Source: a bacterium (GTDB lineage: Bacteria; Patescibacteriota; Minisyncoccia; Minisyncoccales; CG1-02-41-26). From it: a stretch of DNA of 64,000 nt. The notes below the pieces were generated by a model. That model was not told the origin of the DNA and did not search any database. It saw only the letters and a list, made by a program, of their open reading frames with translations. Below are positions 1 to 64,000 of this stretch, one piece after another (position 1 is the stretch's first letter; each line of letters begins with the position of its first letter). Where the stretch lies: contig JAUWWY010000002.1 of assembly GCA_030616605.1 (NCBI GenBank), positions 30,404-94,403 of the forward strand. Reading direction: 5' to 3'. The position numbers and the translations under genes are program-made.

Positions 1-584
1 GCCCCGGTTGATAAAACATTGTAATCAATAGAAGTAATAATCTGGAGAGCATTTAAAGTAGGCATATCGGGATGAACACTAGTAGTGTTGGTAGCCGTGG
101 CTGTTTGGTTATCTTCAGCAATTACATCACAGTCCCAGGTATCGGCGACAGCATCAGTTGGAGTAGCAAAGAACCAGATATCAGCAGTGCAAGTAGCATA
201 GACATTATTACCGTCTATTTCACCTAAATTGCAAGCTATTTGAGTATAACAATCATTACCATCATCATCACAAGATGCCCCAGCCGAAGTGAGATACATG
301 GTAGCAGTAGCATGATCAACAGTTCCACCTCCGTTAGTGTCGGTTATTGTAGCAGTGCAGGTGGCAGTGGTAGTGCCATTTTCAGTTAAGGCAGTTGGAA
401 GGTCTAATTCAACATCACTGACGGTTGGGGTAGCATTTCCTACTTGGACTTGAGAAGTAACAGTACTGGTAGTAACTGCTTTTACTGCTGGTGACCAAAA
501 AGAAGCAAAACCAATTCCAATCATTAAAAAAGCTATACCAAAGAAGATTGTCCAAGATATTGTTCTTTTAGTTTTTTCTGCCAT
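1..584 (-). CDS. Membrane-anchored/secreted surface protein, paralog A (3' part runs off the window; about 194 N-terminal codons present)
   Basis: Absent from the ORF track because it is open at the window edge. The ATG at 584 (minus) reads MAEKTKRTISWTIFFGIAFLMIGIGF... Nt 470-584 are nearly identical to 1510-1638, and nt 1-70 to 1056-1125, of the next gene. Confidence 0.7.
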   Translation of the reverse strand, partial: MAEKTKRTISWTIFFGIAFLMIGIGFASFWSPAVKAVTTSTVTSQVQVGNATPTVSDVELDLPTALTENGTTTATCTATITDTNGGGTVDHATATMYLTSAGASCDDDGNDCYTQIACNLGEIDGNNVYATCTADIWFFATPTDAVADTWDCDVIAEDNQTATATNTTSVHPDMPTLNALQIITSIDYNVLSTG

Positions 585-723
585 TAGTTATCTTTCTAAA
601 ATACAAAAATAATATTTTTATCCGACCTTTTAATTTTATTTAATTATCCATTTATTATAGCAAATATTATAGCAAATAAGAATATTTAAATACAATAAAC
701 AATATTTATCCATAGCACTATAT

Positions 724-1638
724 TTATGAATCTGGTGTTGCCACAATTGAAGTAGTTGAGTTATAAGTACCCGCTGCTGTGCCCGAAGGAACTTTCATTT
801 TCCAGTAGACAGTATCAAATGAGTTAGAAGGACTTTGCGTTGGTTTTATCAAGACAGCCTCGATTTTATCATAACTGGTGGTAGAACAAGAAGTCATACT
901 TTCATAAGGGTTATCAATCAAAGAATACACCTGTTCATCTCCGCCAATAGTGACACCATTGCCAGCTAAAATAAAATCTGTTGAAGAAGCAAGTAAGTCA
1001 AGAGCAGCATTACCAGTTGTTGTCGCAATGGTTGTTTGACTTGCTGAACTGGTTGCCCCGGTTGATAAAATCTCATAATCAATAGAAGAAGTAATCTGGA
1101 GAGCATTTAAAGTTGGCATATCAACAGGGATGATGGTCATACTGCTACCCGTGGCTGCTTGGTTGTCTTCAGCAATTACCTTACAGTTCCATTCGCCTGG
1201 AACAGCAAAGAACCAGATAGGTTCAGTGCAAGTAGCATAGACATTATTACCACTTACATCTCCTAAACTGCAAGCTATTTGGGTATAACAATCATTATCA
1301 TCATCATCACAAGATGCCCCAGCCGAATCGAGGTACATGGTAGCAGTAGCATATTCAACAGTATTACCTCCCTGTAGGTCAATTACGGTAGCAGTGCAGG
1401 TGGCAGTGATAGTACTGTTTTCAGCTAAAGCGGTTGGAAGGTCTAAGTAAACACTGCTGAAAGTTGGGCTATCGTTTCCTACTTCAACCTGAGCAATAAC
1501 AGTATTGGTAGTAACTGCTTTTACTGCTGGTGACCAAAAAGAAAAAGTCCAAAAAGAAGCAAAACCAATTCCAATCATTAAAAAAGCTATACCAAAGAAG
1601 ATTGTCCAAGATATTGTTCTTTTAGTTTTTTCTGGCAT
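724..1638 (-). CDS. Membrane-anchored/secreted Cys-containing surface protein, paralog B
   Basis: ORF 724..1659. The start is moved to the ATG at 1638 (MPEKTKRTISW) by homology to the paralog A start. It has an N-terminal TM/signal segment and the shared module TATCTATV.DL.GG...CY..I.C...YATCT..IWF. Confidence 0.65.
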   Translation of the reverse strand: MPEKTKRTISWTIFFGIAFLMIGIGFASFWTFSFWSPAVKAVTTNTVIAQVEVGNDSPTFSSVYLDLPTALAENSTITATCTATVIDLQGGNTVEYATATMYLDSAGASCDDDDNDCYTQIACSLGDVSGNNVYATCTEPIWFFAVPGEWNCKVIAEDNQAATGSSMTIIPVDMPTLNALQITSSIDYEILSTGATSSASQTTIATTTGNAALDLLASSTDFILAGNGVTIGGDEQVYSLIDNPYESMTSCSTTSYDKIEAVLIKPTQSPSNSFDTVYWKMKVPSGTAAGTYNSTTSIVATPDS

Positions 1639-1687
1639 TCTTATTTTTCTGAAATACAATAATAATCATTTTTTATTTTACCATATT

Positions 1688-3757
1688 TTAGGGGGTGTCT
1701 GCTGTTGCCACAATTGAAGTAGTTGCGTAATAAATACCAAAAGTTTGACCCAAAGGAATCCCCATTTTCCAATAAATAGTATCAGTTGAAGTAGAAGGGT
1801 CGCTGTAGGGTTTATCCAATTCAGTCTCGATTCTCTCCCAACTAGTAGTAGAACAAGAAGTCATACTTTCATAAGCAACATTACTTAAAGAATATGCCTG
1901 TTTATCTCCGGGAATAGTAGTACCATTGCCAACCAAAATAAAATCTGTTGAAGAAGCAAGTAAGTCAAGAGCAGCATTACCAGTAGTAGTAGCAATGGTT
2001 GTTTGACTATCCGTACTGGTTCCCCCGCCTCCCAATTTTCCATAATTAATAGAAGAAATAATAATTACAGCATTAAGAGTATTTAATTCCGGAGGGTCAC
2101 CATCTGTATTGTTGCCAGTAGCTCCTTGGTTGTCTCTAGCAATTACATAGCACTGCCAAGTTTCTCCGGAATAATCGCCACTATCAGTTGGGTCAGCATG
2201 AAACCAAATATCAGCCGTGCAAGTAGCATATTTGTTGTTGCCAACTGGTGGATCCGATAAATCACAGGTTATATCCTGGTAACAATTATTATTATCTTGG
2301 GAGCAAGAAGAAGTTGCTGCCACTCCTGAACGGTAAATAGTGGCTGTAGCAGCAGTAATTTGATCACCCCCATCAAGGTCTTCTATGGTAGCTGTGCAGG
2401 TAGCAGTGGTAGTGCCATTTTCATTAACAGTAATACTTGGATAAGGGATTAAATTAACACTAGGAACTGTCGGGGGATTGTTGGGAATACCAACAGTTTG
2501 CTCATGAAATCGCACATTGCCGTTCGTCTGGGTAGTGTAGGTCAGCTGAATCTTGGAATCGCTATTATAATCTTTCCTCCCTGCAGAGAGATAGGCCAGG
2601 GATTCGCCTGACCCATCAACGATTTCGGTTTCAGACCCGGTCCAATCTATTGTAGTATCATCTGAGGTTTTGTACCAAATATCCTGAGAATCAGAACTTT
2701 TGACATAAAACGCAACGATCTCTCCATCAGTTGCATTATGGCTTAAAGACAATGTATTCACCGCCTCACCAGAGAAAACAGTGTTTTTTGCTCCGAACAC
2801 TGGCGTGGCGCTGGAAAAATCAATTGTCTGGTGAATGAGATTAGTGCCGTCTTTATACAAAACATGGGCATTGGTGCTGTCGTCGCTGACGAGTGAAAAC
2901 ATGCCGTTGGTCATGGTCAAAGCGGTTTCTGTGTCTTCCGAGGAAACAGTTATAGAGGTGTTCCATGTTGCTTTTTTCGTCCTCAATATCGCGGTGGTGT
3001 CCTGCCAGACAATCCCTATTGCATTAATGCCGATATTAACAGCAGCAACATAGTTTATTACAGTTTGATCGGTATCATCAACAGGTTGAGCGCCAGTCCA
3101 GCTGGGCGCATCAGGAGGGGCAGTGGGGTCTGCTGCTGAATCAGCATCAACATACACCTTCCAACTGTCGCCGCTATCTGTTGCGCACACCATCCACACT
3201 CTCCCGCCGGTATCAATCACCACAGCAATATTGTGTCCCTTCGCACAAGTGCCAGCGTCTTGGACAAGTCCCCAGCTAAAGTCGTCATTACCAGTGGTGA
3301 CACTGCCGTGCACATAGTTGGTTTTAGTATTAAATTGCGGGTTAATATGCACTGCGTGCAACGTGGTCCCATCTACAAAAATATCAACGCCGGCTTCATA
3401 ACCAGCTATTAGATCACTAACCCCTGAATCAACATTGACTGTCCACCCTGATATACCAGTTGATGACCACGCGTAGTCAGCATGTTCTCTGGCTCCTCCA
3501 CCGGGCCCATAATAAAAAGTATAGTAATTCTGATTCCCCACAGGGTTGCGGAACGCATAATGGAAGTTTTCGTATCGGGTGGCATCGGTGTTTTCGGTAC
3601 CAACCGTACTAGTAGCGTAAGCGATCTTTGTCTCAGGTGGCACCGGCGGCTTTTTCCAAATCTGCGGCCAACCAGAAAAAATCCAAAAGGCAACCATCAA
3701 AAAAATCACCAGAATAACTAAAGAGTTTTTAAAATTATTCTTTATAATTTTCCCCAT
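1688..3757 (-). CDS. Large surface protein, paralog C. N-terminal TM anchor, central more G+C-rich region with Asp-box-like motifs (DSGDSW, SDDTTIDW), C-terminal module shared with paralogs A and B
   Basis: 689-aa ORF. The C-terminal ~230 aa align by eye with the 724..1638 product (TTATCTATIEDLDGG..., QTTIATTTGNAALDLLASSTDFIL, SMTSCSTTS, IYWKM). Confidence 0.65.
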   Translation of the reverse strand: MGKIIKNNFKNSLVILVIFLMVAFWIFSGWPQIWKKPPVPPETKIAYATSTVGTENTDATRYENFHYAFRNPVGNQNYYTFYYGPGGGAREHADYAWSSTGISGWTVNVDSGVSDLIAGYEAGVDIFVDGTTLHAVHINPQFNTKTNYVHGSVTTGNDDFSWGLVQDAGTCAKGHNIAVVIDTGGRVWMVCATDSGDSWKVYVDADSAADPTAPPDAPSWTGAQPVDDTDQTVINYVAAVNIGINAIGIVWQDTTAILRTKKATWNTSITVSSEDTETALTMTNGMFSLVSDDSTNAHVLYKDGTNLIHQTIDFSSATPVFGAKNTVFSGEAVNTLSLSHNATDGEIVAFYVKSSDSQDIWYKTSDDTTIDWTGSETEIVDGSGESLAYLSAGRKDYNSDSKIQLTYTTQTNGNVRFHEQTVGIPNNPPTVPSVNLIPYPSITVNENGTTTATCTATIEDLDGGDQITAATATIYRSGVAATSSCSQDNNNCYQDITCDLSDPPVGNNKYATCTADIWFHADPTDSGDYSGETWQCYVIARDNQGATGNNTDGDPPELNTLNAVIIISSINYGKLGGGGTSTDSQTTIATTTGNAALDLLASSTDFILVGNGTTIPGDKQAYSLSNVAYESMTSCSTTSWERIETELDKPYSDPSTSTDTIYWKMGIPLGQTFGIYYATTSIVATADTP

Positions 3758-3816
3758 GTTCTTATTTTAGCACAAAAAACTTTCTCAAAAAAATTAAGGA
3801 TGTGGAAAAAACTAAG

Positions 3817-4911
3817 TTAAAGGTTAGTTCTTTTTAAGCTCGCTAAGATTCCCAAACCAAGATAAAAAGCCAAGAGTTGGGAGCCACCGTAGCTGACAAA
3901 AGGCAAGGGGATACCGATTATCGGCAAAACCCCAAGAGCCATTCCTATATTTATAAAACTTTGAGAAAGAAGTAAAAAACTGAAGCCAGCAGCAAATAAC
4001 CTGGTAAAATTGTCCTCAGCACTTAGGGCAATTTTCATTATCTGCCAGAAAAGAAAACTGAATAAAAATATTAAAACAAACACCCCTAAAAAACCTGTTT
4101 CTTCAGCAATAGCTGAAAAAATAAAATCAGTCTGGGGTTCTGGTAAAAAACCGTACTGGGCTTGAGAACCTTTGAAAAGTCCCTTTCCCAAAAGGCCACC
4201 CGAGCCTATGGCAATTTTTGACTGATTAATATTCCAGGAAATTCCCTGAGGGTCAACTTGCTGATTTAAAAAGCTCAAAACTCTTTGTTTTTGATAATCT
4301 TTTAACCAAAACTGCCAGGAAAACCCACCAATAATTAAAAAAACTAAAAATAAAATTAAAAAATGACGAAGTTTAATTCCAGAGAAAATAATAATTCCCA
4401 GCCAGACTGAAATCAAAATAAGAGAAGAACCAAGGTCTGGTTGAAATAAAACTAAAAAGAAAGGAATAAGAAGATAAATCCCGGAAAACAGAATTGGTTG
4501 AAACCTTTTAGTTTCAATATGACGAAAGGAAAAATACTTACTTAAAACAACAATTAAGCAGATTACAACAAGCGGTACAGGATCAAAAGAAAAAATTCCT
4601 GCTTTATACCATCCTTTAACTCCTCTTACTTCACTGCCAAATAAAAACAATCCCCCTAAACTCAGTAAACCCAAAAGATAAAAACCCAAAACTAAATAAG
4701 AATTTGTTTTTAAAAATCTTAGGTCAAAAAAACTGAAAAAAATCAGCAAAAAAATACCCAGAGCAAAAAAGGCAATTTGTTTTTTGAAATTAAAAAAATC
4801 CTCTATTCCAAGAGAAGAACTATAAATAGATAAAAGTCCAAAAGAAGTTAGAAGGAAAGCTGGTAAAATTAAAAACCAGTTAAGTTTTTTAAAATAAATT
4901 AAAAAATTCAT
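3817..4911 (-). CDS. FtsW/RodA/SpoVE (SEDS) family peptidoglycan polymerase
   Basis: 364-aa polytopic membrane protein with family-typical motifs (QPDLGS, AEETGF, PFVSYGGS). Confidence 0.85.
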   Translation of the reverse strand: MNFLIYFKKLNWFLILPAFLLTSFGLLSIYSSSLGIEDFFNFKKQIAFFALGIFLLIFFSFFDLRFLKTNSYLVLGFYLLGLLSLGGLFLFGSEVRGVKGWYKAGIFSFDPVPLVVICLIVVLSKYFSFRHIETKRFQPILFSGIYLLIPFFLVLFQPDLGSSLILISVWLGIIIFSGIKLRHFLILFLVFLIIGGFSWQFWLKDYQKQRVLSFLNQQVDPQGISWNINQSKIAIGSGGLLGKGLFKGSQAQYGFLPEPQTDFIFSAIAEETGFLGVFVLIFLFSFLFWQIMKIALSAEDNFTRLFAAGFSFLLLSQSFINIGMALGVLPIIGIPLPFVSYGGSQLLAFYLGLGILASLKRTNL

Positions 4912-4923
4912 AAATTAAGAATA

Positions 4924-4941
4924 TCACCGTCCCGACCGGTG
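4924..4941 (-). repeat. REP-like hairpin repeat, copy E (inverted orientation): TCACCGTCCCGACCGGTG
   Basis: Reverse complement of the 18-mer CACCGGTCGGGACGGTGA found four more times within 1.3 kb. It can fold as a CACCG/CGGTG stem. Confidence 0.8.
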
Positions 4942-5685
4942 TTTTTCCTTTTCTTCTGCCTCCTCTAGAGCGAGCTCGGCGAATTCCCTAATTTCTCCCT
5001 TGTACCTTATCCAATTTTCAACAAACTTTTTGCAACCTTGTGGACCATTCATTACCTTTGACAAAAATTCTCTCTCGGTGACCGATGGAAAATTCTTTTT
5101 GCCAATATAATCAGGATAACTTGACCATTTATAATTTTCCAAAAACTTAATGACTTTCTCTGGGTTTTGAATTCCTATTTCTTTCCATTTTGGCTCAATA
5201 AGAGAAATGGGGTTGGCGTGGATATAAACAAATACAACTTTTAATTGGTTATCGTCTTCGATGTGAACCGAAACGAATCTGTTTTGAAAAACATGGCCTT
5301 TGCGATTGTATTTTCTATTGAAATATCCCCCATAACCTCCACCTATCTTTTGCATAAAGTTGGAAATTCCCTCGTCTTTTAGCTGTTTCAACAATAAATG
5401 GATATGATTGGGCATAAGAGAAAAAGTTAAAACTTCAACAATTTTATCCCGTTCATCATTGACACCGGTCGGGACGGTGATGGTTTCTTTGAGGGCTTTT
5501 TTCATTTGGGCACGAACTTTCCTCCGTTCCCTAATCTTTACTAATCTGGCCGTATTAAACTCATAAATGGAGAAAATTCCACGATAATAGTCATCAATAT
5601 CTTTGAAAATTAAATTATCATCAATTGCTCTTAGAGTAACGTGATAAATTTCGCTGTTTGCAAATTGTTGTTCTCTATAAGGCAT
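4924..5685 (-). CDS. REP-associated tyrosine transposase (RAYT; IS200-like Y1/HUH transposase fold)
   Basis: HUH motif MPNHIHLLL and downstream VYIHANP tyrosine motif. The ATG at 5685 is preferred over the GTG at 5697 used in the track. The last five codons plus stop (HRSGR*) are supplied by a REP copy. Confidence 0.75.
   Translation of the reverse strand: MPYREQQFANSEIYHVTLRAIDDNLIFKDIDDYYRGIFSIYEFNTARLVKIRERRKVRAQMKKALKETITVPTGVNDERDKIVEVLTFSLMPNHIHLLLKQLKDEGISNFMQKIGGGYGGYFNRKYNRKGHVFQNRFVSVHIEDDNQLKVVFVYIHANPISLIEPKWKEIGIQNPEKVIKFLENYKWSSYPDYIGKKNFPSVTEREFLSKVMNGPQGCKKFVENWIRYKGEIREFAELALEEAEEKEKHRSGR
5463..5480 (+). repeat. REP-like hairpin repeat, copy A (inside the RAYT coding sequence, in frame as TVPTG)
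   Basis: Exact CACCGGTCGGGACGGTGA. Confidence 0.8.
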
Positions 5686-5694
5686 AAATAGTGT

Positions 5695-5712
5695 CACCGG
5701 TCGGGACGGTGA
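5695..5712 (+). repeat. REP-like hairpin repeat, copy B (between the RAYT start and the giant-gene stop)
   Basis: Exact CACCGGTCGGGACGGTGA. Shares the extended context AATAGTGTCACCGGTCGGGACGGTGATGG with copy C. Confidence 0.8.
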
Positions 5713-5730
5713 TGGCTTTAAATGTTAATC

Positions 5731-8700
5731 TTATGGCGTTGGTTCTGGAGTTGGTTCGGGTTCGGGTTCAGGTTCAGGAGTTGGTTCTGGCTCTGGCTCG
5801 GGCGTTGGTTCAGGTTCAGGAGTTGGTTCTGGCTCGGGCGTTGGTTCAGGTTCAGGAGTTGGTTCTGGCTCTGGCTCGGGCGTTGGTTCAGGTTCAGGAG
5901 TTGGTTCTGGCTCTGGAGTTGGAATAGTGTCACCGGTCGGGACGGTGATGGTTGACTCGGTGATTGTGGTTGTAGCCTGTTCTGAATCTATTGAAGAGGT
6001 TTCTGGAGTAGTTGTTGCTTCAGGGCTAGTGGTTTCTTCGGTGGTAGTTGCTGTTTCAGTAGTAGTTGTGTTCGTAGTCGTAGCTTGGGACTCTGTAGTG
6101 TCTCCTGCCGGGGATTCTTCTTCAGGAGTTGTAGAATCTGTGGTGCCACCTGTGGTGTCACCGGTCGGGACGGTGATGGTGGCGGAATCGCAGTCAGCCT
6201 TGACTCTCATTTGTTGACCATTCTCAACCCAACTACACCAAATCTCACCAGTGATTTGGTCAACCATTTCTAATTTATCAATCCGGGCTGTACCAACTAT
6301 TAGTTTCTTAACCTTAGCCACGCCATTTTCAATAATCAGGCCTAACTTTTGCAAACTGTCTTTTACGGCTTCAGTAAAATTGTGAAGCAAGGTTGTTTGT
6401 TCTGAGCTGGAAGTAGTTGTTGCCCCAATTTTTAATTTCAATTCTTCTATTTGATTTTGCTGCTCTTTTATCATCCCCAAAGCCAAACCACCCAAATCAG
6501 TACCAGATATACCCTTATTATCTCCTAAACCAAAAATGGCATAAAAATCCTCGGAGAATGGACTAAAATGTCTCATTGCTGAATCTATATCTTGTTTATA
6601 AGACCATTCCTGAAGAGGCAATTCTTTCAATTTATTGAGTAACTCTTTCCCATCTATTTCCACAAAGTTATGTTTTATTTCTTTACTTGAACTACCCATC
6701 CACTGCCCAGTACCCATAAGTACATTGTCAGCGCTTACCCAAGCACCAAAACTATTTGCCCCAGCATGCCATCTCTGGGCATAGGGCGCTGTATCATCAG
6801 CATGTATTTGCAACATACCAGTAAGCTCTGCCCCACCATTATCCACAATATCTAAATTACCCACAGGACTATCCGTCCCGATGCCGACGTTTCCTGCAGA
6901 TGTGATTCTCATTGCCTCAGTAAGTGTAGGTCCTGCAGTAACAGAAAATGCAAGGTCTACCCAACCATAATCTGTGTCACCAGTTGGTATTGCTTTAATT
7001 TCAGCATATCTTTCAGTAGGAGCATGTGTTGGGGAAAGTCTTATTGCCACAGAATCCTGACCAAAAACCCTGCCAGAAGTTAATTGTAATAAAACTTTCT
7101 CTCCTGCTGTGGTGTCGGAAATCTCTAAAAGACTTGTAGGACTCCCCGTCCCGATGCCGACATTGCCGTCATTTCTCACATAAAAAGCATCGTCGTCTAA
7201 ATCATACTGTGTCCCAGCAGGCAAAGATTCTGTTGCTATGCCTGATGCTCCTTCAACAGGGGTAAAAACTCCCTGAATTTGTGCTGTGCTGAACTTATTA
7301 TACGTATCTACTTGATAAGCATAAATCTTCAATGTTTTTAGTTCTGACGTATCTGAAGTTAATATAGCTTTAATTGGTATTACTCGATAACCTGCTGATT
7401 GTATGGGAATAAGAGTAATATCGGGACTACTTGACATAGTAGCTTGTTGCCTAATTCTAACCATAAACTGCTGGGAAGATATTCTTAACCAAGTCCCTCC
7501 AACAATACTTACTATAAATATACTCTCAGTTTCGGCATATTGAGAAATAAGGTTCGTCTCTGCTATTTGATACCATTTATTATTATCAGTTGAACCAGAC
7601 TCAGCGGTTAGCCAATAGTTTTGCATTTGACCTTTTGATTTTACAAATCCATTTACATCTAACGTATACTCAGGACTATCCGTCCCGATTCCTAAATTGC
7701 CACCAGTGTTAAAATAAGAATCTCCAATGGTATTGAACCATATTGTAGTACCAGTCGCATCGGCCAGAGTCATGGTAGCATGCTTATTTGTTTGCTCCCA
7801 CAATCCCAAAATAGCATTTCCATCGGAATTAAGAATTTGGAATGGGTGAGTATCTGTACCTGAAGATTGCACTGTTAGTCTCGCCCCAGGACTACTCGTC
7901 CCGATGCCGACTTTACCATCTCGTTGTATTCTCATGTGTTCAATATAACCCGGAGCTGCAGCCCTTGAGCCAAATATTAAATTAACCTCATCTTCAGCAG
8001 GTCTTTCAGCATCAATTATAAAATACTCTCCACCCCCTAAATTAAACTTTATAGGAATATGCGAACCAAATGAATCATTAGTATGCTGAAGATAAAGCCA
8101 AGGAGTAGCATCATAAGGAGATTGAGCAGAGTTGTCGTAAGGACGTATTATCTCAAGATACTTTGCCCTTATATTTCCAGAAACTTCTAAAAGTCTAGCA
8201 GGACTACTCGTCCCGATGCCGACTCTCTGATTTCCTGAATCAATATATAAGACAGGGGTTGAACTTGTGCCAAATTGAGCCGAACCATAGACATCCAAAA
8301 GAGATGCAGGACTACTCGTTCCGATGCCGACGTTGCCATTATCATGTATTCTCATGACTTCTGCATTATTCTGCCCAAATACAACAGGAATATCCTCTAT
8401 TGCTCCGATTGCAAAAGTGGTCGCACTCTGGCTCCAAATAGCATTCATATCATTAGTTGAAATTCCAAATAAAGTGCCACCAGTTGAACTACCATAAGAC
8501 CTTACTTGAATATAATTCCCACTTCCAGAATTGAAACTGGATAAGTAACCTGAATAAGAAACATTGTTTGTTTGTGATACTAAGCCTATATCTTCTGCAC
8601 CAGCTCCATATACATGAACCTTATATACCGGCGTCACTGTCCCGATGCCGACTCTGCCGCTACTGTCAATTCTCATCCTCTCTGTGCCAAATGTTTTGAA

Positions 8701-11481
8701 TGTAATTGTGTTTGCCAGGGGGGTGCCAACTCCAAGAATATACATATTGTCTAAATAAGCTATGTTGTCCGCATCAGCATCAACTATTGTTATGATTATT
8801 TGGTCAATAGCGTCTTTATCCGCATCTGCAACCCCAGATATCTCCCAAGTTTCCGTTTGGTAGGTATTGGATGTCGCAACATTTGCCGTATGCTCGGTAA
8901 TTGTCCCTCCAGAATCGTGAATACTTATTTTTATATTACTTCCTGTTCTTAAAGCATAGATGTCATATTTAATCGTGCTCATACCAGACAAATCTATCGT
9001 CGGGCTAACTGTCCTCGTCAAAGTCTCATTTAAACTACTGGTCATTTGTGCTATTCCTTTCAGAGAGTAAGTACCTTGTTGGACAATGGTAGATTCAGAA
9101 TAACATTGCAATGCACTTACACCATGGGAAGGATTTTCGTCTTCAGTGCCATTACCACTATTATAAATAGCTTCAATATCAGCCGTAGAAAGCTTAAAGT
9201 TATAAAGGCGAACATCATCTATATCTCCATCAAATCTTTCGGAACCTCCCCCAAGCTGACCTATAAATCCTTGAGTCCAGTCAAAGCTATTTAAAGCGGT
9301 TACTGAATCTGTGCCATCTACACCTGCATTTATGTAAAGCTTCATATCGGTTCCATCATAAGTAACAACCACATGAGACCATCCAGCAGTAGAAATATCT
9401 GCTGCACTTATAGCGTGGATATATCCGCCACCAAGTTTGTTTGTATAACAATGAAGTTTACTATTTTCAATTCTGAAAAACGTAGTGTTAGAAAACTCAG
9501 GCATCATTACAATCTCGTGTACCCCTGTAATTGTATCTGGATAAATCCAAGCACAAATGCTAAATTTTGTTGCCTGCATATCAAGTTCAGTTAAATTTAC
9601 ATAATCATTGGTTCCATCAAAATCAAACGCACCACCTATTTTACCTGTTGAATGCAAAAGAGAAGTATTTTTTGATGCTACCCCAGTAGATGCTGCCATG
9701 GCATCAGCCACATTGGTATTAGCTGCGTCATCATTTAATTTATAATGATGTAATGGATCAGCAACTTCTCCAGCAGCAGCACTACTCACATAAGCTGCTT
9801 GAGCCGCTGCATCGTTAGCATATTCCATATAATCAAGTTCAGTTGGCGCTGCAGGTGCTGTGAGTGAAATAGTTGTGTCATTGTCAGCATCCTGAAGGGC
9901 AGTCGTTATAATAGAGCCATTTACTTCTAACTTTGCCCCAGGACTATTTGTTCCGATTCCCAATCTATTATTAGTATCATCCCAATAAAGATTAGTATTG
10001 TCCTGGGAAATTAGTCCTGATGAAGTAGAGAAGAGGATTGAACCATTGGTTAATCCTGAAAGAGTCAAATCAGTGGTTACTATTAAGTTAGTGGTGGTAG
10101 CTGTGCTTGTAACAGTAAGATTATTAAAAGTTGGAGAATCAGATGTTCTCAGGTTTTGGTTCATTAGATAAACTTCAGTTGCTCCCTGACCAGTATCAAT
10201 TGTTCCTGCTAAAGTAATATTTCCTGAACCCCAGATATCGCCAGCCACGGTTAAAGGATAAGATGGAGTTGTGGTAGCGATACCTAATCTGGTAATAGTG
10301 GTGGTGGCTAAAGTGGAGGTGGCTTGGACAACCTGAGTACCTGAGACAGCAAGATTGCCACTCATTGAAATATCACCAGTGGTACTAAGATTGCCATTTG
10401 AATTAACAGTTAAATAATTGGTTGTGCCACCAACTCTGAAGGTGTTGGTTAAAGTAACAGGGGAGATAAAATTAGCAGTGGCATAAACTCTCAGTTTGTC
10501 TAAAGAATCAGAACCAAGAGTGGCAGAACCACCAACTCCTAAGTTAGTAATTCCAGCCATACCGGAAACCCCCAAAGAAGCTAAGGTCGCTGCTCCTCCT
10601 ATTTGAATTCCCTGGGAGCCAATATATACTGGAGCGGTTGAAACCTGAGTGGAAGGAGGATGAGTTTGAAGTTTACTGGTTAAAATCTGGAGAGTCAGAA
10701 TATCTTTTTCCCATTCCTGGATTTCGGAAATTTGGGATTTGAGCAGAATCAGGGATTTATCATCAATTGTTTCTATTTCTTTGACAATAACTTCTACCTC
10801 TTTTATTATTTCTTTTTGAGACACTCCTTCTTCTTTTAGTTTTTCAAATCTTTCCTGGAGTTCTCTGAATTGTTCTCTGGTAATAAATTTCTCAGCAATT
10901 AATTTTTCTATTTCTTGTTTTAAAACAAGATCTTCCCTTAAAACAACTTTCTCTTTTCCTTTAAAAATGCTAACTACTTTTTGAGGAACCTGTTTTATTT
11001 TCTGAACCAGTATTTGAATTTGTTTTTTAATTGCTCTTGTATTTTGAGTAACATATTGGCTGACCTGGTCTTTAATAGAGGCAGTATTTTTTTTAATATC
11101 AGAAGTAATTTCTTCTACTTGTTTTACGAAGGAACTGACAACTGGTTCAAAATAGGAATAAGCAAAAATAGTTCCAATAAAAGTCAAAACAAAAACCAGT
11201 GCTATTGCCACTACAATAGTGCGTGGCAGCACTGATTGGTAAAAAGGTTTCTCTATTTTTTCTAATTCTTTTTTCTTCTTTCTCTTGGCTGTCTGATTTT
11301 TATACTCTGTCACCCTCTTCAAATATTCATCTATCCATTCTTTGGTAGTCGTCCAGTTTCTACCAATTTTTACTGCCTTTAGTTTTCCTTGCCTGACTCT
11401 TAAATTCAAATACTCCTGAGAATATCCAGAATATTCTGCTGCTTTTCTAAGGGAGATTTGCTCGGACTTTCCTTCCTGCAT
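5731..11481 (-). CDS. Giant (1916 aa) HTH, TM, coiled-coil, LamG, tail-fibre-like protein with a Peptidase_S74-type intramolecular chaperone domain
   Basis: The N-terminus has an excisionase/MerR-like HTH ([34 protein letters not shown]), followed by one TM helix. The LamG/ConA-like region runs from [10 protein letters not shown] to [11 protein letters not shown]. At least 8 G.VGIGT.SP repeats are typical of tail-fibre proteins. [10 protein letters not shown]...LQEWSYK resembles the S74 chaperone domain. Confidence 0.7.
5734..5925 (-). repeat. Coding tandem repeat (36/42-bp units on a 6-bp base period) encoding a (TPEPEP)n tail
   Basis: Repeated GGCGTTGGTTCAGGTTCAGGAGTTGGTTCTGGCTC(TGGCTC)G units. 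Translates on the minus strand as [14 protein letters not shown]... Confidence 0.9.
5931..5948 (+). repeat. REP-like hairpin repeat, copy C (inside the giant gene, in frame as ITVPTGDT)
   Basis: Exact CACCGGTCGGGACGGTGA. Confidence 0.8.
6159..6176 (+). repeat. REP-like hairpin repeat, copy D (inside the giant gene, in frame as ITVPTGDT)
   Basis: Exact CACCGGTCGGGACGGTGA. Confidence 0.8.
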
Positions 11482-11543
11482 TATCTAATTATCAACCATC
11501 CCATATACCCTTATCAAGCCCCTCCTGTGGATAACTATTTGAT

Positions 11544-11563
11544 ACCAAATAGTACTATTTGGT
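11544..11563. promoter_or_regulatory. Perfect 20-bp palindrome ACCAAATAGTACTATTTGGT upstream of the giant HTH gene (candidate operator)
   Basis: Perfect dyad read directly. It lies 63-82 nt upstream of the ATG at 11481 and 10 nt from a perfect DnaA-box 9-mer (TGTGGATAA, 11526-11534). Confidence 0.4.
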
Positions 11564-11578
11564 AACAAATATATAGTA

Positions 11579-13609
11579 TTACTGCAAAAGTTGGAGAAAG
11601 TTTTTTTCGTTAAGGATTCTAATTCCTAATTTTTTAGCTTCTTCTAATTTTGAACCGGGGTTCTTGCCAACTATTAAAAAATCGGTCTTTTTACTGACTA
11701 AATTTGTTGGATGTCCACCCAATATTCTTATCTTGTTTTCGGCTTGAGCTCTACTCATAGATTTTAAAGTACCGGTTAAGACAAAGGTTTTTCTTTTCAA
11801 TTTCTTGCCGAATTTTTGGGGAGCTAAAATTTTAACTCCTGCCTTTTTTAAATCTTCAATTAGCTTCAAATTTCTCTCTGATTTAAACCATTTAAATATA
11901 GATTGGGAAGCTTGAGGACCAATATCTGGAATCTTTTTAAGTTCTTCTTTTGAGGCGTCTTTTAGTTTTTCTATAGAGCCAAAATATTGAGCAAGAGCAA
12001 TGGCTGTTTCTTCTCCGACATAACGAATTCCAAAACTATAAATAAACCGAGTTAAAGATATTTTTCTACTATTTTCAATAGCTCGAACTAAATTTCTGGC
12101 AGATTTTTCAGCAAATCTTTCCAAAGGAATTAAGTCTCCTTGTTTTAATTCAAAAATATCAGAAGCTCTAGAAATTAAATTCTCATCCATTAAAAGGTCA
12201 ATAATCTTTGGTCCGACTCCAACAATATCAAATGCTTTTTTGGAAACAAAATGAGATAAAATTTCTTTTCTCCGGGCAGAACAATCTGGATTAGGACATC
12301 TCCATACTGCTTCTCCCAAGGGTCGAACTAATTTACTTTTGCAAATTGGACATTTTGTAGGAAATTGGAATCCTTTTTCTCTTCCTGTTCTCAACTCTTT
12401 AAGAACCTTTACTACTGCTGGAATAACGTCTCCGGCTCGCTCGATAATTATTGTATCTCCGATTTTTACCCCCAATCTCTTTAATTGGTCGTGGTTGTGA
12501 AGAGTTGCCCTAGTAATAGTAACTCCCTCCACCTTAACTGGCTCTAAATGGGCTACAGGAGTTAAAGCACCTGTTCTTCCCATTTGAACTTTTATATCTT
12601 TAATTTTTGTGGTAGCTTGCTTGGGAGAAAATTTCAAAGCCCGAATCCCCCGAGGACTTTTACCGGCTACTCCCAGTTTTTGAAACAAGGAATTATTGTC
12701 TACGCTTACCACCACCCCATCAATTTGAAAAGGCAGGACTTCTCTTTTTTTAGCAAGAGCTTGCCAGAAATCTAAAGCTTGAGCTAAATTCTGACAAACT
12801 CTACCTAAGTCAATTTTAAATCCCAAGGCCGATAAAATTTGATGCCCCTGAGAGTGAAATCCTTGACCAAGATTTGCAATTAAATCGTAAGCTAAAAATT
12901 TAAGAGGTCTTTCACTTGCTAACTTAGGATTAAGTTGGCGGATGGAGCCGGCAGCTAAATTCCGGGGATTAGAATAGGTTGACTTCCCTTCTTTTTTACG
13001 TTTCTCATTAAATTTCTCAAAATCTCTTTTTTCCATATAAACTTCGCCCCGAATTTCTATCCTGTCTTTCTCAATTAATTTCTTTAGATTTTTCTTGTTT
13101 TTTAAAAAAGGAATTTTCTGATGAATCTCAAGTTTTAAAGGAATACTTTCTATTGTTTTTAAATTTTGAGTAACATCTTCTCCAGTAATTCCATCTCCCC
13201 GGGTTGCTCCCTGGCTGAAAATTCCGTTTTTGTAAATCAAAGAGATTGCAAAACCATCTATTTTCATCTCAGCAAAATATTGGAATTTCTGACCAGAAAT
13301 TAATTTTTTCAAATAGTTTTCCCAATTTTTCAATTCTTTTTGCTCAAATACATCTTCAATAGAAAGCATGGCTATTCTGTGTCTCTTTTTCTTGAATTCG
13401 TCTAATGGTTTGCCAGCTACTCTCTGGGTAGGCGAATCTGAAGTTATAAATTCCGGGTATCTCTGTTCTAATTTGTAAAGCTCGTGTTTCAAAGAATCTA
13501 ATGCTTCCTGGGAAATCTCTTGCTTATTACGGACATGATATAAATAACGGTGATAGTTAATCACCTTTTTTAGTTTTTCTATCCTTTTTTGAATCTCAGA
13601 TTTGTTCAT
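11579..13609 (-). CDS. ligA: NAD-dependent DNA ligase
   Basis: 676 aa. KxDG adenylation motif (EMKIDGFAISL), Zn-finger Cys4 (CPICKS...CPNPDC), HhH and BRCT-like C-terminus. Confidence 0.95.
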   Translation of the reverse strand: MNKSEIQKRIEKLKKVINYHRYLYHVRNKQEISQEALDSLKHELYKLEQRYPEFITSDSPTQRVAGKPLDEFKKKRHRIAMLSIEDVFEQKELKNWENYLKKLISGQKFQYFAEMKIDGFAISLIYKNGIFSQGATRGDGITGEDVTQNLKTIESIPLKLEIHQKIPFLKNKKNLKKLIEKDRIEIRGEVYMEKRDFEKFNEKRKKEGKSTYSNPRNLAAGSIRQLNPKLASERPLKFLAYDLIANLGQGFHSQGHQILSALGFKIDLGRVCQNLAQALDFWQALAKKREVLPFQIDGVVVSVDNNSLFQKLGVAGKSPRGIRALKFSPKQATTKIKDIKVQMGRTGALTPVAHLEPVKVEGVTITRATLHNHDQLKRLGVKIGDTIIIERAGDVIPAVVKVLKELRTGREKGFQFPTKCPICKSKLVRPLGEAVWRCPNPDCSARRKEILSHFVSKKAFDIVGVGPKIIDLLMDENLISRASDIFELKQGDLIPLERFAEKSARNLVRAIENSRKISLTRFIYSFGIRYVGEETAIALAQYFGSIEKLKDASKEELKKIPDIGPQASQSIFKWFKSERNLKLIEDLKKAGVKILAPQKFGKKLKRKTFVLTGTLKSMSRAQAENKIRILGGHPTNLVSKKTDFLIVGKNPGSKLEEAKKLGIRILNEKNFLQLLQ

Positions 13610-13612
13610 AGA

Positions 13613-13975
13613 TTAAAAATTTATTTCAATTTTTCTCTTTGTTTTTTTGTATTTGCCAGTCGACCAAACAGTAGTGGTTGAAGTATCAGAAACACAAACT
13701 TCATAGCTTGCTCCATTAGCTAAAGTAGCTTTATAAGCTGAAGCACAGTCTCCTAAGGCAAGAGAATATCCTTCTTTGAAAACTGCGTACAAGAGTCTCT
13801 CTATTCCGGTATCTGCCCCATAAAAAGCATTTACTGAATCACTTGTAGTCCAAATAATTTTTATTTGGCTGACTGAAATACTGACCAAAGATAAGAGAGC
13901 TGTGGTTAAAACAGAAAGAATAACAATAGTCAGATACAAAGAAACTCCTTTTTGATTTTTTTTAATATTGAACAT
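13613..13975 (-). CDS. PilX/GspK-like minor pilin (hydrophobic N-terminus, no G|F site)
   Basis: Start moved to MFNIKKNQKGVSLYLTIVILSVL... It is last in the H-I-J-K-like minor pilin series. Confidence 0.5.
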   Translation of the reverse strand: MFNIKKNQKGVSLYLTIVILSVLTTALLSLVSISVSQIKIIWTTSDSVNAFYGADTGIERLLYAVFKEGYSLALGDCASAYKATLANGASYEVCVSDTSTTTVWSTGKYKKTKRKIEINF

Positions 13976-14516
13976 CGAGGTCTCTTTGGGAAATTGTGGT
14001 TTGGAGATTAAGAGTTTGAGGTGATGCTCCAACTGTTTTCAACTTTAAAGCAAAGGTCACTTGGGGCTGAAGAACATCGTCTTGAGATGCTCCTTTGATT
14101 TCAAAAGACAGTCCCTCTACCTCAAGATTTGATGGGGTCAAAGGCATAAAATCTTTAGATTCGGGAACTGGAGGGGTACCATCAGCTAATTTTGATTTCC
14201 CTACCTTTAATTGCTTAGTCTCTAAAATAAATTCTTGACATTTTCCATTGTAATTCAAGAATCTTATACCATTAGCTATAGTTTCAAAATTATGTTTTTC
14301 AGTAATGCAATTCCCAGTAATGTCTTTTTTCGCCATCCGTAAATCCCGGCTTATATACTCTGTTAGATAGGAAGCGCTGTTTAAAAGATATGCTGAATTT
14401 AAGCTTTCTCTTTGATAATGAAAAGCAGAAGTAAAAAGGCTTAAAAAGGCAATAATTACAATGGAAAAGATAGTTATGCTAATTAGAATTTCAATTAAAG
14501 TGAAACCTTTATTCAT
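13962..14516 (-). CDS. PilW/GspJ-like minor prepilin with an intact leader
   Basis: MNKG|FTLIEILISITIFSIVI prepilin cleavage/methylation motif. Start at the ATG at 14516. Confidence 0.75.
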   Translation of the reverse strand: MNKGFTLIEILISITIFSIVIIAFLSLFTSAFHYQRESLNSAYLLNSASYLTEYISRDLRMAKKDITGNCITEKHNFETIANGIRFLNYNGKCQEFILETKQLKVGKSKLADGTPPVPESKDFMPLTPSNLEVEGLSFEIKGASQDDVLQPQVTFALKLKTVGASPQTLNLQTTISQRDLDVQY

Positions 14517-14521
14517 AAATA

Positions 14522-15064
14522 TTAACGCCAATTATATAAATTTTCTTCAACTTCAAAGGGCGAACCCTTACCTAACCAGTTTATTTCAACTTTGACATTC
14601 AAAATATCAGCCGACACTGAGTCAGGTGTAATTGTAATTTTCCTTTTAAATTTTGTATCTTGACCATTTTGATAATTATAAAATTCGTTAGAATCAATTT
14701 TTAGATAGCGACCCTGAAAAGAAACAAGGGCTAAATCATCATAGTCAATTTCACAACCGCCAGAACAATCAGTTAAACCATCATCCCAATTTACTCTTTC
14801 CAGCCAATTTGAGTCCCGAATATTTCTGACAATTTCAATTCCCTCTCTACTAAGCTGTGAGGCAATAAATTTGTTATTCTGTTCCGCTGTAATAGAAACT
14901 ACTCTGGGAACTATGGCATAGATACCAACAATTCCAATAGTCATTATTGAAACAGCGACCATTATTTCCATTAAGCTAAACCCAGCACCACTTTTATTGG
15001 GGAAAAGTGGTCTCTTGATAAAGTTGGAAATATAAAAGTGGTGCTGGGTAAATCCTTTGTTCAT
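14522..15064 (-). CDS. PilV/GspI-like minor prepilin whose leader carries a 24-codon palindromic insertion
   Basis: Reads MNKGFT-QHHFYISNFIKRPLFPNKSGA-G|FSLMEIMVAVS. Removing nt 14984-15055 gives the canonical MNKGFSLMEIM. Confidence 0.7.
   Translation of the reverse strand: MNKGFTQHHFYISNFIKRPLFPNKSGAGFSLMEIMVAVSIMTIGIVGIYAIVPRVVSITAEQNNKFIASQLSREGIEIVRNIRDSNWLERVNWDDGLTDCSGGCEIDYDDLALVSFQGRYLKIDSNEFYNYQNGQDTKFKRKITITPDSVSADILNVKVEINWLGKGSPFEVEENLYNWR
14981..15048. mobile_element. 68-bp palindromic (MITE-like) relic: 16-bp perfect inverted repeats CCCAGCACCACTTTTA / TAAAAGTGGTGCTGGG separated by 36 bp
   Basis: Arms at 14981-14996 and 15033-15048 are exact reverse complements. They match the termini of the GIY-YIG element at 15575-15857 at 15 of 16 positions. 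Confidence 0.75.
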
Positions 15065-15067
15065 AAT

Positions 15068-15838
15068 TTATTCTATTTCTATTCTCCCGGCCGAATTTAT
15101 TTTTATAATCTTCTCATCTTCTCCTAAAACAAGGATAATTTCAGCTTCTTCCCTCCAATCCTCTCCATTTATAAAAGTGATTGGGTTAGGAGGAGAAAAA
15201 ACAATGTTTAAAGCATTTGAGACCGAGGGTGATATGCTTTGAATTTGAACTCCTTTTTCTAAATTCACCTCTCTTAAAACTTTGTCATTTGCTTGAATAT
15301 AACTTTGGTCTTTATTACAGTCAGCAAAAAGAAGATAAGAAGTTGGTGAAGAAACTACGTGAAAATAAACGCCAAAATTATGAGTTTCTCCGCCAGCACA
15401 ACTTACTTCTCCAGCTCCCATTGCCATCTCCTGGGTTTCTCTTAAATCTTGTGTTAATTGATAAGCTACTCTTTGAAGGGCTAATTTTTTTTCCTCTCCT
15501 GTTTTACCTAAAAATAAAACAGAAGAGAGAATACCAATGATTATTATGGTCACCAAAAGTTCAACTAAAGTGAACCCAGCACCATTTTTAAAGCTATTTC
15601 GTGCACGCCTCTTAAACTCTTTAACGGCGTTGCCATGACCCTTCAACCTTTTCTCTCTTTCTCTGGCGTCTTGTTCTGATTGATATGCCTCATAAGATAC
15701 AAGTCGCCACGGCCTATATCGTCTGGTCGATATTTCTAAACCATTATTATGTTCATGCAACCTTCTACGAAGATCATTTGTAGATCCTATGTATACTTGC
15801 TTATATTTTGTACTTTCTAATAGATATACGTAAAACAT
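15068..15838 (-). CDS. GIY-YIG nuclease domain (aa 1-~80) fused in frame to a FimT/GspH-like minor prepilin (G88|F89TLVELLVTIIIIGIL...)
   Basis: The N-terminus is MFYVYLLESTKYKQVYIGSTNDLRRRLHEHN...YEAY...REKRLK (GIY-YIG). It is followed by NGAG|FTLVELL, the prepilin cleavage motif, and a pseudopilin body. Confidence 0.8.
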   Translation of the reverse strand: MFYVYLLESTKYKQVYIGSTNDLRRRLHEHNNGLEISTRRYRPWRLVSYEAYQSEQDAREREKRLKGHGNAVKEFKRRARNSFKNGAGFTLVELLVTIIIIGILSSVLFLGKTGEEKKLALQRVAYQLTQDLRETQEMAMGAGEVSCAGGETHNFGVYFHVVSSPTSYLLFADCNKDQSYIQANDKVLREVNLEKGVQIQSISPSVSNALNIVFSPPNPITFINGEDWREEAEIILVLGEDEKIIKINSAGRIEIE

Positions 15839-15857
15839 AATTAAAAATGGTGCTGGG
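15575..15857 (-). mobile_element. GIY-YIG gene cassette bounded by perfect 16-bp inverted repeats, inserted in prepilin leader codons
   Basis: CCCAGCACCATTTTTA (15575-15590) and TAAAAATGGTGCTGGG (15842-15857) are exact reverse complements. They are flanked by the near-identical direct repeats GGGTTCAC and GGATTCAC. Confidence 0.75.
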
Positions 15858-15873
15858 TGAATCCTTTATTCAT
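15841..15873 (-). other. Relic prepilin start: 10-codon ORF MNKGFTQHHF* whose ATG overlaps the pilD stop (ATGA)
   Basis: ATGAATAAAGGATTCACCCAGCACCATTTTTAA. It is identical at peptide level to the first 10 residues of the 14522..15064 product. Confidence 0.7.
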
Positions 15874-16637
15874 AATAAATTAAGATACCAATTAATTATT
15901 TCTCTTCCCCAAAATAAAGCAATAAATGTTCCGCTAACCAGAAAAGGACCAAAAGGTACTTTACTTGTTAAGCTTTTTTTAGCAAAAGCCACTAAACCTA
16001 ATCCTATTATAGCACCGATAAAAAATGAAAAAAATAAACCAACTAAAATATTAGGAAAGCCGAGAAAAAGACCGATAAAAAAACCTAATTTGGCATCACC
16101 TAAGCCCATCCATTTACCCCGGGACAAGAACCAAATTAGAAAGAAAAACCCTGAAGCAGCAAGAGCACTTAGAATTGAGGAATAAAAATTAGAAGTTTGA
16201 AAATTGAAAATTATTTGATAAAAAAGAACTATTATGATTGCTGGAAAAATTATTTTATCAAGGATTATATAGTGTTTAAGGTCATAAACGAAAATGACAA
16301 TTAAGAGACAAGAAATGATTGATAAATAAACAGTAAATGGTAAATCGTAAATGGTAAATCGTAAAAAAATTAAGACAAAAATAATTCCTGTGCCTATCTC
16401 AACTAAGGGATATTGCCAGGAAATTGGTTTTTGACAATACCTACACTTTCTCTTTAAGAATATAAAACTTAAAATTGGGATTAAATCAAAAAATCCTAAT
16501 TTGTGATGACAACTTGGACAATAAGAACGATTACTGAGAAAACTCTCTTTCTTTTCCAAACGATAAATCAGACAATTTAAAAAACTGCCAAAACAAATCC
16601 CAAAAATAAAAATAATTATCCCAAAAATTATATTCAT
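15870..16637 (-). CDS. pilD: Prepilin peptidase / N-methyltransferase (A24 family)
   Basis: 255 aa. N-terminal CxxC...CxxC (CPSCHHKL...CRYCQKPI), polytopic, with the conserved GLGDAKL aspartyl motif. Confidence 0.9.
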   Translation of the reverse strand: MNIIFGIIIFIFGICFGSFLNCLIYRLEKKESFLSNRSYCPSCHHKLGFFDLIPILSFIFLKRKCRYCQKPISWQYPLVEIGTGIIFVLIFLRFTIYDLPFTVYLSIISCLLIVIFVYDLKHYIILDKIIFPAIIIVLFYQIIFNFQTSNFYSSILSALAASGFFFLIWFLSRGKWMGLGDAKLGFFIGLFLGFPNILVGLFFSFFIGAIIGLGLVAFAKKSLTSKVPFGPFLVSGTFIALFWGREIINWYLNLL

Positions 16638-16649
16638 TAGCTCATTCTA

Positions 16650-16684
16650 ACAAAAAATTGCCCAAGAGAAAAATCTTGGGCAAT
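16650..16684 (-). terminator. Rho-independent terminator/attenuator after the major pilin gene
   Basis: 11-bp stem ATTGCCCAAGA/TCTTGGGCAAT with a 6-nt loop, followed on the minus strand by TTTTTTG. Confidence 0.7.
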
Positions 16685-16714
16685 TTTAGAAAATTATTTA
16701 TTGTTTAATAAACC

Positions 16715-17146
16715 CTAGCCGCTCACTGCAGGACAGGTATAAGTAGCACCCACACAATTTCCTGTTGCACCTGGATCCGTGCTAGTGAAACCAGCTATTC
16801 CAGTACTATCCGCACAATACCAGTAAGTGGCTTTAGCATTCAAGGCAGAATATATACAGGCCGCATCAGTACCAGCACTAATACCCGGGTCCACCGTATC
16901 AGGGTTATTGTTTTTAACCTCAGCACAAAGATTAACCATATCGCCAGTACAATCGAAGCTAGTGTAACTACCCTCATTAGCATAGATATAAGTCATTACT
17001 GTCCTTGCCTGGGCAATAGCCGAAACAATTCGGGCATCCTTGGCTTTTTTGGTAGCTCCGGGAAAGCTTACCAAGACAACTGAAGCCAAAATTCCAATAA
17101 TAGCAATGACTACTAATAATTCAATTAAGGTAAAACCTTTTTTCAT
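16715..17146 (-). CDS. Type IV pilin (likely the major subunit)
   Basis: MKKG|FTLIELLVVIAIIGILASVVL. 143 aa. Followed by a strong terminator. Confidence 0.85.
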   Translation of the reverse strand: MKKGFTLIELLVVIAIIGILASVVLVSFPGATKKAKDARIVSAIAQARTVMTYIYANEGSYTSFDCTGDMVNLCAEVKNNNPDTVDPGISAGTDAACIYSALNAKATYWYCADSTGIAGFTSTDPGATGNCVGATYTCPAVSG

Positions 17147-17200
17147 AAAATTTTTATTCTTTTAGATTTTTAGCTCGACCTTTTTAATTTCTTGTTTAAT

Positions 17201-17668
17201 TTATTCACAGGCACAACTATTTCCACCCTGACAAGTATCATTACAACTTCTACCGGCTGCTGCCGGAGAAATATTGTATTCTTTTAGGATTAAATTCCCA
17301 TCAATACAAAGATATTTGTTAACTCCAGGCAGATGACTTACGGCACAATAATTTTTTGCATCGTTATTTATATGGATTATTAAATCTTGATCGCTGTTTT
17401 CTTCAATATCATTACAAAGGGTTTCAATTGTTTTATCATTACAATTACAGCCATCCTTGCTAATAGTAATACATCTAAGATTGACAAAACTTCCTTGTGT
17501 AGATTCCATTATGGTGCTTTCGGTTCGACACTGAGCCATACTAGAGTAAACTCGGGCATCTCTGGCTTTACTTAAAGCTCCAGGAAAACTAACCAAGACA
17601 ACTGAAGCCAAAATTCCAATAATAGTAATGACTACTAATAATTCAATCAATGTAAAACCTTTTTTCAT
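17201..17668 (-). CDS. Type IV pilin, Cys-rich variant
   Basis: Start moved to MKKG|FTLIELLVVITIIGILASVVL. 12 Cys in the globular part by my count. Confidence 0.8.
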   Translation of the reverse strand: MKKGFTLIELLVVITIIGILASVVLVSFPGALSKARDARVYSSMAQCRTESTIMESTQGSFVNLRCITISKDGCNCNDKTIETLCNDIEENSDQDLIIHINNDAKNYCAVSHLPGVNKYLCIDGNLILKEYNISPAAAGRSCNDTCQGGNSCACE

Positions 17669-17723
17669 ACTTATTCTATTATAACACAATAACATAAATA
17701 CGAGGTAATTAGTAATCACTTTT

Positions 17724-18944
17724 TCACGTTCCCATTCCTCCCAATCCCATTCTGAATAAGGGAATAAAAATAGAAATTGCTAATATCCCTATTCCTACCC
17801 CCAAAACAGCAATTAAGATTGGTTCTAAAATACTTGTCAGATTTTCAGTCGTTCTTTCTACCTCTTGGCGGTAAAACTCAACTATGTTCATTAAAGTTTC
17901 ATCCAATTTTCCGGTTTCCTCGCCGGTTGAAATCATCTGGCTGACAAAGAAAGGAATTTGTTCCGGGTATCGATTGAAAACGGAACTTATCTTTTCCCCC
18001 CGAGCTACTTTTTCTTGAGCTTCATTTATAATTTTTTTATAAACTACATTTTCTATTATATCCCCAGTAACTTTTAAGGCCTGAGTAATGGGTAAACCCG
18101 CCTTAATTAAAACCGAAAGATTTTCTGAGAAGCGGGTAAGATAAACTTTTTTATTAAAGTCTCCAAGAATTGGGAGCTTTAAAATTATTTTATCATAAAA
18201 TTCTCTCTTTTCTTTAGACCTTTTAAAATATTGAGGTAGAAAAAACAAACCAGCAAATATAACAAAGATAAGAATCCAGCCTCCTTTTCTGGTAAACTCA
18301 GAAAGAGAGATTATCAATCTTGTTAATAAAGGAATTTCCCCTCCAAATCCTTCAAAGACCTCGGTTAATTTGGGAATAACAAAGAATACAATCAGAAAAA
18401 ATGCTCCAAGGAAAACCACAATAATAAAAGCTGGATAAATCATTGCCCCTTTTATCTGCTGATGAAGATTATATTCCCTTTCCAAATGGTCAGCTAAATA
18501 ATCTAAAGATTCGGCAACTTTCCCGGTAGCCTCTCCCGACCTGACAATATTTACAAAAAAAGAACTGAAAATTTTTGGATATAAAGAGAAAGCTTGACTT
18601 AAAGCACCTCCTCCTTCAACTGATTCTGCCATTGTTAAAATTTTTTCTCTGAACACAGAATTTCCAGTTTGAGCCACCTGGGCTCTCAGGGCCTCAACTG
18701 AAGAAATACCCGACCTTAACATAACTGCAAATTGACGGGTAAAAACAGCGACAACTTTTGGGTTAATTCCTCTACCCAAAGCTACTTTCTTACTCAAAAA
18801 ACCTACTTTGGTTTCTTTTTTTAAAGAAGTAACGTAAAGTTTATATTTTTCTAAAATATCTAAAGCACTTTTTCTTGAAAACGCCTCAATAGAGCCTCGC
18901 TGGATTTTACCTTCTTTAGTTCTGGCTTTATAGGTAAATCGCAT
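17724..18944 (-). CDS. pilC: Type IV pilus platform protein (GspF/PilC family)
   Basis: 406 aa with duplicated T2SF domains and 3 TM segments. Confidence 0.9.
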   Translation of the reverse strand: MRFTYKARTKEGKIQRGSIEAFSRKSALDILEKYKLYVTSLKKETKVGFLSKKVALGRGINPKVVAVFTRQFAVMLRSGISSVEALRAQVAQTGNSVFREKILTMAESVEGGGALSQAFSLYPKIFSSFFVNIVRSGEATGKVAESLDYLADHLEREYNLHQQIKGAMIYPAFIIVVFLGAFFLIVFFVIPKLTEVFEGFGGEIPLLTRLIISLSEFTRKGGWILIFVIFAGLFFLPQYFKRSKEKREFYDKIILKLPILGDFNKKVYLTRFSENLSVLIKAGLPITQALKVTGDIIENVVYKKIINEAQEKVARGEKISSVFNRYPEQIPFFVSQMISTGEETGKLDETLMNIVEFYRQEVERTTENLTSILEPILIAVLGVGIGILAISIFIPLFRMGLGGMGT

Positions 18945-18957
18945 GGGTTAATTTTTA

Positions 18958-20028
18958 CTAAATTCTCTTTAATCTTGATTTTAAGTCTTCGGGATTTAAA
19001 GAATATCTTAAAGCATTTTCCTCTGAAATTTCTTTTGACCTCACTAAATCACTTAAACATTTGTTAAGGGAAATCATTCCCTCTCTCGCTGAAGTTTCAA
19101 TAATTGAAGGAATCTCATGAATTTTTTTCTCTCGGATTAAATTACTAACAGCTGAAGTGTTAAACATAATCTCACAAGCTGGCCGAAGCTCTTCTTTTGT
19201 CCCTAATATAAGCCGTTGAGAAATCACTGCTAAAAGCGAGCCTGACAACTGGGCACTAATTTGACTCTGTTGGTGAGGAGGAAAAACATCAATTATTCTA
19301 TGAATAGTCTGACTGGCAGAGTTTGTGTGTAGAGTAGCAAAAACTAAGTGACCTGTCTCAGCTGTAGTTATTGCCGTTGAAATTGTTTCTAAATCTCTCA
19401 TTTCCCCAACCATAATCACATCCGGGTCTTCTCTCAAGGTTGATCTTAAAGCCCCAGCAAAACTTAAAGTGTCACTTCCAACCTCTCTTTGATCAATTAA
19501 AGATTTATCATCTTCAAAAACATATTCAATCGGGTCCTCAATAGTAATTATATGTTCTCTTCTTTTGTGATTTATCTCATCAATTAAAGCAGCAAGGGTG
19601 GTGGACTTCCCTTGAGAAGAAGCTCCAGTAATCAAAACAAATCCCTGAGAAGCCTCGGTTAATTCATGTAAAATCAACGGTAGATTTAATTCTTCAATTG
19701 TTTTAATTTTTAAGGAAATAATCCGCAAAGCAATAGTTACATTGCCTTGCTCAAAATAAACATTTATTCTAAATCTTCCCTTATCCTCAAATTTATATCC
19801 GAAATCAATCTCCTTTTCTCTTAAAAACTTCTCTTGCTGATTTTCGTTCATTAAATTGAAGGCTAATCCCCGAGAATCTTGAGGGGTTATTATTGCTTCC
19901 CCTTTTAAATCAATCAAGTTTCTGGTTATTCTTAAAACCGGGGGGTGACCAACAGAAATATGAATGTCAGAGGCACCTTTTTTAATAGCTATGTCTAAAA
20001 GTTTTTTGAGTTGTTTTGGATAGTTCAT
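18958..20028 (-). CDS. pilT: Type IV pilus retraction ATPase (PilT family)
   Basis: 356 aa. Walker A GASSQGKST, EDPIE, and the His box ATLHTNSA. Confidence 0.85.
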   Translation of the reverse strand: MNYPKQLKKLLDIAIKKGASDIHISVGHPPVLRITRNLIDLKGEAIITPQDSRGLAFNLMNENQQEKFLREKEIDFGYKFEDKGRFRINVYFEQGNVTIALRIISLKIKTIEELNLPLILHELTEASQGFVLITGASSQGKSTTLAALIDEINHKRREHIITIEDPIEYVFEDDKSLIDQREVGSDTLSFAGALRSTLREDPDVIMVGEMRDLETISTAITTAETGHLVFATLHTNSASQTIHRIIDVFPPHQQSQISAQLSGSLLAVISQRLILGTKEELRPACEIMFNTSAVSNLIREKKIHEIPSIIETSAREGMISLNKCLSDLVRSKEISEENALRYSLNPEDLKSRLKRI

Positions 20029-20053
20029 AATATTGATTTTTTGTTGTTAGAAA

Positions 20054-21778
20054 TTACTCTTCGGTTGTCCTCATTATTTCTTCAAGAGAGGTGATGCCTG
20101 CTAAAACTTTTAAAATTCCATCTTTTTCCATTGAAATCATTTCTTGAGATTTTGCTTCTTTTAAGATTTCCCCTTCGGTGGGTTTCTCAATAATAATTTC
20201 AGCTAACTTAGGTGTCATTTTTATAATCTCAAAAACTCCAATTCTGCCCGAATATCCTTTAAAATTACACTTTTTGCAACCTTTAGCTTTATAGATAAAA
20301 AGAGGCTCTTCTATTTTTTTGGCAATTATGTTTTTGGGTAAAGTTTTAATTTTATCTAAGATATACTTTTTCTGCTCACCCTGAAGTTTTACTCTTTCTT
20401 TACACTCTTTGCAAAGAACTTTTATCAAGCGCTGACTAATTATTATGCTTAAGGCAGGGGGGATTAAAAATGGCTTTACAGCCATATCAACTAATCTTGG
20501 GATAGCACCAGCAGCATTATTTGTGTGTAAGGTGGAAAGAACAAGATGGCCGGTTAAACCAGCATGAATAGCTAAAGCAGCGGTTTCCTCGTCTCGAATT
20601 TCACCAACCATAACAATATCAGGGTCTTGTCTTAAAAGCTGCCGAAGACCTCTGGCAAAAGTAAAGTTAATTTCTTGATTGACTTGGGATTGATTAACTC
20701 CACTAATGTAATATTCAACCGGGTCCTCCAGGGTAACAATATTAACTCCTTCCTTATTTACCATTCTTAAAATAGTATATAGGGTAGTAGTTTTACCGCA
20801 ACCAGTAGGACCAGTAACTAAAATTATACCGTAAAGACTTTTAATCGTTTCTTCAACTATTTTAAAATCTCTATCTTGAAAGCCTAATTCATCCAAAGAT
20901 TTTATTCCTTTTTCTGGATCAAGAATTCTGATGGCAACTTTTTCACCTAATTCTGTAGGAAAACTTGAGACTCGAAAATCAATTCTTCTGTCTCCAATTA
21001 CTGTTGAAAACCTGCCGTCTTGAGGAAGCCGGGTTTCATCAATTTTCAAACCACCCAAAATTTTAATCCTGGCTACAACCGCTGAATGAATCTTCAGGGG
21101 TAAAACTAAGGAGGGATACAAAACTCCATCTAGTCTAAACCTTACTCTTAAATTCTCTCTGGTTGGCTCAATATGAATGTCAGAGGCCTTTCCCTCTACT
21201 GCCTGGCGTAAAATAACCGCTACCATTTTAATAATTGGTGCTTCCTCAACTAATCTTTCAAACTCTTCTTTTTCAACACCTTTTCTCTTTGCTTCTTCCT
21301 TTATTTCTTTTTCCAATCTTTCTAAGGCCCTTTCTACCTCCTTTTCCGGAACCTGATAACTTAGGAGGTAATTATTAAAATCGGAAAGAGTAATTAAAAA
21401 GATTTTTGACTCAAGTTTGTGCTGTCTTGTTAAAAATTTAAGAGCCTCTTGGGCCTGGGGGTCTTCGGGAAAAACCATTCCTACTTCCAAGACTTTTTTC
21501 TCTCTATCTATTACCAAAGGAATCATTCTATAAAACTCAATCGATTCTCTGGGGATAATTGAAAGAACTTCTGGAGAAATTTTTTTAACTATTCTTTCTT
21601 TTAAGGGAAACTCAAAAAGTTTACTTTTTAAATTAAAAAGTTCTTTCTCTTCAATAATTTTTTCATCTAAAATTATTTCTTCCTGCTTTTTTCCCTGCTT
21701 TTTAACTTCATCTCTAAGTCTAATCCCTTCTTTTTTATTTATAATCTTTTTTTTGACTAAATGTTGAATTAAATCCAT
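20054..21778 (-). CDS. pilB: Type IV pilus assembly ATPase (GspE/PilB family)
   Basis: 574 aa. Walker A GPTGCGKTT, EDPVE, TLHTNNA, and a C-terminal CxxC...CxxC zinc site. Confidence 0.9.
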   Translation of the reverse strand: MDLIQHLVKKKIINKKEGIRLRDEVKKQGKKQEEIILDEKIIEEKELFNLKSKLFEFPLKERIVKKISPEVLSIIPRESIEFYRMIPLVIDREKKVLEVGMVFPEDPQAQEALKFLTRQHKLESKIFLITLSDFNNYLLSYQVPEKEVERALERLEKEIKEEAKRKGVEKEEFERLVEEAPIIKMVAVILRQAVEGKASDIHIEPTRENLRVRFRLDGVLYPSLVLPLKIHSAVVARIKILGGLKIDETRLPQDGRFSTVIGDRRIDFRVSSFPTELGEKVAIRILDPEKGIKSLDELGFQDRDFKIVEETIKSLYGIILVTGPTGCGKTTTLYTILRMVNKEGVNIVTLEDPVEYYISGVNQSQVNQEINFTFARGLRQLLRQDPDIVMVGEIRDEETAALAIHAGLTGHLVLSTLHTNNAAGAIPRLVDMAVKPFLIPPALSIIISQRLIKVLCKECKERVKLQGEQKKYILDKIKTLPKNIIAKKIEEPLFIYKAKGCKKCNFKGYSGRIGVFEIIKMTPKLAEIIIEKPTEGEILKEAKSQEMISMEKDGILKVLAGITSLEEIMRTTEE

Positions 21779-21783
21779 GAAAG

Positions 21784-22041
21784 CTAATAAGATTCAAATG
21801 GATTCTGGCGACCAATTTCTTCGGGTAAAGAGATTTTTTCAAAAGGTAAAAGTTGTTCAATTTCTGAACTCCTTAAAAATTCAAGGTCAATTTCAATTTC
21901 AGAAAGGCCAATTGAAATTTCGGGTATTGATAAGGCTTGAGGTTCTAAGATAATTTCTTTAAAAAAAACAATCAAAGAAAGAATAATTACTCCAATAACC
22001 AAATATTTAAAAATTTTGTCTTGTTCTGGATTTTCCAACAT
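21784..22041 (-). CDS. Small single-TM protein in the pilus operon (function unknown)
   Basis: 85-aa ORF with one TM helix, tightly spaced between pilO-like and pilB. Confidence 0.4.
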   Translation of the reverse strand: MLENPEQDKIFKYLVIGVIILSLIVFFKEIILEPQALSIPEISIGLSEIEIDLEFLRSSEIEQLLPFEKISLPEEIGRQNPFESY

Positions 22042-22044
22042 GTT

Positions 22045-22590
22045 TTAGTAAGAATAAACTTTTAGTGACAAATTAAATTCTATTATTTCCTCCCTGGTTT
22101 CTTTTTTTAAAAAAATGCTTTCAACTTCAATTATTCTTGAAGATTTCTCAATTACATTAAGAAAATTTTCAAAGGAAGGAAGGGTTCCTCCAACATTTAA
22201 ATTAAAATAAGTTTCTTTGGGCTTTGGTCGAGAGGGAATTTCCTCTTCTTCCAACTGAAAAACAGAAGTTTTAGTTTGAGCTAAAGATTTTAATATTAAA
22301 CCACTCTCTGAAACTTTTTCTTGAAAAAAGTTTAACAAAGAAGCAAAAGAGATTTTATCTGGTAGAGCAAAATCAATTTTTTCTAAACTTTCTGACTCTG
22401 TCTCTTTTTCTAGATTTTCTGAAATCTCTTGAAGGTTTGAAAGGTAAACTTTTTGTTCTTGAACTTTTATTTCTTTTTCAGAAACTTCCTGCCTTAAGCT
22501 TTTGAAATCAAAATAGCTCGGCAGGATAAAGTAAATAATAAGCAAAAAACTGAGAAAGAATAAAATTGGAATTGTAAAAACTCTTTTCAT
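22045..22590 (-). CDS. PilO-like pilus alignment protein
   Basis: N-terminal TM plus coiled coil. The position after the PilN-like gene, with a 4-nt overlap, supports the call. Confidence 0.55.
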   Translation of the reverse strand: MKRVFTIPILFFLSFLLIIYFILPSYFDFKSLRQEVSEKEIKVQEQKVYLSNLQEISENLEKETESESLEKIDFALPDKISFASLLNFFQEKVSESGLILKSLAQTKTSVFQLEEEEIPSRPKPKETYFNLNVGGTLPSFENFLNVIEKSSRIIEVESIFLKKETREEIIEFNLSLKVYSY

Positions 22591-23120
22591 TTTTTAATTA
22601 AATTTTCAGAGAATTTAAAATTTAAACTAAAATTGACAGTTCCTTCCCGATCCAAAACAATATCAGAAACTCTAAGGTTTTTAACTTCTTCTTTCTTTTG
22701 AAAGATTAGAATCTGCTGACCTAAAGTTTGAAAATTTTCGGTTTTCCCTGATAACTCAACCAGGAAATCTTTGTTATTTAAATGTAAAGAAGTTAAGTAA
22801 ACTTTTAGATGACAGGAATCTTTTAAAAATTCAAAAAATTTTGAGGAGATTTTATGTTTTTCTAAAAGTTCAGAAAAATCTTCAATTTTTTCTGAAGTCT
22901 TAGATAATCTCTTTTCTACTTCTTTTTGAGCTTGAGAAGATAATTCTCTTTCTAATTCCTCTTTTTTTGTTTCTAAGTCTGAAATCTGGTTTTGAAGAAA
23001 AAAGGAAAACCCCCCTAAAATTATCAACAAAATCAAAGAAAGCCAAAAGAGAAAATTAAAAAAGCTTGGTATTTCAGGTTTTGGCTTGGGAATAATTTTT
23101 GTTAAACCTTTTTGAGGCAT
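22587..23120 (-). CDS. PilN-like pilus alignment protein
   Basis: TM helix plus coiled coil, immediately downstream of pilM. Confidence 0.55.
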   Translation of the reverse strand: MPQKGLTKIIPKPKPEIPSFFNFLFWLSLILLIILGGFSFFLQNQISDLETKKEELERELSSQAQKEVEKRLSKTSEKIEDFSELLEKHKISSKFFEFLKDSCHLKVYLTSLHLNNKDFLVELSGKTENFQTLGQQILIFQKKEEVKNLRVSDIVLDREGTVNFSLNFKFSENLIKK

Positions 23121-23132
23121 ATTTTTTATTAA

Positions 23133-24188
23133 TTAGCTTTCTAATCCCATTATGGCAACTCCTAAAGCCACTGCAAATGAGGGACCTAATTCTTTTAATC
23201 GGGGTTTAAGTGCGGAAGGAAAAGAAATATTGCTAAAAGGGTCAACAATTCGAACTTTCTTTTTGGTTCGGCTTTCTAAATATTCTTTCAGTCCAAAAAG
23301 AGAAGCGACCCCTCCGGCTAAAATGATATCAGTTATTTCTTTACCTTCTGCCTGATAAAAATCCCGGCAAACTTTTTCAATTTCAGAAGCCAACAAATTA
23401 ATTTCGGGAAGAAGGGCTTTGATAACCTCTTCTTTTTTGGGGTCCAAACCGTATTTTTTTTTAATTTCTTTTGCTTTTTCTAAATCAATATTTAAAGCAG
23501 AACTTAAAGCTTTTGTTAAATTATTATCGGAAATATCAAAACTATGATTTCTGAGAAGACTCTTATCTTCAACAATGCTGATGCTGGTACTTTGCCAGCC
23601 AATATCAATCAAACAAACCGGTTTTTTAGATAATTCTTTTGGAATTGAGGTTCTAATTAAGCCAAAAACTTCTGCTTCCATTCCTTTTGATTTAACTTTA
23701 ATTAAGTTTACCATTTTTTGATAATTTTCCAAAACTCTATTTGGAACCGCAACTAATAATATCTTAAGTTTTACTCCTGGCAAAATCTCTTTTCTTTCAA
23801 TTATTCGCCAATCAAAAGAAACTTCAGACAAAGGAAGAGGAATGTGATGGCGAGCTTCAAACTCAATTGCTTGAGGAACTTCTTTTTCGGTCATTGGCGG
23901 CAAACTGAAAGTGGTAAAAAATGTAGAAAAATCCGGAAGAGAAAAAGCGACTCTTCTTTCTTTAATTCCTGCTTTTTTTAGAAGAGCTTCCAAAATTTCA
24001 GAAACTTTTTCACTTAAAAGAACCAGAGTTTCTCCATGAAAAGTTTTAATGGAAGCTTTATCTACAGGGAGATTAAACTCCAGGTAATTTTCTAATTTCT
24101 TTTTCTTGCCAAAACCGGAAATCTCGACTACTTTTATTGAGGCGGCACCAATATCTATCCCTAAACATTTTTTTGATAAAATACCCAT
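23133..24188 (-). CDS. pilM: Type IV pilus assembly protein PilM (actin-like ATPase fold)
   Basis: 351 aa. N-terminal GIDIGAASIKVVE phosphate-1 motif and GGVASL near the C-terminus. Confidence 0.85.
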   Translation of the reverse strand: MGILSKKCLGIDIGAASIKVVEISGFGKKKKLENYLEFNLPVDKASIKTFHGETLVLLSEKVSEILEALLKKAGIKERRVAFSLPDFSTFFTTFSLPPMTEKEVPQAIEFEARHHIPLPLSEVSFDWRIIERKEILPGVKLKILLVAVPNRVLENYQKMVNLIKVKSKGMEAEVFGLIRTSIPKELSKKPVCLIDIGWQSTSISIVEDKSLLRNHSFDISDNNLTKALSSALNIDLEKAKEIKKKYGLDPKKEEVIKALLPEINLLASEIEKVCRDFYQAEGKEITDIILAGGVASLFGLKEYLESRTKKKVRIVDPFSNISFPSALKPRLKELGPSFAVALGVAIMGLES

Positions 24189-24228
24189 ATTTATTAATTT
24201 ATTGTATCATAAATTTCAGAATGAGAGT

Positions 24229-24966
24229 ATGGATTTGAAAAAATTTCTTTTAGACATTATTTTTCCCCAGTTTTGTTTAGGTTGCGGTCAAGAAGGAACT
24301 CTTTTTTGTCAAGATTGTTTTAGTACAATTGAAATTTTAGAGCATCAATTTTGCCCTTTTTGCAAAAAACCGAAAAAAGTTTTAAGCAAGGAAAAATGCA
24401 GAATTCATCAAACAATGAATCTTGACGGACTTTTTGCCGCAACTTCCTACAAAAATTCTTTGGTTAAAAACCTCATCAGAAATTTCAAATATGAGCCTTT
24501 TTTAAAGGAACTCCGCGGCCCCTTGACTTCTTTAATAATAACACAATTTCTTCTGACAAAAAACAAATATTTTATAAAAGACAAAAAAAATTTACTTTTA
24601 GTCCCTATTCCCCTTTCTAACTTTCGAAAAAGATGGCGGGGTTTTAACCAATCAGAAGAAATCGCAAAAATTCTCTCTCGATTTTTCAAGATTCCTCTTT
24701 TAAATAATGGTCTCATAAAAATTAAAAAAGCTCAACCACAGGTTGAGCTTTCAATGGAAGAAAGAGAAAGAAATATTAAAGATAGTTTTGATTTAAAAAA
24801 TCCTCAAGCTGTTCAGGGTAAAATAATTTGTTTAGTTGATGACGTTTTTACCACCGGCGCCACAATGGAAGAAGCAGCAAAGGTTCTAAAAAAAGCCGGG
24901 GCAAAAGAGGCATGGGGAATTGTTATTGCCAGAGAAGAATTAATAGGAAGAGTTTCCCGGGCTTAA
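24229..24966 (+). CDS. comF: ComF-family phosphoribosyltransferase-like competence protein
   Basis: Start moved to MDLKKFLLDIIFPQFCLGCG. Has Zn-finger CxxC pairs and the PRTase motif LVDDVFTTGAT. Confidence 0.8.
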   Translation: MDLKKFLLDIIFPQFCLGCGQEGTLFCQDCFSTIEILEHQFCPFCKKPKKVLSKEKCRIHQTMNLDGLFAATSYKNSLVKNLIRNFKYEPFLKELRGPLTSLIITQFLLTKNKYFIKDKKNLLLVPIPLSNFRKRWRGFNQSEEIAKILSRFFKIPLLNNGLIKIKKAQPQVELSMEERERNIKDSFDLKNPQAVQGKIICLVDDVFTTGATMEEAAKVLKKAGAKEAWGIVIAREELIGRVSRA

Positions 24967-24970
24967 TTCA

Positions 24971-25657
24971 TCACTTTTTCTTTTTACGAACAACCCCTAA
25001 TATGATTTTTTCCAAATAATCTCTATAAAAATATATTAAAAGAGAAACAACCATTGCTCCTCCTAAAAAAAGCAAGGGAAATATTAGATTGGAGGAGGCA
25101 ACACCGTTTCCGACTAAATTCAATACAAACAATCCAGGCAATCTTCCAAGGGCACAAATTATAACTAAAATCCTGATTTTAATCTTGGTTAAACCGGCAA
25201 TATAACAAATTGTGTCATCTGGAAACAGGGGCAACAGATAAATCAAAAATAATGTAAATGGACCGGCCTTATCAGCAATTCTGTCAAACTTTTCCATGGT
25301 TTTTTTCTTAACTATCTTTTCTACAAAGGGACGACCGTATCTTCTTGATAACAAAAAGGCAATGTAAGAACCAATGATAATACCAATCATGGAATATATT
25401 GTTCCTAAAACAATGCCAAACAAATAACCACTAACAAGTCCTATTATCTGGCCCGGTAAAGGACTAATTAACATCTGAAGGCAAACAAGGGCTATTAGAA
25501 TCAAAGGGGATAAAAAATTGAATCTCAAAATAAATTCTCTTAAATTACTTTGACTTGAAAAAAGTTTGGTCAATGGTTGCCAAAGTAAAACACTCAAAAG
25601 GATAATAACCAAAACAAATATTATAAATTTTAGAACAATCTGGTTTTTTTCTTTCAT
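24971..25657 (-). CDS. TVP38/TMEM64 (DedA-superfamily) membrane protein
   Basis: 228 aa, polytopic, with family-like motifs PLPGQIIGLVSGYLFG and DDTICYIAGLTKI. Confidence 0.7.
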   Translation of the reverse strand: MKEKNQIVLKFIIFVLVIILLSVLLWQPLTKLFSSQSNLREFILRFNFLSPLILIALVCLQMLISPLPGQIIGLVSGYLFGIVLGTIYSMIGIIIGSYIAFLLSRRYGRPFVEKIVKKKTMEKFDRIADKAGPFTLFLIYLLPLFPDDTICYIAGLTKIKIRILVIICALGRLPGLFVLNLVGNGVASSNLIFPLLFLGGAMVVSLLIYFYRDYLEKIILGVVRKKKK

Positions 25658-25703
25658 TATTAATTAAAATCGCCCAGCTAATTGGGCTCTTTATTTACTG
25701 TGA

Positions 25704-25787
25704 CGGAGGGTGCAGGATTCGAACCTGCGAGGGATTTCTCCCACCGATTTTCAAGACCGGCGCTTTAAACCACTCAGCCAACCCTCC
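25704..25787 (-). tRNA. tRNA-Ser (anticodon UGA)
   Basis: Hand-folded cloverleaf. Acceptor GGAGGGT/ACCCTCC, anticodon loop CTTGAAA, long variable arm, T-arm GCAGGTTCGAATCCTGC. Confidence 0.85.
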
Positions 25788-25795
25788 AAGAAAAG

Positions 25796-26005
25796 GCGGA
25801 GGAGGTGGGACTCGGCTACAAGTAAATTTCCTGACGGAAATTTCTCGCAGCCCGCCCCTCGCGGTGCTCGCCTTGCCCCTCGCTACGCTCAGAACAAACT
25901 CGCACATCGCTGCGGTCTTCTCGTCCCAACGAAAGGCAATTAATTGCCTTTCTCCTCTCCGGCACAAAATTTCAACCTCACCAAAGGAGAAGTGAAATTT
26001 TATGT
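25796..26005 (-). other. G+C-rich ~190-nt structured insert ending with a 19-nt duplicate of the tRNA-Ser(GCU) 3' end
   Basis: GCGGAGGAGGTGGGACTCG occurs at 25796-25814 and again at 26006-26024. Internal perfect hairpins are GAAAGGCAATTAATTGCCTTTC and GAAATTTCC-GTCA-GGAAATTTC. Confidence 0.6.
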
Positions 26006-26006
26006 G

Positions 26007-26095
26007 CGGAGGAGGTGGGACTCGAACCCACAAGCGGCTTTTTAGACCGCGATAGGTTAGCAACCTATTCTCGTGACCAATTTGAGTACTCCTCC
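26007..26095 (-). tRNA. tRNA-Ser (anticodon GCU)
   Basis: Acceptor GGAGGAG/CTCCTCC, anticodon loop TTGCTAA, long variable arm, T-arm GTGGGTTCGAGTCCCAC. Confidence 0.85.
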
Positions 26096-26203
26096 AATAT
26101 TTTTAAATTTTACCACTTAAATTCCAAGAAATCAACCAAAACTCTTGACATCTGTTTTTATTTGATTAGACTAACGATAATATCAACATTTTTAAAATTT
26201 TAT

Positions 26204-26707
26204 ATGTTGAACCCCAAAAATTTAAACGGCCTGTGTTTCTTGATTTTGATAGTAATAATAACATTTTCTTTAATTTTTCTGCTGGAAAAAAAAGTGATGG
26301 CAGATGAATTTTCAGTTGCAACAGAAAAAGAGCTTTCAGATTTACCAATTTTTGAAGAAACTTCTTTCCTAACTTTAAACCTCCCTCCTTGCTACGAAGA
26401 TTCTGATATAAAGCGAAAGGTTAAAGTAATGGTCACTGGCTACTCCTCTTCGGTTTGGGAAACTCAAGGCGACCCTTTTATTACCGCTTCTGGTACCCGA
26501 GTTAAAGAAGGAATTATTGCTAATAATCTCTTGCCTTTTAAAACAGAAATAAGATTGCCGGAAATTTCTGGCGATAAAATTTTTGTAGTTGAAGACAGAA
26601 TGCATTCAAGAAAGGGCCCTTACCATATTGATATCTGGTTTCCTTCCCGTGAAGAAGCCCTGGCTTTTGGAGCAAAATTAACTGAAATGGAAATCCTCAG
26701 CAATTAA
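26204..26707 (+). CDS. Secreted 3D-domain (MltA/RlpA-like double-psi barrel) protein, putative cell-wall-binding or lytic
   Basis: Start moved to MLNPKN, because the track ORF start overlaps a tRNA. Has a signal/TM segment, then VTGYSS...TASG...DRM...IDIW, typical of 3D domains. Confidence 0.6.
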   Translation: MLNPKNLNGLCFLILIVIITFSLIFLLEKKVMADEFSVATEKELSDLPIFEETSFLTLNLPPCYEDSDIKRKVKVMVTGYSSSVWETQGDPFITASGTRVKEGIIANNLLPFKTEIRLPEISGDKIFVVEDRMHSRKGPYHIDIWFPSREEALAFGAKLTEMEILSN

Positions 26708-26764
26708 TAATTATTTAAAATTTGGTAACAAAAAACCCGCAATCAAAAGTTGCGGGTTTTTTAG

Positions 26765-26849
26765 TGCCGCGGGTGGGACTCGAACCCACACGGAGAAAAC
26801 CTCCAAGTGATTTTAAGTCACTCCTGTAAACCAATTCCAGCACCGCGGC
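26765..26849 (-). tRNA. tRNA-Leu (anticodon UAA)
   Basis: Acceptor GCCGCGG/CCGCGGC, anticodon loop CTTAAAA, long variable arm. Confidence 0.85.
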
Positions 26850-26856
26850 AAATCTA

Positions 26857-26928
26857 AGGCCAGGAGGGGATTTGCACCCCTGTAAAACGGTTTTGCAGAC
26901 CGTTCCCGAACTACTTGGGTACCTGGCC
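26857..26928 (-). tRNA. tRNA-Cys (anticodon GCA)
   Basis: Acceptor GGCCAGG/CCTGGCC, anticodon loop CTGCAAA. Confidence 0.85.
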
Positions 26929-26971
26929 ACACTTTTATTAAACCCTATTTTTCGCGATTTTTCAACCCTTA

Positions 26972-28462
26972 TTACAAGGGTTTTTTCTCTTTTTCTTCTT
27001 TAAAAACAGCTAAAACATCTCCTTCTTTAATTTCTGTTTCTCCCTCAAATAAAATACCAATCTCTTTTCCTTTGCCAGCTAAAACAATATCCTTTTTTTC
27101 TTGTTGAATATTTTTAATCTTTCCTTTACCAATAACTTCTTCCTCTCTTAAAACCTCAGTCGAAGTATTTTTGGTAATCTCTCCTTCAATAACCCTAGCG
27201 CCAATAACCTGGACATCTTTTGTTTTTTTGAATAAAACTAAAATCTTAACTTTTCCCAAATCAACTCTTTCAATTTTCGGAGCTATTAATTTTTTCATCT
27301 CCTTTCTTACTTCTTCAATTAGTTCATAGATGACCTCAAAAAATTTAGGGAATATTTTTTTTTGATGACTAAAAAATTTAGCTGTCTCATCCATTTTTAC
27401 TCTGAAAGCAAAAATTTTAGCTCTGGAACTTTCAGCAAGTTGAATATCGGAAACTCCAATATTACCGATTTCTTTTTTGACTATTCTTAAAACAACCTCA
27501 TCTAAAGAAAAACTTTCTAAGGCTCCCTCAATTGCTTCCAAAGAACCTAAAACATCAGCTTTTAAAATAATATTTAAAACTTTTTTCTCTTCACTTATTA
27601 AAAAAACTCTCGGTCCTTTTTCTTTTTCCTCTTTTATTTCTTTTTTAGCCGCATCAATATCAGGAAAAACTTTAAATCTTTCTCCAATCTTAGGCATTGT
27701 TTCAAAACCTAAAATTTGAACCGGTTGAGAAGGATAAGCCTGTTTTAAGGGCCGACCCTGAAAATTATTTAATCTTTTAACTTTAGCCAAAGCAGAAGAA
27801 GTTGCTAAAATATCGTCCTCTTTTAAAATTCCTTTTTCTAAAATTAAGGTGATAACTGGACCTTTTCTTGGATCCAAAAAATTTTCAATAACTGTGCCTT
27901 CTGCTCCTTTAGAAATCTCTGTTTTCAAATCTTCTACTTCAGCCATTAACAAAACTATTTCTACAAGTTTCTCAATTCCTTCTCCGGTTTTAGCTGAAAC
28001 ATTAACCGAAGGTATTTTTCCTTTGAGCGATTCAACCAAAATATTCTCTTTAGCCAATTCTTGTTTTATTTTTTCTGGTTGAGCTTCTTTTTTATCTATT
28101 TTATTCAAAGCAACAATCATTGGAATGCCAGATTTTTTAACAACTTGAATTGCTTCTTTTGTTTGCTCTTTAACTCCCTCTGCTGCATCAACAACTAGAA
28201 CAGCAATATCTGCCACCTTAGCTCCCCGACTTCTCATAGCTGAAAATGCTTCATGACCCGGTGTATCAATAAAAGTAATCTTTTTACCCTCTTTTTCAAC
28301 CTCATAAGCCCCAATGTGTTGGGTAATCCCACCTGATTCTTTTTCAGTAATTCTAAAATCTTTTTTAATGGCCTCAAGTAAGGTAGATTTTCCATGGTCA
28401 ATATGACCCAAAACAACTACTACCGGCGGCTTAACCACTAAATTTTCTTTTCCTTTAATCAT
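26972..28462 (-). CDS. infB: Translation initiation factor IF-2 (short form lacking the long N-terminal region)
   Basis: The G-domain starts at residue ~14 (VLGHIDHGKSTLL, DTPGHEAF, NKID). 496 aa. Confidence 0.9.
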   Translation of the reverse strand: MIKGKENLVVKPPVVVVLGHIDHGKSTLLEAIKKDFRITEKESGGITQHIGAYEVEKEGKKITFIDTPGHEAFSAMRSRGAKVADIAVLVVDAAEGVKEQTKEAIQVVKKSGIPMIVALNKIDKKEAQPEKIKQELAKENILVESLKGKIPSVNVSAKTGEGIEKLVEIVLLMAEVEDLKTEISKGAEGTVIENFLDPRKGPVITLILEKGILKEDDILATSSALAKVKRLNNFQGRPLKQAYPSQPVQILGFETMPKIGERFKVFPDIDAAKKEIKEEKEKGPRVFLISEEKKVLNIILKADVLGSLEAIEGALESFSLDEVVLRIVKKEIGNIGVSDIQLAESSRAKIFAFRVKMDETAKFFSHQKKIFPKFFEVIYELIEEVRKEMKKLIAPKIERVDLGKVKILVLFKKTKDVQVIGARVIEGEITKNTSTEVLREEEVIGKGKIKNIQQEKKDIVLAGKGKEIGILFEGETEIKEGDVLAVFKEEKEKKPL

Positions 28463-28590
28463 AGTAACGATATTACTTTAATTTAGTCTTTATTTCAAGT
28501 AATTAAGCTATTGTTATCTCTCTGGTTATGTGGCAGTATTTAGAATAAATATTATTTTTTAGCACCTTTCAAATAAAATAAGGAGAGAAC

Positions 28591-28833
28591 ATGAGCAATC
28601 TGGAGACCGACAAAAAACTATCTTGGGGGTATTGTCTATTTGTAGGAGTCTGCACATTGATAGCTACTCAGAGCATTGGCCTGAGTTTAGCTGTTTCCTT
28701 TATAATACTTGCTCCAGCATTAACATACTACCAAGGTTCAATCCCTGTTTTGAGAAAAAAGACTTATGTTCTATTGAGTCTTTTAATAGGAATAGTTTTA
28801 ATCATCTTAAAGCTCGGAAAACTAATTCCCTAA
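28591..28833 (+). CDS. Small two/three-TM membrane protein, function unknown
   Basis: 80-aa ORF preceded by AAGGAGAG 6 nt upstream and followed by a terminator. Confidence 0.5.
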   Translation: MSNLETDKKLSWGYCLFVGVCTLIATQSIGLSLAVSFIILAPALTYYQGSIPVLRKKTYVLLSLLIGIVLIILKLGKLIP

Positions 28834-28839
28834 ACAAAA

Positions 28840-28875
28840 AGCGCTGATTCTAAAAAGTTCAGTGCTTTTTATTTT
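28840..28875 (+). terminator. Rho-independent terminator
   Basis: Stem AGCGCTGA/TCAGTGCT (one G-U pair) followed by TTTTTATTTT. Confidence 0.65.
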
Positions 28876-28909
28876 AGCTAACTAGCCATTCCGTAGCCTT
28901 GGCAAAGAA

Positions 28910-28999
28910 TGGCGGAGGGGGTGAGATTCGAACTCACGGTGGTCTTGCGACTACAATGGTTTTCGAAACCATCCCTTTAAACCGCTCAGGCACCCCTCC
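28910..28999 (-). tRNA. tRNA-Ser (anticodon CGA), CCA encoded
   Basis: Acceptor GGAGGGG/CCCCTCC, anticodon loop TTCGAAA, long variable arm, 3' GCCA. Confidence 0.85.
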
Positions 29000-29023
29000 A
29001 ATAGAAATTAGAAAATTTATTTT

Positions 29024-29094
29024 TGGACCCAGGGAGAGTTGAACTCCCGACTCTTCCATGCCGAGGAAGTGTTTTACCGCTAGACTATGGGCCC
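29024..29094 (-). tRNA. tRNA-Ala (anticodon GGC) with a G3:U70 pair and an apparent C at position 33
   Basis: Acceptor GGGCCCA/TGGGTCC gives G3:U70. Anticodon stem CTTCC/GGAAG encloses the loop TCGGCAT. Confidence 0.65.
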
Positions 29095-29110
29095 GGCTTT
29101 TAATTTTCTA

Positions 29111-29182
29111 AGCGGGTGAAGGGAATTGAACCCTCGTTTCGTACTTGGCAAGCACGTGTAATAGCCACTATACTACACCCGC
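29111..29182 (-). tRNA. tRNA-Gly (anticodon GCC)
   Basis: Acceptor GCGGGTG/CACCCGC, anticodon loop TTGCCAA. Confidence 0.85.
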
Positions 29183-29186
29183 AATG

Positions 29187-29258
29187 TGCCGCGGGCCGGA
29201 GCCGAACCGGCGACCTCTTCTTTTTCAGAGAAGCGCTCTACCACTGAGCTACCGCGGC
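29187..29258 (-). tRNA. tRNA-Phe (anticodon GAA)
   Basis: GCCGCGGTAGCTCAGTGGTAGAGC..., anticodon loop CTGAAAA. Confidence 0.9.
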
Positions 29259-29259
29259 C

Positions 29260-29334
29260 TGGTGGACGATGCAGGATTTGAACCTGCGACCTCGTCGATG
29301 TAAGCGACGCGCTCTTCCACTGAGCTAATCGTCC
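29260..29334 (-). tRNA. tRNA-Val (anticodon UAC), CCA encoded
   Basis: GGACGATTAGCTCAGTGGAAGAGC..., anticodon loop CTTACAT, 3' ACCA. Confidence 0.9.
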
Positions 29335-29346
29335 AATCAAATTTTA

Positions 29347-29431
29347 TGCCCAGGGTGGGACTTGAACCCACACGCCCTAAAAAGAGCATAGCTCCTCAAG
29401 CTATTGCGTATACCAATTCCGCCACCTGGGC
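29347..29431 (-). tRNA. tRNA-Leu (anticodon GAG)
   Basis: Acceptor GCCCAGG/CCTGGGC, anticodon loop TTGAGGA, long variable arm. The 5' nucleotide abuts or overlaps the rplS stop. Confidence 0.85.
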
Positions 29432-29826
29432 TATCTTTTATTTTTAGTTTCCTTCCTCTTTAACTTCGCTTTTTTGCCAACTCTTTTTCTTAAATAATAA
29501 AGTTTTGCTCTTCTTGTTTTAGCTCTGCTGACAATTTCAATTTTTTCAATGGTTGGTGAGTGTAAGGGAAAAATTCTTTCCACTCCAACTCCCTCAATAA
29601 GATTTCTGACCGTAATAGTTGAGGAAATTCCTTTGCCGTGTTTTCTAGCTATAACTATTCCTTCAAAAATTTGAATTCTCTCTTTTTCTTCTTCTTTTTT
29701 GGATTTTTTACCCTTTTTAGGAACTTCTTTTATTCTTTGATAAACCCGAACCGTATCACCGGACCTAATATCAGGTAAATCTTCTTTTAAAAATGTTCTC
29801 AAAAATGTTTCTACTGCTTTTGTCAT
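29431..29826 (-). CDS. rplS: 50S ribosomal protein L19 (with a K/E-rich internal insert)
   Basis: Family-typical motifs: [10 protein letters not shown]...[25 protein letters not shown]...[11 protein letters not shown]. Confidence 0.9.
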
Positions 29827-29870
29827 ATCTAAAATATCTTATCTTAAAATTTCTTTTAGGTAAAGCTTTG

Positions 29871-29944
29871 TGTCCCTACTCCGATTTGAACGGAGAACCT
29901 CAACCTCCGCAAGGTCGCGCTCTATCCAATTAAGCTATAGGGAC
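29871..29944 (-). tRNA. tRNA-Arg (anticodon GCG)
   Basis: Acceptor GTCCCTA/TAGGGAC. Anticodon stem CGACC/GGTTG with the loop TTGCGGA. Confidence 0.8.
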
Positions 29945-29956
29945 TTCGGTTTAATA

Positions 29957-30030
29957 TCGGGGCACTGGGACTCGAACCCAGAATCGTGCGCTCCCAAAGC
30001 GCAAATGTTAACCAATTACACTATGCCCCG
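29957..30030 (-). tRNA. tRNA-Pro (anticodon UGG)
   Basis: Acceptor CGGGGCA/TGCCCCG, anticodon loop TTTGGGA. Confidence 0.85.
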
Positions 30031-30136
30031 TACTGAATGAAGTTCTGGTGCGCTAATCATTTTACTTAATAAAATCAAGAAAATCAATAGATTATCTTGT
30101 TTTTTAAGGAAAAAAAGTTATTATATCAATAGAATT

Positions 30137-31321
30137 ATGAAAAAATTTATTTTCACAATTTTAGTTTTTAGTTTTTTATTTGGAACTTTCGGTTCTGTTT
30201 TTGCTCAGGAAAAAACCGAAATAAACTTTTTCTTCAGTCCCATCTGTCATTATTGTGCTCAAGAAAAAGAATTTTTAAATATCCTGGAAAAAAATTATCT
30301 GGAAATTGAAATTAAAAGATTTAATACTTTTGAAAAAGAAAATGTTAATCTCTTAAAAAAACTTTATCAGGAGTATAAAGTTCCCTTATCAGACCAGGGA
30401 TGGGTACCTATTACCTTTACTCCAAAAGAATATTTTTTGGGTTTTGATGAAAAAATTGCTCAGAATATAGAGAATTGTATTTTAGAATGCAATGTTGAAG
30501 AACCTTTAGAAAAACCCTTAAAAGAAGATTTAACTCCAATAGATTTAGAAAAAAGAATTTCTCTGCCAATTATTGGAGAAATTAATCTTTCAAATTTTTC
30601 TCCTTTAGCTTTAAGTATAGTTTTGGGAGCTTTAGATGGTTTTAATGCCTGTGCTATGATTGCCTTGGGATTTTTATTGACTGTTTTAATAGCTACTGGT
30701 GTTAGAAAAAGAATTATTTTAATTGGTGGCGTTTTTATTCTGGTCTCAGGAATAGTTTACTTTCTGTTTATCTCAGCTTGGTTTAATTTATTTTTAGTTT
30801 TAGAACAGATAAAATTTATTACTCTTTCAGTTGGAGTAATAGTAATTTTATTTTCAATATTTTTATTAAAAGATTATTTTCACGGCATAGTTTGCAAACT
30901 ATGCCAGATTGACCCAAAAAGAGCAAAAAATATTTTTGTTAAATTTGAAATGAAACTCTTTAAAAAAATGGAAGAAATTTCAACTGCTAAAATGTCATTG
31001 CCTCTCCTTATATTGGGAGTAGCAGTTGTGGCAGCCGGAATAAATTTAGTAGAATTGGTCTGCACTTTTGGCTTTCCTTTAGTTTTTACCAAAATTTTAA
31101 CCTCTTTTTCATTACCAACTATTTCTTATTATCTCTATCTTTTAGTTTATATACTATTTTATATGCTTGATGATTTTATTATTTTTCTGATTGCTGTTTT
31201 TACCTTAAGAATCACTCAAGTCTCTGAAAAATATTTAAAAGCCATAAAATTAATTTCTGCAATCGTTCTTTTAATCTTAGGCTTGACAATGATTTTAAGG
31301 CCTGAATTTTTAACGTTCTAA
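30137..31321 (+). CDS. Exported thioredoxin-fold (CHYC) domain fused to a CcdA/DsbD-like transmembrane thiol-disulfide transporter
   Basis: Signal peptide, FFFSPICHYCAQEK (CxxC), then a polytopic region with GALDGFNACAM and ELVCTFGFP, the two half-site Cys motifs typical of DsbD/CcdA. Confidence 0.6.
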   Translation: MKKFIFTILVFSFLFGTFGSVFAQEKTEINFFFSPICHYCAQEKEFLNILEKNYLEIEIKRFNTFEKENVNLLKKLYQEYKVPLSDQGWVPITFTPKEYFLGFDEKIAQNIENCILECNVEEPLEKPLKEDLTPIDLEKRISLPIIGEINLSNFSPLALSIVLGALDGFNACAMIALGFLLTVLIATGVRKRIILIGGVFILVSGIVYFLFISAWFNLFLVLEQIKFITLSVGVIVILFSIFLLKDYFHGIVCKLCQIDPKRAKNIFVKFEMKLFKKMEEISTAKMSLPLLILGVAVVAAGINLVELVCTFGFPLVFTKILTSFSLPTISYYLYLLVYILFYMLDDFIIFLIAVFTLRITQVSEKYLKAIKLISAIVLLILGLTMILRPEFLTF

Positions 31322-31339
31322 AAGATTAAATTCAAAGAT

Positions 31340-32521
31340 ATGAAGCAAAAAAAAATTTATCTCGATTATGCAGCAACTACTCCTTTGGCTTTGGAAGTTC
31401 TAAGGGAAATGCTGCCTTATTTGAAAAAAGATTTTGGCAATCCTTCTTCAATTCACACTCTTGGCCAAATAGCTCAGGAAGGATTGGACAAAGCAAGAGA
31501 AAGAGTGGCAAACTTTCTGAATTGCTCTATTTCAGAAATTTTCTTTACTGGTTCAGCCACTGAAGCTAATAATTTGGCAATTTTTGGACTAATCAAAAGT
31601 TCTCAAAAAAGAGGAGTAAAACCCCATATTATTACAACTCAAATTGAGCACCATGCAGTTTTAGAACCTTGCAAAGAATTAAAAAAACAAGGAGTAGAAA
31701 TAACTTATTTAGAAGTAAATAAAGAGGGTTTAGTTAAAATTTCTGCTCTTGAAAAAGCTATCAAGGAAAACACGGTTTTAGTTTCAATAATATATGCCAA
31801 TAATGAAATCGGTACAATCCAACCAATCGTTGAAATCGGAAAATTACTCCAAATTACAAACTCTAAATTAAAAACTAAAATTTATTTCCATACTGATGCT
31901 GTTCAGGCAGTAAATTATTTGGATTGCGATGTTGAAAAATTAGGAGTTGACCTTTTAACTTTATCGGCTCACAAAATTTACGGACCCAAGGGAGTCGGAG
32001 CCTTGTATATTAAACAGGGAAGTCCAATTAGTCCCTTAATTTATGGTGGAGGACATGAAAGCGGATTGAGGTCAGGTACGGAAAATGTGGCTGGAATTGC
32101 TGGTCTGGGAAAGGCAATTGAGGAAATTGAAAAATCAAAAAAGGATATTAAAAGAATTGAAAAATTAAGGAATAAACTGATTGATAATATTCTAAAAAAC
32201 ATCCCTAAAGCAAAATTAAATGGTTCAAGAGAACATCGTTTAGCCAATAATGTAAATGTCAGTATTCCCGGAGCAGAAGGAGAAAGTATGGTTATTGCTT
32301 TGGACCAAAAAGGTATTGCTGTTTCAACCGGCTCTGCTTGTTCTTCAAGAAGTTTAAAGCCCTCTCATGTTCTTTTGGCTTTAGGATTACTTCCTAAAGA
32401 AGCTCACGGTTCTTTAAGATTCTCTCTGGGAAAATATACCCAAGAGGAAGATATTAATAAAGTTTTGGCAGTTTTGCCAAAAATTGTTCAAAGATTAAGA
32501 AAAATATCCCCTTTTAAGTGA
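31340..32521 (+). CDS. Cysteine desulfurase (NifS/IscS class)
   Basis: 393 aa. PLP-Lys motif LSAHKIYGPKG and active-site loop SSGSACSS. Confidence 0.9.
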   Translation: MKQKKIYLDYAATTPLALEVLREMLPYLKKDFGNPSSIHTLGQIAQEGLDKARERVANFLNCSISEIFFTGSATEANNLAIFGLIKSSQKRGVKPHIITTQIEHHAVLEPCKELKKQGVEITYLEVNKEGLVKISALEKAIKENTVLVSIIYANNEIGTIQPIVEIGKLLQITNSKLKTKIYFHTDAVQAVNYLDCDVEKLGVDLLTLSAHKIYGPKGVGALYIKQGSPISPLIYGGGHESGLRSGTENVAGIAGLGKAIEEIEKSKKDIKRIEKLRNKLIDNILKNIPKAKLNGSREHRLANNVNVSIPGAEGESMVIALDQKGIAVSTGSACSSRSLKPSHVLLALGLLPKEAHGSLRFSLGKYTQEEDINKVLAVLPKIVQRLRKISPFK

Positions 32522-32525
32522 AACT

Positions 32526-33047
32526 ATGAAAAAAATTGGTCCTTATACAAAAAAAGTTTTTGAGCATTTTCAAAATCCCCATAACATGGGAAAAATCAAA
32601 AACCCAGACGGCGTTGGTAAGGTAGGCAATATTGTATGTGGAGACGTTATGTGGCTTTATATTAAAATTAGTAAAGATAAAAAGGGAAAAGAGATAATTA
32701 AAGATATAAAATTTGAAACTTATGGTTGTTTAGCCGCCATAGCTACAAGCAGCGTGATTACTGATTTAATAAAAGGGAAAACTATTGAAGAAGCTTTGGA
32801 ATTTAACCGCCAAGAAGTAGTTGATATCTTGGGTGGGTTACCACCGATAAAATTACACTGCTCGGTTTTGGCAGTAGATGCCTTACTTGAAGCAATCCAT
32901 GATTATTTAAAAAAACAAAAGAGACCCATTCCCAAAAAACTCAGAGAAAGACACAAAATACTTGAAAAAGAGAAAAAAGAAATTGAAAAAAAATACAAAG
33001 AGTGGACTAAAACAGAAGAAACTCTTCATGAGAAAAGAAAAAAATAA
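32526..33047 (+). CDS. Fe-S cluster scaffold NifU/IscU-like with a Lys-rich C-terminal tail
   Basis: Three ligand Cys in the family-typical positions: GNIVCGD, YGCLAAIATSS, LHCSVLA. Confidence 0.85.
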   Translation: MKKIGPYTKKVFEHFQNPHNMGKIKNPDGVGKVGNIVCGDVMWLYIKISKDKKGKEIIKDIKFETYGCLAAIATSSVITDLIKGKTIEEALEFNRQEVVDILGGLPPIKLHCSVLAVDALLEAIHDYLKKQKRPIPKKLRERHKILEKEKKEIEKKYKEWTKTEETLHEKRKK

Positions 33048-34143
33048 AAAAATTATTGTGGCTATGTCAGGAGGTCTTGATTCCTCAGTAGCAGCCGCCC
33101 TTTTGAAAGGGGCTGGCTTTGATTTAGTCGGGGTTTTTATGCGGCTTTTCTCTGGTTCTCCGAGATTTTCAGAAAAAAGGGCAAAAAAAGTAGCTGATAT
33201 TTTAGGAATTCCATTTCAGGTTTGGGACCTAAAAAAAGAATTTAAAAAAAGAGTAATTGATTACTTTTTAAAAGAATATAAAGCAGGAAGAACTCCTAAT
33301 CCTTGCGTTGTTTGCAATAAAGAAATAAAGTTCGGGTTATTATTAGAAAAAGCTCTGGCTTTAAAAGCAGATTTTATAGCCACCGGACACTATGCAAGAA
33401 AACAAGCAACAAGCAACAAGAAACAAGAAACAAGCTATAAGTTATTAAGAGCTAAAGATAAAAATAAGGATCAATCTTATTTTTTGTGGCAGTTAAATCA
33501 AAAACAATTAAAGCATATTTTATTTCCGATTGGAGATTACAGTAAAAAACAAGTTAGAGATTTGGCAAAAAAATACGATTTACCTGTCTTAGATATTCCA
33601 GAATCTCAAGAGATTTGTTTTATCCAAACAACAATAAATGATTTTTTGGCTCGCTATCTCAAGCCAAAACCAGGCCCCGTAGTAAAGCAAGCTCTTTACG
33701 GGGTGAAAAAAATTATTGGACAGCATCAAGGTTTACATTTTTATACTATTGGTCAAAGAAAAGGAATAGAATTAGCTAGCGGTCCCACCTTCGCCCGCTT
33801 GCAACGGGCTTCGGCGGACAAGCCTTGGTATGTCTTGGATAAAGATGTAAAAAGAAATATCTTAATCATTACTCAAAATGAAAAAGATTTAATGAAAAAA
33901 GAATTAATTGCAGAAAATGTTAATTGGATTTCTAATAAAGCTCCGAAATTACCATTAAAAATTAAAATAAAAATAAGATATAAATCTTTATTAGCTTCAG
34001 CCCTAATAATGGAAAAAATCGGGGAAAAAACATATAAGGTATCTTTGACAAAAAACCAGCGAGCAATAACTCCTGGCCAGTCAGTGGTTTTTTATCAGGG
34101 AAAAAAATTATTAGGTGGAGGAATAATAAAAAAGAGTCATTGA
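33028..34143 (+). CDS. mnmA: tRNA-specific 2-thiouridylase
   Basis: Start moved to MRKEKNKKIIVAMSGGLDSS (PP-loop SGGxDS). Also NPCVVCN and DQSYFL motifs. Overlaps the scaffold gene by 20 nt. Confidence 0.9.
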   Translation: MRKEKNKKIIVAMSGGLDSSVAAALLKGAGFDLVGVFMRLFSGSPRFSEKRAKKVADILGIPFQVWDLKKEFKKRVIDYFLKEYKAGRTPNPCVVCNKEIKFGLLLEKALALKADFIATGHYARKQATSNKKQETSYKLLRAKDKNKDQSYFLWQLNQKQLKHILFPIGDYSKKQVRDLAKKYDLPVLDIPESQEICFIQTTINDFLARYLKPKPGPVVKQALYGVKKIIGQHQGLHFYTIGQRKGIELASGPTFARLQRASADKPWYVLDKDVKRNILIITQNEKDLMKKELIAENVNWISNKAPKLPLKIKIKIRYKSLLASALIMEKIGEKTYKVSLTKNQRAITPGQSVVFYQGKKLLGGGIIKKSH

Positions 34144-34206
34144 TTATTTAAATCAAGAAAGATATAATTAAAAATCATAAAGGTCATAATTTAAACATTT
34201 AAATAT

Positions 34207-34971
34207 ATGTACGAAGATTTAAAAGGAAAAGTTGCTATTATAACCGGCAGCCGAAGAGGAATGGGTAGAACCCATGCTTTAATGTTAGCCCAGGCTGGTT
34301 CTAAGGTTATTGTTTCTGATATTTCTCAAGAGGACTGCCAAAAAGTAGTTAAAGAAATTGAAAAAGCTGGGGGAGAAGCTTTGGCTATCAAATGTGATGT
34401 GACAAAAAAAGAAGAGATAGATGAAATGGTTAAAAAAACAGTGGAAAAATTTGGCAAACTTGACATTTTGGTCAACAACGCTGGAATTGTTCAATTCAAA
34501 ACTTTTTTGGAAATGACTGAACAAGAATGGGATAAAACTTTAGATATTAATTTAAAAGGATACTTTTTGTGTGCCCAAGCTGCAGCCAAAGAGATGGTTA
34601 AACAAAAATCAGGAGTAATAATTAATATTGCTTCTGTTGCTATGGGCCAGCAGGGAATTGGAATGGCAAATATTGTCCAATATTGTGCCAGCAAAGGTGG
34701 GATTGCCGGGATGAGTGAAGCTTTAGCTATGGAATTAGCTCCTTATAATATTAGAGTTAATGTTATCTCTCCAGGAATGATTGAAACTCCGATGATTGAT
34801 TCAGTTAAAGAGGACCCAAAAATGATGGAAGCGATGTTAGCCAGGGTTCCAATGCATCGAGTAGCAAAACCAGAAGAAGTTTCTAACTTAGTTTTATTTT
34901 TAGCTTCTAATGCCTCCTCTTATATGACTGGCTCTTTAGTTGTAATTGACGGCGGCTGGTTGGCCGGCTAA
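34207..34971 (+). CDS. Short-chain dehydrogenase/reductase (FabG-like)
   Basis: TGSRRGMG Rossmann motif, NNAG, and the catalytic YxxxK (YCASK). Confidence 0.85.
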   Translation: MYEDLKGKVAIITGSRRGMGRTHALMLAQAGSKVIVSDISQEDCQKVVKEIEKAGGEALAIKCDVTKKEEIDEMVKKTVEKFGKLDILVNNAGIVQFKTFLEMTEQEWDKTLDINLKGYFLCAQAAAKEMVKQKSGVIINIASVAMGQQGIGMANIVQYCASKGGIAGMSEALAMELAPYNIRVNVISPGMIETPMIDSVKEDPKMMEAMLARVPMHRVAKPEEVSNLVLFLASNASSYMTGSLVVIDGGWLAG

Positions 34972-35002
34972 AAAATCCTACGAGATCAAATCTCATAAGA
35001 TT

Positions 35003-35239
35003 ATGAAAATCACTAAAGATACAACTTTAGCTGAAATTTTAAATTACTCTGGAACAGAGAAAATTTTAGAAAAATACAAACTGCCCTGCTTATTTTGTCC
35101 AATGGCAAAGTTTGAGATAGGAAGTTTAAAAATCGGCAAGGTCTGCAAAATTTACAATATTGATATTAAAAAACTTCTCAAAGAACTAAATAACCATGCA
35201 AAGAGAAAAAGCATTAAATTTATTAAAAGAAAATCTTAA
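35003..35239 (+). CDS. Small DUF1858-like (hybrid-cluster-associated redox disulfide) protein
   Basis: Start moved to MKITKDTTLAEIL...CLFCPMA. Its 3' end overlaps the next gene. Confidence 0.5.
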   Translation: MKITKDTTLAEILNYSGTEKILEKYKLPCLFCPMAKFEIGSLKIGKVCKIYNIDIKKLLKELNNHAKRKSIKFIKRKS

Positions 35240-35750
35240 AAATCAGAATTTAATTAAGCATTGCTTGGCAGTTGAAATAGTAATGAAAGAATTAGCTAAG
35301 CATTTTAACGAGAATGAAGAAAAATGGGCAATTTGTGGTTTATTGCATGATATTGATTATGAAAAGACAAAAGGTGACCCGAATTTACATTCAAAAATTG
35401 GAAGTGAAATGCTGAAAGATTTAGGTCTTGAAGAAGATATTTACCAGGCCGTCTTAACTCATAACGAAGCTCATAATATTGCTCCAGAAAGTTTAATGGC
35501 AAAAGCTTTATATTGTATTGACCCCTTAACCGGTTTAATTGTTGCAGCCACCCTGGTTTTACCATCAAAAAAGATAAATGATCTGCAAGTTGAAAGTGTT
35601 TTAAAGCGCTTCAAGGAAAAAGCTTTTGCCCGAGGGGCTAATCGAGAAATAATCGCCCAATGTCAAGAATACTTGAATTTAAGTTTAGAAAAATTTACAG
35701 AAATTGTTTTATCGGCTATGCAAAAAATTTCTGAGGAATTAGGCTTGTGA
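35196..35750 (+). CDS. HD-domain (HDIG-type) phosphohydrolase
   Basis: H...LHDIDYE...H motif pattern. 184 aa. Confidence 0.7.
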   Translation: MQREKALNLLKENLKNQNLIKHCLAVEIVMKELAKHFNENEEKWAICGLLHDIDYEKTKGDPNLHSKIGSEMLKDLGLEEDIYQAVLTHNEAHNIAPESLMAKALYCIDPLTGLIVAATLVLPSKKINDLQVESVLKRFKEKAFARGANREIIAQCQEYLNLSLEKFTEIVLSAMQKISEELGL

Positions 35751-36118
35751 GGTCTAAAGAATTAGGAAATTTTGGAGAAAAAATCGCCAGCAATTATCTT
35801 AAAAAGAAAAAATATAAAATTTTAGCTAAAAATTTTAAAAGAAAGTGGGGAGAAATTGATATTGTTACTAAAAAGAAAAATAAAATTATTTTCTTTGAGG
35901 TAAAGTCTATTTCGAAAAGAGAAGGATTTTTACCGGAAGACCAAATTTCTCAGAAAAAGAAAAGGCAGCTTTTAAAAATGGCTCAGATTTATTTATCAGA
36001 AAATAAAATCTCTTTAGCTGTCCCTCATCAAATTGATATTTTAGCAATTGAAATTTTTCCCGATTTTAAAAAAGCTAAAATTAGACATCTTGAAAATGCT
36101 CTTGAGGATTATTATTGA
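35747..36118 (+). CDS. yraN: YraN-family (UPF0102) endonuclease-like protein
   Basis: GEKIASNYLKKKKYKILAKNF..GEIDIV...FFEVKS is typical of the family. Confidence 0.8.
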   Translation: MRSKELGNFGEKIASNYLKKKKYKILAKNFKRKWGEIDIVTKKKNKIIFFEVKSISKREGFLPEDQISQKKKRQLLKMAQIYLSENKISLAVPHQIDILAIEIFPDFKKAKIRHLENALEDYY

Positions 36119-36144
36119 CAAATAATTTTATTTTTTGATATACT
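36115..36144 (+). promoter_or_regulatory. Sigma-70-type promoter for nusA (TTGACA, 18 nt, TG-n-TATACT)
   Basis: TTGACA at 36115-36120. Extended -10 TGATATACT ends at 36144. Confidence 0.55.
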
Positions 36145-36157
36145 TAAACAAAAGGTC

Positions 36158-36187
36158 GTCCGTTCTCACAAACGGACAATTTTATTA
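36158..36187 (+). promoter_or_regulatory. Terminator-like hairpin in the nusA leader (candidate attenuator)
   Basis: GTCCGTT-CTCACA-AACGGAC followed by AATTTTATT, located between the predicted promoter and the nusA ATG (36194). Confidence 0.45.
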
Positions 36188-36193
36188 AAAAAT

Positions 36194-37396
36194 ATGGATC
36201 TAAAAACACTAGCATCAGCAGTAATAGAAATTGCCGAAGAACGAGGAATTCCTCAAGAAAAAGTTATCAAAATAATTGAGGCAGCTTTAGCATCGGCCTA
36301 CAAAAAAGAGCATGGAGAAAAGAGGGAAAGATATAAAGCTAAACTTAATCCAAAAACAGGAGAGGTAAAATTCTGGCGATTAAAGTTAGTAGTTACAGAA
36401 GATATGCTTCTCTCTGAAAAAGAAATTGAGGAAATGAAACAAAAAAAGAGAAAGAATAAAGAAGAAGAAAAAATCCGTTTTAGTTCTGATAGACATATTC
36501 TTTTGGAAGAGGTCAAAAAAACTAATAAGAAAATAAAACCAGGCGAATATTTAGAAATCCCAGTTGAATCAAAAGAAGGTTTTGGTAGAATTGCTGCCCA
36601 AACAGCAAAACAAGTAATTCTCCAAAGAATAAAAGAGGTGGAAAAAGAAGTAATTCTAAAAAATTATAAAGAAAAAGAAGGAGAGATTGTTTCTGGAATT
36701 GTTCAAAGAGTTGAACCAAAAGCAGTCTTTTTTGACATTGGCAAAACTTCGGGAATTCTGCCAGGGTTGGAACAAATTCCCGGAGAGTTTTATCGACCTG
36801 GTCAAAGATTAAAACTCTATATTTTAAAAGTTGAAGAAACTGCAAAAGGACCTGTTATTTTCCTTTCCAGAACTTATGCTAAATTGGTTTCAAAACTTTT
36901 TGAGTTGGAAGTGCCCGAAATTTCAGCTAATCAGCTTGTTATAAAATCAATTGCCAGAGAGTCTGGCTCTCGAACAAAAATTTCTGTCCATGCTCTTGAA
37001 GAAGGAATTGACCCGGTCGGCTCTTTAATTGGCCAAAGAGGAACAAGAATTTTGGCAGTAATTAATGAATTAGGAGGCGAGAAAATTGATGTTGTTGAAT
37101 GGTCAGAAATTAAAGAAAGATATATTGCTAATGCCCTCAGTCCAGCCAAAGTCCTGGAAGTTGAAATTTTACCAAAAAACAAAGCTCGGGTCTTGGTGCC
37201 AACAGATCAACTTTCTTTAGCTATTGGCAAAAACGGTCAAAATGTAAGATTAGCCGCAAAATTAACCGGCTGGAAAATAGATGTCGCCTCAATAGATGAA
37301 ATAGAGAAAGAAAAAGTAAAAGAAGTAGTAGTAGAAAAAGAAGAAAAGAAAAAGAAATCTGTAGCCAAGAAAGAAAAAAGAAAACAAAAAAAGTAA
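36194..37396 (+). CDS. nusA: Transcription termination/antitermination factor NusA
   Basis: N-terminal domain, S1 (GEIVSGIVQRVE), two KH (GQRGTRI, GKNGQNVRLA), and a Lys-rich tail. Confidence 0.9.
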   Translation: MDLKTLASAVIEIAEERGIPQEKVIKIIEAALASAYKKEHGEKRERYKAKLNPKTGEVKFWRLKLVVTEDMLLSEKEIEEMKQKKRKNKEEEKIRFSSDRHILLEEVKKTNKKIKPGEYLEIPVESKEGFGRIAAQTAKQVILQRIKEVEKEVILKNYKEKEGEIVSGIVQRVEPKAVFFDIGKTSGILPGLEQIPGEFYRPGQRLKLYILKVEETAKGPVIFLSRTYAKLVSKLFELEVPEISANQLVIKSIARESGSRTKISVHALEEGIDPVGSLIGQRGTRILAVINELGGEKIDVVEWSEIKERYIANALSPAKVLEVEILPKNKARVLVPTDQLSLAIGKNGQNVRLAAKLTGWKIDVASIDEIEKEKVKEVVVEKEEKKKKSVAKKEKRKQKK

Positions 37397-37405
37397 TGAA
37401 AAAAT

Positions 37406-38947
37406 ATGGTAGCCAAGGTTTTCTCAGCTGCTCTTAAGGGTCTCTCTGCCCAAATTATTGAAGTTGAAGTTGCTGCTTCAAAAGGTTTAAGGTCTTTCAC
37501 TATTGTTGGTTTAGGAGACAAAGCAATTGAGGAAGCAAAAGAAAGAGTAGGAGCGGCTATAAAAAGCATTGGTTTTTCTCCTCCTTATCAGCAAACAAAA
37601 AGGGTTTTAATTAATCTTGCTCCGGCTAATTTAAAAAAAGAGGGAACCCTATATGATTTGCCTATTGCCTTAGCTTACCTTTTAGTCTCAAAACAAACGA
37701 TATTTAAATCTGAAGGAAAAATTATTTTAGGAGAGCTGGCTTTGGATGGAAGACTAAAACCAATTAAAGGGGCTATTTCTTTTGCTCTTTCAGCTCAAGA
37801 GAAAGGGTTCTCAGAAATAATTTTACCAAAAGAAAACAAAAAAGAAGCAAGTTTAGCCCGACTTTTAAAAACTAAAAAGACAATTAAAGTTGTCGGAGTT
37901 GAAAGTTTAAAAGAGGTTATAGATTATTTAAAGGGAGAAAAAGAAATTGAAGACGAAGAAATAAATCTTTCCGATTTAAAAACTTCTTTAGATTTTGAAA
38001 TTGAATTCAATTGGATTAAAGGCCAAAATCATGCTAAAAGAGGTTTGGAAATTGCGGCTGCTGGAGGACACAACGTTCTTTTCCAGGGACCACCAGGAGC
38101 CGGAAAAACTCTATTGGCTAAATCAATTGTTTCAATTCTGCCAAAACTGTCTATTGAGGAATTATTAGAAATTACCAAAATTTACAGCACGGCTGGTCTT
38201 CTAAAAGAAAATTCTTTTTTAAGCCAAAGAGTCTTTCGTTCTCCTCATCATACCTCTTCTGAAGTCGCTTTAATTGGCGGTGGTTCTCCTCCAAGACCTG
38301 GAGAAATAACTCTTGCTCATCGAGGAGTTTTATTTTTAGATGAATTCCCGGAGTTCCATCGGGATGTTTTAGAAAGCTTGCGTCAACCCATAGAAGATGG
38401 AGAAATTACTATTCAAAGGGCAAAAGATACTTCAACTTTTCCCAGTAAATTCACTTTAATTGCTGCCAGCAACCCTTGCCCTTGCGGTTATTACGGAGAC
38501 CCAGAAAAAGAATGCAGCTGTACTTTTTCTCAAATTGCTTCTTATCAAAGAAAATTATCAGGACCCTTAATGGATAGAGTTGATATTTTTTGCTGGATTC
38601 CTTCTTTAAAATATGAGGAACTGGTTTCAACTGATAAACAAAATTTAAGTGATGATATTAGAGAAAAAGTAGAAATAGCAAAAAAAATTCAAAAAGAGAG
38701 ATTTGGAAAAGGAAAAATTTTAACTAATTCTGAAATGAAAATTCCTCAAATAAAAAAATACTGTCAAGTTAACAGTAATTCTCAAATTATCTTAAAAAAA
38801 TACGTTGACTCAGGAAAACTTTCTGCTCGAGGGTATCATCGGATTTTGAAAGTAGCCAGAACTATTGCTGATTTGGAAGAAAAAGAGAATATCTCATTTA
38901 ATAATATCACTGAAGCTCTTATCTATCGTTCTAGAAAAAATGATTGA
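37406..38947 (+). CDS. comM: YifB/ComM-family Mg-chelatase-like AAA+ ATPase
   Basis: Lon-like N-domain, Walker A GPPGAGKT, Walker B LFLDEFPEF. 513 aa. Confidence 0.85.
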   Translation: MVAKVFSAALKGLSAQIIEVEVAASKGLRSFTIVGLGDKAIEEAKERVGAAIKSIGFSPPYQQTKRVLINLAPANLKKEGTLYDLPIALAYLLVSKQTIFKSEGKIILGELALDGRLKPIKGAISFALSAQEKGFSEIILPKENKKEASLARLLKTKKTIKVVGVESLKEVIDYLKGEKEIEDEEINLSDLKTSLDFEIEFNWIKGQNHAKRGLEIAAAGGHNVLFQGPPGAGKTLLAKSIVSILPKLSIEELLEITKIYSTAGLLKENSFLSQRVFRSPHHTSSEVALIGGGSPPRPGEITLAHRGVLFLDEFPEFHRDVLESLRQPIEDGEITIQRAKDTSTFPSKFTLIAASNPCPCGYYGDPEKECSCTFSQIASYQRKLSGPLMDRVDIFCWIPSLKYEELVSTDKQNLSDDIREKVEIAKKIQKERFGKGKILTNSEMKIPQIKKYCQVNSNSQIILKKYVDSGKLSARGYHRILKVARTIADLEEKENISFNNITEALIYRSRKND

Positions 38948-38948
38948 T

Positions 38949-39950
38949 TTAATTTTGCTCTCCCCACCTTAAATAAGTTCCTACTGGATATTTACTTAAA
39001 AAGTTTCTTGTTCCCCTGAGGTCGAAGTGAAGATGACAACCTGTAGCTCCCAAAGTATATCCTGTATTTCCTGTCCGCCCGATAATTTCTCCTTTGGATA
39101 CTTTCTGACCTGGTCTAACCAAAATCTGAGAAAGGTGGCCATAATAACTGACTACTCCATTGGGATGCAAAATTGTAATTCTATTTCCCCCAATCCAAAT
39201 TGGGCCAGCTCTCTGAACTATACCACTAGCTACAGCCACCACTGAACTTCCACAGTTATTAGCAATATCAATAGCATTCCCGATTACCCCGTGAAGTCCC
39301 TGACTTATCCTTCCCTGACAGGGAAAGATAAAGTAAGACTCAGCTAAAGGTATTTGAGAAACCATGAGAGGAATTAAAGGCATCTTGCCTCCCGGAATAA
39401 TTAAAAGGTCTCCAATGAAAATATCATCTCGATCTGAAAGTTCATTAAGAGCAACAATTTCATCTACTTCTGCTTTATAAATTTGAGCGATTTGGCTTAA
39501 TGTATCTCCTTTTCTGGCAACATGCAAAACCCCGGAAACAGGTAAAATAATCAGCTTTTGACCCAACTTTATAACTGTGTTTCTGGACAAATCGTTTGCC
39601 CAAAGAATGGTTTCTAAAGAAATATCAAATTCCTGAGCTATAGAACTTAAATTGTCTCCTGGCTGAACAATATATTCTTCAATTTCTCTTCTATCTGGAA
39701 ATCCAGTAAAAGTTCCTAAAATTCTTCCCGAAACCAAAAAGGGCGGTCCTTCTGACTCTAAAAAGGCGCCCTCAACAACACTTAAATCAAAAACTTCAAA
39801 TATCTTTTTCTCCTGAGGAAATAAATATTGTGTTTCATCAAAGATATTCCTTTGAAATAAAAATGGTTTCTCTTTCTGGAAAAAAGAGAAAGCAAGAAAA
39901 ACAGTTAAACAAAGTATAGAAATCCCTATGTAAATTTTCCAATGCTTCAT
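38949..39950 (-). CDS. Secreted peptidoglycan hydrolase: two LysM domains plus an M23 metallopeptidase domain
   Basis: LysM motifs YIVQPGDNLSSIAQEF and HVARKGDTLSQIAQIY. M23 motifs HGVIGNAIDI and GNTGYTLGATGCHLHFDL. Confidence 0.85.
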   Translation of the reverse strand: MKHWKIYIGISILCLTVFLAFSFFQKEKPFLFQRNIFDETQYLFPQEKKIFEVFDLSVVEGAFLESEGPPFLVSGRILGTFTGFPDRREIEEYIVQPGDNLSSIAQEFDISLETILWANDLSRNTVIKLGQKLIILPVSGVLHVARKGDTLSQIAQIYKAEVDEIVALNELSDRDDIFIGDLLIIPGGKMPLIPLMVSQIPLAESYFIFPCQGRISQGLHGVIGNAIDIANNCGSSVVAVASGIVQRAGPIWIGGNRITILHPNGVVSYYGHLSQILVRPGQKVSKGEIIGRTGNTGYTLGATGCHLHFDLRGTRNFLSKYPVGTYLRWGEQN

Positions 39951-40015
39951 AAAGCTTATCTAAAAAATACCTCGAAAAATGAAAAAAAGCAAGTCAAGTT
40001 ATCCACACCCCTTTA

Positions 40016-40825
40016 ATGAAAAAAGAGATTAAAAATTTACTAAAAGCGAAAAATATCTTACCTAAAAAGAGATTGGGGCAGAATTTTCTAATCTCAGAAA
40101 AAGTTTTAGAAAAAATTATTGCTGCCGCCCAATTAAAGCCTGAAGATACTATTTTAGAAATAGGACCGGGTATTGGTATTCTGACAAAAGAAATAGCTCA
40201 AAAAGCAAAAAAAGTTATAGCTGTTGAAAAAGACCTGAGGATGATTGATATCCTAAAAGAAAACCTAAAAGATTTCCAAAATGTAGAAATTATAAATGAA
40301 GATATCTTGAAACTTAGAGAGGAACAATGGCCTCAAGAAAACTATAAACTTGTCGCCAATTTACCTTACTATATTACAGCGCCGGTCATTCGAATGTTTT
40401 TAGAATCAGCCCATCCGCCAAAATTGATGGTTTTGATGGTTCAGAAAGAAGTTGGTCAAAGAATCTGTGCCAAACCGCCTCGAATGTCAAAACTTGCTGT
40501 TTTTTGCCAATTTTTTGGAAAGCCGGAAATTATCGATATTGTCTCAAAAAAATCTTTCTGGCCCCAACCCAAAGTTGATTCAGCTATTATAAAAATAGTT
40601 CCGCATCAGTCTCCTCTTTCAAGTCAGCTCCACCAACGATTCATCAAAATCGTAAAAGCTGGATTTTCTCATCCCAGGAAACAATTAGTAAAAAATCTTT
40701 TTTTGAATTTAAATCTTTCTCGACAAAGTGTTGAGAGATGGCTTTTGAAAAATAATATTCAACCAAGCCAGCGGGCAGAAACCTTAAGTTTGAATGATTG
40801 GCTGAACTTGACTCTTCATTCTTAA
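40016..40825 (+). CDS. rsmA: 16S rRNA (adenine1518/1519-N6)-dimethyltransferase
   Basis: LGQNFL, SAM motif EIGPGIGILT, and NLPYYIT. Confidence 0.9.
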   Translation: MKKEIKNLLKAKNILPKKRLGQNFLISEKVLEKIIAAAQLKPEDTILEIGPGIGILTKEIAQKAKKVIAVEKDLRMIDILKENLKDFQNVEIINEDILKLREEQWPQENYKLVANLPYYITAPVIRMFLESAHPPKLMVLMVQKEVGQRICAKPPRMSKLAVFCQFFGKPEIIDIVSKKSFWPQPKVDSAIIKIVPHQSPLSSQLHQRFIKIVKAGFSHPRKQLVKNLFLNLNLSRQSVERWLLKNNIQPSQRAETLSLNDWLNLTLHS

Positions 40826-40849
40826 TATTTTTTTTGGTAGAATGATTTA

Positions 40850-42910
40850 ATGAGTAAATTTTTTAAAAAACAAGTAGTTTTAACTTTTCTGATTTTTCTA
40901 ATCCTTGGTCTCTTTTTTCCAACAAACCTTGTTCAAGCCCAAGCTTGGTATGTTAAAGTATTCACTGGTCTGCCTAATGCACTGGTTGTTTTGGCTCTTC
41001 AATTAGTCCTTTTAGCTGCAAATGGAATATTTTTTCTTGCCAGTGAGCTCTTGTCCTGGGTAATTAGCGGCCCCTTTAATCTCTCTTTTACCAACCCGGC
41101 AAATAATCCAGCTATAGCCATTGGCTGGACTTTGCTCCGTGACCTGACTAATATGCTCTTTATTTTGGGTTTGGCTTATATTGGTTTGGCTACTGCTTTA
41201 AACTTAGGTGGTTTTGAGACTAAAAAAACATTTGCCAACATCTTACTCGTTGCCCTTATAATTAACTTTACTCCGGTGATTTGCGGGGTAGTTGTTGATA
41301 TCTCAAATGTCCTGTCCAATTTCTTTTTGGGAAATGTCAGTTTTAATAGTCTTGTGGAAATTGGTGAAATATATCGAGGCGGTATTGGAGAAGCAATTAA
41401 AAACCTTACTGATATGGCAACTATAGTTAAAGTCCTTATTTTAATTGTTTATGCCATTTTAGGCTCTTTGATTCTTTTCCTTTTTACTATAATCTTTTTT
41501 GTAAGACCTATAGCTATCTGGATTTTAGTTATTCTCTCTCCAATAGCTTTCTTTGCCTGGATTTTTAATGATACAAGAAAATTTTTCAAGATGTGGTGGG
41601 GTCAGTTCATACAATGGAGTTTCATTGCTGTTCCAGCCGGATTTTTCATTTATCTCAGCCAGCAAATTTTAGTCAGAAAGGGGGAATTCGAAACATCTGG
41701 AGGCGCTGGTTTTTTGAACGAGTTTACCGCTGCTATAGCTCCCTACATTTTAGTTATTGCCTTTTTGTTTTTTGGCTTTTTTATGAGTCTAAAAACAAAC
41801 GCTATGGGAAGTGAGGCAGCAATAAAGTTAGGCAAAAAGGTTGGGGGATTAGCAATAACAGGAGGAAAATTCGTTGGTAAAAAAGGAGCATTAGGAACCC
41901 AAAGATGGTTAGAAAGAAAAGGAGAAATACCAAAACCTGGCGAGAAAGGACGAGCAGAATGGGAAAAAGAACACAAAATAAGAGCCGGATTTGGAAAATT
42001 TGGAAGATATGCTTTTGGTGAAGGAACTGAGGAAGAGAAAAGGAGATGGGGTACCTGGGGGAAAATTAGAAAAGGGACAGCTACTGCCCTTACCCTGGGT
42101 GCACCTGTTTGGGTAAGACCTTTGGGAAGATATGTTTCGGGTAAAATGGAAGAGGAAAGAGAAAGAGAAATTCAAAAAACATATAAAAAGGTTCAAGGAA
42201 AAACCCTGGCTACTCAAGAAGCTGCTCTTAAAAATTCTCTTTCTCTGTCAGGACCTCTGGGAAGAGAGCAAAGAATTGGCACTCTCCAGGCAATAACTGA
42301 AGACCGTAATTTTGAAAAAATAATAACCGAGTCAAAAGAAAGAAAAAGGATAATAAATAGGGTCTTAGAAGATGCATTAAAGTTCCGACCTGAAACTGTT
42401 GCTAAAACTCTAAGATTTCTTGACCCAGAAGTAACCCAAAAAGTTAGTATAGAAATGAAACTACCTCAAGATATTCTTAAAAAAGCTGGGATAAGTTTTA
42501 GCGATGAAGACCTGAAAAAAGGATTTAAAAATTTAACTGAAAAATTAATAGGTACAATTCAACCAAGTAAAATGAGTTTGTGGTCAGAAGACGTAGCTGG
42601 AGAGGTTGCCAGAAGTGAAGCTGCTCATAAATTCTGGACTGGAGCTCATATCAGTGAAGGAGGTAAATTGTTTGGAGCAATCTTCTTTGGAAAATTTCGA
42701 GAAGGAATGCAATCAGTTGCCGGAGAAACTGAAGATAAACAAAAAAAGTTTTATGAAAAACATAATCCATCACTTCACAAATATCTTGGTAGTTCAGCAG
42801 CTCAAGGATTAGGTGTTGGCTTTGGCGCAGTTCCAAAAAAGAAAGAAGCTAAAAAGATTAGCGAAGAAGAAAGGGAGGGATTTATTAGGGGGAGAGGACC
42901 GGGAAAATAG
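40850..42910 (+). CDS. VirB6/TrbL-like polytopic membrane protein with a ~330-aa K/R/E/G-rich cytoplasmic tail (T4SS-like cluster)
   Basis: Signal peptide, at least 6 TM helices in the first ~340 aa, then a charged soluble tail. The call rests on topology and context only. Confidence 0.45.
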   Translation: MSKFFKKQVVLTFLIFLILGLFFPTNLVQAQAWYVKVFTGLPNALVVLALQLVLLAANGIFFLASELLSWVISGPFNLSFTNPANNPAIAIGWTLLRDLTNMLFILGLAYIGLATALNLGGFETKKTFANILLVALIINFTPVICGVVVDISNVLSNFFLGNVSFNSLVEIGEIYRGGIGEAIKNLTDMATIVKVLILIVYAILGSLILFLFTIIFFVRPIAIWILVILSPIAFFAWIFNDTRKFFKMWWGQFIQWSFIAVPAGFFIYLSQQILVRKGEFETSGGAGFLNEFTAAIAPYILVIAFLFFGFFMSLKTNAMGSEAAIKLGKKVGGLAITGGKFVGKKGALGTQRWLERKGEIPKPGEKGRAEWEKEHKIRAGFGKFGRYAFGEGTEEEKRRWGTWGKIRKGTATALTLGAPVWVRPLGRYVSGKMEEEREREIQKTYKKVQGKTLATQEAALKNSLSLSGPLGREQRIGTLQAITEDRNFEKIITESKERKRIINRVLEDALKFRPETVAKTLRFLDPEVTQKVSIEMKLPQDILKKAGISFSDEDLKKGFKNLTEKLIGTIQPSKMSLWSEDVAGEVARSEAAHKFWTGAHISEGGKLFGAIFFGKFREGMQSVAGETEDKQKKFYEKHNPSLHKYLGSSAAQGLGVGFGAVPKKKEAKKISEEEREGFIRGRGPGK

Positions 42911-42929
42911 ATAAAATTTAGGATAAAAA

Positions 42930-42961
42930 CAAAAAAGAAGAGTTTTTTACTCTTCTTTTTT
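42930..42961. terminator. Bidirectional rho-independent terminator between convergent genes
   Basis: AAGAAGAGT-TTTTT-ACTCTTCTT stem-loop with an A-run upstream and a T-run downstream. Confidence 0.7.
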
Positions 42962-42993
42962 GATTGCTTTAGAACATTTTTCTGTTCTAGGGT

Positions 42994-43890
42994 CTAAAGA
43001 TTTCCTATCTTTTCCAAGATCTTCAGATCTCTCAGCTGTTCTATAGTCATTGCCTGTCCTTCTACGCCTCCCACTATGAGACCGGCTATTTCTTTGGAAA
43101 CGCCCTTTTCTATATAGGCCTCTAATCGAAGGGAAATTGCCTTTTTTTCGGACATTGCCGCTTCAGCTTCTCTGGCTTTTATTTCGGGTTTTTCCCAGGC
43201 CTTTTCAGTCTCATCGGGGAACTTGACACTCGACAACTCTATGTCCAAGCATTCTTTCGGTATACCCACTTCAAAGAAGGGGTTGCCTTCTTCGCTAAGC
43301 AAATAGTTTTTGATTTCTTCTTCAATCTCGGGTTGACTTTCTCGGCACTCTTCAGATGTCCTTTCTGACATCCGATGTCTCACTGCGCCGAGAACTGTAT
43401 TTTCAAAGAACTTACCAAACTCCTCTATATCCGCCTTCAGCAGATTCTTGATTGGAAGTCTATAATAGGCTTTTAAGAGTAGTTCTTTTCCTAAAACTCT
43501 CCCCCAATTTGTTGCCAATTGTTCTTTTGGGGAAGTTTCCTGTTCAGACACAGGCACAGGAAAAGAGTATTCCCTGTCTACTCGAGGCCATCGAAAATAA
43601 ACCCCTATCTTTACTTCCATCCGCTGACTACTCATCTCTCCTGACTTCTTTGAATACAATCCTCTAAGAATTTGATAACTTAAGTCATACTGACCGGTCG
43701 GAAACAGTTTTAATCCCTCAAAAGGCCAAAGGATAAAGCAAAGCCCAGAAGGGACTGCTTTGTCCGGCTTGGCAAATCTCGTTTTAACTGCCTGAACAGG
43801 AGTATCAGTCGTTCCGACCTGCCTCACACATTTTAGCAACCAAAATCCCATAAAGACGATAAGTACGGCAATTATCAGCCACTGATTCAT
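42994..43890 (-). CDS. SPFH/Band-7-like membrane-anchored protein (antisense to the surrounding cluster, visibly more G+C-rich)
   Basis: N-terminal TM helix followed by V.QVG...V.TRF.KP...V.SGLCFILWPFE, which resembles the start of an SPFH domain. AAGGAG RBS present. Confidence 0.45.
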   Translation of the reverse strand: MNQWLIIAVLIVFMGFWLLKCVRQVGTTDTPVQAVKTRFAKPDKAVPSGLCFILWPFEGLKLFPTGQYDLSYQILRGLYSKKSGEMSSQRMEVKIGVYFRWPRVDREYSFPVPVSEQETSPKEQLATNWGRVLGKELLLKAYYRLPIKNLLKADIEEFGKFFENTVLGAVRHRMSERTSEECRESQPEIEEEIKNYLLSEEGNPFFEVGIPKECLDIELSSVKFPDETEKAWEKPEIKAREAEAAMSEKKAISLRLEAYIEKGVSKEIAGLIVGGVEGQAMTIEQLRDLKILEKIGNL

Positions 43891-44025
43891 TTTCTTTTCT
43901 CCTTTCCAAATATTATTGTTTAGGTACTAACTAGACAATAACAGGAAATCTTATCAGTGTCAAGTAGAGATTGTTCCCGAATAAGGACTGTTCCTATTGT
44001 TTGGTTTTTTTTATCTTTTAGCTTG

Positions 44026-44034
44026 TGCTATAAT
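44026..44034 (+). promoter_or_regulatory. Extended -10 promoter element TGCTATAAT
   Basis: TG-n-TATAAT ends 22 nt upstream of the ATG at 44057. Confidence 0.5.
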
Positions 44035-44056
44035 AAAACGAAAGTATAATAAAAAT

Positions 44057-44506
44057 ATGCCGGAATATTCTCAACAAGAACTTCAAAAATTATTTGACAG
44101 CTTAGATCCAGAACTAAAAGAGACTCTCTTATCTGAGGAAACAGCAGAAAGAATCAGTCAGATTTCTAAAAGACACAAGATAAATGAAAAAAATGTTCCC
44201 AGAGTAGCAAGGCTCGTTGGCAATGTTTTGATGGGACTTTTACCGCCAGAAGAATTGCCTGAAACCCTGGAAATAAAATTAGGGATAGATAAAGAAAAGG
44301 CTCAAGATATTTCCCGGGAGATTAATCGTTTTATTCTTTTCCCGGTCAATGAAAGATTAGCTAAGTTTTATCGGGAAATCAGACTTGCTCCCGGTGGAAG
44401 AATTGAAAGGAGAGAAATAGAAAAAAAAGAGGAGATTGAAATTCCAAAAAGGAAGAGAGGTAAAAAGCTGACCACTGATATTTATCGAGAACCTATAGAG
44501 GAATAA
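44057..44506 (+). CDS. Acidic/charged hypothetical protein, first gene of the main T4SS-like operon
   Basis: Start moved to MPEYSQQELQKLF. No TM segment and no motif I recognise. Confidence 0.5.
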   Translation: MPEYSQQELQKLFDSLDPELKETLLSEETAERISQISKRHKINEKNVPRVARLVGNVLMGLLPPEELPETLEIKLGIDKEKAQDISREINRFILFPVNERLAKFYREIRLAPGGRIERREIEKKEEIEIPKRKRGKKLTTDIYREPIEE

Positions 44507-44510
44507 TTTT

Positions 44511-44924
44511 ATGAGATATAAAGTACCAAAGTTTTTGGAAAGGGAAACAAAATTTTTCGCCTTCTTAACTTTTAAACAACTGGCTTTGGTGGGAGGAGCT
44601 AGTTTAATTTTGCTTGCCTTATATTATATCCTCCCAAAATCTATTTTTTTTGTTTCTCTTTTTGTCATCGGCGGAATAGTTTTCAGTATGGTTTTTGTTA
44701 GAGTTGAAGGACTTTCTCTTTCTCAACTTGTACTTCAGTTTTTTGGTTATTTAACTGGTCCAAAAAACTATATCTGGCGAAGAAAAAAAATTACCTCTCC
44801 TATCAAATTAAAGGAAAAAAAGGAGGTTAAAAAAGAAGAAAAAGAAGAAGAATCTCCATTAAAAGTTTCTCCGAGAGGTAAATTGCAGAAATTATCTTCA
44901 AAAATCGAAATGGGACTTCGTTAA
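44511..44924 (+). CDS. PrgI/VirB3-like small membrane protein
   Basis: MRYKVPKFLERETKFFAFLTFKQL followed by 2 TM helices. This matches the PrgI-family pattern usually found immediately upstream of VirB4-type ATPases. Confidence 0.55.
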   Translation: MRYKVPKFLERETKFFAFLTFKQLALVGGASLILLALYYILPKSIFFVSLFVIGGIVFSMVFVRVEGLSLSQLVLQFFGYLTGPKNYIWRRKKITSPIKLKEKKEVKKEEKEEESPLKVSPRGKLQKLSSKIEMGLR

Positions 44925-44928
44925 AATT

Positions 44929-45579
44929 ATGTTTCAAGCTTCAACCCAACAATTTTTAGAATTTTCCCAAATCAGAGAAGGAGTGGTTATTCTTAAAAAT
45001 AAAGCCCTAAAAGGAATTTTGCTGGTTTCTTCAATAAATTTTAATCTGAAATCAGAGGATGAACAAAAAGCAATTATTTACCAATTCCAGAATTTTCTGA
45101 ATTCTTTGGATTTCCCTTGTCAAATTGTTGTCCAATCAAGAAAACTGAATATTACCGGCTATTTTGACAAATTAAAAAAACTTGAAAGAGCTCAAGAAAA
45201 TGAGCTTTTGAAGATTCAAACCGCTGAATATCGAAAATTTATTGAAACCCTGGTTAAAGAAGGAACAATTATGAGAAAAGAGTTTTTGGTTGTTGTCCCT
45301 TTTAGTGTTTCTGAAGCAGCCGGCATAAGTAAAGAATTATTTAAAGGGCTCTTGGGTAAGAAAAAAGATTTCTTTGGATTAGGAGAAGAAAATTTCAAAA
45401 GATGTCGAGAACAACTCTGGCAAAGAATGGAATTTGTTGCTATAGGTTTGCGAAGATGCGGCTTAACTGCTGTTCCTTTAACAACCTATGAATTAATTGA
45501 ACTCTTTTGGAGTTTACATCATCCAAAACAAGCCGAATTTGGCTATTACCCGGAAATTCTTCCTGAGCTTATTCGCTAA
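44929..45579 (+). CDS. Soluble hypothetical protein resembling the N-terminal (non-ATPase) domain of VirB4-type proteins
   Basis: The pattern I.EG.V.L.N...GILLVSSINF.L.SE.E resembles the start of VirB4/TrbE-class proteins. No Walker motifs. Confidence 0.35.
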   Translation: MFQASTQQFLEFSQIREGVVILKNKALKGILLVSSINFNLKSEDEQKAIIYQFQNFLNSLDFPCQIVVQSRKLNITGYFDKLKKLERAQENELLKIQTAEYRKFIETLVKEGTIMRKEFLVVVPFSVSEAAGISKELFKGLLGKKKDFFGLGEENFKRCREQLWQRMEFVAIGLRRCGLTAVPLTTYELIELFWSLHHPKQAEFGYYPEILPELIR

Positions 45580-45669
45580 CAATTTCTAATATTAAAATAA
45601 CTACCCTAAGTACTGTTAATTTGCGAACAAAGTGAGCAAATTAACGGGCGGTGGGTGGGGCTGTGGAAT

Positions 45670-47460
45670 ATGCAATTGCCATTTTTAAAAAAGAAAAAAG
45701 AAAAAACAACCCTAGAATTAGAATTCAAACCAGAAGAAATTCTTATCAAAGATATTGTTGCCCCTCCCTCAGTTGAAATCAGTCAAAATTATTTAAAATT
45801 AGGAGAAAGATTTTCTAAAACTTTTTTTATTTTCTCTTACCCAAGATATTTATCAACCGGCTGGATGTCACCTGTTATTAATTTAAGCCACCCTTTGGAC
45901 ATTGCCTTTCATATTCATCCAATAGATTCAAGAACTATTTTAAAACAGCTCCGAAAAAAAATAACTGAGGTCGAAGCTGAACTTATAGAAAGAAAAGAAA
46001 AGGGACTTATTAGAGACCCTATCCTAGAAACAGCTTACAAAGATATTGAGGGTCTAAGAGATGCTCTCCAAACAGCAAGCGAAAGAGTTTTTAGATTAGG
46101 AGTTTATATTACTATTTACGGAGACACTAAAAAAGAATTAAGAGATGTTGAAACTAAACTGAGGTCAATATTGGAATCAAGATTAATTTATCTGAAACCA
46201 ACTTATTTAAGAGAAAAACAGGGTTTTCTATCAACTGCTCCTTATGGACTTGACCAAATCTTAGTCCACATTCCAATGAATACTGATCCTTTATCAAGTA
46301 TTTTTCCTTTTGTTTCACCAGACCTTAGCGCTAATGAAGGAGTTTTATGCGGTATTAACAAACATAATAATTCTTTAGTTTTGTTTGACCGATTTACTTT
46401 AGAGAATGCGAATTCAGTTTGTTTCGCTAAAGCCGGCTCAGGAAAGTCGTATGCTCTAAAATTAGAAGTTCTTCGTTATTTAATGCAGGATGTATCCTGC
46501 ATTATTATTGACCCAGAGAACGAGTATCAGTTTTTAGCTGATGCTGTAGCTGGTTCTTTCTTTAATATCTCTCTGACCTCAGCCCATCATTTAAATCCCT
46601 TTGACTTGCCAAAACCAAGAGAGGATGAAAAAACCGAAAATGTTTTAAGGTCAAATGTGATAAACCTGGTTGGTCTAATGCGAATAATGCTTGGGGGATT
46701 AAGTCCAGAAGAAGATGCAATTATTGATAGGGCTTTAAGTGAAACTTATGCTGCCAAAGACATCACTCCAGATTCTGACCCTTCAACCTGGCCAGAAAAA
46801 ATTCCCTTAATGTCAGATTTTCAAACAGTCTTGGAGGGTATGGAAGGGACAGAATCTTTAATAGAAAGGGTAAGAAAATTCACCACTGGCTCTTTTGCTC
46901 CTTTTTTCAATAATCCCTCCAATATTCAGATGGATAAAGACCTACTTGTCTTTGGAATTCGGGATATGGAAGACGAATTAAGACCAATAGCAATGTTTAT
47001 TGTTTTAAGATATATCTGGAATCAAGTTCGCTCCTCTTTAAGAAAAAGAATTCTATTAGTTGATGAAGCCTGGTGGATAATGCAAACAGAAGAAGGAGCT
47101 TCATTTTTGTTCGGTATTTGCAAAAGGGCAAGAAAATACTGGCTTGGAGTTTCAACTATTACTCAAGATGTTTCAGATTTTATGAAATCAGATTATGGTA
47201 AACCAATTATTACCAATTCTTCCTTACAGCTTTTAATGAAGCAATCTCCAGCTACCATTGATTTTGTCCAAAAAACTTTCAATTTAACTGAAGGAGAAAA
47301 ATATCTTTTGTTAGAATGTGATGTCGGAGAAGGAATTTTTATTGCCGGACAAAAACGGGTGGCTATAAAAGTTATTGCTTCTTATGCCGAAGACCAAATC
47401 ATTACCAGTTCTCCAGAAGAAGTCAAAAAAATAAAAGAAGCCAAAAAACGATTAAGATAA
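45670..47460 (+). CDS. VirB4/TraC-like type IV secretion ATPase
   Basis: Walker A AKAGSGKSY and Walker B LLVDEAWW. The N-domain YPRYLSTGWMSPVINL is typical of Gram-positive-type VirB4. The track ORF starts at the GTG at 45655; the ATG at 45670 is preferred. Confidence 0.8.
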   Translation: MQLPFLKKKKEKTTLELEFKPEEILIKDIVAPPSVEISQNYLKLGERFSKTFFIFSYPRYLSTGWMSPVINLSHPLDIAFHIHPIDSRTILKQLRKKITEVEAELIERKEKGLIRDPILETAYKDIEGLRDALQTASERVFRLGVYITIYGDTKKELRDVETKLRSILESRLIYLKPTYLREKQGFLSTAPYGLDQILVHIPMNTDPLSSIFPFVSPDLSANEGVLCGINKHNNSLVLFDRFTLENANSVCFAKAGSGKSYALKLEVLRYLMQDVSCIIIDPENEYQFLADAVAGSFFNISLTSAHHLNPFDLPKPREDEKTENVLRSNVINLVGLMRIMLGGLSPEEDAIIDRALSETYAAKDITPDSDPSTWPEKIPLMSDFQTVLEGMEGTESLIERVRKFTTGSFAPFFNNPSNIQMDKDLLVFGIRDMEDELRPIAMFIVLRYIWNQVRSSLRKRILLVDEAWWIMQTEEGASFLFGICKRARKYWLGVSTITQDVSDFMKSDYGKPIITNSSLQLLMKQSPATIDFVQKTFNLTEGEKYLLLECDVGEGIFIAGQKRVAIKVIASYAEDQIITSSPEEVKKIKEAKKRLR

Positions 47461-47462
47461 TT

Positions 47463-47822
47463 ATGGCTCAAGAAGATAAAACAGGAATATTCTTTTCTCC
47501 GGTTGGAGTTGCGATGATGTCTTTAGCTGTCATTTGTGATGTTGGCGAGCTCGTTGTTGAACTGATCCCAGTTGTTGGACAAGCTTTATCAATAGCAATT
47601 GATTTTATAGCTCTGATTCTTATTGGCGGTTGGATGTATTTTAAATCAGGAGAGGTTTCTGTTCCTAAAAAAACAGCTGGTAAAATAGGAAAAATGACAA
47701 AATGGACTAAAAGATTAAAATGGCTGAGACCTGTATGTTTAGTTATTGAGATGATTCCAATAGCTTCCAGCATTCTTCCTTTGTGGATAGTAGCTGTCTA
47801 TTTTGAGCTAAAATACGGCTAA
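47463..47822 (+). CDS. Small polytopic membrane protein (T4SS-like cluster)
   Basis: 119 aa with 3-4 TM helices. Its stop overlaps the next ATG (TAATG). Confidence 0.5.
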   Translation: MAQEDKTGIFFSPVGVAMMSLAVICDVGELVVELIPVVGQALSIAIDFIALILIGGWMYFKSGEVSVPKKTAGKIGKMTKWTKRLKWLRPVCLVIEMIPIASSILPLWIVAVYFELKYG

Positions 47823-50800
47823 TGGTAAGAGTAAAAAAAATTTTTTTATTTTTTCTTCTGATTATCTTGCTTTTTCAAGCCAGTTCTGTTTTTGCTTTGG
47901 AAATAAAATATCCCTCCCTGCCTGGAACTGAATCACCAAACCAGATTGAAGAAAAAGTAAGAGTGGGAATAATCTCCAAAGAAGATAAACTCCCTCTTTA
48001 TATAAATTATTTTGTCCGCCTGATTTTTTTGATTGCTCTTACTATAGCAATCATTGTAATAATTTATGGCGGACTTTTATATTTAATTTCCGGAGCTAAA
48101 CCTTCTGTTTTGGTTATTGCCAAAAAACGAATATCTCAAGGACTCTTGGGACTTTTGATTTTAGTTTCTTCTTATCTGGTTTTAGCGGTAATTAATCCCC
48201 AATTAATGGTTTTTAAAAAAGTTTCTCCTCCCTTAGAACCTGGTATTGTTTATACTCCTGTCCCGACCAATCAAGCTACTTTTTTAGAAGTTCCTTTAGG
48301 GACTTTAATTGAAAGAATAATTAATGAACTTGATGAAACCACCACAACCGTTCAATGGGGAGAGGTCCATCAAATTGAAATTCCTATTTTAGAAATTATA
48401 ACTACTTTAACAGATGCAATTTCAACAACTGAGTCCTTAAGAGATGAACTTAGAAACTGTAAGTGTGGAAAATCAGAATATGACATTGAATGGGATGGTT
48501 TAAAAGGAAAATGTGTTGGAGGAATGAGTGAAGAGGATGAAGAAAATTGGTGGCAAAAGGTTTGGCAAGAATTAGAAGAAGAAATAAAAGGAGGACAAAA
48601 TGTTTGTCTAACTCGTTGTGAGGATTGCGGAACAATTTGCGATTTAGAAGAAATAAAAGAAAAAAGAAAATATCTCCTGGAACTTTTAGCTAAACTTCAA
48701 ACTCAAAAAATAAAACTTTCTACTGACCAGATAGGTTTAATAGAAAAAACCTTAGGAGGTAATGCCGGGAAGTTTTTACTCTCTGAATTATCAGGAGGGA
48801 GCTTCCAAGGAGATTTTTTCAGCCAAAAACAGGCCTTAGAAGAACAAGGTTTTGAAGTAATTGTGGAGAGACCAAAACAGTTTCCCGAAAGTAAAATAGA
48901 TCCTTTCACTTTTTATGCTCCTTTAATGGGTGATATTCTTCCGTCCGAGATAACAAGAAAAAATCAAGAAACTTATCGAGAAAGCCAAAGATTAAGTATA
49001 TTTGCTGTTCTTGCCCAACTTAGCCTAGAAGACATTGAACAAATGATTCAAGACTGTCTTAGTTCAGCTTTTGGCCAGGGTGAATTCATTCTTGCCAAAG
49101 ATGACCTCTTAGAAATTGTTGAAAAAGCTTTAAAAGAGGGAACGGCTAATTATTTAAGTGAGACTTTAGCTGAAAACAGTTTGGATTATAGCGGAGCATT
49201 TTTGAAAAAATTAAGAGAGGGAATAAATACTGAAGTGGCAAGCTCAACAATAGTAAACTGTCAAAAAGCAGGGTTAAACCAAGAACAATGTAGACAGCAA
49301 AATATTCCCCCTCATTTTCTTTCCAATAAATTAGCTGAAGTTTTAACCGAAGATATAAGAGAAAAACTCCCTTCAGAAATTCAAAAATTTCTCAGAGAAA
49401 ATTTGAGGCAATTCATTTTTGACCAGGATTTAAATGAATTTTTAGATAAAGACATGGTTGAACTTCTTGATGGAGTTCTTCAAGGAGCTTTAAGTAAAAG
49501 TTTAGAAGACCAGATTCCTTTTTTGAGAAAAAATTTAGAAAAAAGAATGACAGACTTTATACCAATTCTTGTTTTAGACCCTCTCCAAACCATTGATTCT
49601 TTTTTGGCAAAATATTTAAAAAACCTTAAGAAAATAGTGGATTCTCAAATAGCAGATTTGATTAAAAAATTAGGTGACCTACTCAGCCAACCGGCTCTAT
49701 CTTTAATAGATTCTTACAGACAAGATAATCCTACTCTTTTCCGGGAAAATCTTGAAATGGAAGCTTGTTGGGACCTTTTTAGACAAGGATATTACTACAA
49801 TTACCCTCCTTATCCTTACTTAGGGCAAGGGGAGTGTCTTAAAGCAAGCCCTGGAGATGTAAATGATTTTGATGTTGGTCAAGGACCATTATGGGATAAC
49901 CTTGTTATAGCTGCAAATCTCGAACATTTCAACGTTCCTCTAGGACTTGAAGTTTCTGACATTTGCCGATTTAATTATTGTTGGCAGGAAACAGAAGAAA
50001 TAGGAAAAAGATGTCAAGAAGATCCATGGGTAAGGCCTGGCGATTTAAATCCGACCAGAGAAAATATGAGCAGATGGGGTAGAGAATTTATAGTCGGCTT
50101 GATTAATTTTGGCGAGCAATTTATGGTTGCTCTAATTCAAACCACGGTTTACACCTTAACCAAATATACCCAGGTTTGGGTTGAAGATGAAATTATTGCT
50201 CCTCTTCAGCCATATCTTACTCAACTTTCCGATTTTCAGAAAAAATTACATGAATTTTTAACTTCAACTATTAAACAGCTCCTGCCTCAACAAATTGCTA
50301 CTTATTTAGGGAGCAATATAGAGCAAATCTTAGCAGACATCTGTAATAAAGCAAAAGCAGACCAAACAATTAAGCTTTACCAGGGAATGACTGAGATAGA
50401 AATTAGCAAAGATGTAGGTGAGTGGGCCTGTAATCTTGATAAAGAATTCCACGACAGTCTGCTTGATAACTTAGAGGAAACTGGTGAATGGGGTGAAAAA
50501 ATAGTAGAGGGTCTTAACACTACTGTTGAAGAGTTTATTCCAGCCTCAATCAGAGAAAAATGGCTTTATAGTTCTTTTGCTGAAATTCTTTGGCCCGAAG
50601 TAACAAATATTGAAGCTCTTGTTAAAGGAACTCCCAAACAATTTATTTGTGGAGAACTTATGGCAGATTATCATCCTAATTTAGTAAAAACAGGAGTGGA
50701 GCCATCAGTTTTTGATAAATGCCAGTCTCTAAAAATAGCTGGTCTTATTCCTTATTTGGACAAAACAAACCCTCTATGGCTAGGGATGTCTGATGAAAAA

Positions 50801-52837
50801 AAACAGGATTATCTTACCCATTGCTATTTTATCTGGTATGGCTGTCAAAATCCTTTCTCTGGTTGGGATCAAGGAATAGGGACGCTTATTAAAAGATTTT
50901 TAACTACTGAGTGCAACAGAGTTGATGGAAAAGTATTTATAGAATGTAACCAGGCAAAATGTGAAAACTGTCTTGGAGAACTAAAAAACGAATGCACAGC
51001 TTGTGATATTTTAGTTGATAATTCCGTCGCTTTTACTCTTTTCAAATATGGAATTGAAGAAAAATATGGTCAAACATCACCAGACCCAGAAAGCACAGAA
51101 GCTGAAGATGAAATAACAGCTTATCAATGGTTAGTAGTTGTTTTCCCTGATTTAATAAGCCAGGTTGATAAATTAGCCAAAGAAAGAGGTTTGGAAGGAA
51201 AATGGAAGTTAGGAGACCCCTCACCAAGACAAGAAGCAATCGACGCTGACAAACCTGATGATTTAGACTTAAAAACTACAGCTTTAGCTCTTGTCTCCTG
51301 GTTTAGCGAACAGAAAACTGTCTATCAAGTTCTGACCAGTCCTTATTTTGGAATAATGCATTATTTAAAAGGTGAAGATTACATAGGAAATAATTTCTTA
51401 GCTAGAACCCCTTATCAACTTCTTCACGATGACCTTTGTCTTAAAATAAAACAAGATTTTAAAAAAGATTATCCAGATTGGACTCTTGAAAAAATAATAC
51501 AAAGACAATGGAAAGAGATAAGTGGAGCTCTCCCTTATTCAATGGAGAGCCTGGAAAAACCTACCCTGGCCGAAAGCTTAGAGATTCTTTTAACTATTAA
51601 AGAAAGCGAAGTTCCCTGGGAACGCAGAAATCAATATCTAACCTGTTCATTATTAGATTACAAGCCGGCTCAGATTTTAGGTCTTGACCAAAAACTTATC
51701 CGTTATGTCCGACCAAAAGAATACCAAATTTTATTTCAGTTAATTAAGGATGAATTAACTAATGAAGATAGACCAGAACCTTTAAATAAACTTCTCAATT
51801 ATCTCTATGGACAAACCCCGGTTACTGCTCTTCGCGACATTGGAAATAGATTAGAAAACCCGGAAGAAAGAGAGGATATACTAAGATTTGCTGACTTTTT
51901 GGATACTAAAATTGGAGACCAAATTAATCAAGGTCCAATGGCTGAAAAAATTATTATCCTTATTTTTAGAGCCCTAGGAATAGAAAATTTACTTAATCAA
52001 AGGCTTGGCTGGGATGGATGGAATATTCTCCAACAAATTTTAGCAAAAACTCCAGTTCAAATAATTGAAGATTATCTTACTCAACAACTTATTAGCAATA
52101 AAATAACAGAAGCAGCTTCTATTATGAGTCTATTGGCAGAAAAATCTATTTTGGGTGAACCTTATGTAGATACTTTGGGTAAATGGCTTCATTTAACTGA
52201 ACCTATCTATGAATTGTTTATAGCCAGAGAAAAACTTGATGAAAAAATCAATGATGCCGTAAGGCAAACCCAAGTAGTTATTCAAGATAGTTTTAGAAAA
52301 GTCTTAATAGAATATCCTAAGGCCGGTCTCAACTGGCTGGCTAAAACTTTAGCTAATCTTGTTGGAATAGAATTGGGAGAAAAAGCAGCTGACCAAATGG
52401 CCGGGGTTTGTCGAGATGCTATAGCTGTGGAACAAATAAATGAACAATGTCCAACAGGAGAAGTTTATAAAAAAGAAACTAAAGAATGCTGCTCTCTGGG
52501 AAAGGGTTTGGTTTGTCTACCAAAATGCCGGGAAAAACCAACTGATGAAGATTGTAAAATAGGGGAAAGCGAAACAACAAAAAATGAAACAAAATATTGC
52601 TGTTTTGATGATAAATGCCGAATATGCCGGGAACCTAAGAGTACAGGAGAAACAATTGAATGTAAAAGAGAAGGAGAAGAGAAAACAGGGCAACTTTGCT
52701 GCAAAGAAAGAATAGTAAAAGATGACCTCTGCTGTGTAAATATTATGGATTGTATTATTGAAAAATTTACTTTTCATTTAGAACTTTTAGGTGATGTTCT
52801 TATTGATGGACCTCCGCTTAATGAATTAACCAGATAA
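47822..52837 (+). CDS. Giant (1671 aa) secreted protein: N-terminal VirB2/TrbC-like pilin module fused to a huge ectodomain with a Cys-knot-like C-terminus
   Basis: Signal peptide plus two TM helices, ending ...SYLVLAVINPQL. This module is homologous to the N-terminus of the 58374 product. About 17 Cys in the last ~115 aa. Confidence 0.6.
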   Translation: MVRVKKIFLFFLLIILLFQASSVFALEIKYPSLPGTESPNQIEEKVRVGIISKEDKLPLYINYFVRLIFLIALTIAIIVIIYGGLLYLISGAKPSVLVIAKKRISQGLLGLLILVSSYLVLAVINPQLMVFKKVSPPLEPGIVYTPVPTNQATFLEVPLGTLIERIINELDETTTTVQWGEVHQIEIPILEIITTLTDAISTTESLRDELRNCKCGKSEYDIEWDGLKGKCVGGMSEEDEENWWQKVWQELEEEIKGGQNVCLTRCEDCGTICDLEEIKEKRKYLLELLAKLQTQKIKLSTDQIGLIEKTLGGNAGKFLLSELSGGSFQGDFFSQKQALEEQGFEVIVERPKQFPESKIDPFTFYAPLMGDILPSEITRKNQETYRESQRLSIFAVLAQLSLEDIEQMIQDCLSSAFGQGEFILAKDDLLEIVEKALKEGTANYLSETLAENSLDYSGAFLKKLREGINTEVASSTIVNCQKAGLNQEQCRQQNIPPHFLSNKLAEVLTEDIREKLPSEIQKFLRENLRQFIFDQDLNEFLDKDMVELLDGVLQGALSKSLEDQIPFLRKNLEKRMTDFIPILVLDPLQTIDSFLAKYLKNLKKIVDSQIADLIKKLGDLLSQPALSLIDSYRQDNPTLFRENLEMEACWDLFRQGYYYNYPPYPYLGQGECLKASPGDVNDFDVGQGPLWDNLVIAANLEHFNVPLGLEVSDICRFNYCWQETEEIGKRCQEDPWVRPGDLNPTRENMSRWGREFIVGLINFGEQFMVALIQTTVYTLTKYTQVWVEDEIIAPLQPYLTQLSDFQKKLHEFLTSTIKQLLPQQIATYLGSNIEQILADICNKAKADQTIKLYQGMTEIEISKDVGEWACNLDKEFHDSLLDNLEETGEWGEKIVEGLNTTVEEFIPASIREKWLYSSFAEILWPEVTNIEALVKGTPKQFICGELMADYHPNLVKTGVEPSVFDKCQSLKIAGLIPYLDKTNPLWLGMSDEKKQDYLTHCYFIWYGCQNPFSGWDQGIGTLIKRFLTTECNRVDGKVFIECNQAKCENCLGELKNECTACDILVDNSVAFTLFKYGIEEKYGQTSPDPESTEAEDEITAYQWLVVVFPDLISQVDKLAKERGLEGKWKLGDPSPRQEAIDADKPDDLDLKTTALALVSWFSEQKTVYQVLTSPYFGIMHYLKGEDYIGNNFLARTPYQLLHDDLCLKIKQDFKKDYPDWTLEKIIQRQWKEISGALPYSMESLEKPTLAESLEILLTIKESEVPWERRNQYLTCSLLDYKPAQILGLDQKLIRYVRPKEYQILFQLIKDELTNEDRPEPLNKLLNYLYGQTPVTALRDIGNRLENPEEREDILRFADFLDTKIGDQINQGPMAEKIIILIFRALGIENLLNQRLGWDGWNILQQILAKTPVQIIEDYLTQQLISNKITEAASIMSLLAEKSILGEPYVDTLGKWLHLTEPIYELFIAREKLDEKINDAVRQTQVVIQDSFRKVLIEYPKAGLNWLAKTLANLVGIELGEKAADQMAGVCRDAIAVEQINEQCPTGEVYKKETKECCSLGKGLVCLPKCREKPTDEDCKIGESETTKNETKYCCFDDKCRICREPKSTGETIECKREGEEKTGQLCCKERIVKDDLCCVNIMDCIIEKFTFHLELLGDVLIDGPPLNELTR

Positions 52838-52843
52838 AGAATT

Positions 52844-55800
52844 ATGTTTTTCAAGAAAAAGTATTTCAAAAACACTCTTTGCTGGATAGTTATGGTAGCT
52901 CTTTTGTTACAGTCTTTTCCTTTGATAGTTCAAGCTAATTTTTTAAAAGACCTTTTAAAAAAACTTAAATTGCCGGATGAAATCAAACTAGATGAAAAAG
53001 GAGATATTATGTTGGGAGATTGGCGCTTAGCAAAATGTACTTATAAGGATAAAACAGGAAAATGTGTTAATATTTTTTCAGATTTTGAGCTTGGTCAAAG
53101 TCAAGTAAGCTTATTAAACGAACAGGGAAAACCGGATATTATTCAACCAGAGATTCCTGAAATCTGTGAATTAAGAGTCCCTTTGTCCCCGGAAGAAGAA
53201 TTATTAACTAAAGAAGAGAGACGGTCTTTAAGTAAGGCTTGTTCTGATTTGAGAAGAATCCAAAGAGCAGCAGTTAATCAGGTTTATTTTGCTAAAAAAA
53301 TTTTTAACAAGACCGACCCGCTTTCTGATTGTTTGTTTGTAAAAAATTGTAAATCATCCTGCAACCTCCGTTTTGGAGAGATAAGTTATACAATTAGCAT
53401 TCTTGACATCGCTGCTATGTTCCTGCCAATTGGCTGGGTAAACACTCTTAGAAAGATTCTTAGCTTTCTCTCTAAACTCAACAAAATCCGGGCTATATTT
53501 GAACAACTTAAAACTCTTTTAACAGATGGGGTTAAAGTTTTGAATGATATTTTTGAACAAGCAGCCTATCTTAAAACCTTTTATGACTCTCTAAAAAACA
53601 TTTTAAGTATGGTAGAAACAGGGACGAGTTTCGGAAAACTTCTTAAGCATTACAGTGATAATCTTTTTAAGTTTACCAGAGCGAAATCTGAAGCCCAGAG
53701 TTTAATAAGAGACGCTCAATTAGAAACCTTATATTTAATAGATGACTTGAAATACGAGCCAGGAATAGCTTTTCTTTTTAAAGACGATGCTGATTCAAAA
53801 GCAAAAAGGGGAGAACTTCAGGAAATAATGGATGATTATCTTTCTCACCTTGAAACCCCTGACCAACTTACTGGTAGATTAAAAGGGAATAGAGTACCTG
53901 TTCAAACAACCATTGATAGAGAACAAAATAATCCTCTTGACCTTTCTTGTCCTGTGGAACCAACGAGTTGTTATATTTCTTACTCAAGCATACCGGATTA
54001 TTGTTCAGCTTCTCTTTCAAATGGAATCGTTACTTTGGAATGTCCGGAAATAGAATATGAAATTACCTGCACTTCAACACGAACCGCCTTTGGAGACTAT
54101 AAAAAATCTTATACTTTTGAACTCGTAAAGGGTCCAGCAAGTATAAGTACTCATACAGAAATATGCGCAGAGCAAGACGAATATTGGCAACAAGTTTGTC
54201 GTCCTTATACATATTGTGATATTCCAGAGGAAATTCTAGTGGACTGTTCCTCTGCTGAGGTAGGCTGCTACGATAAGTGCGATTTTGGCTGTAATCCATA
54301 TGCATTTAGCCAATATTGTACAACAGAATATTGTGAAACACTTAGAAAGCAATGTTATAAGCTTCAAACTCAAGGATGGGGTTGGCCTTCTAGTGAAGGA
54401 GGTTGTCAGTCATACCCCTATAAATATTTTTGGGAAGGAGTGCTTTACAATACAGGCAAGAACTGCGAGCTTTCCTATCCTCATGAGTTTGGAGAGCATA
54501 GGGTTTCCTGTGAACAAATACCAGGCTCGGTTCGTATCTCCTGCCCAGGAGACTGCACTTTTTCCTGCGCTTCGCCAGGGAATAATTGGTTTAATATCCT
54601 TTATGGTAATCAAGGTATTTATGAAAATATCAGGTCGTTATCTAACACGGTTGATATGCTTATAGGTATCCCTTGGAATATCAATAATCCTGAACAAGGC
54701 TCTTTCATGAAAGAGCTTTTATTAACAGCAAATGACGCTCTAAATGAAGTAATATCTCCTCTTAGGCCATCTCTTTCTTCATTAATCAGTTCTCTTCCAA
54801 AATACTTGGCAACTACAACTCATGCTTTTCCAGGTGACACTAAATACTGGGCAACCACAAGTGAGAGTATTTCAGCTAACACTTATGAAGAAGCTTTAAC
54901 TCAAGCAAGGGCAACTTGTGGATACGATGCTGAACTCATTTTCTTTGACTGGGATAGCGAAATTCAAGTTATCCAAAAAGCTGAATTAGAATTATTAAAA
55001 CAATTCCTTGAATATCTTTTAACAGCTACAACAGCTACAGTGATTGAATCTTTAAATAAGCCATTAGTCAACTTTGAAATAAAAAAAATAGAAGCTGAAC
55101 TTAAAGCTGCAGCAGCTTCAACCACATTTTCAACAGCTTCAAGCACACTTAGACAATTAAAAGGAGAATTAGAAGTTCTCAGACAAGATTTCTCTGATTT
55201 GAATGAGGATATTAAGTATTGGAGCCAGCAGGAAGCCATCTCAACTCCAAGAGCTTATATCTCAAACCTTATTGACATAAAAAATAGTTCCAAAAACATT
55301 TCTGAAGGTAGTCTGTTAGAGAGCAAAAATATTCTTTCTCAACTTATTGCTCTTGGAATAACTAACCAAAACTTTATCGATCTCTTGGGAGAAATCAGTC
55401 TTCTTTTGGGAGAAATAGAAAACTTTCTTGGTTCTTATGAATGTCCGGGTCAAGGATTTCTTGGTCAGCTTAAGTGCTTTGAAGAAACAAATGGAAAAAC
55501 CTTTGAAGAAATAGAAAAGTTCCTCGAAGCTATTGAAGGACTTGAACAAACAGCTTTAACTTTTGATGAAATAAGAAAAAATGTTGTTCAAATTAAACCT
55601 ACTCTTGAAATTCGCCCTTTAGAAGTAGAGGATATAGCAGACCTTGATAGTTTTGAGGAATTTGGAGAAAAGCTTTGGCAAAGCCCGCTTTCCTATCTTG
55701 ATGACTTATTCTATGGCGAGAAAGGTATAGAAAATTACTTGGCTGATATAAAAAATGACTTAGAAAATTTAAAAAATATTGATATTCTTAGTCAACAAGC

Positions 55801-57313
55801 CTTGGATGAAATAGAAAAAATTAAAGATGAAAAATGCCCAACTTTAGAGCTTCTGATTTTTGGTAATGAAGATTTAAGGAATTGCTGTCATGCTTTAGAC
55901 TTTATTTTAAAACGCGACCCAGAAAACATAGAAGAAGAATGTAATGACCCGGCAAACACTTGTCTGCTTAGTGGTAATGAATTGATTACTGGTTGCCAAT
56001 TTAATCAAGAATTAACTGAATTAATCTCAGATTTAACTGGAAATGAATTGGCTGATGATTGTCAGTTCCGAGATGCATTAACCTTAGCCCTCATTGAACA
56101 AGAACTTACCTTAGCAGACCTTGAACTAATAGAAAATCTTCCAGAATGGTGGGAAAATAATGTATGCGAAGAAATTCCAAAAAAGATACCTGATGTAATA
56201 GAATGTAAAAGACGTGTAGGATGTCACATGACATTTAAAGACAATCCTGCTTATGAAAATTGTCTATCTTTTGCAGCAACCCTGGATATCCAATACATAA
56301 CAAAACTATTAACAGAAGAATTTAAAGACCTATGTATTAAATTGAATTATCAAAAAGCCCTAAAAAAAGATTGTAATGATTTCTTCCTTTTGAAGAAAGC
56401 TTTAAAAAATGAATGCGGAACTGATGAAAATTGTCTAAATCTAAGGACAGAACTTTCAGAGAGTTGTATTGGTTGTGATGGCTGTCTCTGGGAAGCGATA
56501 CCAGATTTAACTGAGAAAGAAAATGGGGAATATAAAGAATTAGACAAAATAAGATTTGTCTGCACTACTAAATTAAGCGATATCAGCACTCCCTTAGAAG
56601 AGATTCTAAAGGTTTATTCTGTGCTTTTAGGAATAAAATCATCAACCAGGTTTGTTCGGGGGATAGGAACTTCTATTGAGGATGCAAAAAAAGCTTATGA
56701 AAGCGCCCAGAAATTAATAACAATGATAAAAGAACTCCCAGAAGCACTTAAGGAGGGTTGGGAAGAACCAGACGTGGAAAGTGGTTTTAAAATTGGCATG
56801 CCGGAATGCATACCCAGGCCGGCTGTCAGTTATATTGACAATAAGGAAGTAACCGGAATTGAAGGAGGGCCGGTTTGCCCAAGAATTAATTATCTTTTCT
56901 CAATAATTGAATCTAATTTCGCTCTAATGAGACAGAGTTTAAACCGTATTAATCTGCTTCGGAAAGAGGAAAAATGGTGGGGTTTTGAAATCGGCCAAAT
57001 AAGAGTAAGTCTTATAAAAACCTATCCTAATTATAATGGAGGAGAGGGTCCTTATTTTGAAAAAGTTGATTCTCTTTATAACCAAGCAGAAGCTATAAAA
57101 ACGAGAGCTCAAAATCTTTGGGCTATAGCTACGGCTGTAAATTTTGCCAACACCAACTGCACCTGCGGCCAAAGTTTTTGCAAGTTTCCCTTTTGTATTT
57201 CCGGCATTCCTTTAACCCTTTCTCCTTTAAAAGACCCTTATTGTTATTTAATTTATATTCTCCGTTATGTTCTTCTACGTCAAGCCGAAGTCTTGGAAGG
57301 TCACATAAAATAA
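52844..57313 (+). CDS. Giant (1489 aa) secreted Cys-rich protein, function unknown
   Basis: N-terminal signal peptide. Dense Cys clusters at roughly aa 360-570 and near the C-terminus. No motif I recognise. Confidence 0.55.
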   Translation: MFFKKKYFKNTLCWIVMVALLLQSFPLIVQANFLKDLLKKLKLPDEIKLDEKGDIMLGDWRLAKCTYKDKTGKCVNIFSDFELGQSQVSLLNEQGKPDIIQPEIPEICELRVPLSPEEELLTKEERRSLSKACSDLRRIQRAAVNQVYFAKKIFNKTDPLSDCLFVKNCKSSCNLRFGEISYTISILDIAAMFLPIGWVNTLRKILSFLSKLNKIRAIFEQLKTLLTDGVKVLNDIFEQAAYLKTFYDSLKNILSMVETGTSFGKLLKHYSDNLFKFTRAKSEAQSLIRDAQLETLYLIDDLKYEPGIAFLFKDDADSKAKRGELQEIMDDYLSHLETPDQLTGRLKGNRVPVQTTIDREQNNPLDLSCPVEPTSCYISYSSIPDYCSASLSNGIVTLECPEIEYEITCTSTRTAFGDYKKSYTFELVKGPASISTHTEICAEQDEYWQQVCRPYTYCDIPEEILVDCSSAEVGCYDKCDFGCNPYAFSQYCTTEYCETLRKQCYKLQTQGWGWPSSEGGCQSYPYKYFWEGVLYNTGKNCELSYPHEFGEHRVSCEQIPGSVRISCPGDCTFSCASPGNNWFNILYGNQGIYENIRSLSNTVDMLIGIPWNINNPEQGSFMKELLLTANDALNEVISPLRPSLSSLISSLPKYLATTTHAFPGDTKYWATTSESISANTYEEALTQARATCGYDAELIFFDWDSEIQVIQKAELELLKQFLEYLLTATTATVIESLNKPLVNFEIKKIEAELKAAAASTTFSTASSTLRQLKGELEVLRQDFSDLNEDIKYWSQQEAISTPRAYISNLIDIKNSSKNISEGSLLESKNILSQLIALGITNQNFIDLLGEISLLLGEIENFLGSYECPGQGFLGQLKCFEETNGKTFEEIEKFLEAIEGLEQTALTFDEIRKNVVQIKPTLEIRPLEVEDIADLDSFEEFGEKLWQSPLSYLDDLFYGEKGIENYLADIKNDLENLKNIDILSQQALDEIEKIKDEKCPTLELLIFGNEDLRNCCHALDFILKRDPENIEEECNDPANTCLLSGNELITGCQFNQELTELISDLTGNELADDCQFRDALTLALIEQELTLADLELIENLPEWWENNVCEEIPKKIPDVIECKRRVGCHMTFKDNPAYENCLSFAATLDIQYITKLLTEEFKDLCIKLNYQKALKKDCNDFFLLKKALKNECGTDENCLNLRTELSESCIGCDGCLWEAIPDLTEKENGEYKELDKIRFVCTTKLSDISTPLEEILKVYSVLLGIKSSTRFVRGIGTSIEDAKKAYESAQKLITMIKELPEALKEGWEEPDVESGFKIGMPECIPRPAVSYIDNKEVTGIEGGPVCPRINYLFSIIESNFALMRQSLNRINLLRKEEKWWGFEIGQIRVSLIKTYPNYNGGEGPYFEKVDSLYNQAEAIKTRAQNLWAIATAVNFANTNCTCGQSFCKFPFCISGIPLTLSPLKDPYCYLIYILRYVLLRQAEVLEGHIK

Positions 57314-57326
57314 ATTAAAATAAAGT

Positions 57327-58361
57327 ATGTTAAAAAAATCTAAAATTTATCTTGGTTTCTTGATAGTAATTTTAATCCCAATTCTTTTAGTTTTTGCTTT
57401 TTTAGCAAATAAAAAAACTTTGGTTTCTGCTCAAGCCGGTCTGGTTTGTGACGAACCAATTCCAACTGGAGAAAGCCTTGAACAAGGTTTAGAATTAATG
57501 AGTGATGCTTATCGCGAACTCCAAAATCTTAGAGACTACCTTACTTTTGCTATTGAAGAATTTCAATCAGAAGTTAGTGACTTATACCAAGACGCGGAAG
57601 AGGTTTGTAATTTCTCAGTCTGTCGGCCCCAGGTTATTGATATTGCCCCGGCTCTTAAGCTTAAGGTTTCTTATATTTTCGGCACTAAAACTCTTATTGG
57701 AGCCCATATTCCTCTCTGTACTCCAAAAGATTGTGCTGGAAACCCTTGTCCTGACCTTGATGACCATCTTGAAGTATTAGAAGCAATGAAAAATGGAATA
57801 AATGGTTCTTATGAGATTATCAGGGATATTTTTACTCAAGAGACAGTTCCAATTACTATGGATATAAAAAGGGAAACAGAGGAATTGGGTCAGTTTATTA
57901 CAAAAGCGGAATTAGCCAGAAGAAAATTAGAATTGAGCCGAGAGTGGCTTCATCCTACAGCTGAAGCACAAAAAAGAAGTTGTGCTTTATCAGAACTGGA
58001 AAGAAAAAAAGTTGATGCTGGAGAAATAGGGGATAGATATCCAATGAGATGCACTGATGCTTTAAGCCAGGGACTTTATTGGCCAAGAGCTTGGTCAGAA
58101 AGTTGTCAAGATGATTGTAAAGAAGGCCCAACCGAGGAGTGTAAAACTTGTCTTGGACAAGACCCGGGACTATTTGCATCTGTTTTAGCTAAAATTAACT
58201 TTAAAATCTATGGAATTTGTGGAACTTTTTGTCAAGAAGAACTCAGTTTAGAATGTTTAAATTGTCTTTGTGCTGACTTATCTGAAAAAGAATGTACTAC
58301 CTGGCTCTGCGGCGGAAATTATAATAATTATGTTTGCTGTCATGAGACTCCTTTAGAGTAA
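57327..58361 (+). CDS. Secreted Cys-rich protein (344 aa), function unknown
   Basis: Signal/TM N-terminus. C-terminal CKEGPTEECKTCLG...CGTFC...CLNCLC...CTTWLCGG...VCCH. Confidence 0.55.
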   Translation: MLKKSKIYLGFLIVILIPILLVFAFLANKKTLVSAQAGLVCDEPIPTGESLEQGLELMSDAYRELQNLRDYLTFAIEEFQSEVSDLYQDAEEVCNFSVCRPQVIDIAPALKLKVSYIFGTKTLIGAHIPLCTPKDCAGNPCPDLDDHLEVLEAMKNGINGSYEIIRDIFTQETVPITMDIKRETEELGQFITKAELARRKLELSREWLHPTAEAQKRSCALSELERKKVDAGEIGDRYPMRCTDALSQGLYWPRAWSESCQDDCKEGPTEECKTCLGQDPGLFASVLAKINFKIYGICGTFCQEELSLECLNCLCADLSEKECTTWLCGGNYNNYVCCHETPLE

Positions 58362-58373
58362 TTTACAAAATCT

Positions 58374-60083
58374 ATGTTTAAAAATTCAACAAAAATCCTT
58401 ATAATTGTTTTATTGTTTTTACCGGTTTTTAGTTTTGCTGCTTTAGATTTAGAATATGGCTACCCTGAACTGCCTAGTGGTCAAACTATAAGCACTGCCA
58501 GTTCTCTTGGTGACGTTATTACCTATTTTGTAGCCTGGGCTATTATAATTGGAGCTTTAATTGCTTTTATTTCTTTAATTATTGCTGGAACACAATATCT
58601 TGCCTCAACCGGCAGACCAGAGGTAATGGGACAAGCAAAAAACAGGATTTTTAATTCTTTTTTGGGTTTAATAATTTTATTGGGTTCTTATCTAATTCTA
58701 ATTACCATTAACCCTCAATTAATAGTTATGGAGATTGAAAAAGTGCCGATTGAATACGGTATAGTTTTATTAACAGAAACTGGTGCCAACTCGCTGAATG
58801 CTGGTGATTCTGTTGAAGATATTGTTAAAGATGGAGAAGCTGCCTATCTGCCCTACAAACTTCCAGATGCTGAAGAAAAATTTAAAAACCTTGAAAGTGT
58901 TGAAGGTAGTGTAACTGTTGTAACAAAAGTAAATTTTAAAGATTTTAAAATAAAATCAATTGGCTTTTTAAAAAACACTTGGGACACAGCTAAAATTATT
59001 ACTTATGCTGAAAAAGATTTCAAAAAATTCAAAGAAGGAGAAGATGGAGCGGCTAAAGAATATACTTCTGATGGAAAATTAAATGAAGATGGTCAGCCGA
59101 TTCCTGGGACTATGGCTGAAATTAGTGGAATAAAAGTAGTTAATTTAGATTTTTTTGATACAAAAGTAAAATATATAAATTTATACCTTACCGAACCCAC
59201 AGAGGAAAAAGAAATAGTCTTTCACCCTCCCTTATCTTTTGAAAGAAAAACTCTCAGGACTGGGGTTTTTCTTTACTCTGATAAACCAGGATATGAAGAA
59301 CGTTTAGATTCAAGCGTGGAAGATTTTCATAATATTGATTTCAATGATGAAACCAAGAGAATTGAAATTAAAAATGATGAAGCACATAAATATATTGCTG
59401 TTTTACATGAAGATGCTCATTGGTCAGACCAATTAAGAATCTTTTTTCAAAGATTTGAGTATCCAGAGGGAAGCGGCAAATATGTTGGCAACCTAATATC
59501 AGATATCCCCCGAAAAACTATCAGAGACCCAATAATTGACCAATATGGAAGAATAAAAAAACCTTCTTCAATTCATATTAAACAACTGAGTGATGACTCT
59601 TCTACTTGTAAACAAGTTCAAATCTGTACCGGAACTGAATTTCTTGGAGAATGTTTTGTCTATCTTCCTCCCGAAGAAAGTATTGAGCTCAATGAAAATG
59701 TCTGGCTTGCCACCAGCACTTTGCCGATTTATATGCCTCAAAACATTATAGAAAGTACAGTAAAAAAATTAAAGGAAGATGAAACAATTGAAACTAAAAC
59801 AATAGAATTTAGCCAGAAAATAAACTCTATTAAAATTGAGGGGAATTGTTTAGTAGTTCTTTTTGAAAAAAAAATTCACTCAGAAAGAGATGCTGAGTGT
59901 TCTACAAATCCAGAGAAATGTTGGGAAGGAGGAGGAGGGCCAGGCAAACATTCTGAAGTTTTTACTGGAAGTGATACTGATTTAAGCGATAATCCAATTA
60001 ATGGATGTAGACCCTTAAAGGGTTTTGCCTTCTGGACTACCAACCCTTGTGCTTCATCAATCGCTATCTACTCAATAAAGTAA
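58374..60083 (+). CDS. Protein with an N-terminal VirB2/TrbC-like pilin module and a ~450-aa ectodomain
   Basis: Signal peptide, two TM helices, and the motif G.QYL.S.G.P......K.RI....LGL.IL..SYL.L..INPQL shared with the 47822 product. Confidence 0.6.
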   Translation: MFKNSTKILIIVLLFLPVFSFAALDLEYGYPELPSGQTISTASSLGDVITYFVAWAIIIGALIAFISLIIAGTQYLASTGRPEVMGQAKNRIFNSFLGLIILLGSYLILITINPQLIVMEIEKVPIEYGIVLLTETGANSLNAGDSVEDIVKDGEAAYLPYKLPDAEEKFKNLESVEGSVTVVTKVNFKDFKIKSIGFLKNTWDTAKIITYAEKDFKKFKEGEDGAAKEYTSDGKLNEDGQPIPGTMAEISGIKVVNLDFFDTKVKYINLYLTEPTEEKEIVFHPPLSFERKTLRTGVFLYSDKPGYEERLDSSVEDFHNIDFNDETKRIEIKNDEAHKYIAVLHEDAHWSDQLRIFFQRFEYPEGSGKYVGNLISDIPRKTIRDPIIDQYGRIKKPSSIHIKQLSDDSSTCKQVQICTGTEFLGECFVYLPPEESIELNENVWLATSTLPIYMPQNIIESTVKKLKEDETIETKTIEFSQKINSIKIEGNCLVVLFEKKIHSERDAECSTNPEKCWEGGGGPGKHSEVFTGSDTDLSDNPINGCRPLKGFAFWTTNPCASSIAIYSIK

Positions 60084-60092
60084 TATAAGCAC

Positions 60093-60542
60093 TTATCTTG
60101 GTTTTATAATCAGTTTTCTATCTGGTTCCTCTCCCTGACTTTCGGTTAAAATATCTTCTCTTTTGTTTAAAGTAAGATGGATTATTCTCCTCTCAAAAGG
60201 AGTCATTGAAGATAAAACTTTCTCTTTTTTGGTTAAAGCAACTTCATCAGCTGTATTTTTTGCTACTTCTTTTAAATAATCAATTTTCTTTTTCTTATAC
60301 TGATTAATATCAAAATCAACAAAAATTTTCTCTTCAAGTTGCTTATTTAAAATTTTGGCTAAGAGGTATTGAATATTAATTAAAGTTTTGCCTCTTTTAC
60401 CAATTAAAATCTCTGGGTTTTCTGTTTCAAGTTCAAAAGAAACTGTATTATCTTTTATCTCAATCTTCTCTGGACTTTCTTCTAAACTCATTTTATCAAA
60501 GAACTCTTTAATTATTTTCTCTATTCTTTTTTTATCTTTCAT
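60093..60542 (-). CDS. jag: Jag-like KH/R3H RNA-binding protein
   Basis: KH motif IGKRGKTLINIQYL and R3H motif PFERRIIHLTL. Sits downstream of yidC. Confidence 0.8.
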   Translation of the reverse strand: MKDKKRIEKIIKEFFDKMSLEESPEKIEIKDNTVSFELETENPEILIGKRGKTLINIQYLLAKILNKQLEEKIFVDFDINQYKKKKIDYLKEVAKNTADEVALTKKEKVLSSMTPFERRIIHLTLNKREDILTESQGEEPDRKLIIKPR

Positions 60543-61251
60543 AATTAGTTTTTAATTTCTTACCAACTAAATAATATTCTCCGATTGAAAACAAGGTGCT
60601 TGTTATCCAATAAAGACCAATAATTGAACCAAATTTCCAAACAATAAAAATAGTTAAAAGGGGGAAAAAATAAATCATCTGAGACTGAATCATTTGGCCG
60701 GGGTCTTTTTTTTCTGGTCTTTTTTTGGGTAAAGAAAGTTTTGACTGAAAAAATTGTAAAATTCCAGCAACTAAAGCCAAAATAATATTGGGCTTACCCA
60801 AATCAATTATCCCTAAAAACATTAAATTTATTGATTCAGGATAAGAAATAAAACTATAAAGGGTTGTTCTTAAGGCTTCTGGCTTCAGCCCTCTTAAAAA
60901 AACTTGATATAAGGCAATAAGAATCGGCAATTGAAAAAGTAAAGGGAAACAGCCAGAAAATGGATTAACTTTTGTTTTTTTATAAAATTCCATCATTGCC
61001 TGGGACTGCTTCTGTTTATCCTTTTTATACTTTTCCTGAATTTCTTTGATTTTGGGTTGTAAATCAGCAAGAAGTTTTTGAGAACGAATTGCCTTTAAAG
61101 AGATTGGGGAAAGAATAAGTTTAATTATTAAAGTTAATAAAATTATTGCTATACCAAAATCATGCCCGGGAAAATAAATATAGAGTAAAATCAGAAGATT
61201 CAATAATGGCTGATAGAGAACTGTATTGAAGAATTGTATTAGAAAATTCAT
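60532..61251 (-). CDS. yidC: Membrane protein insertase YidC (short form)
   Basis: 239 aa. KYKKDKQKQSQAMMEFYKKTKVNPFSGCFPLLFQLPI is typical of YidC/Oxa1. Confidence 0.9.
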   Translation of the reverse strand: MNFLIQFFNTVLYQPLLNLLILLYIYFPGHDFGIAIILLTLIIKLILSPISLKAIRSQKLLADLQPKIKEIQEKYKKDKQKQSQAMMEFYKKTKVNPFSGCFPLLFQLPILIALYQVFLRGLKPEALRTTLYSFISYPESINLMFLGIIDLGKPNIILALVAGILQFFQSKLSLPKKRPEKKDPGQMIQSQMIYFFPLLTIFIVWKFGSIIGLYWITSTLFSIGEYYLVGKKLKTNYER

Positions 61252-61263
61252 TTGCTTAATTTT

Positions 61264-61485
61264 TTAAGGAATATCTACCCCACCTTTATTAAAGGGGTTA
61301 CATCTCAATAGTCTAAAAAAAGATAAAATCAATCCTTTTAAAATTCCATATTTTTTTATAACTAAAATACTGTATTCCGAACAACAAGGATAAAATCTAC
61401 AATTCCCCCCTAAATAAACTGAAATAAATTTCTGATAAATTTTAATTATTTTAAAAATTAAATTTTGGATCATAAACTTAATCAC
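61264..61485 (-). CDS. yidD: Membrane protein insertion efficiency factor YidD
   Basis: CRFYPCCSEY...GGVDIP. Confidence 0.85.
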   Translation of the reverse strand: MIKFMIQNLIFKIIKIYQKFISVYLGGNCRFYPCCSEYSILVIKKYGILKGLILSFFRLLRCNPFNKGGVDIP

Positions 61486-61823
61486 TTAATCAGTTTCGCT
61501 TTTTCAAGAAGTTTTTCTATTATCTCTTTTATTTCTCTAAAATCTATTTCTTCAATCCCTTTTTTGCTTAAAAAAATAATGTCGTAACCCGTTTTAATCT
61601 GAGATAATTTATTTTTTATAACTTCCCTAAGTCTCCGTTTTACCTTATTCCGCTCTTTTGCTTTTTTTGAAATTTTTAGAGAAACAACAAATCCAAATCG
61701 ACTTTCTTTTAAGTTATTTTCTAATTTCTTTAAAATTAAAAATTTCTCAAAAAAAACCTTCCCTTTTTTAAAGACTAAATCAAAACTTTTCTTTTTCTTT
61801 AATCGATGTTTCTTTGGTAACAT
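61482..61823 (-). CDS. rnpA: RNase P protein component
   Basis: 113 aa, basic, with the RNR-like motif KAKERNKVKRRLRE. Position between rpmH and yidD. Confidence 0.85.
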   Translation of the reverse strand: MLPKKHRLKKKKSFDLVFKKGKVFFEKFLILKKLENNLKESRFGFVVSLKISKKAKERNKVKRRLREVIKNKLSQIKTGYDIIFLSKKGIEEIDFREIKEIIEKLLEKAKLIK

Positions 61824-61836
61824 TTTATCTCAGTCT

Positions 61837-61971
61837 TCAAGCCGTCAGTTTTTTTCTCTTCTTTTTTCTCCGCCTTAAAAGAATTTTTCTCCCATTTTTG
61901 GTTTTTTGTCGGGCTCTAAAACCGTGAGTTTTCTTTCTTTTTTTTCTTTTCGGTTGATAGGTTAAACTCAT
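61837..61971 (-). CDS. rpmH: 50S ribosomal protein L34
   Basis: Below the ORF-track size cutoff. Hand translation gives [44 protein letters not shown]. Confidence 0.9.
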
Positions 61972-62131
61972 TAAATAAATATAACTTTTATTCATTTTTT
62001 AGTCAATTCTTTTTCTAAACAGATTATCCCCAATTTTTTAACAAAGATTGGGGTTTTGTTGATTTCTCAACTAACTTGCAATAGTATTAAACTAGACTCA
62101 TAATAAAATATTATTAATTATTAATTTTAAC

Positions 62132-63505
62132 ATGACCAACCAAGAACTTTGGCAAACTGTTTTAGCTCAAATTCAATTTTCAGTCTCTCGGGCAAATTTT
62201 GCTACTTGGTTTAAAAATACAAAAATCTATTCCAAAAAAAGTGGGGAAGTTATAATTTATGTTGAAAACTCTTTTTCAAAAGAATGGTTAGCTAATAAAT
62301 ATTCCTCTTTGATTTTAAAAATTTTAAGAAGCTTAGAAAAGGATATAAAAAGTATAAAATTTTTAGTCAATTCAGAAAAAAAACCCTCTTTAAATATCCA
62401 GGTTTCTCAAAAAGAAGAAAAAATAGAATCTCCTCAATTAATCCTTAAAGAATTAACGGTTGACCAAAAAACAAATCTTAATCCTTGTTACACTTTTGAA
62501 AATTTTGTAGTTGGAAGGTTCAATGAACTAACTCAGGCAGCTGCTTGGGCTATTTCTGAAAATCCGGGATTTGTTTATAATCCTTTATTTATTTACGGGG
62601 GAGTTGGCCTTGGGAAAACCCATCTCTTACAAGCGACCGGCAATCGAATAACTAAATTATTTCCTCAAAAGAAAGTAAAATATATTCTCTGTGAAAGATT
62701 TGTCTCTGGAATGGTAAATGCTATTAAAGAGCATAAAATAGCAAATTTTAAAAAGGAACTCAAAGAAGTTGATGTTTTAATTATGGATGATGTTCAATTT
62801 TTCGCCGGGAAAGAAAAATCTCAAGAAGAATTTTATCATATCTATAATCTTTTGCATCAATCTCAAAAACAAATCATTCTTTCTTCAGACAGATCTCCGA
62901 AATCTATTCCAGCCCTTGAAGAAAGATTAAAATCAAGATTTGAAGGGGGCATGATAGCTGATATAAGTATTCCTGATTATGAAACCAGAATAGCAATTTT
63001 AAAAACAAAATGTGAAGAAAAAGATATAGAATTAAATTCGGAAGTTTTAGAGTATGTTTCTTCAAATATTAGAACTAATATCCGGGAAATGGAAGGAGCT
63101 TTAAATAGATTAATATTTTTTAAAAAAATTAATAATAAAAATCCTGATTTAGAAATCGCAAAAAAACTTTTAGGGAATTTAATTAATATCCCCAGAAAAA
63201 AAACTACTTCTAAAAAAATTATTCAAACTATAAATGAATTTTACGACTTGAATAAAGAAGAAATACTCTTATCAACCAGAAGAAAAGAAATTGTCAGACC
63301 AAGACAAATAGCAATGTATCTTTTGAGAGAAGAGTTAAATGAATCATTTCCTTCAATAGGAAGAAAATTCAATGGGAAAGACCATACTACTGCAATGTAT
63401 TCCTGTATAAAAATAGCAAAAGAAATTAAAGAAAATGATGAATTATTATCAGAAATAAATTTAATTCGTCAAAAATTATATAGTGGATTAATTGAGGAAA
63501 AATAG
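62132..63505 (+). CDS. dnaA: Chromosomal replication initiator protein DnaA
   Basis: 457 aa. AAA+ Walker A GGVGLGKTHL, Walker B LIMDDVQF, and the C-terminal DNA-binding helix GRKFNGKDHTTAMY. Confidence 0.95.
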   Translation: MTNQELWQTVLAQIQFSVSRANFATWFKNTKIYSKKSGEVIIYVENSFSKEWLANKYSSLILKILRSLEKDIKSIKFLVNSEKKPSLNIQVSQKEEKIESPQLILKELTVDQKTNLNPCYTFENFVVGRFNELTQAAAWAISENPGFVYNPLFIYGGVGLGKTHLLQATGNRITKLFPQKKVKYILCERFVSGMVNAIKEHKIANFKKELKEVDVLIMDDVQFFAGKEKSQEEFYHIYNLLHQSQKQIILSSDRSPKSIPALEERLKSRFEGGMIADISIPDYETRIAILKTKCEEKDIELNSEVLEYVSSNIRTNIREMEGALNRLIFFKKINNKNPDLEIAKKLLGNLINIPRKKTTSKKIIQTINEFYDLNKEEILLSTRRKEIVRPRQIAMYLLREELNESFPSIGRKFNGKDHTTAMYSCIKIAKEIKENDELLSEINLIRQKLYSGLIEEK

Positions 63506-63713
63506 AGAGGGTTTATTATTTATTTATTACAAAAATAAAAACAACTTAATTTATCTAGAGGTTTATTAAAAACTTTTCAACAAATTATCCCCAAAATTAA
63601 AAATTAGTTTTCCTTGAAATTACTAACATTTAATGTAATTTTATTAAATTAAATGTTATAATAATAGTAATAATAATTTAAAATTTAATTTAATTATTAT
63701 TATTATTAGAACT
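63506..63713. promoter_or_regulatory. Candidate oriC / DNA-unwinding region in the dnaA-dnaN spacer
   Basis: DnaA-box variant TTATCCCCA at 63586-63594, with the same 9-mer at 62014-62022 upstream of dnaA. An almost pure A/T inverted repeat lies at ~63640-63710. Confidence 0.5.
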
Positions 63714-64000
63714 ATGGAATTAGAAATTTTAAAAGAAAAATTAAATCAAAGTTTAATAATAATAGAACAATTAATAAGAAAAAATATAAATCTACCTATT
63801 TTAAATAATATTCTACTTGAGGTAGAAAAAAATTTTCTAAAAATAAGTGCTACTAATTTAGAAACAAGTATTATTTGGTGGATTTTAGCAAAAGTTAAAG
63901 AAGAAGGAAAAGTTACAATCCCTGCTTCTTTTTTAAGATCTTTAATTGGGTTTATAAAACAAGAAAAAATTAAATTAAAATCAGAGAAAAATAATTTAAT
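63714..64000 (+). CDS. dnaN: DNA polymerase III beta sliding clamp (5' part, runs off the window)
   Basis: Hand translation gives MELEILKEKLNQSLIIIEQLIRKNINLPILNNILLEVEKNFLKISATNLETSI... Position after dnaA. Confidence 0.8.
   Translation, partial: MELEILKEKLNQSLIIIEQLIRKNINLPILNNILLEVEKNFLKISATNLETSIIWWILAKVKEEGKVTIPASFLRSLIGFIKQEKIKLKSEKNNL

Follow-up and report, generated by a model that had tools for sequence, protein, structure and literature searches.

A RAYT-like HUH gene with hairpins that appear tethered to it

What lies at the locus?

The window, by which we mean the whole 64-kb stretch of DNA that was analysed, holds one copy of a RAYT-like gene, placed between a RodA/FtsW gene and the gene of a giant surface protein, and in this region an 18-mer, CACCGGTCGGGACGGTGA, is present in five exact copies within 1.25 kb, at 5463, 5695, 5931 and 6159 on the plus strand and at 4924 on the minus strand. 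The features are as follows.

3817..4911, minus strand: RodA/FtsW gene, starting 13 nt after the stop of the RAYT-like gene
4924..4941, minus strand: copy E, hairpin of the 3' flank, opposite in orientation to all other copies; encodes HRSGR and the TGA stop
4924..5685, minus strand: RAYT-like Y1 HUH gene, 253 aa counted from the ATG at 5685
5463..5480, plus strand: copy A, internal hairpin, in frame (TITVPTG), centre codon CCG
5695..5712, plus strand: copy B, 5' leader hairpin, non-coding, centre ~18 nt upstream of the ATG
5731..11481, minus strand: tail-fibre-like giant surface protein of 1916 aa; Laminin_G_3, GIGTxSP repeats, Peptidase_S74-like domain
5731..6190, minus strand: C-terminal tail of the giant ORF, low-complexity and GC-rich (54%)
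5931..5948, plus strand: copy C, extra copy in the 3' tail of the giant gene, (A/S)TITVPTGDT
6159..6176, plus strand: copy D, extra copy within the giant gene, (A/S)TITVPTGDT

The initial annotation had listed these five sites and reported no others, and this is borne out: with up to 3 mismatches allowed, no further copy lies in the other 62.7 kb of the window (shuffles expect 0), and a search of all 64 kb for CACCG-N7-CGGTG, with the loop degenerate and 1 mismatch, returns the same five sites and no extra. The spacings it gave for same-orientation copies (232, 236 and 228 bp) are correct on recount, as are the reading frames (TVPTG for A, ITVPTGDT for C and D, HRSGR and the stop for E, with only B non-coding) and the bracketing of the RAYT-like gene by copies of opposite orientation, B on the plus and E on the minus strand. 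Repeat identity reaches 29 nt between 5687-5715 (copy B) and 5923-5951 (copy C). As single-stranded DNA, the 18-mer is a weak hairpin, with a stem of 5-7 bp, a loop of 7 nt, a folding energy between -4.2 and -5.5 kcal/mol and a z-score in the range -1.1 to -2.7; the fold supports the CACCG/CGGTG stem proposed earlier, and not the bulged alternative ending in GACGGTG, in which just 2 nt would remain for the loop. The five copies share no conserved tetranucleotide on their 5' side, and the covariance models of Rfam 15, run over 4300-6800, give just a chance snoRNA match (E 0.97). Copy B sits in the 45-nt gap between the stop of the giant gene (5731) and the start of the RAYT-like gene, and its 3' arm, which reads GGTGA in the sense direction and ends up ~8 nt ahead of the ATG, may be a Shine-Dalgarno sequence.

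What kind of protein is encoded?

The RAYT-like gene encodes a Y1 HUH protein that is closest to the RAYTs. It matches the Pfam Y1_Tnp model (PF01797) at 44.6 bits (E 1.9e-11, cut-off 23); its best NCBIfam match, NF047646 (REP_Tyr_transpos), scores 48.3 bits, below the equivalog cut-off of 80, and the IS200 transposase model NF033573 (transpos_IS200) scores 16.2 bits against a cut-off of 55. The initial annotation had seen the HUH and Tyr motifs and the kinship with RAYTs, and indeed H94/H96 and the catalytic Y154 are invariant among 119 aligned homologues; the MPYR... that begins at the likely start codon, the ATG at 5685, is invariant in the family. An AF2 model built on the 119-sequence alignment (pLDDT 80) finds with Foldseek, as its top structure, the E. 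coli RAYT bound to REP (4ER8_A, E 2e-5), followed by ISDra2 and then IS608 TnpA. Internally and C-terminally, pLDDT in this model drops below 50 only at residues 69-75 and 238-253, and both hairpin-encoded stretches fall in these segments. At ~240 aa, this type of protein carries an inserted K/R-rich helix and loop and a C-terminal region of ~80 aa, and copy A falls in the hypervariable loop that joins this helix to the strand just before the HUH strand.

With 2383 homologues, the family is large and conserved, and probably chromosomal, and its likely patescibacterial origin rests on one homologue labelled "Patescibacteria group bacterium". Its members have housekeeping genes as neighbours (ligA, fpg, rodA/ftsW, holA, RNase J), in a synteny that is partly conserved across sub-lineages, with RodA/FtsW lying downstream at several other family loci as it does here. 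An exact-protein look-up returned no record identical to the window's protein, a PDB sequence search with the family profile gave no match at E <= 0.01, PHROGs held no match to the protein, and a PADLOC scan found nothing.

How are the hairpins arranged across the family?

In a comparison of 80 related metagenome loci (some counts cover 82), the majority of the family has, in three fixed positions, a GC-rich palindrome that is specific to the lineage: upstream, with the copy centre at a median of ~31 nt before the ATG; within the gene, in frame at ~+200, in the protein's only hypervariable loop; and downstream, with the copy centre at a median of ~16 nt past the stop. The internal element matches both flanks exactly over at least 11 nt in 46/82 loci (the upstream flank in 53/82, the downstream flank in 59/82), and in 43/46 loci its centre is the second base of a CNG codon, with codon position and frame unchanged, whereas a convincing internal palindrome is missing in ~10/78. 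Since most members share this position and frame, the internal copy is an ancestral resident and not a new insertion, so that the earlier suggestion of a transposase remodelled by an internal insertion has to be given up. The same goes for its C-terminus, which copy E was thought to have remodelled: E is the family's usual post-stop hairpin, and it is now read through as the result of a lineage-specific extension of the ORF, 11 aa beyond the usual end of the family (LALE/LALEE). Judged by their positions, then, copies B, A and E are the three canonical family sites.

At the internal site, other lineages have quite different peptides and yet retain the palindrome. Among 37 distinct internal hairpins, 92.7% of cells are paired as against 61.7% in shuffles, a percentage inflated by a hairpin finder that demanded perfect stems of at least 5 bp (which also exaggerates the scarcity of G-T pairs in the inner stem); double-sided changes number 76 against 17 in shuffles, and both partners vary in 7/7 pairs. 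There is no enrichment of G-T pairs, even in the outer part of the stem, where that selection did not apply. When hairpins are found independently in each zone, the median is 0/17 mismatches within a locus and 6/17 between loci. Between lineages, then, the stems covary, yet any one locus usually has identical copies, and comparison across the loci identifies this pattern as concerted evolution. The orientation of the flanks is not strict and flips occur, 19 of 27 distinct types being inverted and 8 direct, and many of the 3' copies stand in the A-run/stem/T-run context typical of intrinsic terminators.

The copies also stay close to the gene. In the relatives, 136 lie at most 1 kb from it, compared with 1 in 209,321 bp of farther flank, this lone distant copy being 3.7 kb away at locus L174; inverted doublets and small arrays occur at some loci (L110, L124, L175 and L176). 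A GTAG guide is not conserved (11/158 copy strands). Tethered to the gene in the sequence covered, which comprises 64 kb of the source genome and these flanks, and without a conserved GTAG, these hairpins are not classical dispersed REPs, and in this respect the initial description of the locus as the known REP/RAYT arrangement is not supported. GAGG-NCNGN-CCTC, the consensus hairpin of the family, does not occur in the window, where no second hairpin type was detected.

Is the 18-mer a unit of DNA or of protein?

The closest relative, L001, answers this quite directly. Its RAYT-like protein is 87% identical in amino acids and its gene ~85% in DNA, and it carries an identical 17/18-mer at the same three sites, with one more in its giant gene, though in another Thr-rich tract. 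Between the two genomes the hairpins show 100% identity: copy A falls in the longest part of the gene that is 100% conserved, and copy B is conserved (and non-coding in L001 too) amid an otherwise unalignable intergenic region. Following a 2-nt indel, the 3' copy of L001 is read in another frame, as PVGTV. Across nine copies in two genomes there is zero synonymous variation, though the genes differ at ~15% of sites. We conclude that the 18-mer is a DNA-level unit, since it is identical despite ~85% gene identity and differing frames; the conserved coding motif with synonymous variation, which the initial annotation had named as the outcome that would overturn it, is not what is seen. Similarity between window and L001 begins and ends at the flanking hairpins, downstream of which lies rodA in one and a Gp49/HTH pair in the other.

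What happened in the giant surface-protein gene?

The Peptidase_S74-like intramolecular-chaperone domain of the giant protein spans aa 1598-1650 and presumably holds an autocleavage site, as known for its family, so by analogy the tail beyond it is probably cleaved off. Copies D, C and B bracket the Thr-rich (5949-6158) and (TPEPEP)n (5734-5930) segments of this tail. Copy D begins ~3 codons past the last segment of the giant gene conserved with L001 (...ADCDSA), and distant homologues stop a short stretch after the Peptidase_S74-like domain, the tail extension being missing. Compared with these relatives, C and D are the only copies of the five to have been gained locally in this lineage. The proposal that the hairpin had remodelled coding sequence therefore survives in part: it applies to the C-terminus of the surface protein, through C and D and the low-complexity extension absent in distant homologues, and not to the RAYT-like protein.

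How do we read the locus?

With somewhat better than even confidence, we think that the locus is a conserved member of a Y1 HUH (RAYT-like) family with a cognate hairpin tethered to its own gene. We read it as a RAYT-like module, a variant of the RAYT theme in which enzyme and hairpins would belong together. The hairpins may be the single-stranded-DNA recognition and cleavage sites of the encoded enzyme, on the model of REP with RAYT and of the LE/RE hairpins with IS200/IS605 TnpA. The copies would be kept alike by the enzyme, through cleavage with strand transfer, or by gene conversion that the hairpins promote, and the same process might occasionally seed a new one nearby. TVPTG and HRSGR would be passenger peptides tolerated in disordered segments, with the TVPTG frame perhaps surviving because it suits a Thr/Pro-rich linker, and loss of the giant-gene tail by autoproteolysis would make in-frame copies there nearly neutral. 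Ordinary gene conversion among copies less than 1 kb apart could also homogenise them, with no enzyme involved.

A bolder reading, which we consider possible though rather doubtful, takes the family as a distinct class of chromosomal HUH enzymes with a putative nick-site hairpin in their own ORF and both flanks, so that the gene would be its own substrate and the function something other than REP dispersal. This might be self-limiting autoregulation, the gene being cut or recombined when enzyme is in excess or DNA is single-stranded, or a rolling-circle-like release of ~230-nt single-stranded segments between direct copies, and such activity could have written two more units into the neighbouring surface-protein gene at the same ~232 bp spacing. 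There are precedents of a kind: gene A of phiX174 has its own nick site within its coding sequence, and the rep genes of the pT181 family have their dso inside the coding region (PMC5703833). In all of these, a palindrome for a tyrosine nuclease (a putative one here) would lie inside the enzyme's own gene, in a dispensable peptide stretch. The precedents, however, are replicons with a single origin copy and rolling-circle replication, whereas here we have a chromosomal gene and three co-evolving copies, and the pT181 protein is Rep_trans rather than Y1_Tnp, so the comparison is an analogy only.

Which other explanations were weighed?

It seems unlikely that the hairpins are purely regulatory and independent of HUH activity, serving in the 5' leader and past the stop to terminate or attenuate transcription, or else sequestering the ribosome-binding site, the internal copy having arisen incidentally by gene conversion from the flanks. 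REPs are known to have been co-opted for attenuation, and the many 3' copies within A-run/GC-stem/T-run palindromes resemble some REP doublets in this respect (PMC3337134); four of the window copies are called terminator-like by a consensus scan, and the GGTGA arm of copy B has the position expected of a Shine-Dalgarno sequence. A terminator, however, has no need of identity with an in-frame element fixed at one codon position across the family, and neither that internal copy, which is without a T-run, nor the three-site identity is accounted for. Furthermore, the flanks are inverted and flip their orientation, G-T pairs are unenriched at the unconstrained outer stem, and rodA begins 13 nt past the hairpin, so that termination there would cut it off. 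A regulatory role is nonetheless plausible and, given the terminator-like 3' contexts, could suffice for the flank copies.

We regard a classical REP/RAYT system, in which the RAYT mobilises the 18-mer as a genome-wide dispersed REP or REPIN and the five copies here form the usual cluster around its gene, as improbable. Such systems (TnpA_REP, 'REPtrons'; Nunvar 2010; Bertels & Rainey 2011; Ton-Hoang 2012; Corneloup 2021, PMC8266576) are recognised by a single-stranded hairpin that the enzyme binds and cleaves at CT/CA by the REP, as in the cleavage and strand-transfer assay of PMC8266576. Much here is alike: a housekeeping-like Y1 HUH gene, present once in the 64 kb, with a RAYT-REP complex as top structure, short GC-rich flanking palindromes that are mostly inverted, hairpins whose lineage specificity suggests co-evolution, palindromes in the family that are short and perfect with 3-5 nt loops as in group 3 REPs, the doublets and arrays at four loci, and the copy 3.7 kb off in L174. 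Against this, the hairpins keep to the vicinity of the gene, with no dispersed population found in the window or in the relatives' flanks (0 copies in the remaining 62.7 kb, 1 in 209 kb beyond 1 kb); the GTAG/GTGG guide, which in REPs lies 0-2 nt 5' of the foot, is not conserved; an in-frame copy occupies a conserved position inside the enzyme's own coding sequence; and the ~240 aa protein, with its K/R-rich helix and loop insert, scores below the NCBIfam RAYT cut-off. REPs in E. coli and Pseudomonas occur at about 1 per 5-13 kb, and at such assumed densities 5-12 copies would be expected, with P(0) <= 0.008. Bertels 2017 (PMC5581495) reports highly abundant flanking 16-mers for RAYT groups 2 and 3 only.

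Phase or antigenic variation through a recombination switch, in which deletion between direct copies or inversion between copy E and the others would alter the C-terminus of the giant protein or toggle the RAYT-like gene, strikes us as very improbable. The perfect 18-29 bp direct and inverted repeats, a target that is a surface fibre gene, and a D-C deletion that would remove exactly 228 bp (76 codons) in frame all invite the idea, but the three-site layout is found in dozens of lineages with no giant gene adjoining, no rearranged variant was seen among L001, L002 or the 80 loci, and a tail past the probable autocleavage site is unlikely to be displayed.

Nor do we give much of a chance to an autonomous insertion sequence of the IS200/IS605 type with LE/RE hairpins around tnpA. 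The leader hairpin of IS200 also limits translation, and copy B, overlapping the likely Shine-Dalgarno sequence, is similar to it; the Y1 HUH fold and hairpins at both gene ends are shared with the TnpA of IS608 and ISDra2, and similarity between the window and L001 is bounded by the hairpins, with different neighbours downstream. Unlike these elements, the gene is present once in 64 kb, in a housekeeping synteny conserved across sub-lineages and with the giant gene and rodA, not tnpB, as immediate neighbours; the protein reaches 16 bits with transpos_IS200 (cut-off 55); and the end hairpins are mostly inverted (19/27 types) and joined by a third, internal one, where LE and RE share the top strand.

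Finally, that ITVPTGD is a conserved protein motif to which DNA identity is secondary, as three copies sharing the frame TITVPTG might suggest, is refuted by the non-coding copy B, the inverted copy E, the PVGTV of L001, the lack of synonymous variation among nine copies and the lineages that swap the peptide and keep the palindrome.

Why is the family of interest?

RAYTs are the textbook "domesticated transposases", and both their benefit to the cell and the way in which REPs are copied are still open questions. For RAYTs or REP-associated transposases in Patescibacteria/CPR, the full text of PubMed Central and bioRxiv yielded no paper. The family discussed here is a stripped-down case, with one gene, three fixed hairpins, no dispersed population found and compensatory changes in the stems, and it makes hairpin recognition by an HUH enzyme and the homogenisation of copies directly testable with a few oligonucleotides. 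The internal copy offers a clean natural example of selection on DNA structure overriding selection on protein sequence at one loop, and the locus illustrates how such elements can enter adjacent genes and leave them intact.

How far does the 18-mer itself reach, and is its spacing meaningful?

When 185,579 species genomes were scanned for exact matches to the 18-mer, 98 stretches came up; among the 80 loci listed, none lies beside a homologue, and all are single matches bar one (two copies on an Actinotalea contig), almost all of them in high-GC genomes. A general ruler of ~232 bp was considered and rejected, the family's 5'-to-internal spacing ranging over 212-289 bp as set by gene geometry. 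The matching spacing of ~232 bp within the window is taken as a coincidence; at other loci, extra upstream copies lie 42-907 bp apart.

What is repeated around the gene?

The gene considered here belongs to a family in which one hairpin recurs at three sites, its stems covary, its copies evolve in concert and stay tethered to the gene, and the encoded protein has a RAYT-like fold. The features of the window are these:

4924-5685, minus strand: RAYT-like Y1_Tnp ORF, 253 aa from an ATG, opening with MPYR, the invariant family start
rodA/ftsW: starts 13 nt past the stop of the RAYT-like gene
5731-11481, minus strand: giant ORF (upstream surface-protein gene), 1916 aa
5463, 5695, 5931 and 6159, plus strand, and 4924, minus strand: hairpin 18-mer, CACCGGTCGGGACGGTGA
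Window hairpin: CCATCACCGTCCCGACCGGTGACACTATT
Copy A: reads TITVPTG in the RAYT-like ORF
Copy B: falls in the 45 nt that separate the giant-gene stop from the RAYT-like ATG
Copies C and D: read TITVPTGDT in the giant ORF
Copy E: reads HRSGR plus the stop of the RAYT-like ORF

The five sites and the ORFs of the initial annotation were borne out by ORF calls and a mismatch search of the 64 kb, in which no further 18-mer appeared at up to 3 mismatches (shuffles gave 0), and a loop-free search for CACCG-N7-CGGTG with 1 mismatch returned only the same five sites. Folded as single-stranded DNA, the copies each form a stem of 5-7 bp closed by a 7-nt loop (-4.2 to -5.5 kcal/mol), modestly better than shuffles and no more, and 29 identical nt are common to 5687-5715 and 5923-5951. 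Over 5463-6176 the copies follow one another at similar spacings, 232 bp from the 5' to the internal copy and then 236 and 228 bp on to the two extra copies in the giant gene, a coincidence of this window: no general ruler of about 232 bp was seen, with extra upstream copies in other loci lying 42-907 bp apart. Two plus-strand ORFs (5691-5927 and 5927-6217) both begin MSPVGTVM at a GTG just 5' of a hairpin copy; few stops interrupt the GC-rich tail in four of its six frames, and both ORFs are probably spurious.

Is the repeat a unit of DNA or of protein?

The closest relative, P0002 (87% amino-acid identity), is particularly informative here: at its locus, L001, the identical element again occupies all three sites, 40 nt ahead of the ATG, within the loop (where it reads CVTVPTG) and, inverted, at the 3' end. 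The RAYT-like genes are about 85% identical in DNA and the hairpins 100%; the internal copy sits inside the longest perfectly conserved run of the gene, and the 5' hairpin is shared although the intergenic sequence around it cannot be aligned. Just ahead of the 3' hairpin the two loci differ by a 2-nt indel, through which L001 reads the hairpin as TPVGTV..., as against HRSGR* in the window. A repeated protein motif is thus ruled out, because hairpin identity far exceeds gene identity and the frame changes at the 3' copy; the initial annotation's view of the element as a DNA-level unit and not a coding motif holds, with the 3' copy of L001 in another frame and its 5' copy non-coding. L001 also has a half-arm, CACCGGT, after its 5' hairpin (6036-6045), possibly what is left of an inverted, REPIN-like doublet.

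How general is the arrangement?

We fetched 80 metagenome loci encoding relatives and analysed them by script, some counts running over 82 or 78 loci. In nearly all of them a GC-rich palindrome is repeated at about -20 to -90 before the ATG, at about +185 to +220 in the gene, and at the stop or just beyond it, the nearest upstream copy being centred a median of 31 nt before the ATG and the nearest downstream one a median of 16 nt after the stop. In 46/82 loci both flanks match the internal element exactly over at least 11 nt, many of the others being on short contigs or having imperfect stems. The internal site is the only hypervariable stretch of the protein alignment, and in 43 of 46 loci the palindrome has its centre at the middle base of a CNG codon, so that the element has kept both its site and its frame. 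Copies B, A and E of the window are the three canonical family sites. The family consensus is CGGAGG-N-C-N-G-N-CCTCCG, whereas the window and L001 carry the stem-swapped CACCG-TCCCGAC-CGGTG. Roughly 10 of 78 loci show no convincing internal palindrome, yet keep the flank copies. Among 27 distinct types, the flank copies are mutually inverted in 19 and the internal copy is oriented as the upstream one in 18. At one locus, L124, the internal site is an in-frame inverted doublet (a 50-nt palindrome, 6188-6237), and an array of at least four more copies lies downstream (6826-6950).

Aligned without gaps, 37 distinct internal hairpins show 92.7% of cells paired against 61.7% in shuffles, and 76 double-sided changes against 17, all 7 stem pairs varying on both sides; the hairpins had been picked for a perfect stem of 5 bp or more, a choice that inflates inner-stem pairing and leaves the stem diversity at the homologous site unaffected. 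When hairpins were located independently in the three zones, flank and internal copies of the same locus differed at a median of 0/17 nt (54 of 92 identical), as against 6/17 for internal copies between loci. Compensatory stem changes are common to all copies of a lineage (for example, CCGAGG...CCTCGG versus CCAGAGG...CCTCTGG), which requires copying between sites and not parallel substitution. Mixed stem alleles occur at L109, where the two downstream copies (6730-6790) read CAGAGG...CCTCTG, unlike the CCCGAGG...CCTCGGG of the upstream and internal ones, which points to recombination at the hairpin between lineages.

The copies are also bound to the gene, with 136 lying within 1 kb of it at the family loci and only 1 in 209,321 bp of farther flank. 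None lies in the other 62.7 kb of the window, where 5-12 would be expected at REP densities assumed from E. coli and Pseudomonas (1 per 5-13 kb; P(0) <=0.008). A GTAG/GTGG guide 5' of the hairpins is not conserved (11/158 strands); the flanking sequence is rich in A 5' of the hairpins and in T 3' of them, and many of the 3' copies resemble bidirectional intrinsic terminators. The sole far copy, at L174 (about 3975-3995, 3.7 kb downstream), lies inside an A5/stem/T5 palindrome and looks like a bidirectional terminator too.

What kind of protein is encoded?

Several lines of evidence identify the protein as a divergent RAYT-like Y1 HUH enzyme. Pfam Y1_Tnp matches it over the cut-off (E 1.9e-11); the best NCBIfam model, REP_Tyr_transpos, scores 48 bits, under its cut-off of 80, and transpos_IS200 16 bits against 55. 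A search of 5.8 billion proteins gave 2383 relatives, of which the best 120, with lengths of 230-286 aa, show 64-87% identity, the sole informative record name being "transposase [Patescibacteria group bacterium]". H94 and H96 (HUH) and Y154 are invariant in a 119-sequence alignment. A family-profile search of PDB sequences found no match; an AF2 model built on the 119 sequences (pLDDT 80, pTM 0.77) has as its best structural match 4ER8, the E. coli RAYT with bound REP hairpin (E 2e-5), followed by the ISDra2 and IS608 transposases.

Compared with the compact Y1 fold, the model as we read it has an inserted K/R-rich helix (residues 51-66) with a loop after it and, at the C-terminus, a region of about 80 aa. 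The hairpin-encoded stretches coincide with low-confidence segments (residues 69-75 and 238-253) that are probably disordered, which fits hairpin peptides being passengers tolerated at the protein level. Most aligned family members end in LALE or LALEE with the hairpin just past the stop, and in the window/L001 lineage the ORF continues past that end into the 3' hairpin. The proposal that REP insertion had remodelled the transposase itself consequently falls away: copy A is no peculiarity of this gene, a family palindrome standing at the same codon position and frame, and copy E is the family's usual post-stop hairpin, now read through by an extended ORF.

What happened in the giant gene?

Remodelling of the surface-protein C-terminus survives for copies C and D, the only lineage-specific gains among the five, and fails for the canonical B, A and E. 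Copies C and D lie in a 460-bp tail of 54% GC (35% for the window) with a Thr-rich and a (TPEPEP)n block. Distant homologues of the C-terminal region end soon after a Peptidase_S74-like intramolecular-chaperone domain and a short stretch, and the window protein continues for about 250-270 aa beyond that point. The Pfam Peptidase_S74 match is marginal (21.3 bits versus 22), with two invariant alignment columns at the domain start, S99 and K104 by the numbering of the query segment (the S and the K in SSKEIK); that Ser we take to be the autocleavage residue. In Peptidase_S74 proteins everything C-terminal of the autocleavage Ser is released after folding, and because of this putative release we infer that insertions in the tail are nearly neutral. 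L001 has a further copy (1 mismatch to the 18-mer) in a different, non-orthologous Thr-rich tract of its own giant gene, so such gains occurred more than once in the lineage. The giant ORF begins with an excisionase/MerR-like HTH (weak TIGR01764 match, aa 12-56), followed by Laminin_G_3, eight repeats of about 50 nt encoding a 'GIGTxSP'-type motif, the Peptidase_S74-like domain and PHROG tail-fibre matches, a mix unusual for a cellular surface protein.

How might the copies be maintained?

For TnpA of IS608 and ISDra2 the substrates are the LE/RE hairpins. For TnpA_REP they are REP hairpins in single-stranded form, which it binds and cuts beside the stem (PMC8266576). The hairpins here are likewise putative substrates of the encoded enzyme, to be recognised as single-stranded DNA. 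If they were cleaved and joined by strand transfer, or underwent hairpin-promoted conversion, the copies would stay identical, and the same process could occasionally seed a neighbouring copy. A further role of the flank copies in many lineages, as terminators or leader structures, is probable; in the window GGTGA, the 3' arm of copy B, is at the expected Shine-Dalgarno position. For the internal copy the nearest analogy is the pT181 family, whose initiator has its nick-site palindrome inside its own coding region, encoding a dispensable peptide (PMC5703833).

A RAYT flanked by its own palindromes is already known. What differs from described REP/RAYT systems is the in-frame copy within the gene for the enzyme itself, conserved in a large family at one codon position, the strict tethering of hairpins to the gene (136 versus 1), the lack of a conserved GTAG guide and the concerted evolution of exactly three sites. 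The full texts of PMC6006769, PMC3337134 and PMC8266576 held no searched phrase describing a copy inside the gene, and a full-text literature search combining RAYT/REP-associated transposase with Patescibacteria/CPR found no paper on RAYTs there. RAYTs have been described as domesticated and vertically inherited, some groups being without associated abundant repeats (PMC5581495).

The RAYT-like gene is present once in the 64-kb window, and family members neighbour ligA or fpg upstream and rodA/ftsW, holA, RNase J or 5'-3' exonuclease downstream, with synteny partly kept within sub-lineages. This housekeeping context fits a domesticated, vertically inherited gene, not an active IS. Flank genes of the 80 loci include ligA, fpg, holA, 5'-3' exonuclease, recA, dprA, dinB-like, rodA/ftsW and RNase J; the replication and repair neighbours may be a functional hint, from lineages that are not independent. 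Cumulative GC skew in the window bottoms out near 30 kb, and the skew switches sign once more near 38 kb; HUH Y1 enzymes act on the lagging-strand template, and if 30 kb is an origin, the RAYT-like sense strand would be that template.

What the first reader, a model, noticed from the sequence alone, without database searches (positions are those of the whole stretch)
5731..11481. Cytoplasmic HTH, single TM and 1800-aa tail-fibre-like ectodomain in one polypeptide
**Seen in the sequence**
- Residues ~10-55 form an excisionase/MerR-type HTH, followed by a K-rich stretch, one TM helix and a coiled coil.
- Then come beta-rich repeats, a LamG/ConA-like lectin domain (nt ~9150-9760), eight G.VGIGT.SP tail-fibre-type repeats and an S74-type chaperone domain.

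**Inference**
- The architecture places a DNA-binding domain inside the cell and a phage-receptor-binding-protein-like fibre outside.
- That suggests a ToxR-like membrane-tethered regulator that senses surface contact.
- Alternatively, the HTH may be a recurrent 'anchor' of unknown role.
- Either way it is a candidate host- or surface-recognition adhesin.
Basis: partly seen in the sequence, partly recalled or inferred. Interest (0 to 1): 0.6.

Follow-up and report, generated by a model that had tools for sequence, protein, structure and literature searches.

The report
Cell-anchored tail-fibre adhesin with cytoplasmic HTH
One 1,916-residue protein of an ultrasmall (Patescibacteria) bacterium joins a DNA-binding-type domain inside the cell, through a single membrane helix, to a phage-tail-fibre-like adhesive fibre outside. 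It belongs to a large family I found no description of, whose genes sit beside cell-division genes behind a promoter carrying a perfect DnaA box.

Summary
ORF 5731-11481(-) is one gene. A sigma70-like promoter ends 6 nt before the ATG (leaderless type), so the HTH cannot be a separate ORF.

Domain order:
- MerR/excisionase-type winged HTH (residues 8-57)
- basic linker
- single TM (88-110, N-in)
- helical stalk
- beta-helical fibre with nine "VGIGT..P...L"-type capping-loop motifs, most similar to Bdellovibrio MAT fibres and phage tail fibres
- LamG lectin domain
- S74 autoproteolytic chaperone (S1598/K1603)
- T/P/E-rich tail

The HTH-TM module defines a large family found only in Patescibacteria among the loci examined (3,413 clusters at 50% identity, 129 to 6,890 aa). 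It has a nearly invariant HTH and swappable ectodomains. Its genes occupy two conserved positions, downstream of ligA-ftsW or of ftsE-ftsX. The family promoter carries a perfect DnaA box about 9 nt upstream of the -35.

Best reading: a type II membrane-anchored adhesive fibre built on a lineage-specific DNA-binding anchor and probably under DnaA control. The fibre is a new variant of a known kind; the anchor family appears undescribed.

The parts
11526..11534 (-). Box A: TTATCCACA (within AGTTATCCACAGG), a perfect DnaA-box consensus 8 nt upstream of the -35
   Evidence: The forward relaxed box TTWTNCACA lies within 150 nt upstream of 39/80 family genes against 8/172 control genes (p=6e-16). 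The extended 11-mer GTTATCCACAG occurs in 10/67 family promoters, including this one, and twice in the E. coli oriC region.
11488..11517 (-). sigma70-like promoter: TTGATA (11512-11517), 18 nt, GATAAT (11488-11493), with the -10 ending 6 nt before the ATG (leaderless type)
   Evidence: One search finds this as the only promoter-like site (10/12). The same -10-to-ATG spacing of 6 nt occurs in 8 homologous loci.
11543..11564 (.). Perfect 22-bp palindrome TACCAAATAGTACTATTTGGTA between the ligA stop and Box A; role unknown, possibly the end of the ligA transcript
   Evidence: It folds at -15.6 kcal/mol (z=-2.7) but has no U-tail. It is not conserved upstream of homologues.
5731..11481 (-). Whole gene, 1916 codons plus stop
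11311..11460 (-). Cytoplasmic MerR/excisionase-type winged HTH, residues 8-57
   Evidence: HTH_17 / excise / phrog_1840. AF2 pLDDT >95 over this part with Foldseek hits to Xis, RdfS, BldC, RacA, TraN and MerR. There are 18 invariant columns in the family alignment.
11221..11310 (-). Basic juxtamembrane linker, residues 58-87 (KRKKKK)
   Evidence: (continuous helix 47-77)
11152..11220 (-). Single transmembrane helix, residues 88-110 (signal-anchor, N-in)
   Evidence: Kyte-Doolittle peak 2.86; family-wide positive-inside rule
10657..11151 (-). Helical, charged stalk, residues 111-275 (partial coiled-coil character)
   Evidence: It is part of the base (residues 1-525) shared with about 35-40 homologues.
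9682..10656 (-). G/T/S-rich beta 'neck', residues 276-600, including the first LGIGT capping motif (residue 507)
   Evidence: residues 454-544 align to Bd2133; phrog_5906
9175..9618 (-). LamG / ConA-like lectin domain, residues 622-769
   Evidence: Laminin_G_3, E=2e-26; 4qvs
8737..9114 (-). Second domain, probably a jelly-roll, residues 790-915 (only a weak match to a galactose-binding-like domain)
   Evidence: PF21253, E=0.024, below cutoff; shared only with P0046
7627..8736 (-). MAT/tail-fibre-like beta-helix repeats with capping-loop motifs, residues 916-1285
   Evidence: 8ond Bd2133, 8ojn; tail-fibre phrog_9942 at 2e-29, phrog_18345 at 1e-20
7192..7626 (-). Unassigned inserted domain, residues 1286-1430
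   Evidence: No Pfam hit; covered only by long, low-identity alignments to other fibres
6691..7191 (-). Distal beta-helix repeats, residues 1431-1597 (predicted mature tip after S74 cleavage)
   Evidence: the tip role is inferred from MAT Bd3182 (PMC10769870)
6397..6690 (-). Peptidase_S74 intramolecular chaperone / autoprotease, residues 1598-1695 (S1598, K1603, N1605)
6178..6396 (-). Conserved post-S74 module, residues 1696-1768 (includes two Cys)
   Evidence: shared with about 11 homologues, up to 45% identity
5734..6177 (-). T/P/E-rich low-complexity tail, residues 1769-1916 (PEPEPT repeats)
   Evidence: (D1)
11579..13609 (-). ligA, the upstream neighbour, part of the conserved ligA-ftsW-[HTH-TM] position
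3817..4911 (-). ftsW/rodA (SEDS), the conserved partner gene of this position, separated here from the giant by an IS200-like gene (4924-5697)

Best explanation
The gene encodes a type II (N-in/C-out) single-pass membrane protein of a Patescibacteria cell. Its roughly 1,800-residue ectodomain is most likely a trimeric, phage-tail-fibre-like adhesive fibre of the kind described for Bdellovibrio MAT proteins. The parts from the membrane outward are a helical stalk, beta-helix segments with VGxGTxxPxxxL capping loops, carbohydrate-binding-type domains (a LamG and a probable second jelly-roll) and a C-terminal S74 chaperone. By analogy, the chaperone drives trimer folding and then cuts itself off at S1598, taking the T/P/E-rich tail with it.

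The fibre is mounted on a lineage-specific base cassette consisting of a family promoter, a cytoplasmic MerR/Xis-type winged HTH, a basic linker, the TM and the stalk. This cassette is shared by thousands of Patescibacteria proteins with unrelated ectodomains. It is kept at two chromosomal positions, after ligA-ftsW or after ftsE-ftsX.

The HTH is a real DNA-binding-type fold and is nearly invariant. The most likely reading is that it binds one common target, probably DNA held at the membrane, rather than acting as a gene-specific ToxR-like regulator.

Transcription starts at the ATG (leaderless type). A perfect DnaA box one helical turn upstream of the -35 probably couples transcription to DnaA.

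Shown here: the architecture, the folds, the family, the synteny and the promoter elements. Inferred: trimerisation, autocleavage, adhesion, DNA binding and DnaA control.
For: - One gene with a fixed start: and the leaderless spacing shared with homologues.
- Fold of the N-domain.
- Topology.
- Fibre: sequence hits to Bd2133, 8ojn and 8oml and to tail-fibre PHROGs at 2e-29 and 1e-20. The MAT capping-loop motif and S74 biology are described in PMC10769870.
- LamG.
- S74: with the dyad.
- Family size and variable lengths: (3,413 clusters; 133-6,890 aa among those listed). Searches show the same HTH-TM on many different giants.
- All 80 best genomic loci are Patescibacteria, with several paralogues per genome.
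- The conserved base spans residues 1-525, while the distal modules are shared patchily.
- Synteny: 54/85 loci have ftsW, 47 have ligA and 10 have ftsEX immediately upstream; genes at the ftsW position range from 129 to more than 1,800 aa.
- Box A: 39/80 against 8/172 controls, p=6e-16; fixed 7-11 nt spacing to the -35 in 26/35.
- Canonical boxes are enriched around dnaA in 80 related loci: 19 exact in flanks against 0 in coding sequence, with oriC-like clusters. The extended 11-mer is identical to the two copies in E. coli oriC.
- HTH-less fibres can also carry Box A (L089 exact at -53; L086 variant), and the same variant flanks this window's dnaA.
Against: - No experiment supports any functional step. 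Trimerisation, cleavage and surface exposure are extrapolated from MAT and phage proteins.
- Pfam HTH_17 is below its cutoff for this sequence.
- The defining MAT N-terminal domain (signal peptide plus a beta-rich domain of about 130 aa) is absent.
- The coiled-coil character of the stalk is weak by a crude test.
- This window's own dnaA flanks have no perfect Box A, only TTATCCCCA twice, so DnaA binding to Box A is inferred from relatives and from E. coli.
- A second family-specific element, Box B (ATCGGATA; 29/80 against 5/172), is unexplained and is degenerate in this promoter.
- The conserved position beside ftsW and ftsEX hints at a link to the division machinery that the adhesin model does not explain.
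Confidence: 0.6

Rival explanations
1. Contact-sensing, membrane-tethered transcription factor (ToxR-like or Notch-like). Binding of the fibre to a host surface changes the oligomeric state of the cytoplasmic HTH, or triggers its proteolytic release. The HTH then binds the family-specific promoter elements (Box A and/or Box B) and reprograms expression of surface proteins.
For: - The HTH has a DNA-binding fold with invariant basic residues, and the topology places it in the cytoplasm.
- Two cis-elements are highly specific to the promoters of the genes encoding this HTH, which is the classic signature of autoregulation.
- Box A also precedes a few other envelope genes: the LysM-M23 gene, a PEPE-rich membrane protein, and other fibres.
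- A site-2 protease (M50) gene lies about 700 nt upstream of one homologue.
- Regulation of the attached-versus-swarmer switch in Patescibacteria is described as completely unknown (PMC11665869).
Against: - The HTH is nearly identical in paralogues with unrelated ectodomains, so there is no signal-specific output.
- Complete members of 129-134 aa have about 40 extracellular residues.
- Box A equals the canonical DnaA box including its flanks, and DnaA boxes of that type cluster at dnaA/oriC in this clade. DnaA is therefore the simpler binder.
- Box A also occurs before fibres that lack the HTH.
- S74 cleavage happens on the outside and cannot release the HTH.
- M50 adjacency was found in 1 of 85 loci.
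- The OmpR-type domain that defines ToxR is absent.
Confidence: 0.2
2. RodZ-like adaptor. The HTH is a protein-binding module, as the RodZ HTH binds MreB. It couples the fibre, and the other family ectodomains, to the division or elongation machinery (FtsW/RodA, FtsEX), so that surface structures are inserted or positioned at a defined site such as the attachment pole or septum.
For: - The family is strikingly conserved immediately downstream of ftsW/rodA (54/85 loci) or ftsE-ftsX (10/85) over ligA identities of only 50-70%.
- The layout of HTH, basic linker, single TM and extracellular part is the same as in RodZ (own knowledge).
- The invariance of the HTH fits one conserved protein partner.
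- Minimal HTH-TM members suggest the module has a function of its own.
Against: - The HTH is MerR/Xis-type, not XRE-type, and every structural neighbour found is a DNA binder.
- There is no similarity to RodZ or DUF4115.
- The family genes have their own strong promoters rather than being embedded in the ftsW operon.
- Gene order in streamlined genomes can be conserved without functional coupling.
Confidence: 0.13
3. Annotation artefact or phage remnant. Either the HTH is a separate small excisionase-like ORF fused by a wrong start or a frameshift, or the whole gene is a prophage tail-fibre gene.
For: - Excisionase-type HTH, tail-fibre PHROG hits and S74 are all typical phage features.
- An IS200-like gene lies next to the giant.
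- Gene GC is 0.40 against 0.35 for the window.
Against: - The frame is uninterrupted and there is no in-frame ATG in residues 2-140.
- The promoter places the transcription start at the annotated ATG.
- The same fusion occurs in hundreds of independent genomes.
- The context is chromosomal housekeeping: ligA, ftsW, pilus genes.
- No other phage genes are nearby.
- A TM anchor is not a feature of virion fibres.
- The higher GC fits the G/T/S/A-rich composition.
Confidence: 0.02

Closest known systems
Bdellovibrio bacteriovorus MAT (mosaic adhesive trimeric) fibres, S74 subgroup, e.g. Bd3182, Bd2133 (Caulton et al. 2024, PMC10769870)
   Same: - A cell-surface fibre, not a virion fibre, of a bacterium that lives on other bacteria.
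- Beta-helix repeats with the V-G-G/N-pi-x-x-P-x-x-x-L capping loop; here VGIGTxxPxxxL, nine motifs.
- Direct sequence hits to 8ond, 8ojn and 8oml.
- A C-terminal S74 chaperone/protease with an S-x4-K dyad.
- A mosaic distal part that looks swappable.
   Different: - MATs have a signal peptide plus an invariant beta-rich N-domain of about 130 aa. This protein has a cytoplasmic HTH, a TM anchor and a helical stalk instead.
- It is about twice as long.
- LamG and other globular domains are inserted mid-fibre.
- An extra conserved module and a T/P/E-rich tail follow S74.
- The dyad context is SSKEIK rather than SDxxxK.
- The source is a different phylum, with no outer membrane expected there (own knowledge).
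Phage tail fibres and tailspikes with intramolecular chaperone (K1F endosialidase 3gw6, T5 pb1, phi29 gp12 3gud, S16 gp37-type 6f45)
   Same: S74/ICA domain, tail-fibre PHROG profiles, and the base at the N-terminus with the tip at the C-terminus.
   Different: It is anchored in a cell membrane through a TM helix rather than to a baseplate, it is chromosomal at a conserved housekeeping position, and it carries an HTH.
MyRF (myelin regulatory factor) family
   Same: This is the only known protein class I am aware of that combines a DNA-binding domain, an S74/ICA domain and a TM helix in one polypeptide. MyRF ICA is the best structural match to the S74 model.
   Different: The order in MyRF is DBD-ICA-TM, so ICA cleavage releases the trimeric DBD. 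Here the order is HTH-TM-fibre-S74, so S74 is on the opposite side of the membrane and cleavage cannot free the HTH. The DBD types also differ (Ndt80-like against MerR/Xis).
ToxR / CadC / TcpP / VtrA membrane-tethered one-component regulators
   Same: A cytoplasmic winged HTH, a single TM and an extracytoplasmic domain in one chain, with N-in topology.
   Different: - The HTH class differs (OmpR/PhoB Trans_reg_C against MerR/Xis).
- The periplasmic sensors of these regulators are small and often have a partner such as ToxS or VtrC.
- Here the ectodomain is a 1,800-aa fibre, and the HTH is invariant across paralogues.
RodZ; RacA; Noc (membrane- or pole-associated HTH proteins of the cell-cycle machinery)
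   Same: - RodZ has the same layout of HTH, basic linker, TM and outside domain, and belongs to the Rod/SEDS system.
- The RacA wHTH is a structural neighbour and tethers DNA to the envelope.
- The family sits beside ftsW and ftsEX.
   Different: There is no sequence relationship, the RodZ HTH is XRE-type and binds MreB, and RacA and Noc have no TM or ectodomain.

Membership tests
Peptidase_S74 / intramolecular chaperone auto-processing (ICA) domain | Sequence match to the family profile above the curated cutoff | tested here: met
   25.4 bits against cutoff 22 on the isolated segment, though 21.3 bits on the whole protein. The profile of homologous segments hits 6f45, 8jov, MyRF 7dc3, T5 8hqz and phi29 3gud.
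Peptidase_S74 / intramolecular chaperone auto-processing (ICA) domain | Catalytic Ser-x4-Lys dyad at the start of the domain | tested here: met
   S1598 and K1603, with N1605, fall in invariant alignment columns. The context is SSKEIKHN rather than SDxxxK.N.
Peptidase_S74 / intramolecular chaperone auto-processing (ICA) domain | ICA fold | tested here: met
   The AF2 model has only moderate confidence (pLDDT 65, core 70-89). Its top Foldseek hits are MyRF ICA (prob 1.0), K1F 3gw6 and phi29 3gud.
Peptidase_S74 / intramolecular chaperone auto-processing (ICA) domain | Trimer-dependent autoproteolysis | not testable with these tools
   Needs expression of residues 1431-1916 with and without the S1598A mutation.
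Bdellovibrio MAT fibre family | Beta-helix fibre with V-G-G/N-pi-x-x-P-x-x-x-L capping loops and sequence similarity to MAT members | tested here: met
   Nine motifs. phmmer hits to 8ond (1e-5), 8ojn (8e-5) and 8oml. The motif definition comes from PMC10769870.
Bdellovibrio MAT fibre family | Signal peptide followed by the invariant beta-rich N-terminal domain of about 130 aa | tested here: not met
   The N-terminus is HTH, basic linker and TM at 88-110, then a helical stalk. It is therefore not filed as a MAT member, only as MAT-like.
Bdellovibrio MAT fibre family | Homotrimeric assembly and surface localisation | not testable with these tools
   No multimer prediction or experiment was available.
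HTH_17 / excisionase-MerR superfamily winged helix | Profile match above the curated cutoff | tested here: inconclusive
   - Pfam PF12728: 22.7 bits against cutoff 27.
- TIGR01764: 16.6 against 28.8.
- phrog_1840 excisionase: E=3e-5.
- Close homologues carry precomputed PF12728 hits.
HTH_17 / excisionase-MerR superfamily winged helix | Fold: strand, helix, turn, helix, then a beta-hairpin wing | tested here: met
   AF2 pLDDT >95 over residues 11-60. Foldseek hits to Xis 4j2n, RdfS 8dgl, BldC 6ama, RacA 5i44, TraN 4p0z and MerR regulators, at rmsd 1.4-1.7 A and prob about 1.
HTH_17 / excisionase-MerR superfamily winged helix | DNA binding | not testable with these tools
   Needs EMSA or DAP-seq.
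ToxR-like membrane-tethered regulators | OmpR/PhoB-type winged HTH (Trans_reg_C) | tested here: not met
   No such Pfam or NCBIfam hit, and the fold neighbours are MerR/Xis-type.
ToxR-like membrane-tethered regulators | Single TM with the DNA-binding domain cytoplasmic | tested here: met
ToxR-like membrane-tethered regulators | Signal-dependent transcriptional output at specific operators | not testable with these tools
   Indirect evidence argues against it: the HTH is invariant among paralogues and the proposed palindrome is not conserved.
MyRF-type self-cleaving membrane transcription factors | ICA domain between the DBD and the TM, so that cleavage releases the DBD | tested here: not met
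   The order here is HTH (8-57), TM (88-110), then S74 (1598-1695).
Laminin_G_3 (ConA-like lectin/glucanase) | Profile match above cutoff | tested here: met
   93.2 bits against cutoff 27.6, covering 1-150 of 151 profile positions.
DGR (diversity-generating retroelement) target protein | Nearby reverse transcriptase/Avd and a TR-VR repeat pair | tested here: not met
   No TR/VR-like repeat involving the gene. tblastn with the L001 RT and Avd found no match in the window. Only homologue P0043 has bAvd and RT adjacent.
RodZ | XRE-type HTH plus DUF4115 periplasmic domain | tested here: not met
   No such hits. The resemblance is in architecture only.

The most novel reading that the evidence does not exclude
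The HTH-TM family is a set of membrane-tethered DnaA-box-binding proteins. Through their nearly invariant HTH they would bind the same GTTATCCACAG sites as DnaA, at their own promoters and possibly at oriC. This would couple what the ectodomain meets outside (host surface, cell wall, division septum) to replication initiation and surface-gene expression. The result would be a direct, one-protein link between host attachment and the cell cycle in episymbiotic Patescibacteria. The evidence does not exclude it: the fold is DNA-binding, Box A is ten times denser before family genes than around dnaA itself, and the family sits beside division genes.
Probability: 0.1. Interest if true: 0.9.

Novelty: new variant of a known kind. 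Interest (0 to 1): 0.66.

Why it matters
Patescibacteria make up a large share of bacterial diversity and mostly live attached to other microbes. How they recognise hosts, and how they switch between attached and free states, is described as unknown (PMC11665869).

This gene gives a concrete candidate host-recognition fibre whose closest characterised relatives are the prey-recognition fibres of Bdellovibrio.

It also exposes a large family I found no description of. In it, a DNA-binding-type domain is wired through the membrane to highly variable surface structures. Its genes sit beside ftsW or ftsEX and are driven by a promoter with a perfect DnaA box.

That yields directly testable hypotheses:
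- DnaA-coupled expression of the surface proteome.
- DNA-membrane tethering, or signalling, through the HTH.
- Cassette-like swapping of ectodomains on a fixed base.

It also gives a simple sequence signature ([17 protein letters not shown] plus a TM) for finding surface proteins in these genomes.

Tried and rejected
- Palindrome as operator: the 22-bp palindrome at 11543-11564 is real but absent upstream of five homologues. It may simply end the ligA transcript, since it forms a hairpin with z=-2.7 but has no U-tail.
- DGR target: homologue P0043 has bAvd and RT next to it, but the window has no RT, Avd or TR/VR pair.
- Regulated intramembrane proteolysis: an M50 gene lies near one homologue, but this occurs in only 1 of 85 loci.
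- Paralogues in the window: there are none; the HTH motif occurs once.
- Looking up the exact protein in public assemblies found nothing on record.
- Sequence search of the isolated S74 segment against the PDB found nothing significant; only the profile search did.
- This window's dnaA flanks were searched for Box A to settle who binds it. Only the variant TTATCCCCA is present, twice. Related dnaA loci were needed to answer the question.
- Testing whether Box A is exclusive to HTH genes: it is not, because L089 and L086, fibres without the HTH, also carry it.
- The AFDB fold search of the N-terminal module was unavailable.
- Four literature searches for this architecture or promoter element returned nothing relevant.
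- A crude heptad score did not confirm a continuous coiled coil.

Full report
**1. The observation**

Window 5731-11481 (minus strand) is a single uninterrupted ORF of 1916 codons starting at ATG 11481. There is no in-frame ATG in residues 2-140; only TTG/GTG codons without convincing ribosome-binding sites occur there.

The only sigma70-like site in the ligA-to-gene spacer is TTGATA, 18 nt, GATAAT on the minus strand (10/12 matches). Its -10 ends 6 nt before the ATG. The same -10-to-ATG distance of 6 nt recurs in eight homologous loci. This is the geometry of a leaderless mRNA beginning at the annotated ATG.

**2. Anatomy, in residues** (nucleotide coordinates are under 'parts')

- **8-57, winged HTH.** Pfam HTH_17 and TIGR01764 are below their cutoffs for this sequence. 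However, an AlphaFold2 model built with 25 homologues is confident (pLDDT 89, and above 95 over the domain). It shows a strand, two helices and a beta-hairpin wing. Its Foldseek neighbours are all DNA-binding MerR/excisionase-class domains: Pukovnik Xis, RdfS, BldC, RacA, TraN, NmlR, SoxR and CueR, at rmsd 1.4-1.7 A over about 48 residues.
- **58-87, basic linker** (KRKKKK).
- **88-110, the only hydrophobic segment**.
- **111-275, helical charged stalk.** Coiled-coil character is only partial by a crude heptad test.
- **276-600, G/T/S-rich beta region.**
- **622-769, Laminin_G_3**, E=2e-26.
- **790-915, a weak galactose-binding-like match**.
- **916-1285 and 1431-1597, beta-helix repeats.** These carry eight [VL]GIGT..P...L motifs plus one LGVGT.
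- **1286-1430, an unassigned insert.**
- **1598-1695, Peptidase_S74.**
- **1696-1768, a conserved post-S74 module.**
- **1769-1916, a T/P/E-rich tail**.

S74 is supported by four lines of evidence:
- The Pfam score on the isolated segment is 25.4 bits against a cutoff of 22.
- S1598, K1603 and N1605 are invariant.
- A profile search hits phage tail-fibre chaperones and MyRF ICA at 5e-14 to 6e-6.
- The fold search gives MyRF ICA, K1F 3gw6 and phi29 3gud, although the model has only moderate confidence.

The 'coiled coil' is the weakest.

**3. What the ectodomain resembles**

The repeat region hits solved structures of Bdellovibrio bacteriovorus fibre proteins (8ond Bd2133, 8ojn, 8oml) and tail-fibre PHROGs at 2e-29 and 1e-20.

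These Bdellovibrio proteins are the MAT ('mosaic adhesive trimeric') fibres of Caulton et al. 2024 (PMC10769870). They are trimeric beta-helix fibres on the predator's surface. Thirteen of the 21 end in an S74 domain with an SDxxxK motif, and they have a capping-loop motif V-G-G/N-pi-x-x-P-x-x-x-L and exchangeable tips. One member binds prey glycans.

The protein here has the capping-loop motif, the S74 module and a mosaic distal part. It lacks the defining MAT N-terminus, which is a signal peptide followed by an invariant beta-rich domain. It works like a MAT fibre but is not a member of that family.

**4. The N-terminal module is the hallmark of a large family**

A search with residues 1-164 returned 40 short proteins with the same HTH followed by a TM. 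Some have two tandem HTHs.

The full-length search returned 69 giants. At least 25 of these (1,100-3,300 aa) have the HTH at residues 25-40 and a TM at 80-180. Others carry the same fibre repeats behind a plain N-terminal signal anchor.

An exhaustive profile search found 3,413 clusters at 50% identity with E<=1e-3, and 579 with E<=1e-30. Lengths among those listed run from 133 to 6,890 aa.

All 80 best genomic loci come from Patescibacteria: Nealsonbacteria, Paceibacterota, Parcubacteria, Wildermuth-, Gribaldo- and Torokbacteria, and Minisyncoccales. Several genomes contribute more than one paralogue.

The HTH core ([27 protein letters not shown]) has 18 invariant columns, including R28, R30, Q31, K33, K35, K38 and R41.

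Across 158 members the positive-inside rule supports N-in/C-out. K+R is higher in the N-flank than in the C-flank in 104 members and lower in 19, the N-segment net charge is +8.9, and no member has a second TM.

Among the giants, residues 1 to about 525 form a shared base, whereas LamG, the 790-915 domain, the insert, S74 and the post-S74 module are each shared with only a few relatives.

Complete members of 129-190 aa also exist. These are essentially the HTH and TM alone, and some lie in tandem with a larger member. The module therefore has a function of its own, beyond holding an ectodomain.

**5. Genomic context**

The window is a Patescibacteria chromosome. It carries ligA, type IV pilus genes (pilins, PilD, PilC, PilT, PilB, PilM), IF-2, NusA, a tRNA cluster, a T4SS-like cluster and dnaA.

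Across 85 loci, 54 have ftsW/rodA and 47 have ligA directly upstream on the same strand. In 41 analysed cases the family gene starts 57-690 nt after ftsW. Ten other loci have ftsE-ftsX upstream instead.

The gene at the ftsW position ranges from 129 to more than 1,800 aa. It is a fixed position with a fixed base and a hypervariable outside part.

This window is a rearranged form of that position: ligA, the giant, an IS200-like gene, then ftsW. Its closest relative, L006, also has ligA followed directly by the family gene.

**6. A family-specific promoter**

What is conserved is this layout: (A)GTTATCCACAG(TTT), then 7-11 nt (mode 9; 26 of 35 promoters), then TTGAC(A), then about 17 nt, then an A/T-rich -10.

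The relaxed box TTWTNCACA, in forward orientation, lies within 150 nt upstream of 39/80 family genes against 8/172 control genes that have an intergenic region of at least 60 nt (p=6e-16). The exact 9-mer occurs in 27/80 against 4/172. A second element, ATCGGATA (Box B), occurs in 29/80 against 5/172 (p=4e-12).

Unbiased 8-mer enrichment recovers the same two elements. In this window Box A is at 11526-11534; Box B is degenerate here.

**7. Who binds Box A?**

TTATCCACA is the canonical DnaA box (own knowledge). The extended 11-mer GTTATCCACAG occurs in 10 of 67 family promoters, where 0.002 would be expected by chance. The same 11-mer occurs twice in the E. coli mnmG-mioC (oriC) region.

In 80 dnaA loci of related Patescibacteria there are 19 exact boxes in about 100 kb of flanking sequence and none in 99 kb of dnaA coding sequence. 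One-mismatch boxes cluster downstream of dnaA, up to 7 in 600 nt, as in a typical oriC. DnaA of this clade therefore uses the canonical box.

Box A is not restricted to HTH genes. An HTH-less S74 fibre has an exact box at -53 (L089). Another has the variant TTATCCCCA at the same promoter position (L086), and that variant flanks this window's own dnaA twice.

In the window, exact or near-exact boxes also precede the divergent LysM-M23 peptidase / ksgA pair, another surface protein (ORF 1688-3757) and a T4SS-associated giant.

I judge DnaA the most likely binder, at about 60%. The family HTH itself remains a possibility: the box is roughly ten times denser before family genes than around dnaA.

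**8. Mechanism I commit to**

The protein is a type II membrane-anchored, MAT-like, S74-matured adhesive fibre. By extrapolation from Bd3182 (550 A for about 900 residues; PMC10769870) it would be tens of nanometres long. It presents lectin-type domains and a beta-helix tip to other cells or surfaces.

It is built on a Patescibacteria-specific base whose cytoplasmic winged HTH binds one common ligand, most likely DNA at the membrane. The gene is expressed from a leaderless, probably DnaA-responsive promoter.

- Shown: the architecture, the folds, the family, the synteny and the cis-elements.
- Inferred: trimerisation, autocleavage, adhesion, DNA binding and DnaA control.

A ToxR- or Notch-like contact sensor and a RodZ-like divisome adaptor remain live rivals. 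Artefact or prophage explanations are effectively excluded.

**9. Novelty**

Four literature searches found no description of a MerR/Xis-type HTH fused to a TM anchor, of this family, or of DnaA boxes in Patescibacteria promoters. A recent perspective calls the regulation of the attached-versus-swarmer switch in Patescibacteria completely unknown.

The fibre itself is a new variant of a known kind (MAT and phage S74 fibres). Three features appear undescribed: the anchor family, its chromosomal positions and its promoter.

Noticed in passing
window 11526-11534 (-); loci L006-L085 upstream regions: A family-specific promoter. A perfect DnaA-box consensus, (A)GTTATCCACAG, sits 7-11 nt upstream of a strong TTGACA -35. 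It is present before 39/80 HTH-TM genes against 8/172 controls.
   Followed up: yes
loci L008, L013, L017, L023, L037, L040 etc., between the -35 and the ATG: A second family-specific element, Box B: ATCGGATA / TATCCGAT, sometimes as the 12-bp palindrome TCGGATATCCGA. It occurs in 29/80 family upstream regions against 5/172 controls. Its function is unknown, and it is degenerate in the window's promoter.
   Followed up: partly
L006-L085; window 3817-13609: There are two conserved chromosomal positions for the family: ligA-ftsW/rodA-[HTH-TM gene] in 54/85 loci, and ftsE-ftsX-[HTH-TM gene] in 10/85. Genes at the ftsW position range from 129 to more than 1,800 aa.
   Followed up: yes
L034 4354, L055 3946, L076 4980 (129-134 aa); L058, L065 (190 aa): Minimal complete family members consist of little more than the HTH and the TM. 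Some lie in tandem with a larger HTH-TM gene.
   Followed up: partly
L001 10191-12113: The homologue P0043 (1937 aa) is followed directly by bAvd and a reverse transcriptase, which is a DGR arrangement. Some family members, or their neighbours, may therefore be DGR-diversified. No DGR is present in the window.
   Followed up: partly
window 4924-5697 (-); L027, L032, L047, L061: An IS200-like Y1 transposase gene recurs in the ligA-ftsW neighbourhood in several genomes at 30-35% identity. That suggests a resident, possibly domesticated, element rather than a recent insertion.
   Followed up: partly
proteins P0001, P0009, P0019, P0023, P0048, P0053, P0071, P0075, P0079, P0087: A short conserved motif, PP(E/K/A)NLP(V/I), lies between the HTH and the TM in many family members. 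It is absent from the window protein.
   Followed up: no
proteins P0009, P0011, P0017, P0024, P0025, P0035, P0039: A common subfamily of about 280 aa has a conserved small ectodomain ending ...SGIIVPVF......KYLYIMVPV. It has no Pfam assignment.
   Followed up: no
window 62132-63505 (+) and flanks 61252-62131, 63506-64000: The dnaA gene has very AT-rich flanks (GC 0.25 and 0.17). Only the variant box TTATCCCCA is present, twice (62024 and 63585). The 62024 copy is part of an inverted repeat, CCCCAAT...ATTGGGG.
   Followed up: partly
window ~25700-30100: The cumulative GC skew reaches its minimum, and gene orientation flips, at a cluster of 12 tRNA genes near 30 kb, which is about 32 kb from dnaA. 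This suggests either an origin away from dnaA or a large inversion.
   Followed up: no
window 15068-15838 (-): One ORF combines an N-terminal GIY-YIG nuclease domain (residues 1-71) with a prepilin-type N-methylation motif (residues 85-109). It lies within the type IV pilin gene cluster.
   Followed up: no
window 1-3757 (-): Membrane-anchored, surface-protein-like ORFs (724-1659 and 1688-3757) are built from repeated modules of about 1 kb at 64-82% identity and have no Pfam hits. ORF 1688-3757 has TTTTCCACA at -52.
   Followed up: partly
window 40850-60083 (+): A T4SS-like cluster includes TrbL/VirB6-like, PrgI-like and VirB4/TraG-like ATPase genes, plus two giants of 1671 and 1489 aa and a 569-aa protein with T4SS-pilin-like N-termini. 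The first giant has TGTGGATAG 32 nt upstream of its start.
   Followed up: partly
window 6178-6396 (-), residues 1696-1768: A conserved module after the S74 domain is shared with about 11 other giants (up to 45% identity), including some without a detected S74. It would be released with the chaperone after cleavage. Its role is unknown.
   Followed up: no

Follow-up and report, generated by a model that had tools for sequence, protein, structure and literature searches.

A short in-frame hairpin insertion at the prepilin cleavage codon of a minor pilin gene in a Patescibacteria bacterium, probably a MITE-like relative of a neighboring GIY-YIG nuclease cassette

The analyzed window, a 64-kb stretch of bacterial DNA with a GC content of 34.8%, carries on its minus strand a type IV pilus/pseudopilus operon. 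Homologues of the operon-encoded proteins occur almost only in metagenome bins of Patescibacteria (CPR), and the host of the window is taken to be an uncultured ultrasmall bacterium of this group. The part of the operon considered here contains: (i) an A24 prepilin peptidase gene (15870..16637; Pfam A24_N_bact, E 8.7e-33, and Peptidase_A24, E 2.1e-15); (ii) directly downstream of it, a GspH-like prepilin gene that harbors a GIY-YIG nuclease cassette; and (iii) a PilV/GspI-like minor prepilin gene (14522..15064), two genes downstream of the peptidase gene, which hosts a 72-nt insertion. The latter gene encodes a protein of 180 aa with an intact mature part, whose N-terminus reads MNKGFTQHHFYISNFIKRPLFPNKSGAG|FSLMEIMVAVS. 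This translation agrees with the initial annotation of the locus, in which the gene was described as starting with MNKGFT, an insert and then G|FSLMEIMVAVS; all five of its statements on the sequence hold. The match of the 180-aa protein to PilV is weak (TIGR02523), and the N_methyl/IV_pilin_GFxxxE motif was located by profile search at residues 27-49. The protein has the features of a class III signal peptide, i.e., Gly-1, Phe+1 and Glu+5 followed by a hydrophobic alpha1-N segment, around a rebuilt prepilin site (...KSGAG|FSLMEIMVAVSIMTIG), and its cognate A24 prepilin peptidase is present (ORF 16637..15870).

The 72-nt insert is in frame and consists of a 68-nt hairpin (MITE-like) element without coding capacity (14981..15048, minus strand) plus a 4-nt TTTA target-site duplication on the same strand. 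The upstream copy of the duplication (15049..15052) covers a Phe codon and the first base of the next codon, and the downstream copy (14977..14980) restores the Phe+1 and Ser codons of the mature pilin. The filled allele thus has the layout GGA-TTTA-[CCCAGC...GCTGGG]-TTTA-GC; a 70-nt element (ACCC...GGGT) with a 2-nt duplication is an equally valid reading of the boundaries. The element ends in two inverted repeats (14980-14997 and 15032-15049), each of 18 nt, 100% complementary and 34 nt apart, i.e., slightly longer than the exact 16-bp repeats reported at first. The start-proximal arm (15032..15049; ATAAAAGTGGTGCTGGGT on the plus strand, ACCCAGCACCACTTTTAT in the mRNA) encodes T-Q-H-H-F-Y, and the start-distal arm (14980..14997; ATAAAAGTGGTGCTGGGT in the mRNA) encodes (N)K-S-G-A-G and thereby contributes Gly-1 to the restored cleavage site of the prepilin peptidase. 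Part of the arm core is present a third time in the loop (AAAAGTGGT, 15003..15011), and this stretch could pair over 9 bp with the start-proximal arm as an alternative. The sole reading frame across the 68-nt element is that of the host leader, in which it is translated as QHHFYISNFIKRPLFPNKSGAG; it has no transposase gene of its own. The leader that results from the insert retains a net positive charge and, as had been predicted, comprises 28 residues ending in a G|F site, which was confirmed from the ORF sequence.

The arm motif CCCAGCACCA[C/T]TTTTA (CCCAGCACCAYTTTTA) is present in four copies in the 64-kb window, against 0.13 expected by chance (four or more copies in 0 of 100 shuffles), and all of them lie at two elements, the 68-nt one and the GIY-YIG cassette. 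The arm scan bore out the one-base difference (C versus T) noted earlier between the termini of the two, and within each element both arms carry the corresponding base. The sibling cassette (15575..15857, minus strand; 283 nt) occupies the same codon of the GspH-like prepilin gene, 500 bp upstream of the 72-nt insert, and is surrounded by a TTCA duplication (15861..15858 and 15574..15571, minus strand). The common start MNKGFTQHHF and the common insertion point described for both genes were also found, the inserts following the A of the Thr/Ser codon.

One arm of the cassette abuts the start of the nuclease gene and the other abuts its end, so that the gene (~80 codons; Pfam GIY-YIG, E 1.3e-16, residues 1-71) lies within the hairpin loop. 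The cassette gives rise to a remnant leader mini-ORF (15841..15873, minus strand), which encodes MNKGFTQHHF and stops 2 nt before the GIY-YIG ATG, and to a GIY-YIG-prepilin fusion ORF (15068..15838, minus strand; 256 aa), in which a linker (...SFKNGAG|FTLVELL) joins the nuclease to the alpha1 helix and, after it, a GspH-like domain. The AF2 model of this fusion has a mean pLDDT of 83, and its values below 50 are confined to residues 82-88 (SFKNGAG), a low-confidence junction that separates the confident GIY-YIG domain from the alpha1 helix. The model matched the folds of UPF0213/SLX1 and EpsH, and the best solved relatives of the nuclease in the PDB sequence and fold searches were UPF0213 BH0048 (E 7e-5), SLX1 and I-TevI; no Ssn-labelled structure was found in these searches. 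According to the profile search, the nuclease is a catalytic domain alone, with no other nuclease or DNA-binding domain. A word-indexed protein search with the domain alone retrieved free-standing relatives of 81-90 aa (mostly 84 aa) and missed the prepilin fusions; these were recovered when 1.84 billion cluster representatives were searched exhaustively and the 150 best relatives of the nuclease domain examined.

For both insertions, natural empty alleles were identified. The metagenome contig L001 (SRR30965930), when aligned to the window, is without exactly positions 15052..14981 (72 nt), and shares with the window 97.1% identity over 413 nt upstream and 98.1% over 359 nt downstream of the site. 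Its leader reads ATGAACAAAGGATTTAGCTTAATGGAA and its site DNA ATGAACAAAGGATTTAGCTTAATGG, with a single GGATTTAGC versus the duplicated TTTA of the filled allele. The restoration of a plain MNKG|FSLMEIM leader by removal of 72 nt, originally proposed as a deletion on paper, is therefore exactly what a natural allele displays. At the site of the sibling cassette, the metagenome contig L002 (SRR22580794) is without positions 15864..15578 (287 nt), and its site DNA reads ATGAATAAAGGTTTCACTTTAGTTGAA, the duplication at this site being TTCA. Because a contig that is 97-98% identical lacks precisely the 72 nt, the insert is a recent one, at a site that is polymorphic between near-identical strains. 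A survey of related pilin leaders, which had been suggested as a check, revealed plain short leaders in 100 of the 116 PilV-like orthologues with a recognizable pilin motif, and the long QHHF...KSGAG leader is, for this reason, not ancestral.

The termini of the 68-nt element (CCCAGCACCAYTTTT...AAAARTGGTGCTGGG, enclosing a loop from 0 to ~300 nt) place it, by sequence comparison, in a Patescibacteria-wide family of hairpin elements. In a plain 15-mer arm scan of reference genomes, isolated hits in unrelated phyla, attributable to chance, predominated, and only paired inverted hits were informative; such paired arms were present at ~13 loci, mostly in Patescibacteria MAGs (Kerfeldbacteria, Jorgensenbacteria, Paceibacterota, Saccharibacteria and others), and delimited elements of 37, 40, 46, 63, ~104 and 299 nt. 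The paired-arm scan of metagenomes yielded at least 120 contigs with 40-70-nt forms, and 105 distinct elements were distinguished among the matches listed. Many of the listed elements are palindromic almost throughout, having loops that start at 0 nt and stems of 15-32 nt without a mismatch. Arm position 11 covaries among these 105 elements (C-G in 87, T-A in 15, discordant in 3), whereas ~28 discordant pairs, calculated from the listed frequencies, would be expected if the arms varied independently; the window contains one element of each arm subtype (the 68-nt element C-G, the cassette T-A).

T-N-N-A sites were recognized as the insertion targets of the family, with duplication. Among the 100 non-pilin copies in the matches listed, 19 are flanked by exact 4-nt duplications (TTTA, TCAA, TGAA, TATA and others) and 81 have no exact 4-nt duplication; an A at -1 and a T at +1 are favored (56-57%). 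Only two elements occur within the 64-kb window, two copies each were found on contigs L137, L164, L173 and L191, and the copy number of related 42-nt units differs between otherwise identical contigs. The covarying arms and the target duplications are features of transposable elements and, at the level of sequence, indicate more than a conserved regulatory hairpin. The 68-nt element in particular shows four hallmarks of a MITE: terminal inverted repeats, a target duplication evident from comparison with the empty site, small size, and ends common to longer, gene-carrying elements (the 283-nt cassette and the elements in L110 and L243).

GIY-YIG genes are bracketed by family arms or whole hairpins in 8 of the 13 loci examined. 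The gene-in-loop layout of the window recurs in L110 and L243, and in L138, L171, L204 and L236 small complete hairpins or lone arms stand beside the nuclease gene on its two flanks (complete hairpins on both of them in L138 and L171). Other lineages show this layout with arms of another sequence, as in L246, where it lies between msrA and msrB, and in L249 (a Cloacimonetes MAG). Of the 150 relatives closest to the nuclease domain, 78 are N-terminal fusions to a prepilin motif; among the first 50, the number is 37. The commonest fusion junction in this set of 150 is KSGAG|F, and the junction K[S/N]GAG|FT had been seen in 37 of the 53 fusions found first.

This arrangement resembles that of the Ssn enzymes (Chenal et al., 2025; PMC11893778), GIY-YIG nucleases of a single domain, each encoded between hairpin repeats termed NTS/SRM. 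Ssn nucleases bind and cut single-stranded DNA beside the hairpins that flank their own genes, in an IS-like arrangement, and are assigned to the group by a top CDD hit to cd10448 and a BLASTP match to SsnA of N. meningitidis (CAX49033.1) with E<1e-10 and 75% coverage (PMC11893778). The likeness concerns three features: (i) a GIY-YIG domain of ~80-95 aa standing alone (below 150 aa, as for Ssn), although the nuclease of the window is fused to a prepilin; (ii) a gene bracketed by hairpin-forming inverted repeats, a 'repeat-gene-repeat' order that is also seen in the window; and (iii) many gene-less repeat copies scattered in genomes. The family described here differs in that the gene can sit inside the loop of a single hairpin and in that target duplications are seen. 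The published SRM consensus, HGTCWYN(0-2)YYVSBRHN(0-5)WNVSBRGN(0-2)RNCYNB, has no match in 14900-15950 on either strand. As this consensus fails to match the arms, the nuclease and the hairpins of the window are described as possibly working like an Ssn system, an analogy that makes no claim of identity as Ssn. A regex search found one match to the consensus in the window, at 8811, unrelated to the elements.

Among the matches listed, 22 of the 126 short copies are located directly before a pilin G|F[TS]LxE motif (one of them doubtful and two duplicates). Behind these prepilin-site copies lie undamaged pilin ORFs of 138-585 aa, preceded in frame by a Met codon. Three orthologues of the PilV-like gene carry their own inserts, which represent independent events at the same codon. 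The insert of L251 shares the arms but not the loop, L252 bears a tandem pair of elements, and the insert of L250 differs in its arms (CCCCGTTAGAAAATTTT) and again measures 68 nt plus TTTA. The window itself contains five prepilin G|F sites, all with TTYA, of which two are occupied. The enrichment at prepilin sites could result from target preference, from the survival of harmless insertions, or from both.

The conserved junction is a translation of the element end: K-S/N-G-A-G is what the right arm (AAA AGT/AAT GGT GCT GGG) encodes in the frame of the pilin, and the duplicated TTY-A comes next. The left arm is translated as TQHHF, LPSTTF or YPAPLF, as set by the loop length modulo 3. Since the duplication restores the Phe and the right arm supplies Lys-Ser/Asn-Gly-Ala-Gly, the canonical G|F...E5 site is rebuilt by the insertion, immediately before a mature pilin that stays as it was; the upstream G|F (MNKG|FTQHH) should not be used, because it lacks both Glu+5 and the hydrophobic helix.

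As the best overall explanation of the observed anatomy, family membership, target duplication, empty alleles, conserved junctions and intact pilin genes, we favor, with a probability of roughly 0.7, a recent insertion of a 68-nt non-autonomous MITE-like hairpin with a 4-nt duplication, mobilized by the nuclease and harmless in the leader. Acting in trans, the GIY-YIG nuclease would recognize the arms once they are paired, probably in the form of a DNA hairpin, much as Ssn nucleases recognize NTS repeats, and its cuts would let copies insert at T-N-N-A sites. The TTYA within the Gly-Phe-Thr/Ser codons of prepilin genes would be such a site, and a safe one. The A24 peptidase (16637..15870) would cleave the rebuilt site, and the 24 extra residues would be discarded with the cytoplasmic leader; in the case of the cassette, the whole nuclease would be discarded as a leader in the same way. 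Pilin and element could both persist because the peptidase removes the extended leader. Sitting exactly at the leader cleavage point, the insertion is probably harmless. We know of no precedent for a prepilin peptidase that removes a folded leader of ~88 residues. Arguments by analogy and from modeling favor cleavage of the long leader, namely the cytoplasmic location and length of leaders elsewhere (type IVb and Tad pilins ordinarily have long ones, and leaders are cytoplasmic; PMC10710030), the net positive charge, and the disordered junction in the AF2 model. Against a role of the nuclease as the mobilizer speaks that it is a protein of 80 residues without an obvious strand-transfer activity.

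The initial annotation had interpreted the insert as the same element as the cassette after internal deletion of the nuclease gene, a solo-TIR or MITE-like derivative. What stands is a mobile MITE-like relative with the same termini and the same type of target, at a polymorphic site; what finds no support is internal deletion or decay of this particular cassette. According to such a scenario, which we consider unlikely, a full copy of the GIY-YIG cassette homed or transposed into the PilV-like gene and later lost the nuclease gene by internal deletion. The agreement of the arms at 16 of 17 positions, the identical insertion point and the presence of a full copy 500 bp away are all in keeping with it, and a past rearrangement is possible, since the loop holds the partial third arm (15003-15011). 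However, pairwise alignment of the 38-nt interior with the cassette interior gave a local score of 10, at the level of shuffled sequences (mean 9, maximum 14), and comparison of the loop with 134 other elements gave no score above shuffled controls. Moreover, the arm subtypes differ, both arms having changed in concert, and the orthologues acquired short inserts independently, with loops that differ. Many short copies, having loops of unrelated sequence and target duplications of their own, are found at unrelated sites, and the short forms therefore appear to move as such. As the 72-nt copy and the cassette share their termini only, we regard the 68-nt element as a MITE-like sibling and not as a demonstrable deletion relic.

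Homing followed by decay had been offered as the other possible origin. In this scenario, the GIY-YIG enzyme would cut the GGN-TTY-ACN-YTN-ATH-GAR stretch of empty prepilin genes, recombination between the 5' ends of paralogous or allelic pilin genes would copy the element into them, and the short forms would be decay products. The recurrence of the site in many different pilin families, the conserved flanking coding sequence that could serve as homology and the occupation of two of the five prepilin sites of the window would suit such a process. Nevertheless, pure homing is improbable, since ~80% of the short copies among the matches listed lie outside pilin genes and target duplications are present, which moreover differ by site (TTCA and TTTA here; TCAA, TGAA and TATA elsewhere). 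Relatives with other arms also reside in non-pilin spacers, e.g., that of L246 between msrA and msrB, and the nuclease is without the DNA-binding domain of I-TevI-type homing enzymes. Assignment to the I-TevI-type homing endonucleases was rejected as well, the ORF comprising only the catalytic domain and then a prepilin (TIGR01453, 24 bits versus a cut-off of 56).

A selective value for the host was considered next to the MITE-like insertion, i.e., that the extended leader or an mRNA/DNA hairpin is kept to regulate the minor pilin, by translation attenuation or as an excision/insertion switch. RNA folding substantiated the strong hairpin predicted to begin 16 nt into the coding region: an 18-bp stem starts at nt 16 of the ORF (15 nt past the AUG), with a folding energy of -32.7 kcal/mol (z = -3.6) versus -1.8 kcal/mol for the mRNA of the empty allele. 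The variable copy number of the related 42-nt unit between otherwise identical contigs would likewise fit such a role. Such a hairpin could, according to the folding model, lower translation of the minor pilin, and the insertion may not be neutral, since an 18-bp stem near the AUG could seriously depress translation. Throttling is, however, unlikely to be the reason for the element, because the same hairpins occur in non-pilin contexts, in any orientation and in some cases without a long ORF. The insert is also missing from the 97-98% identical strain and from most orthologues, the promoter and terminator scan found no terminator-like tail, and the Rfam search gave no family match (in E-value mode noise only, E 0.4-1). 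Given its absence from a near-identical strain and its presence in non-pilin contexts, we view the mRNA hairpin as a side effect and not as the purpose of the insertion, and consider maintenance by host selection very improbable. An ancestral long leader, a chance palindrome or an assembly artefact has a negligible probability, as the existence of long leaders in other pilin classes is all that speaks for it, and these options are refuted by the short leaders of 100 of 116 orthologues, an arm count far above chance, the same structure in many independent assemblies and the empty allele in L001.

If the preferred reading of a nuclease-mobilized, MITE-like insertion holds, mobile DNA can occupy a probably needed gene without harm to its product, by inserting at a signal-peptide cleavage site and rebuilding that site. 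The small GIY-YIG nucleases of Patescibacteria, possibly Ssn-like, would thereby gain a genomic lifestyle and a DNA partner, the CCCAGCACCAYTTTT hairpin. A further, tentative idea, which we think somewhat doubtful, is that prepilin leaders are the home niche of minimal selfish elements, with the nuclease translated as a leader and released by the peptidase, and with a possible link to DNA uptake. The nuclease may use the expression signals of the pilin and stay tethered to the membrane on its cytoplasmic side, with a host protease doing the 'splicing' that inteins perform themselves, and gene-less hairpins such as the 72-nt insert may ride on the same trick. If so, a nuclease near the pilus/competence machinery might meet incoming single-stranded DNA, linking the spread of the elements to natural transformation. 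Pilins are important for the epibiotic life of Patescibacteria. The results also call for caution in annotation, as many 'GIY-YIG nuclease family proteins' of 200-400 aa and odd long-leader pilins in this group would be element-bearing pilin genes, and the filled and empty alleles provide ready markers of recent element activity in natural populations.

In-frame palindromic elements (RPEs), MITEs and Ssn/NTS hairpin-nuclease pairs are already known. Literature searches on prepilin leaders or CPR pilins that carry GIY-YIG or palindromic elements yielded no description of such a case; neither the repeated use of the prepilin cleavage codon, nor an element end that rebuilds a peptidase site, nor a GIY-YIG nuclease clade existing mostly as prepilin leaders was found described in our search. 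The in-frame palindromic lifestyle of the 72-nt insert, the point compared, is that of the Rickettsia palindromic elements, short palindromes that survive in ORFs as in-frame peptides compatible with protein function (PMC10969869). RPEs are ~100-150 bp long, occupy scattered positions in unrelated genes and are kept in the mature protein, and the review describes no GIY-YIG partner for them (PMC10969869); here, in contrast, insertion has recurred at a single defined site, and the peptide it adds should leave with the leader. Bacterial MITEs (Correia, RUP, ERIC) likewise have terminal inverted repeats, a target duplication, no coding capacity and arms common to a gene-carrying form, but the partner gene in our case encodes an 80-residue GIY-YIG nuclease and not a known transposase, and the elements are as small as ~37 nt.

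Conceptually, inteins and intron-borne homing endonucleases are comparable, being selfish nuclease genes at a conserved site in a host gene whose damage is undone after expression; the difference is that removal here would be achieved by the host prepilin peptidase acting on a rebuilt signal-peptide site, and not by self-splicing. In REP/BIME sequences with RAYT and in IS200/IS605 elements with their Y1 enzyme, hairpin DNA is also recognized, a small nuclease gene lies between its own hairpins, and gene-less hairpins spread, but the enzyme is of the HUH/Y1 type there and a GIY-YIG nuclease here. Insertion of IS200/IS605 elements leaves no target duplication. Membership of the IS200/IS605 family was rejected, the enzyme being a GIY-YIG nuclease and a target duplication being present. 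An unrelated IS200-like unit with GC-rich hairpins of its own is located elsewhere in the window (4923-5711).

The GIY-YIG cassette carried by the GspH-like prepilin gene of the window leaves a 10-codon mini-ORF (MNKGFTQHHF; window 15841-15873) closed by a TAA stop, and since this stop lies only 2 nt upstream of the GIY-YIG ATG (window 15836-15838), the sequence suggests translational re-initiation at the nuclease start codon. In contig L110, where the equivalent element lacks such a stop, a single ORF runs from the old leader through the nuclease into the pilin.

Tandem arrangements were found at prepilin leaders of other contigs. The same GIY-YIG gene, of 82 aa, lies in a prepilin leader of three groundwater contigs (L243, L244 and L245), which are identical except for the number of tandem 42-nt units (2 vs. 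3; around 2240-2400). Each unit consists of a left arm, half of a right arm and a copy of AAAGGGTTTA, the end of the leader. These units precede the pilin G|FTLIE, and the change in their number could reflect either repeated insertion into a regenerated TTTA or slippage. In contig L252 (619-724), a PilV-like orthologue contains two tandem elements (FTPHHF...KSGAG|FTHAPSFSKSGAG|FTLIE). Here the outermost arms (CCCCGCACC.../...GGTGCGGGG) pair better with one another than with the arms next to them, suggestive of either a nested insertion or an exchange of arms.

Palindromic inserts with different arms were also observed in PilV-like orthologues (L250, 617-684; proteins P0145, P0236 and P0238). 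One example, CCCCGTTAGAAAATTTT...AAAAATTTCTAACGGGG, comprises 68 nt plus a TTTA duplication, as does the element in the PilV-like gene of the window, and the different-arm inserts likewise terminate in CCC...GGG. Because they occupy the same GFT codon, the prepilin site appears to be common to several arm families. Within the window, three further prepilin genes retain unoccupied GGT-TTY-AC target sites (Gly codons at window positions 14507, 17137 and 17659, minus strand), which could serve as internal controls or represent future insertion sites.

Relatives of the nuclease also occur outside pilin genes. Contigs L246 (1975-2286) and L249 (1978-2382) encode free-standing relatives of 85-86 aa, each gene being bracketed by its own, unrelated inverted repeats of ~12-24 nt. 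As the former is located in an msrA-msrB spacer and the latter originates from a Cloacimonetes MAG, the layout of a gene placed in the loop of its own hairpin extends beyond Patescibacteria and beyond pilins.

Elsewhere in the window, between the gene of a 1916-aa LamG surface protein and ftsW, an ORF for an IS200-like Y1 transposase (5697..4924, minus strand; PF01797, E 1.9e-11) has at either end a copy of a GC-rich hairpin repeat of 20 nt, ATCACCGTCCCGACCGGTG (5711-5692 and, inverted, 4942-4923), with one further copy within the ORF (5481-5462). This region (4923-5711, minus strand) looks like a separate unit of the REP/RAYT or IS200/605 type.
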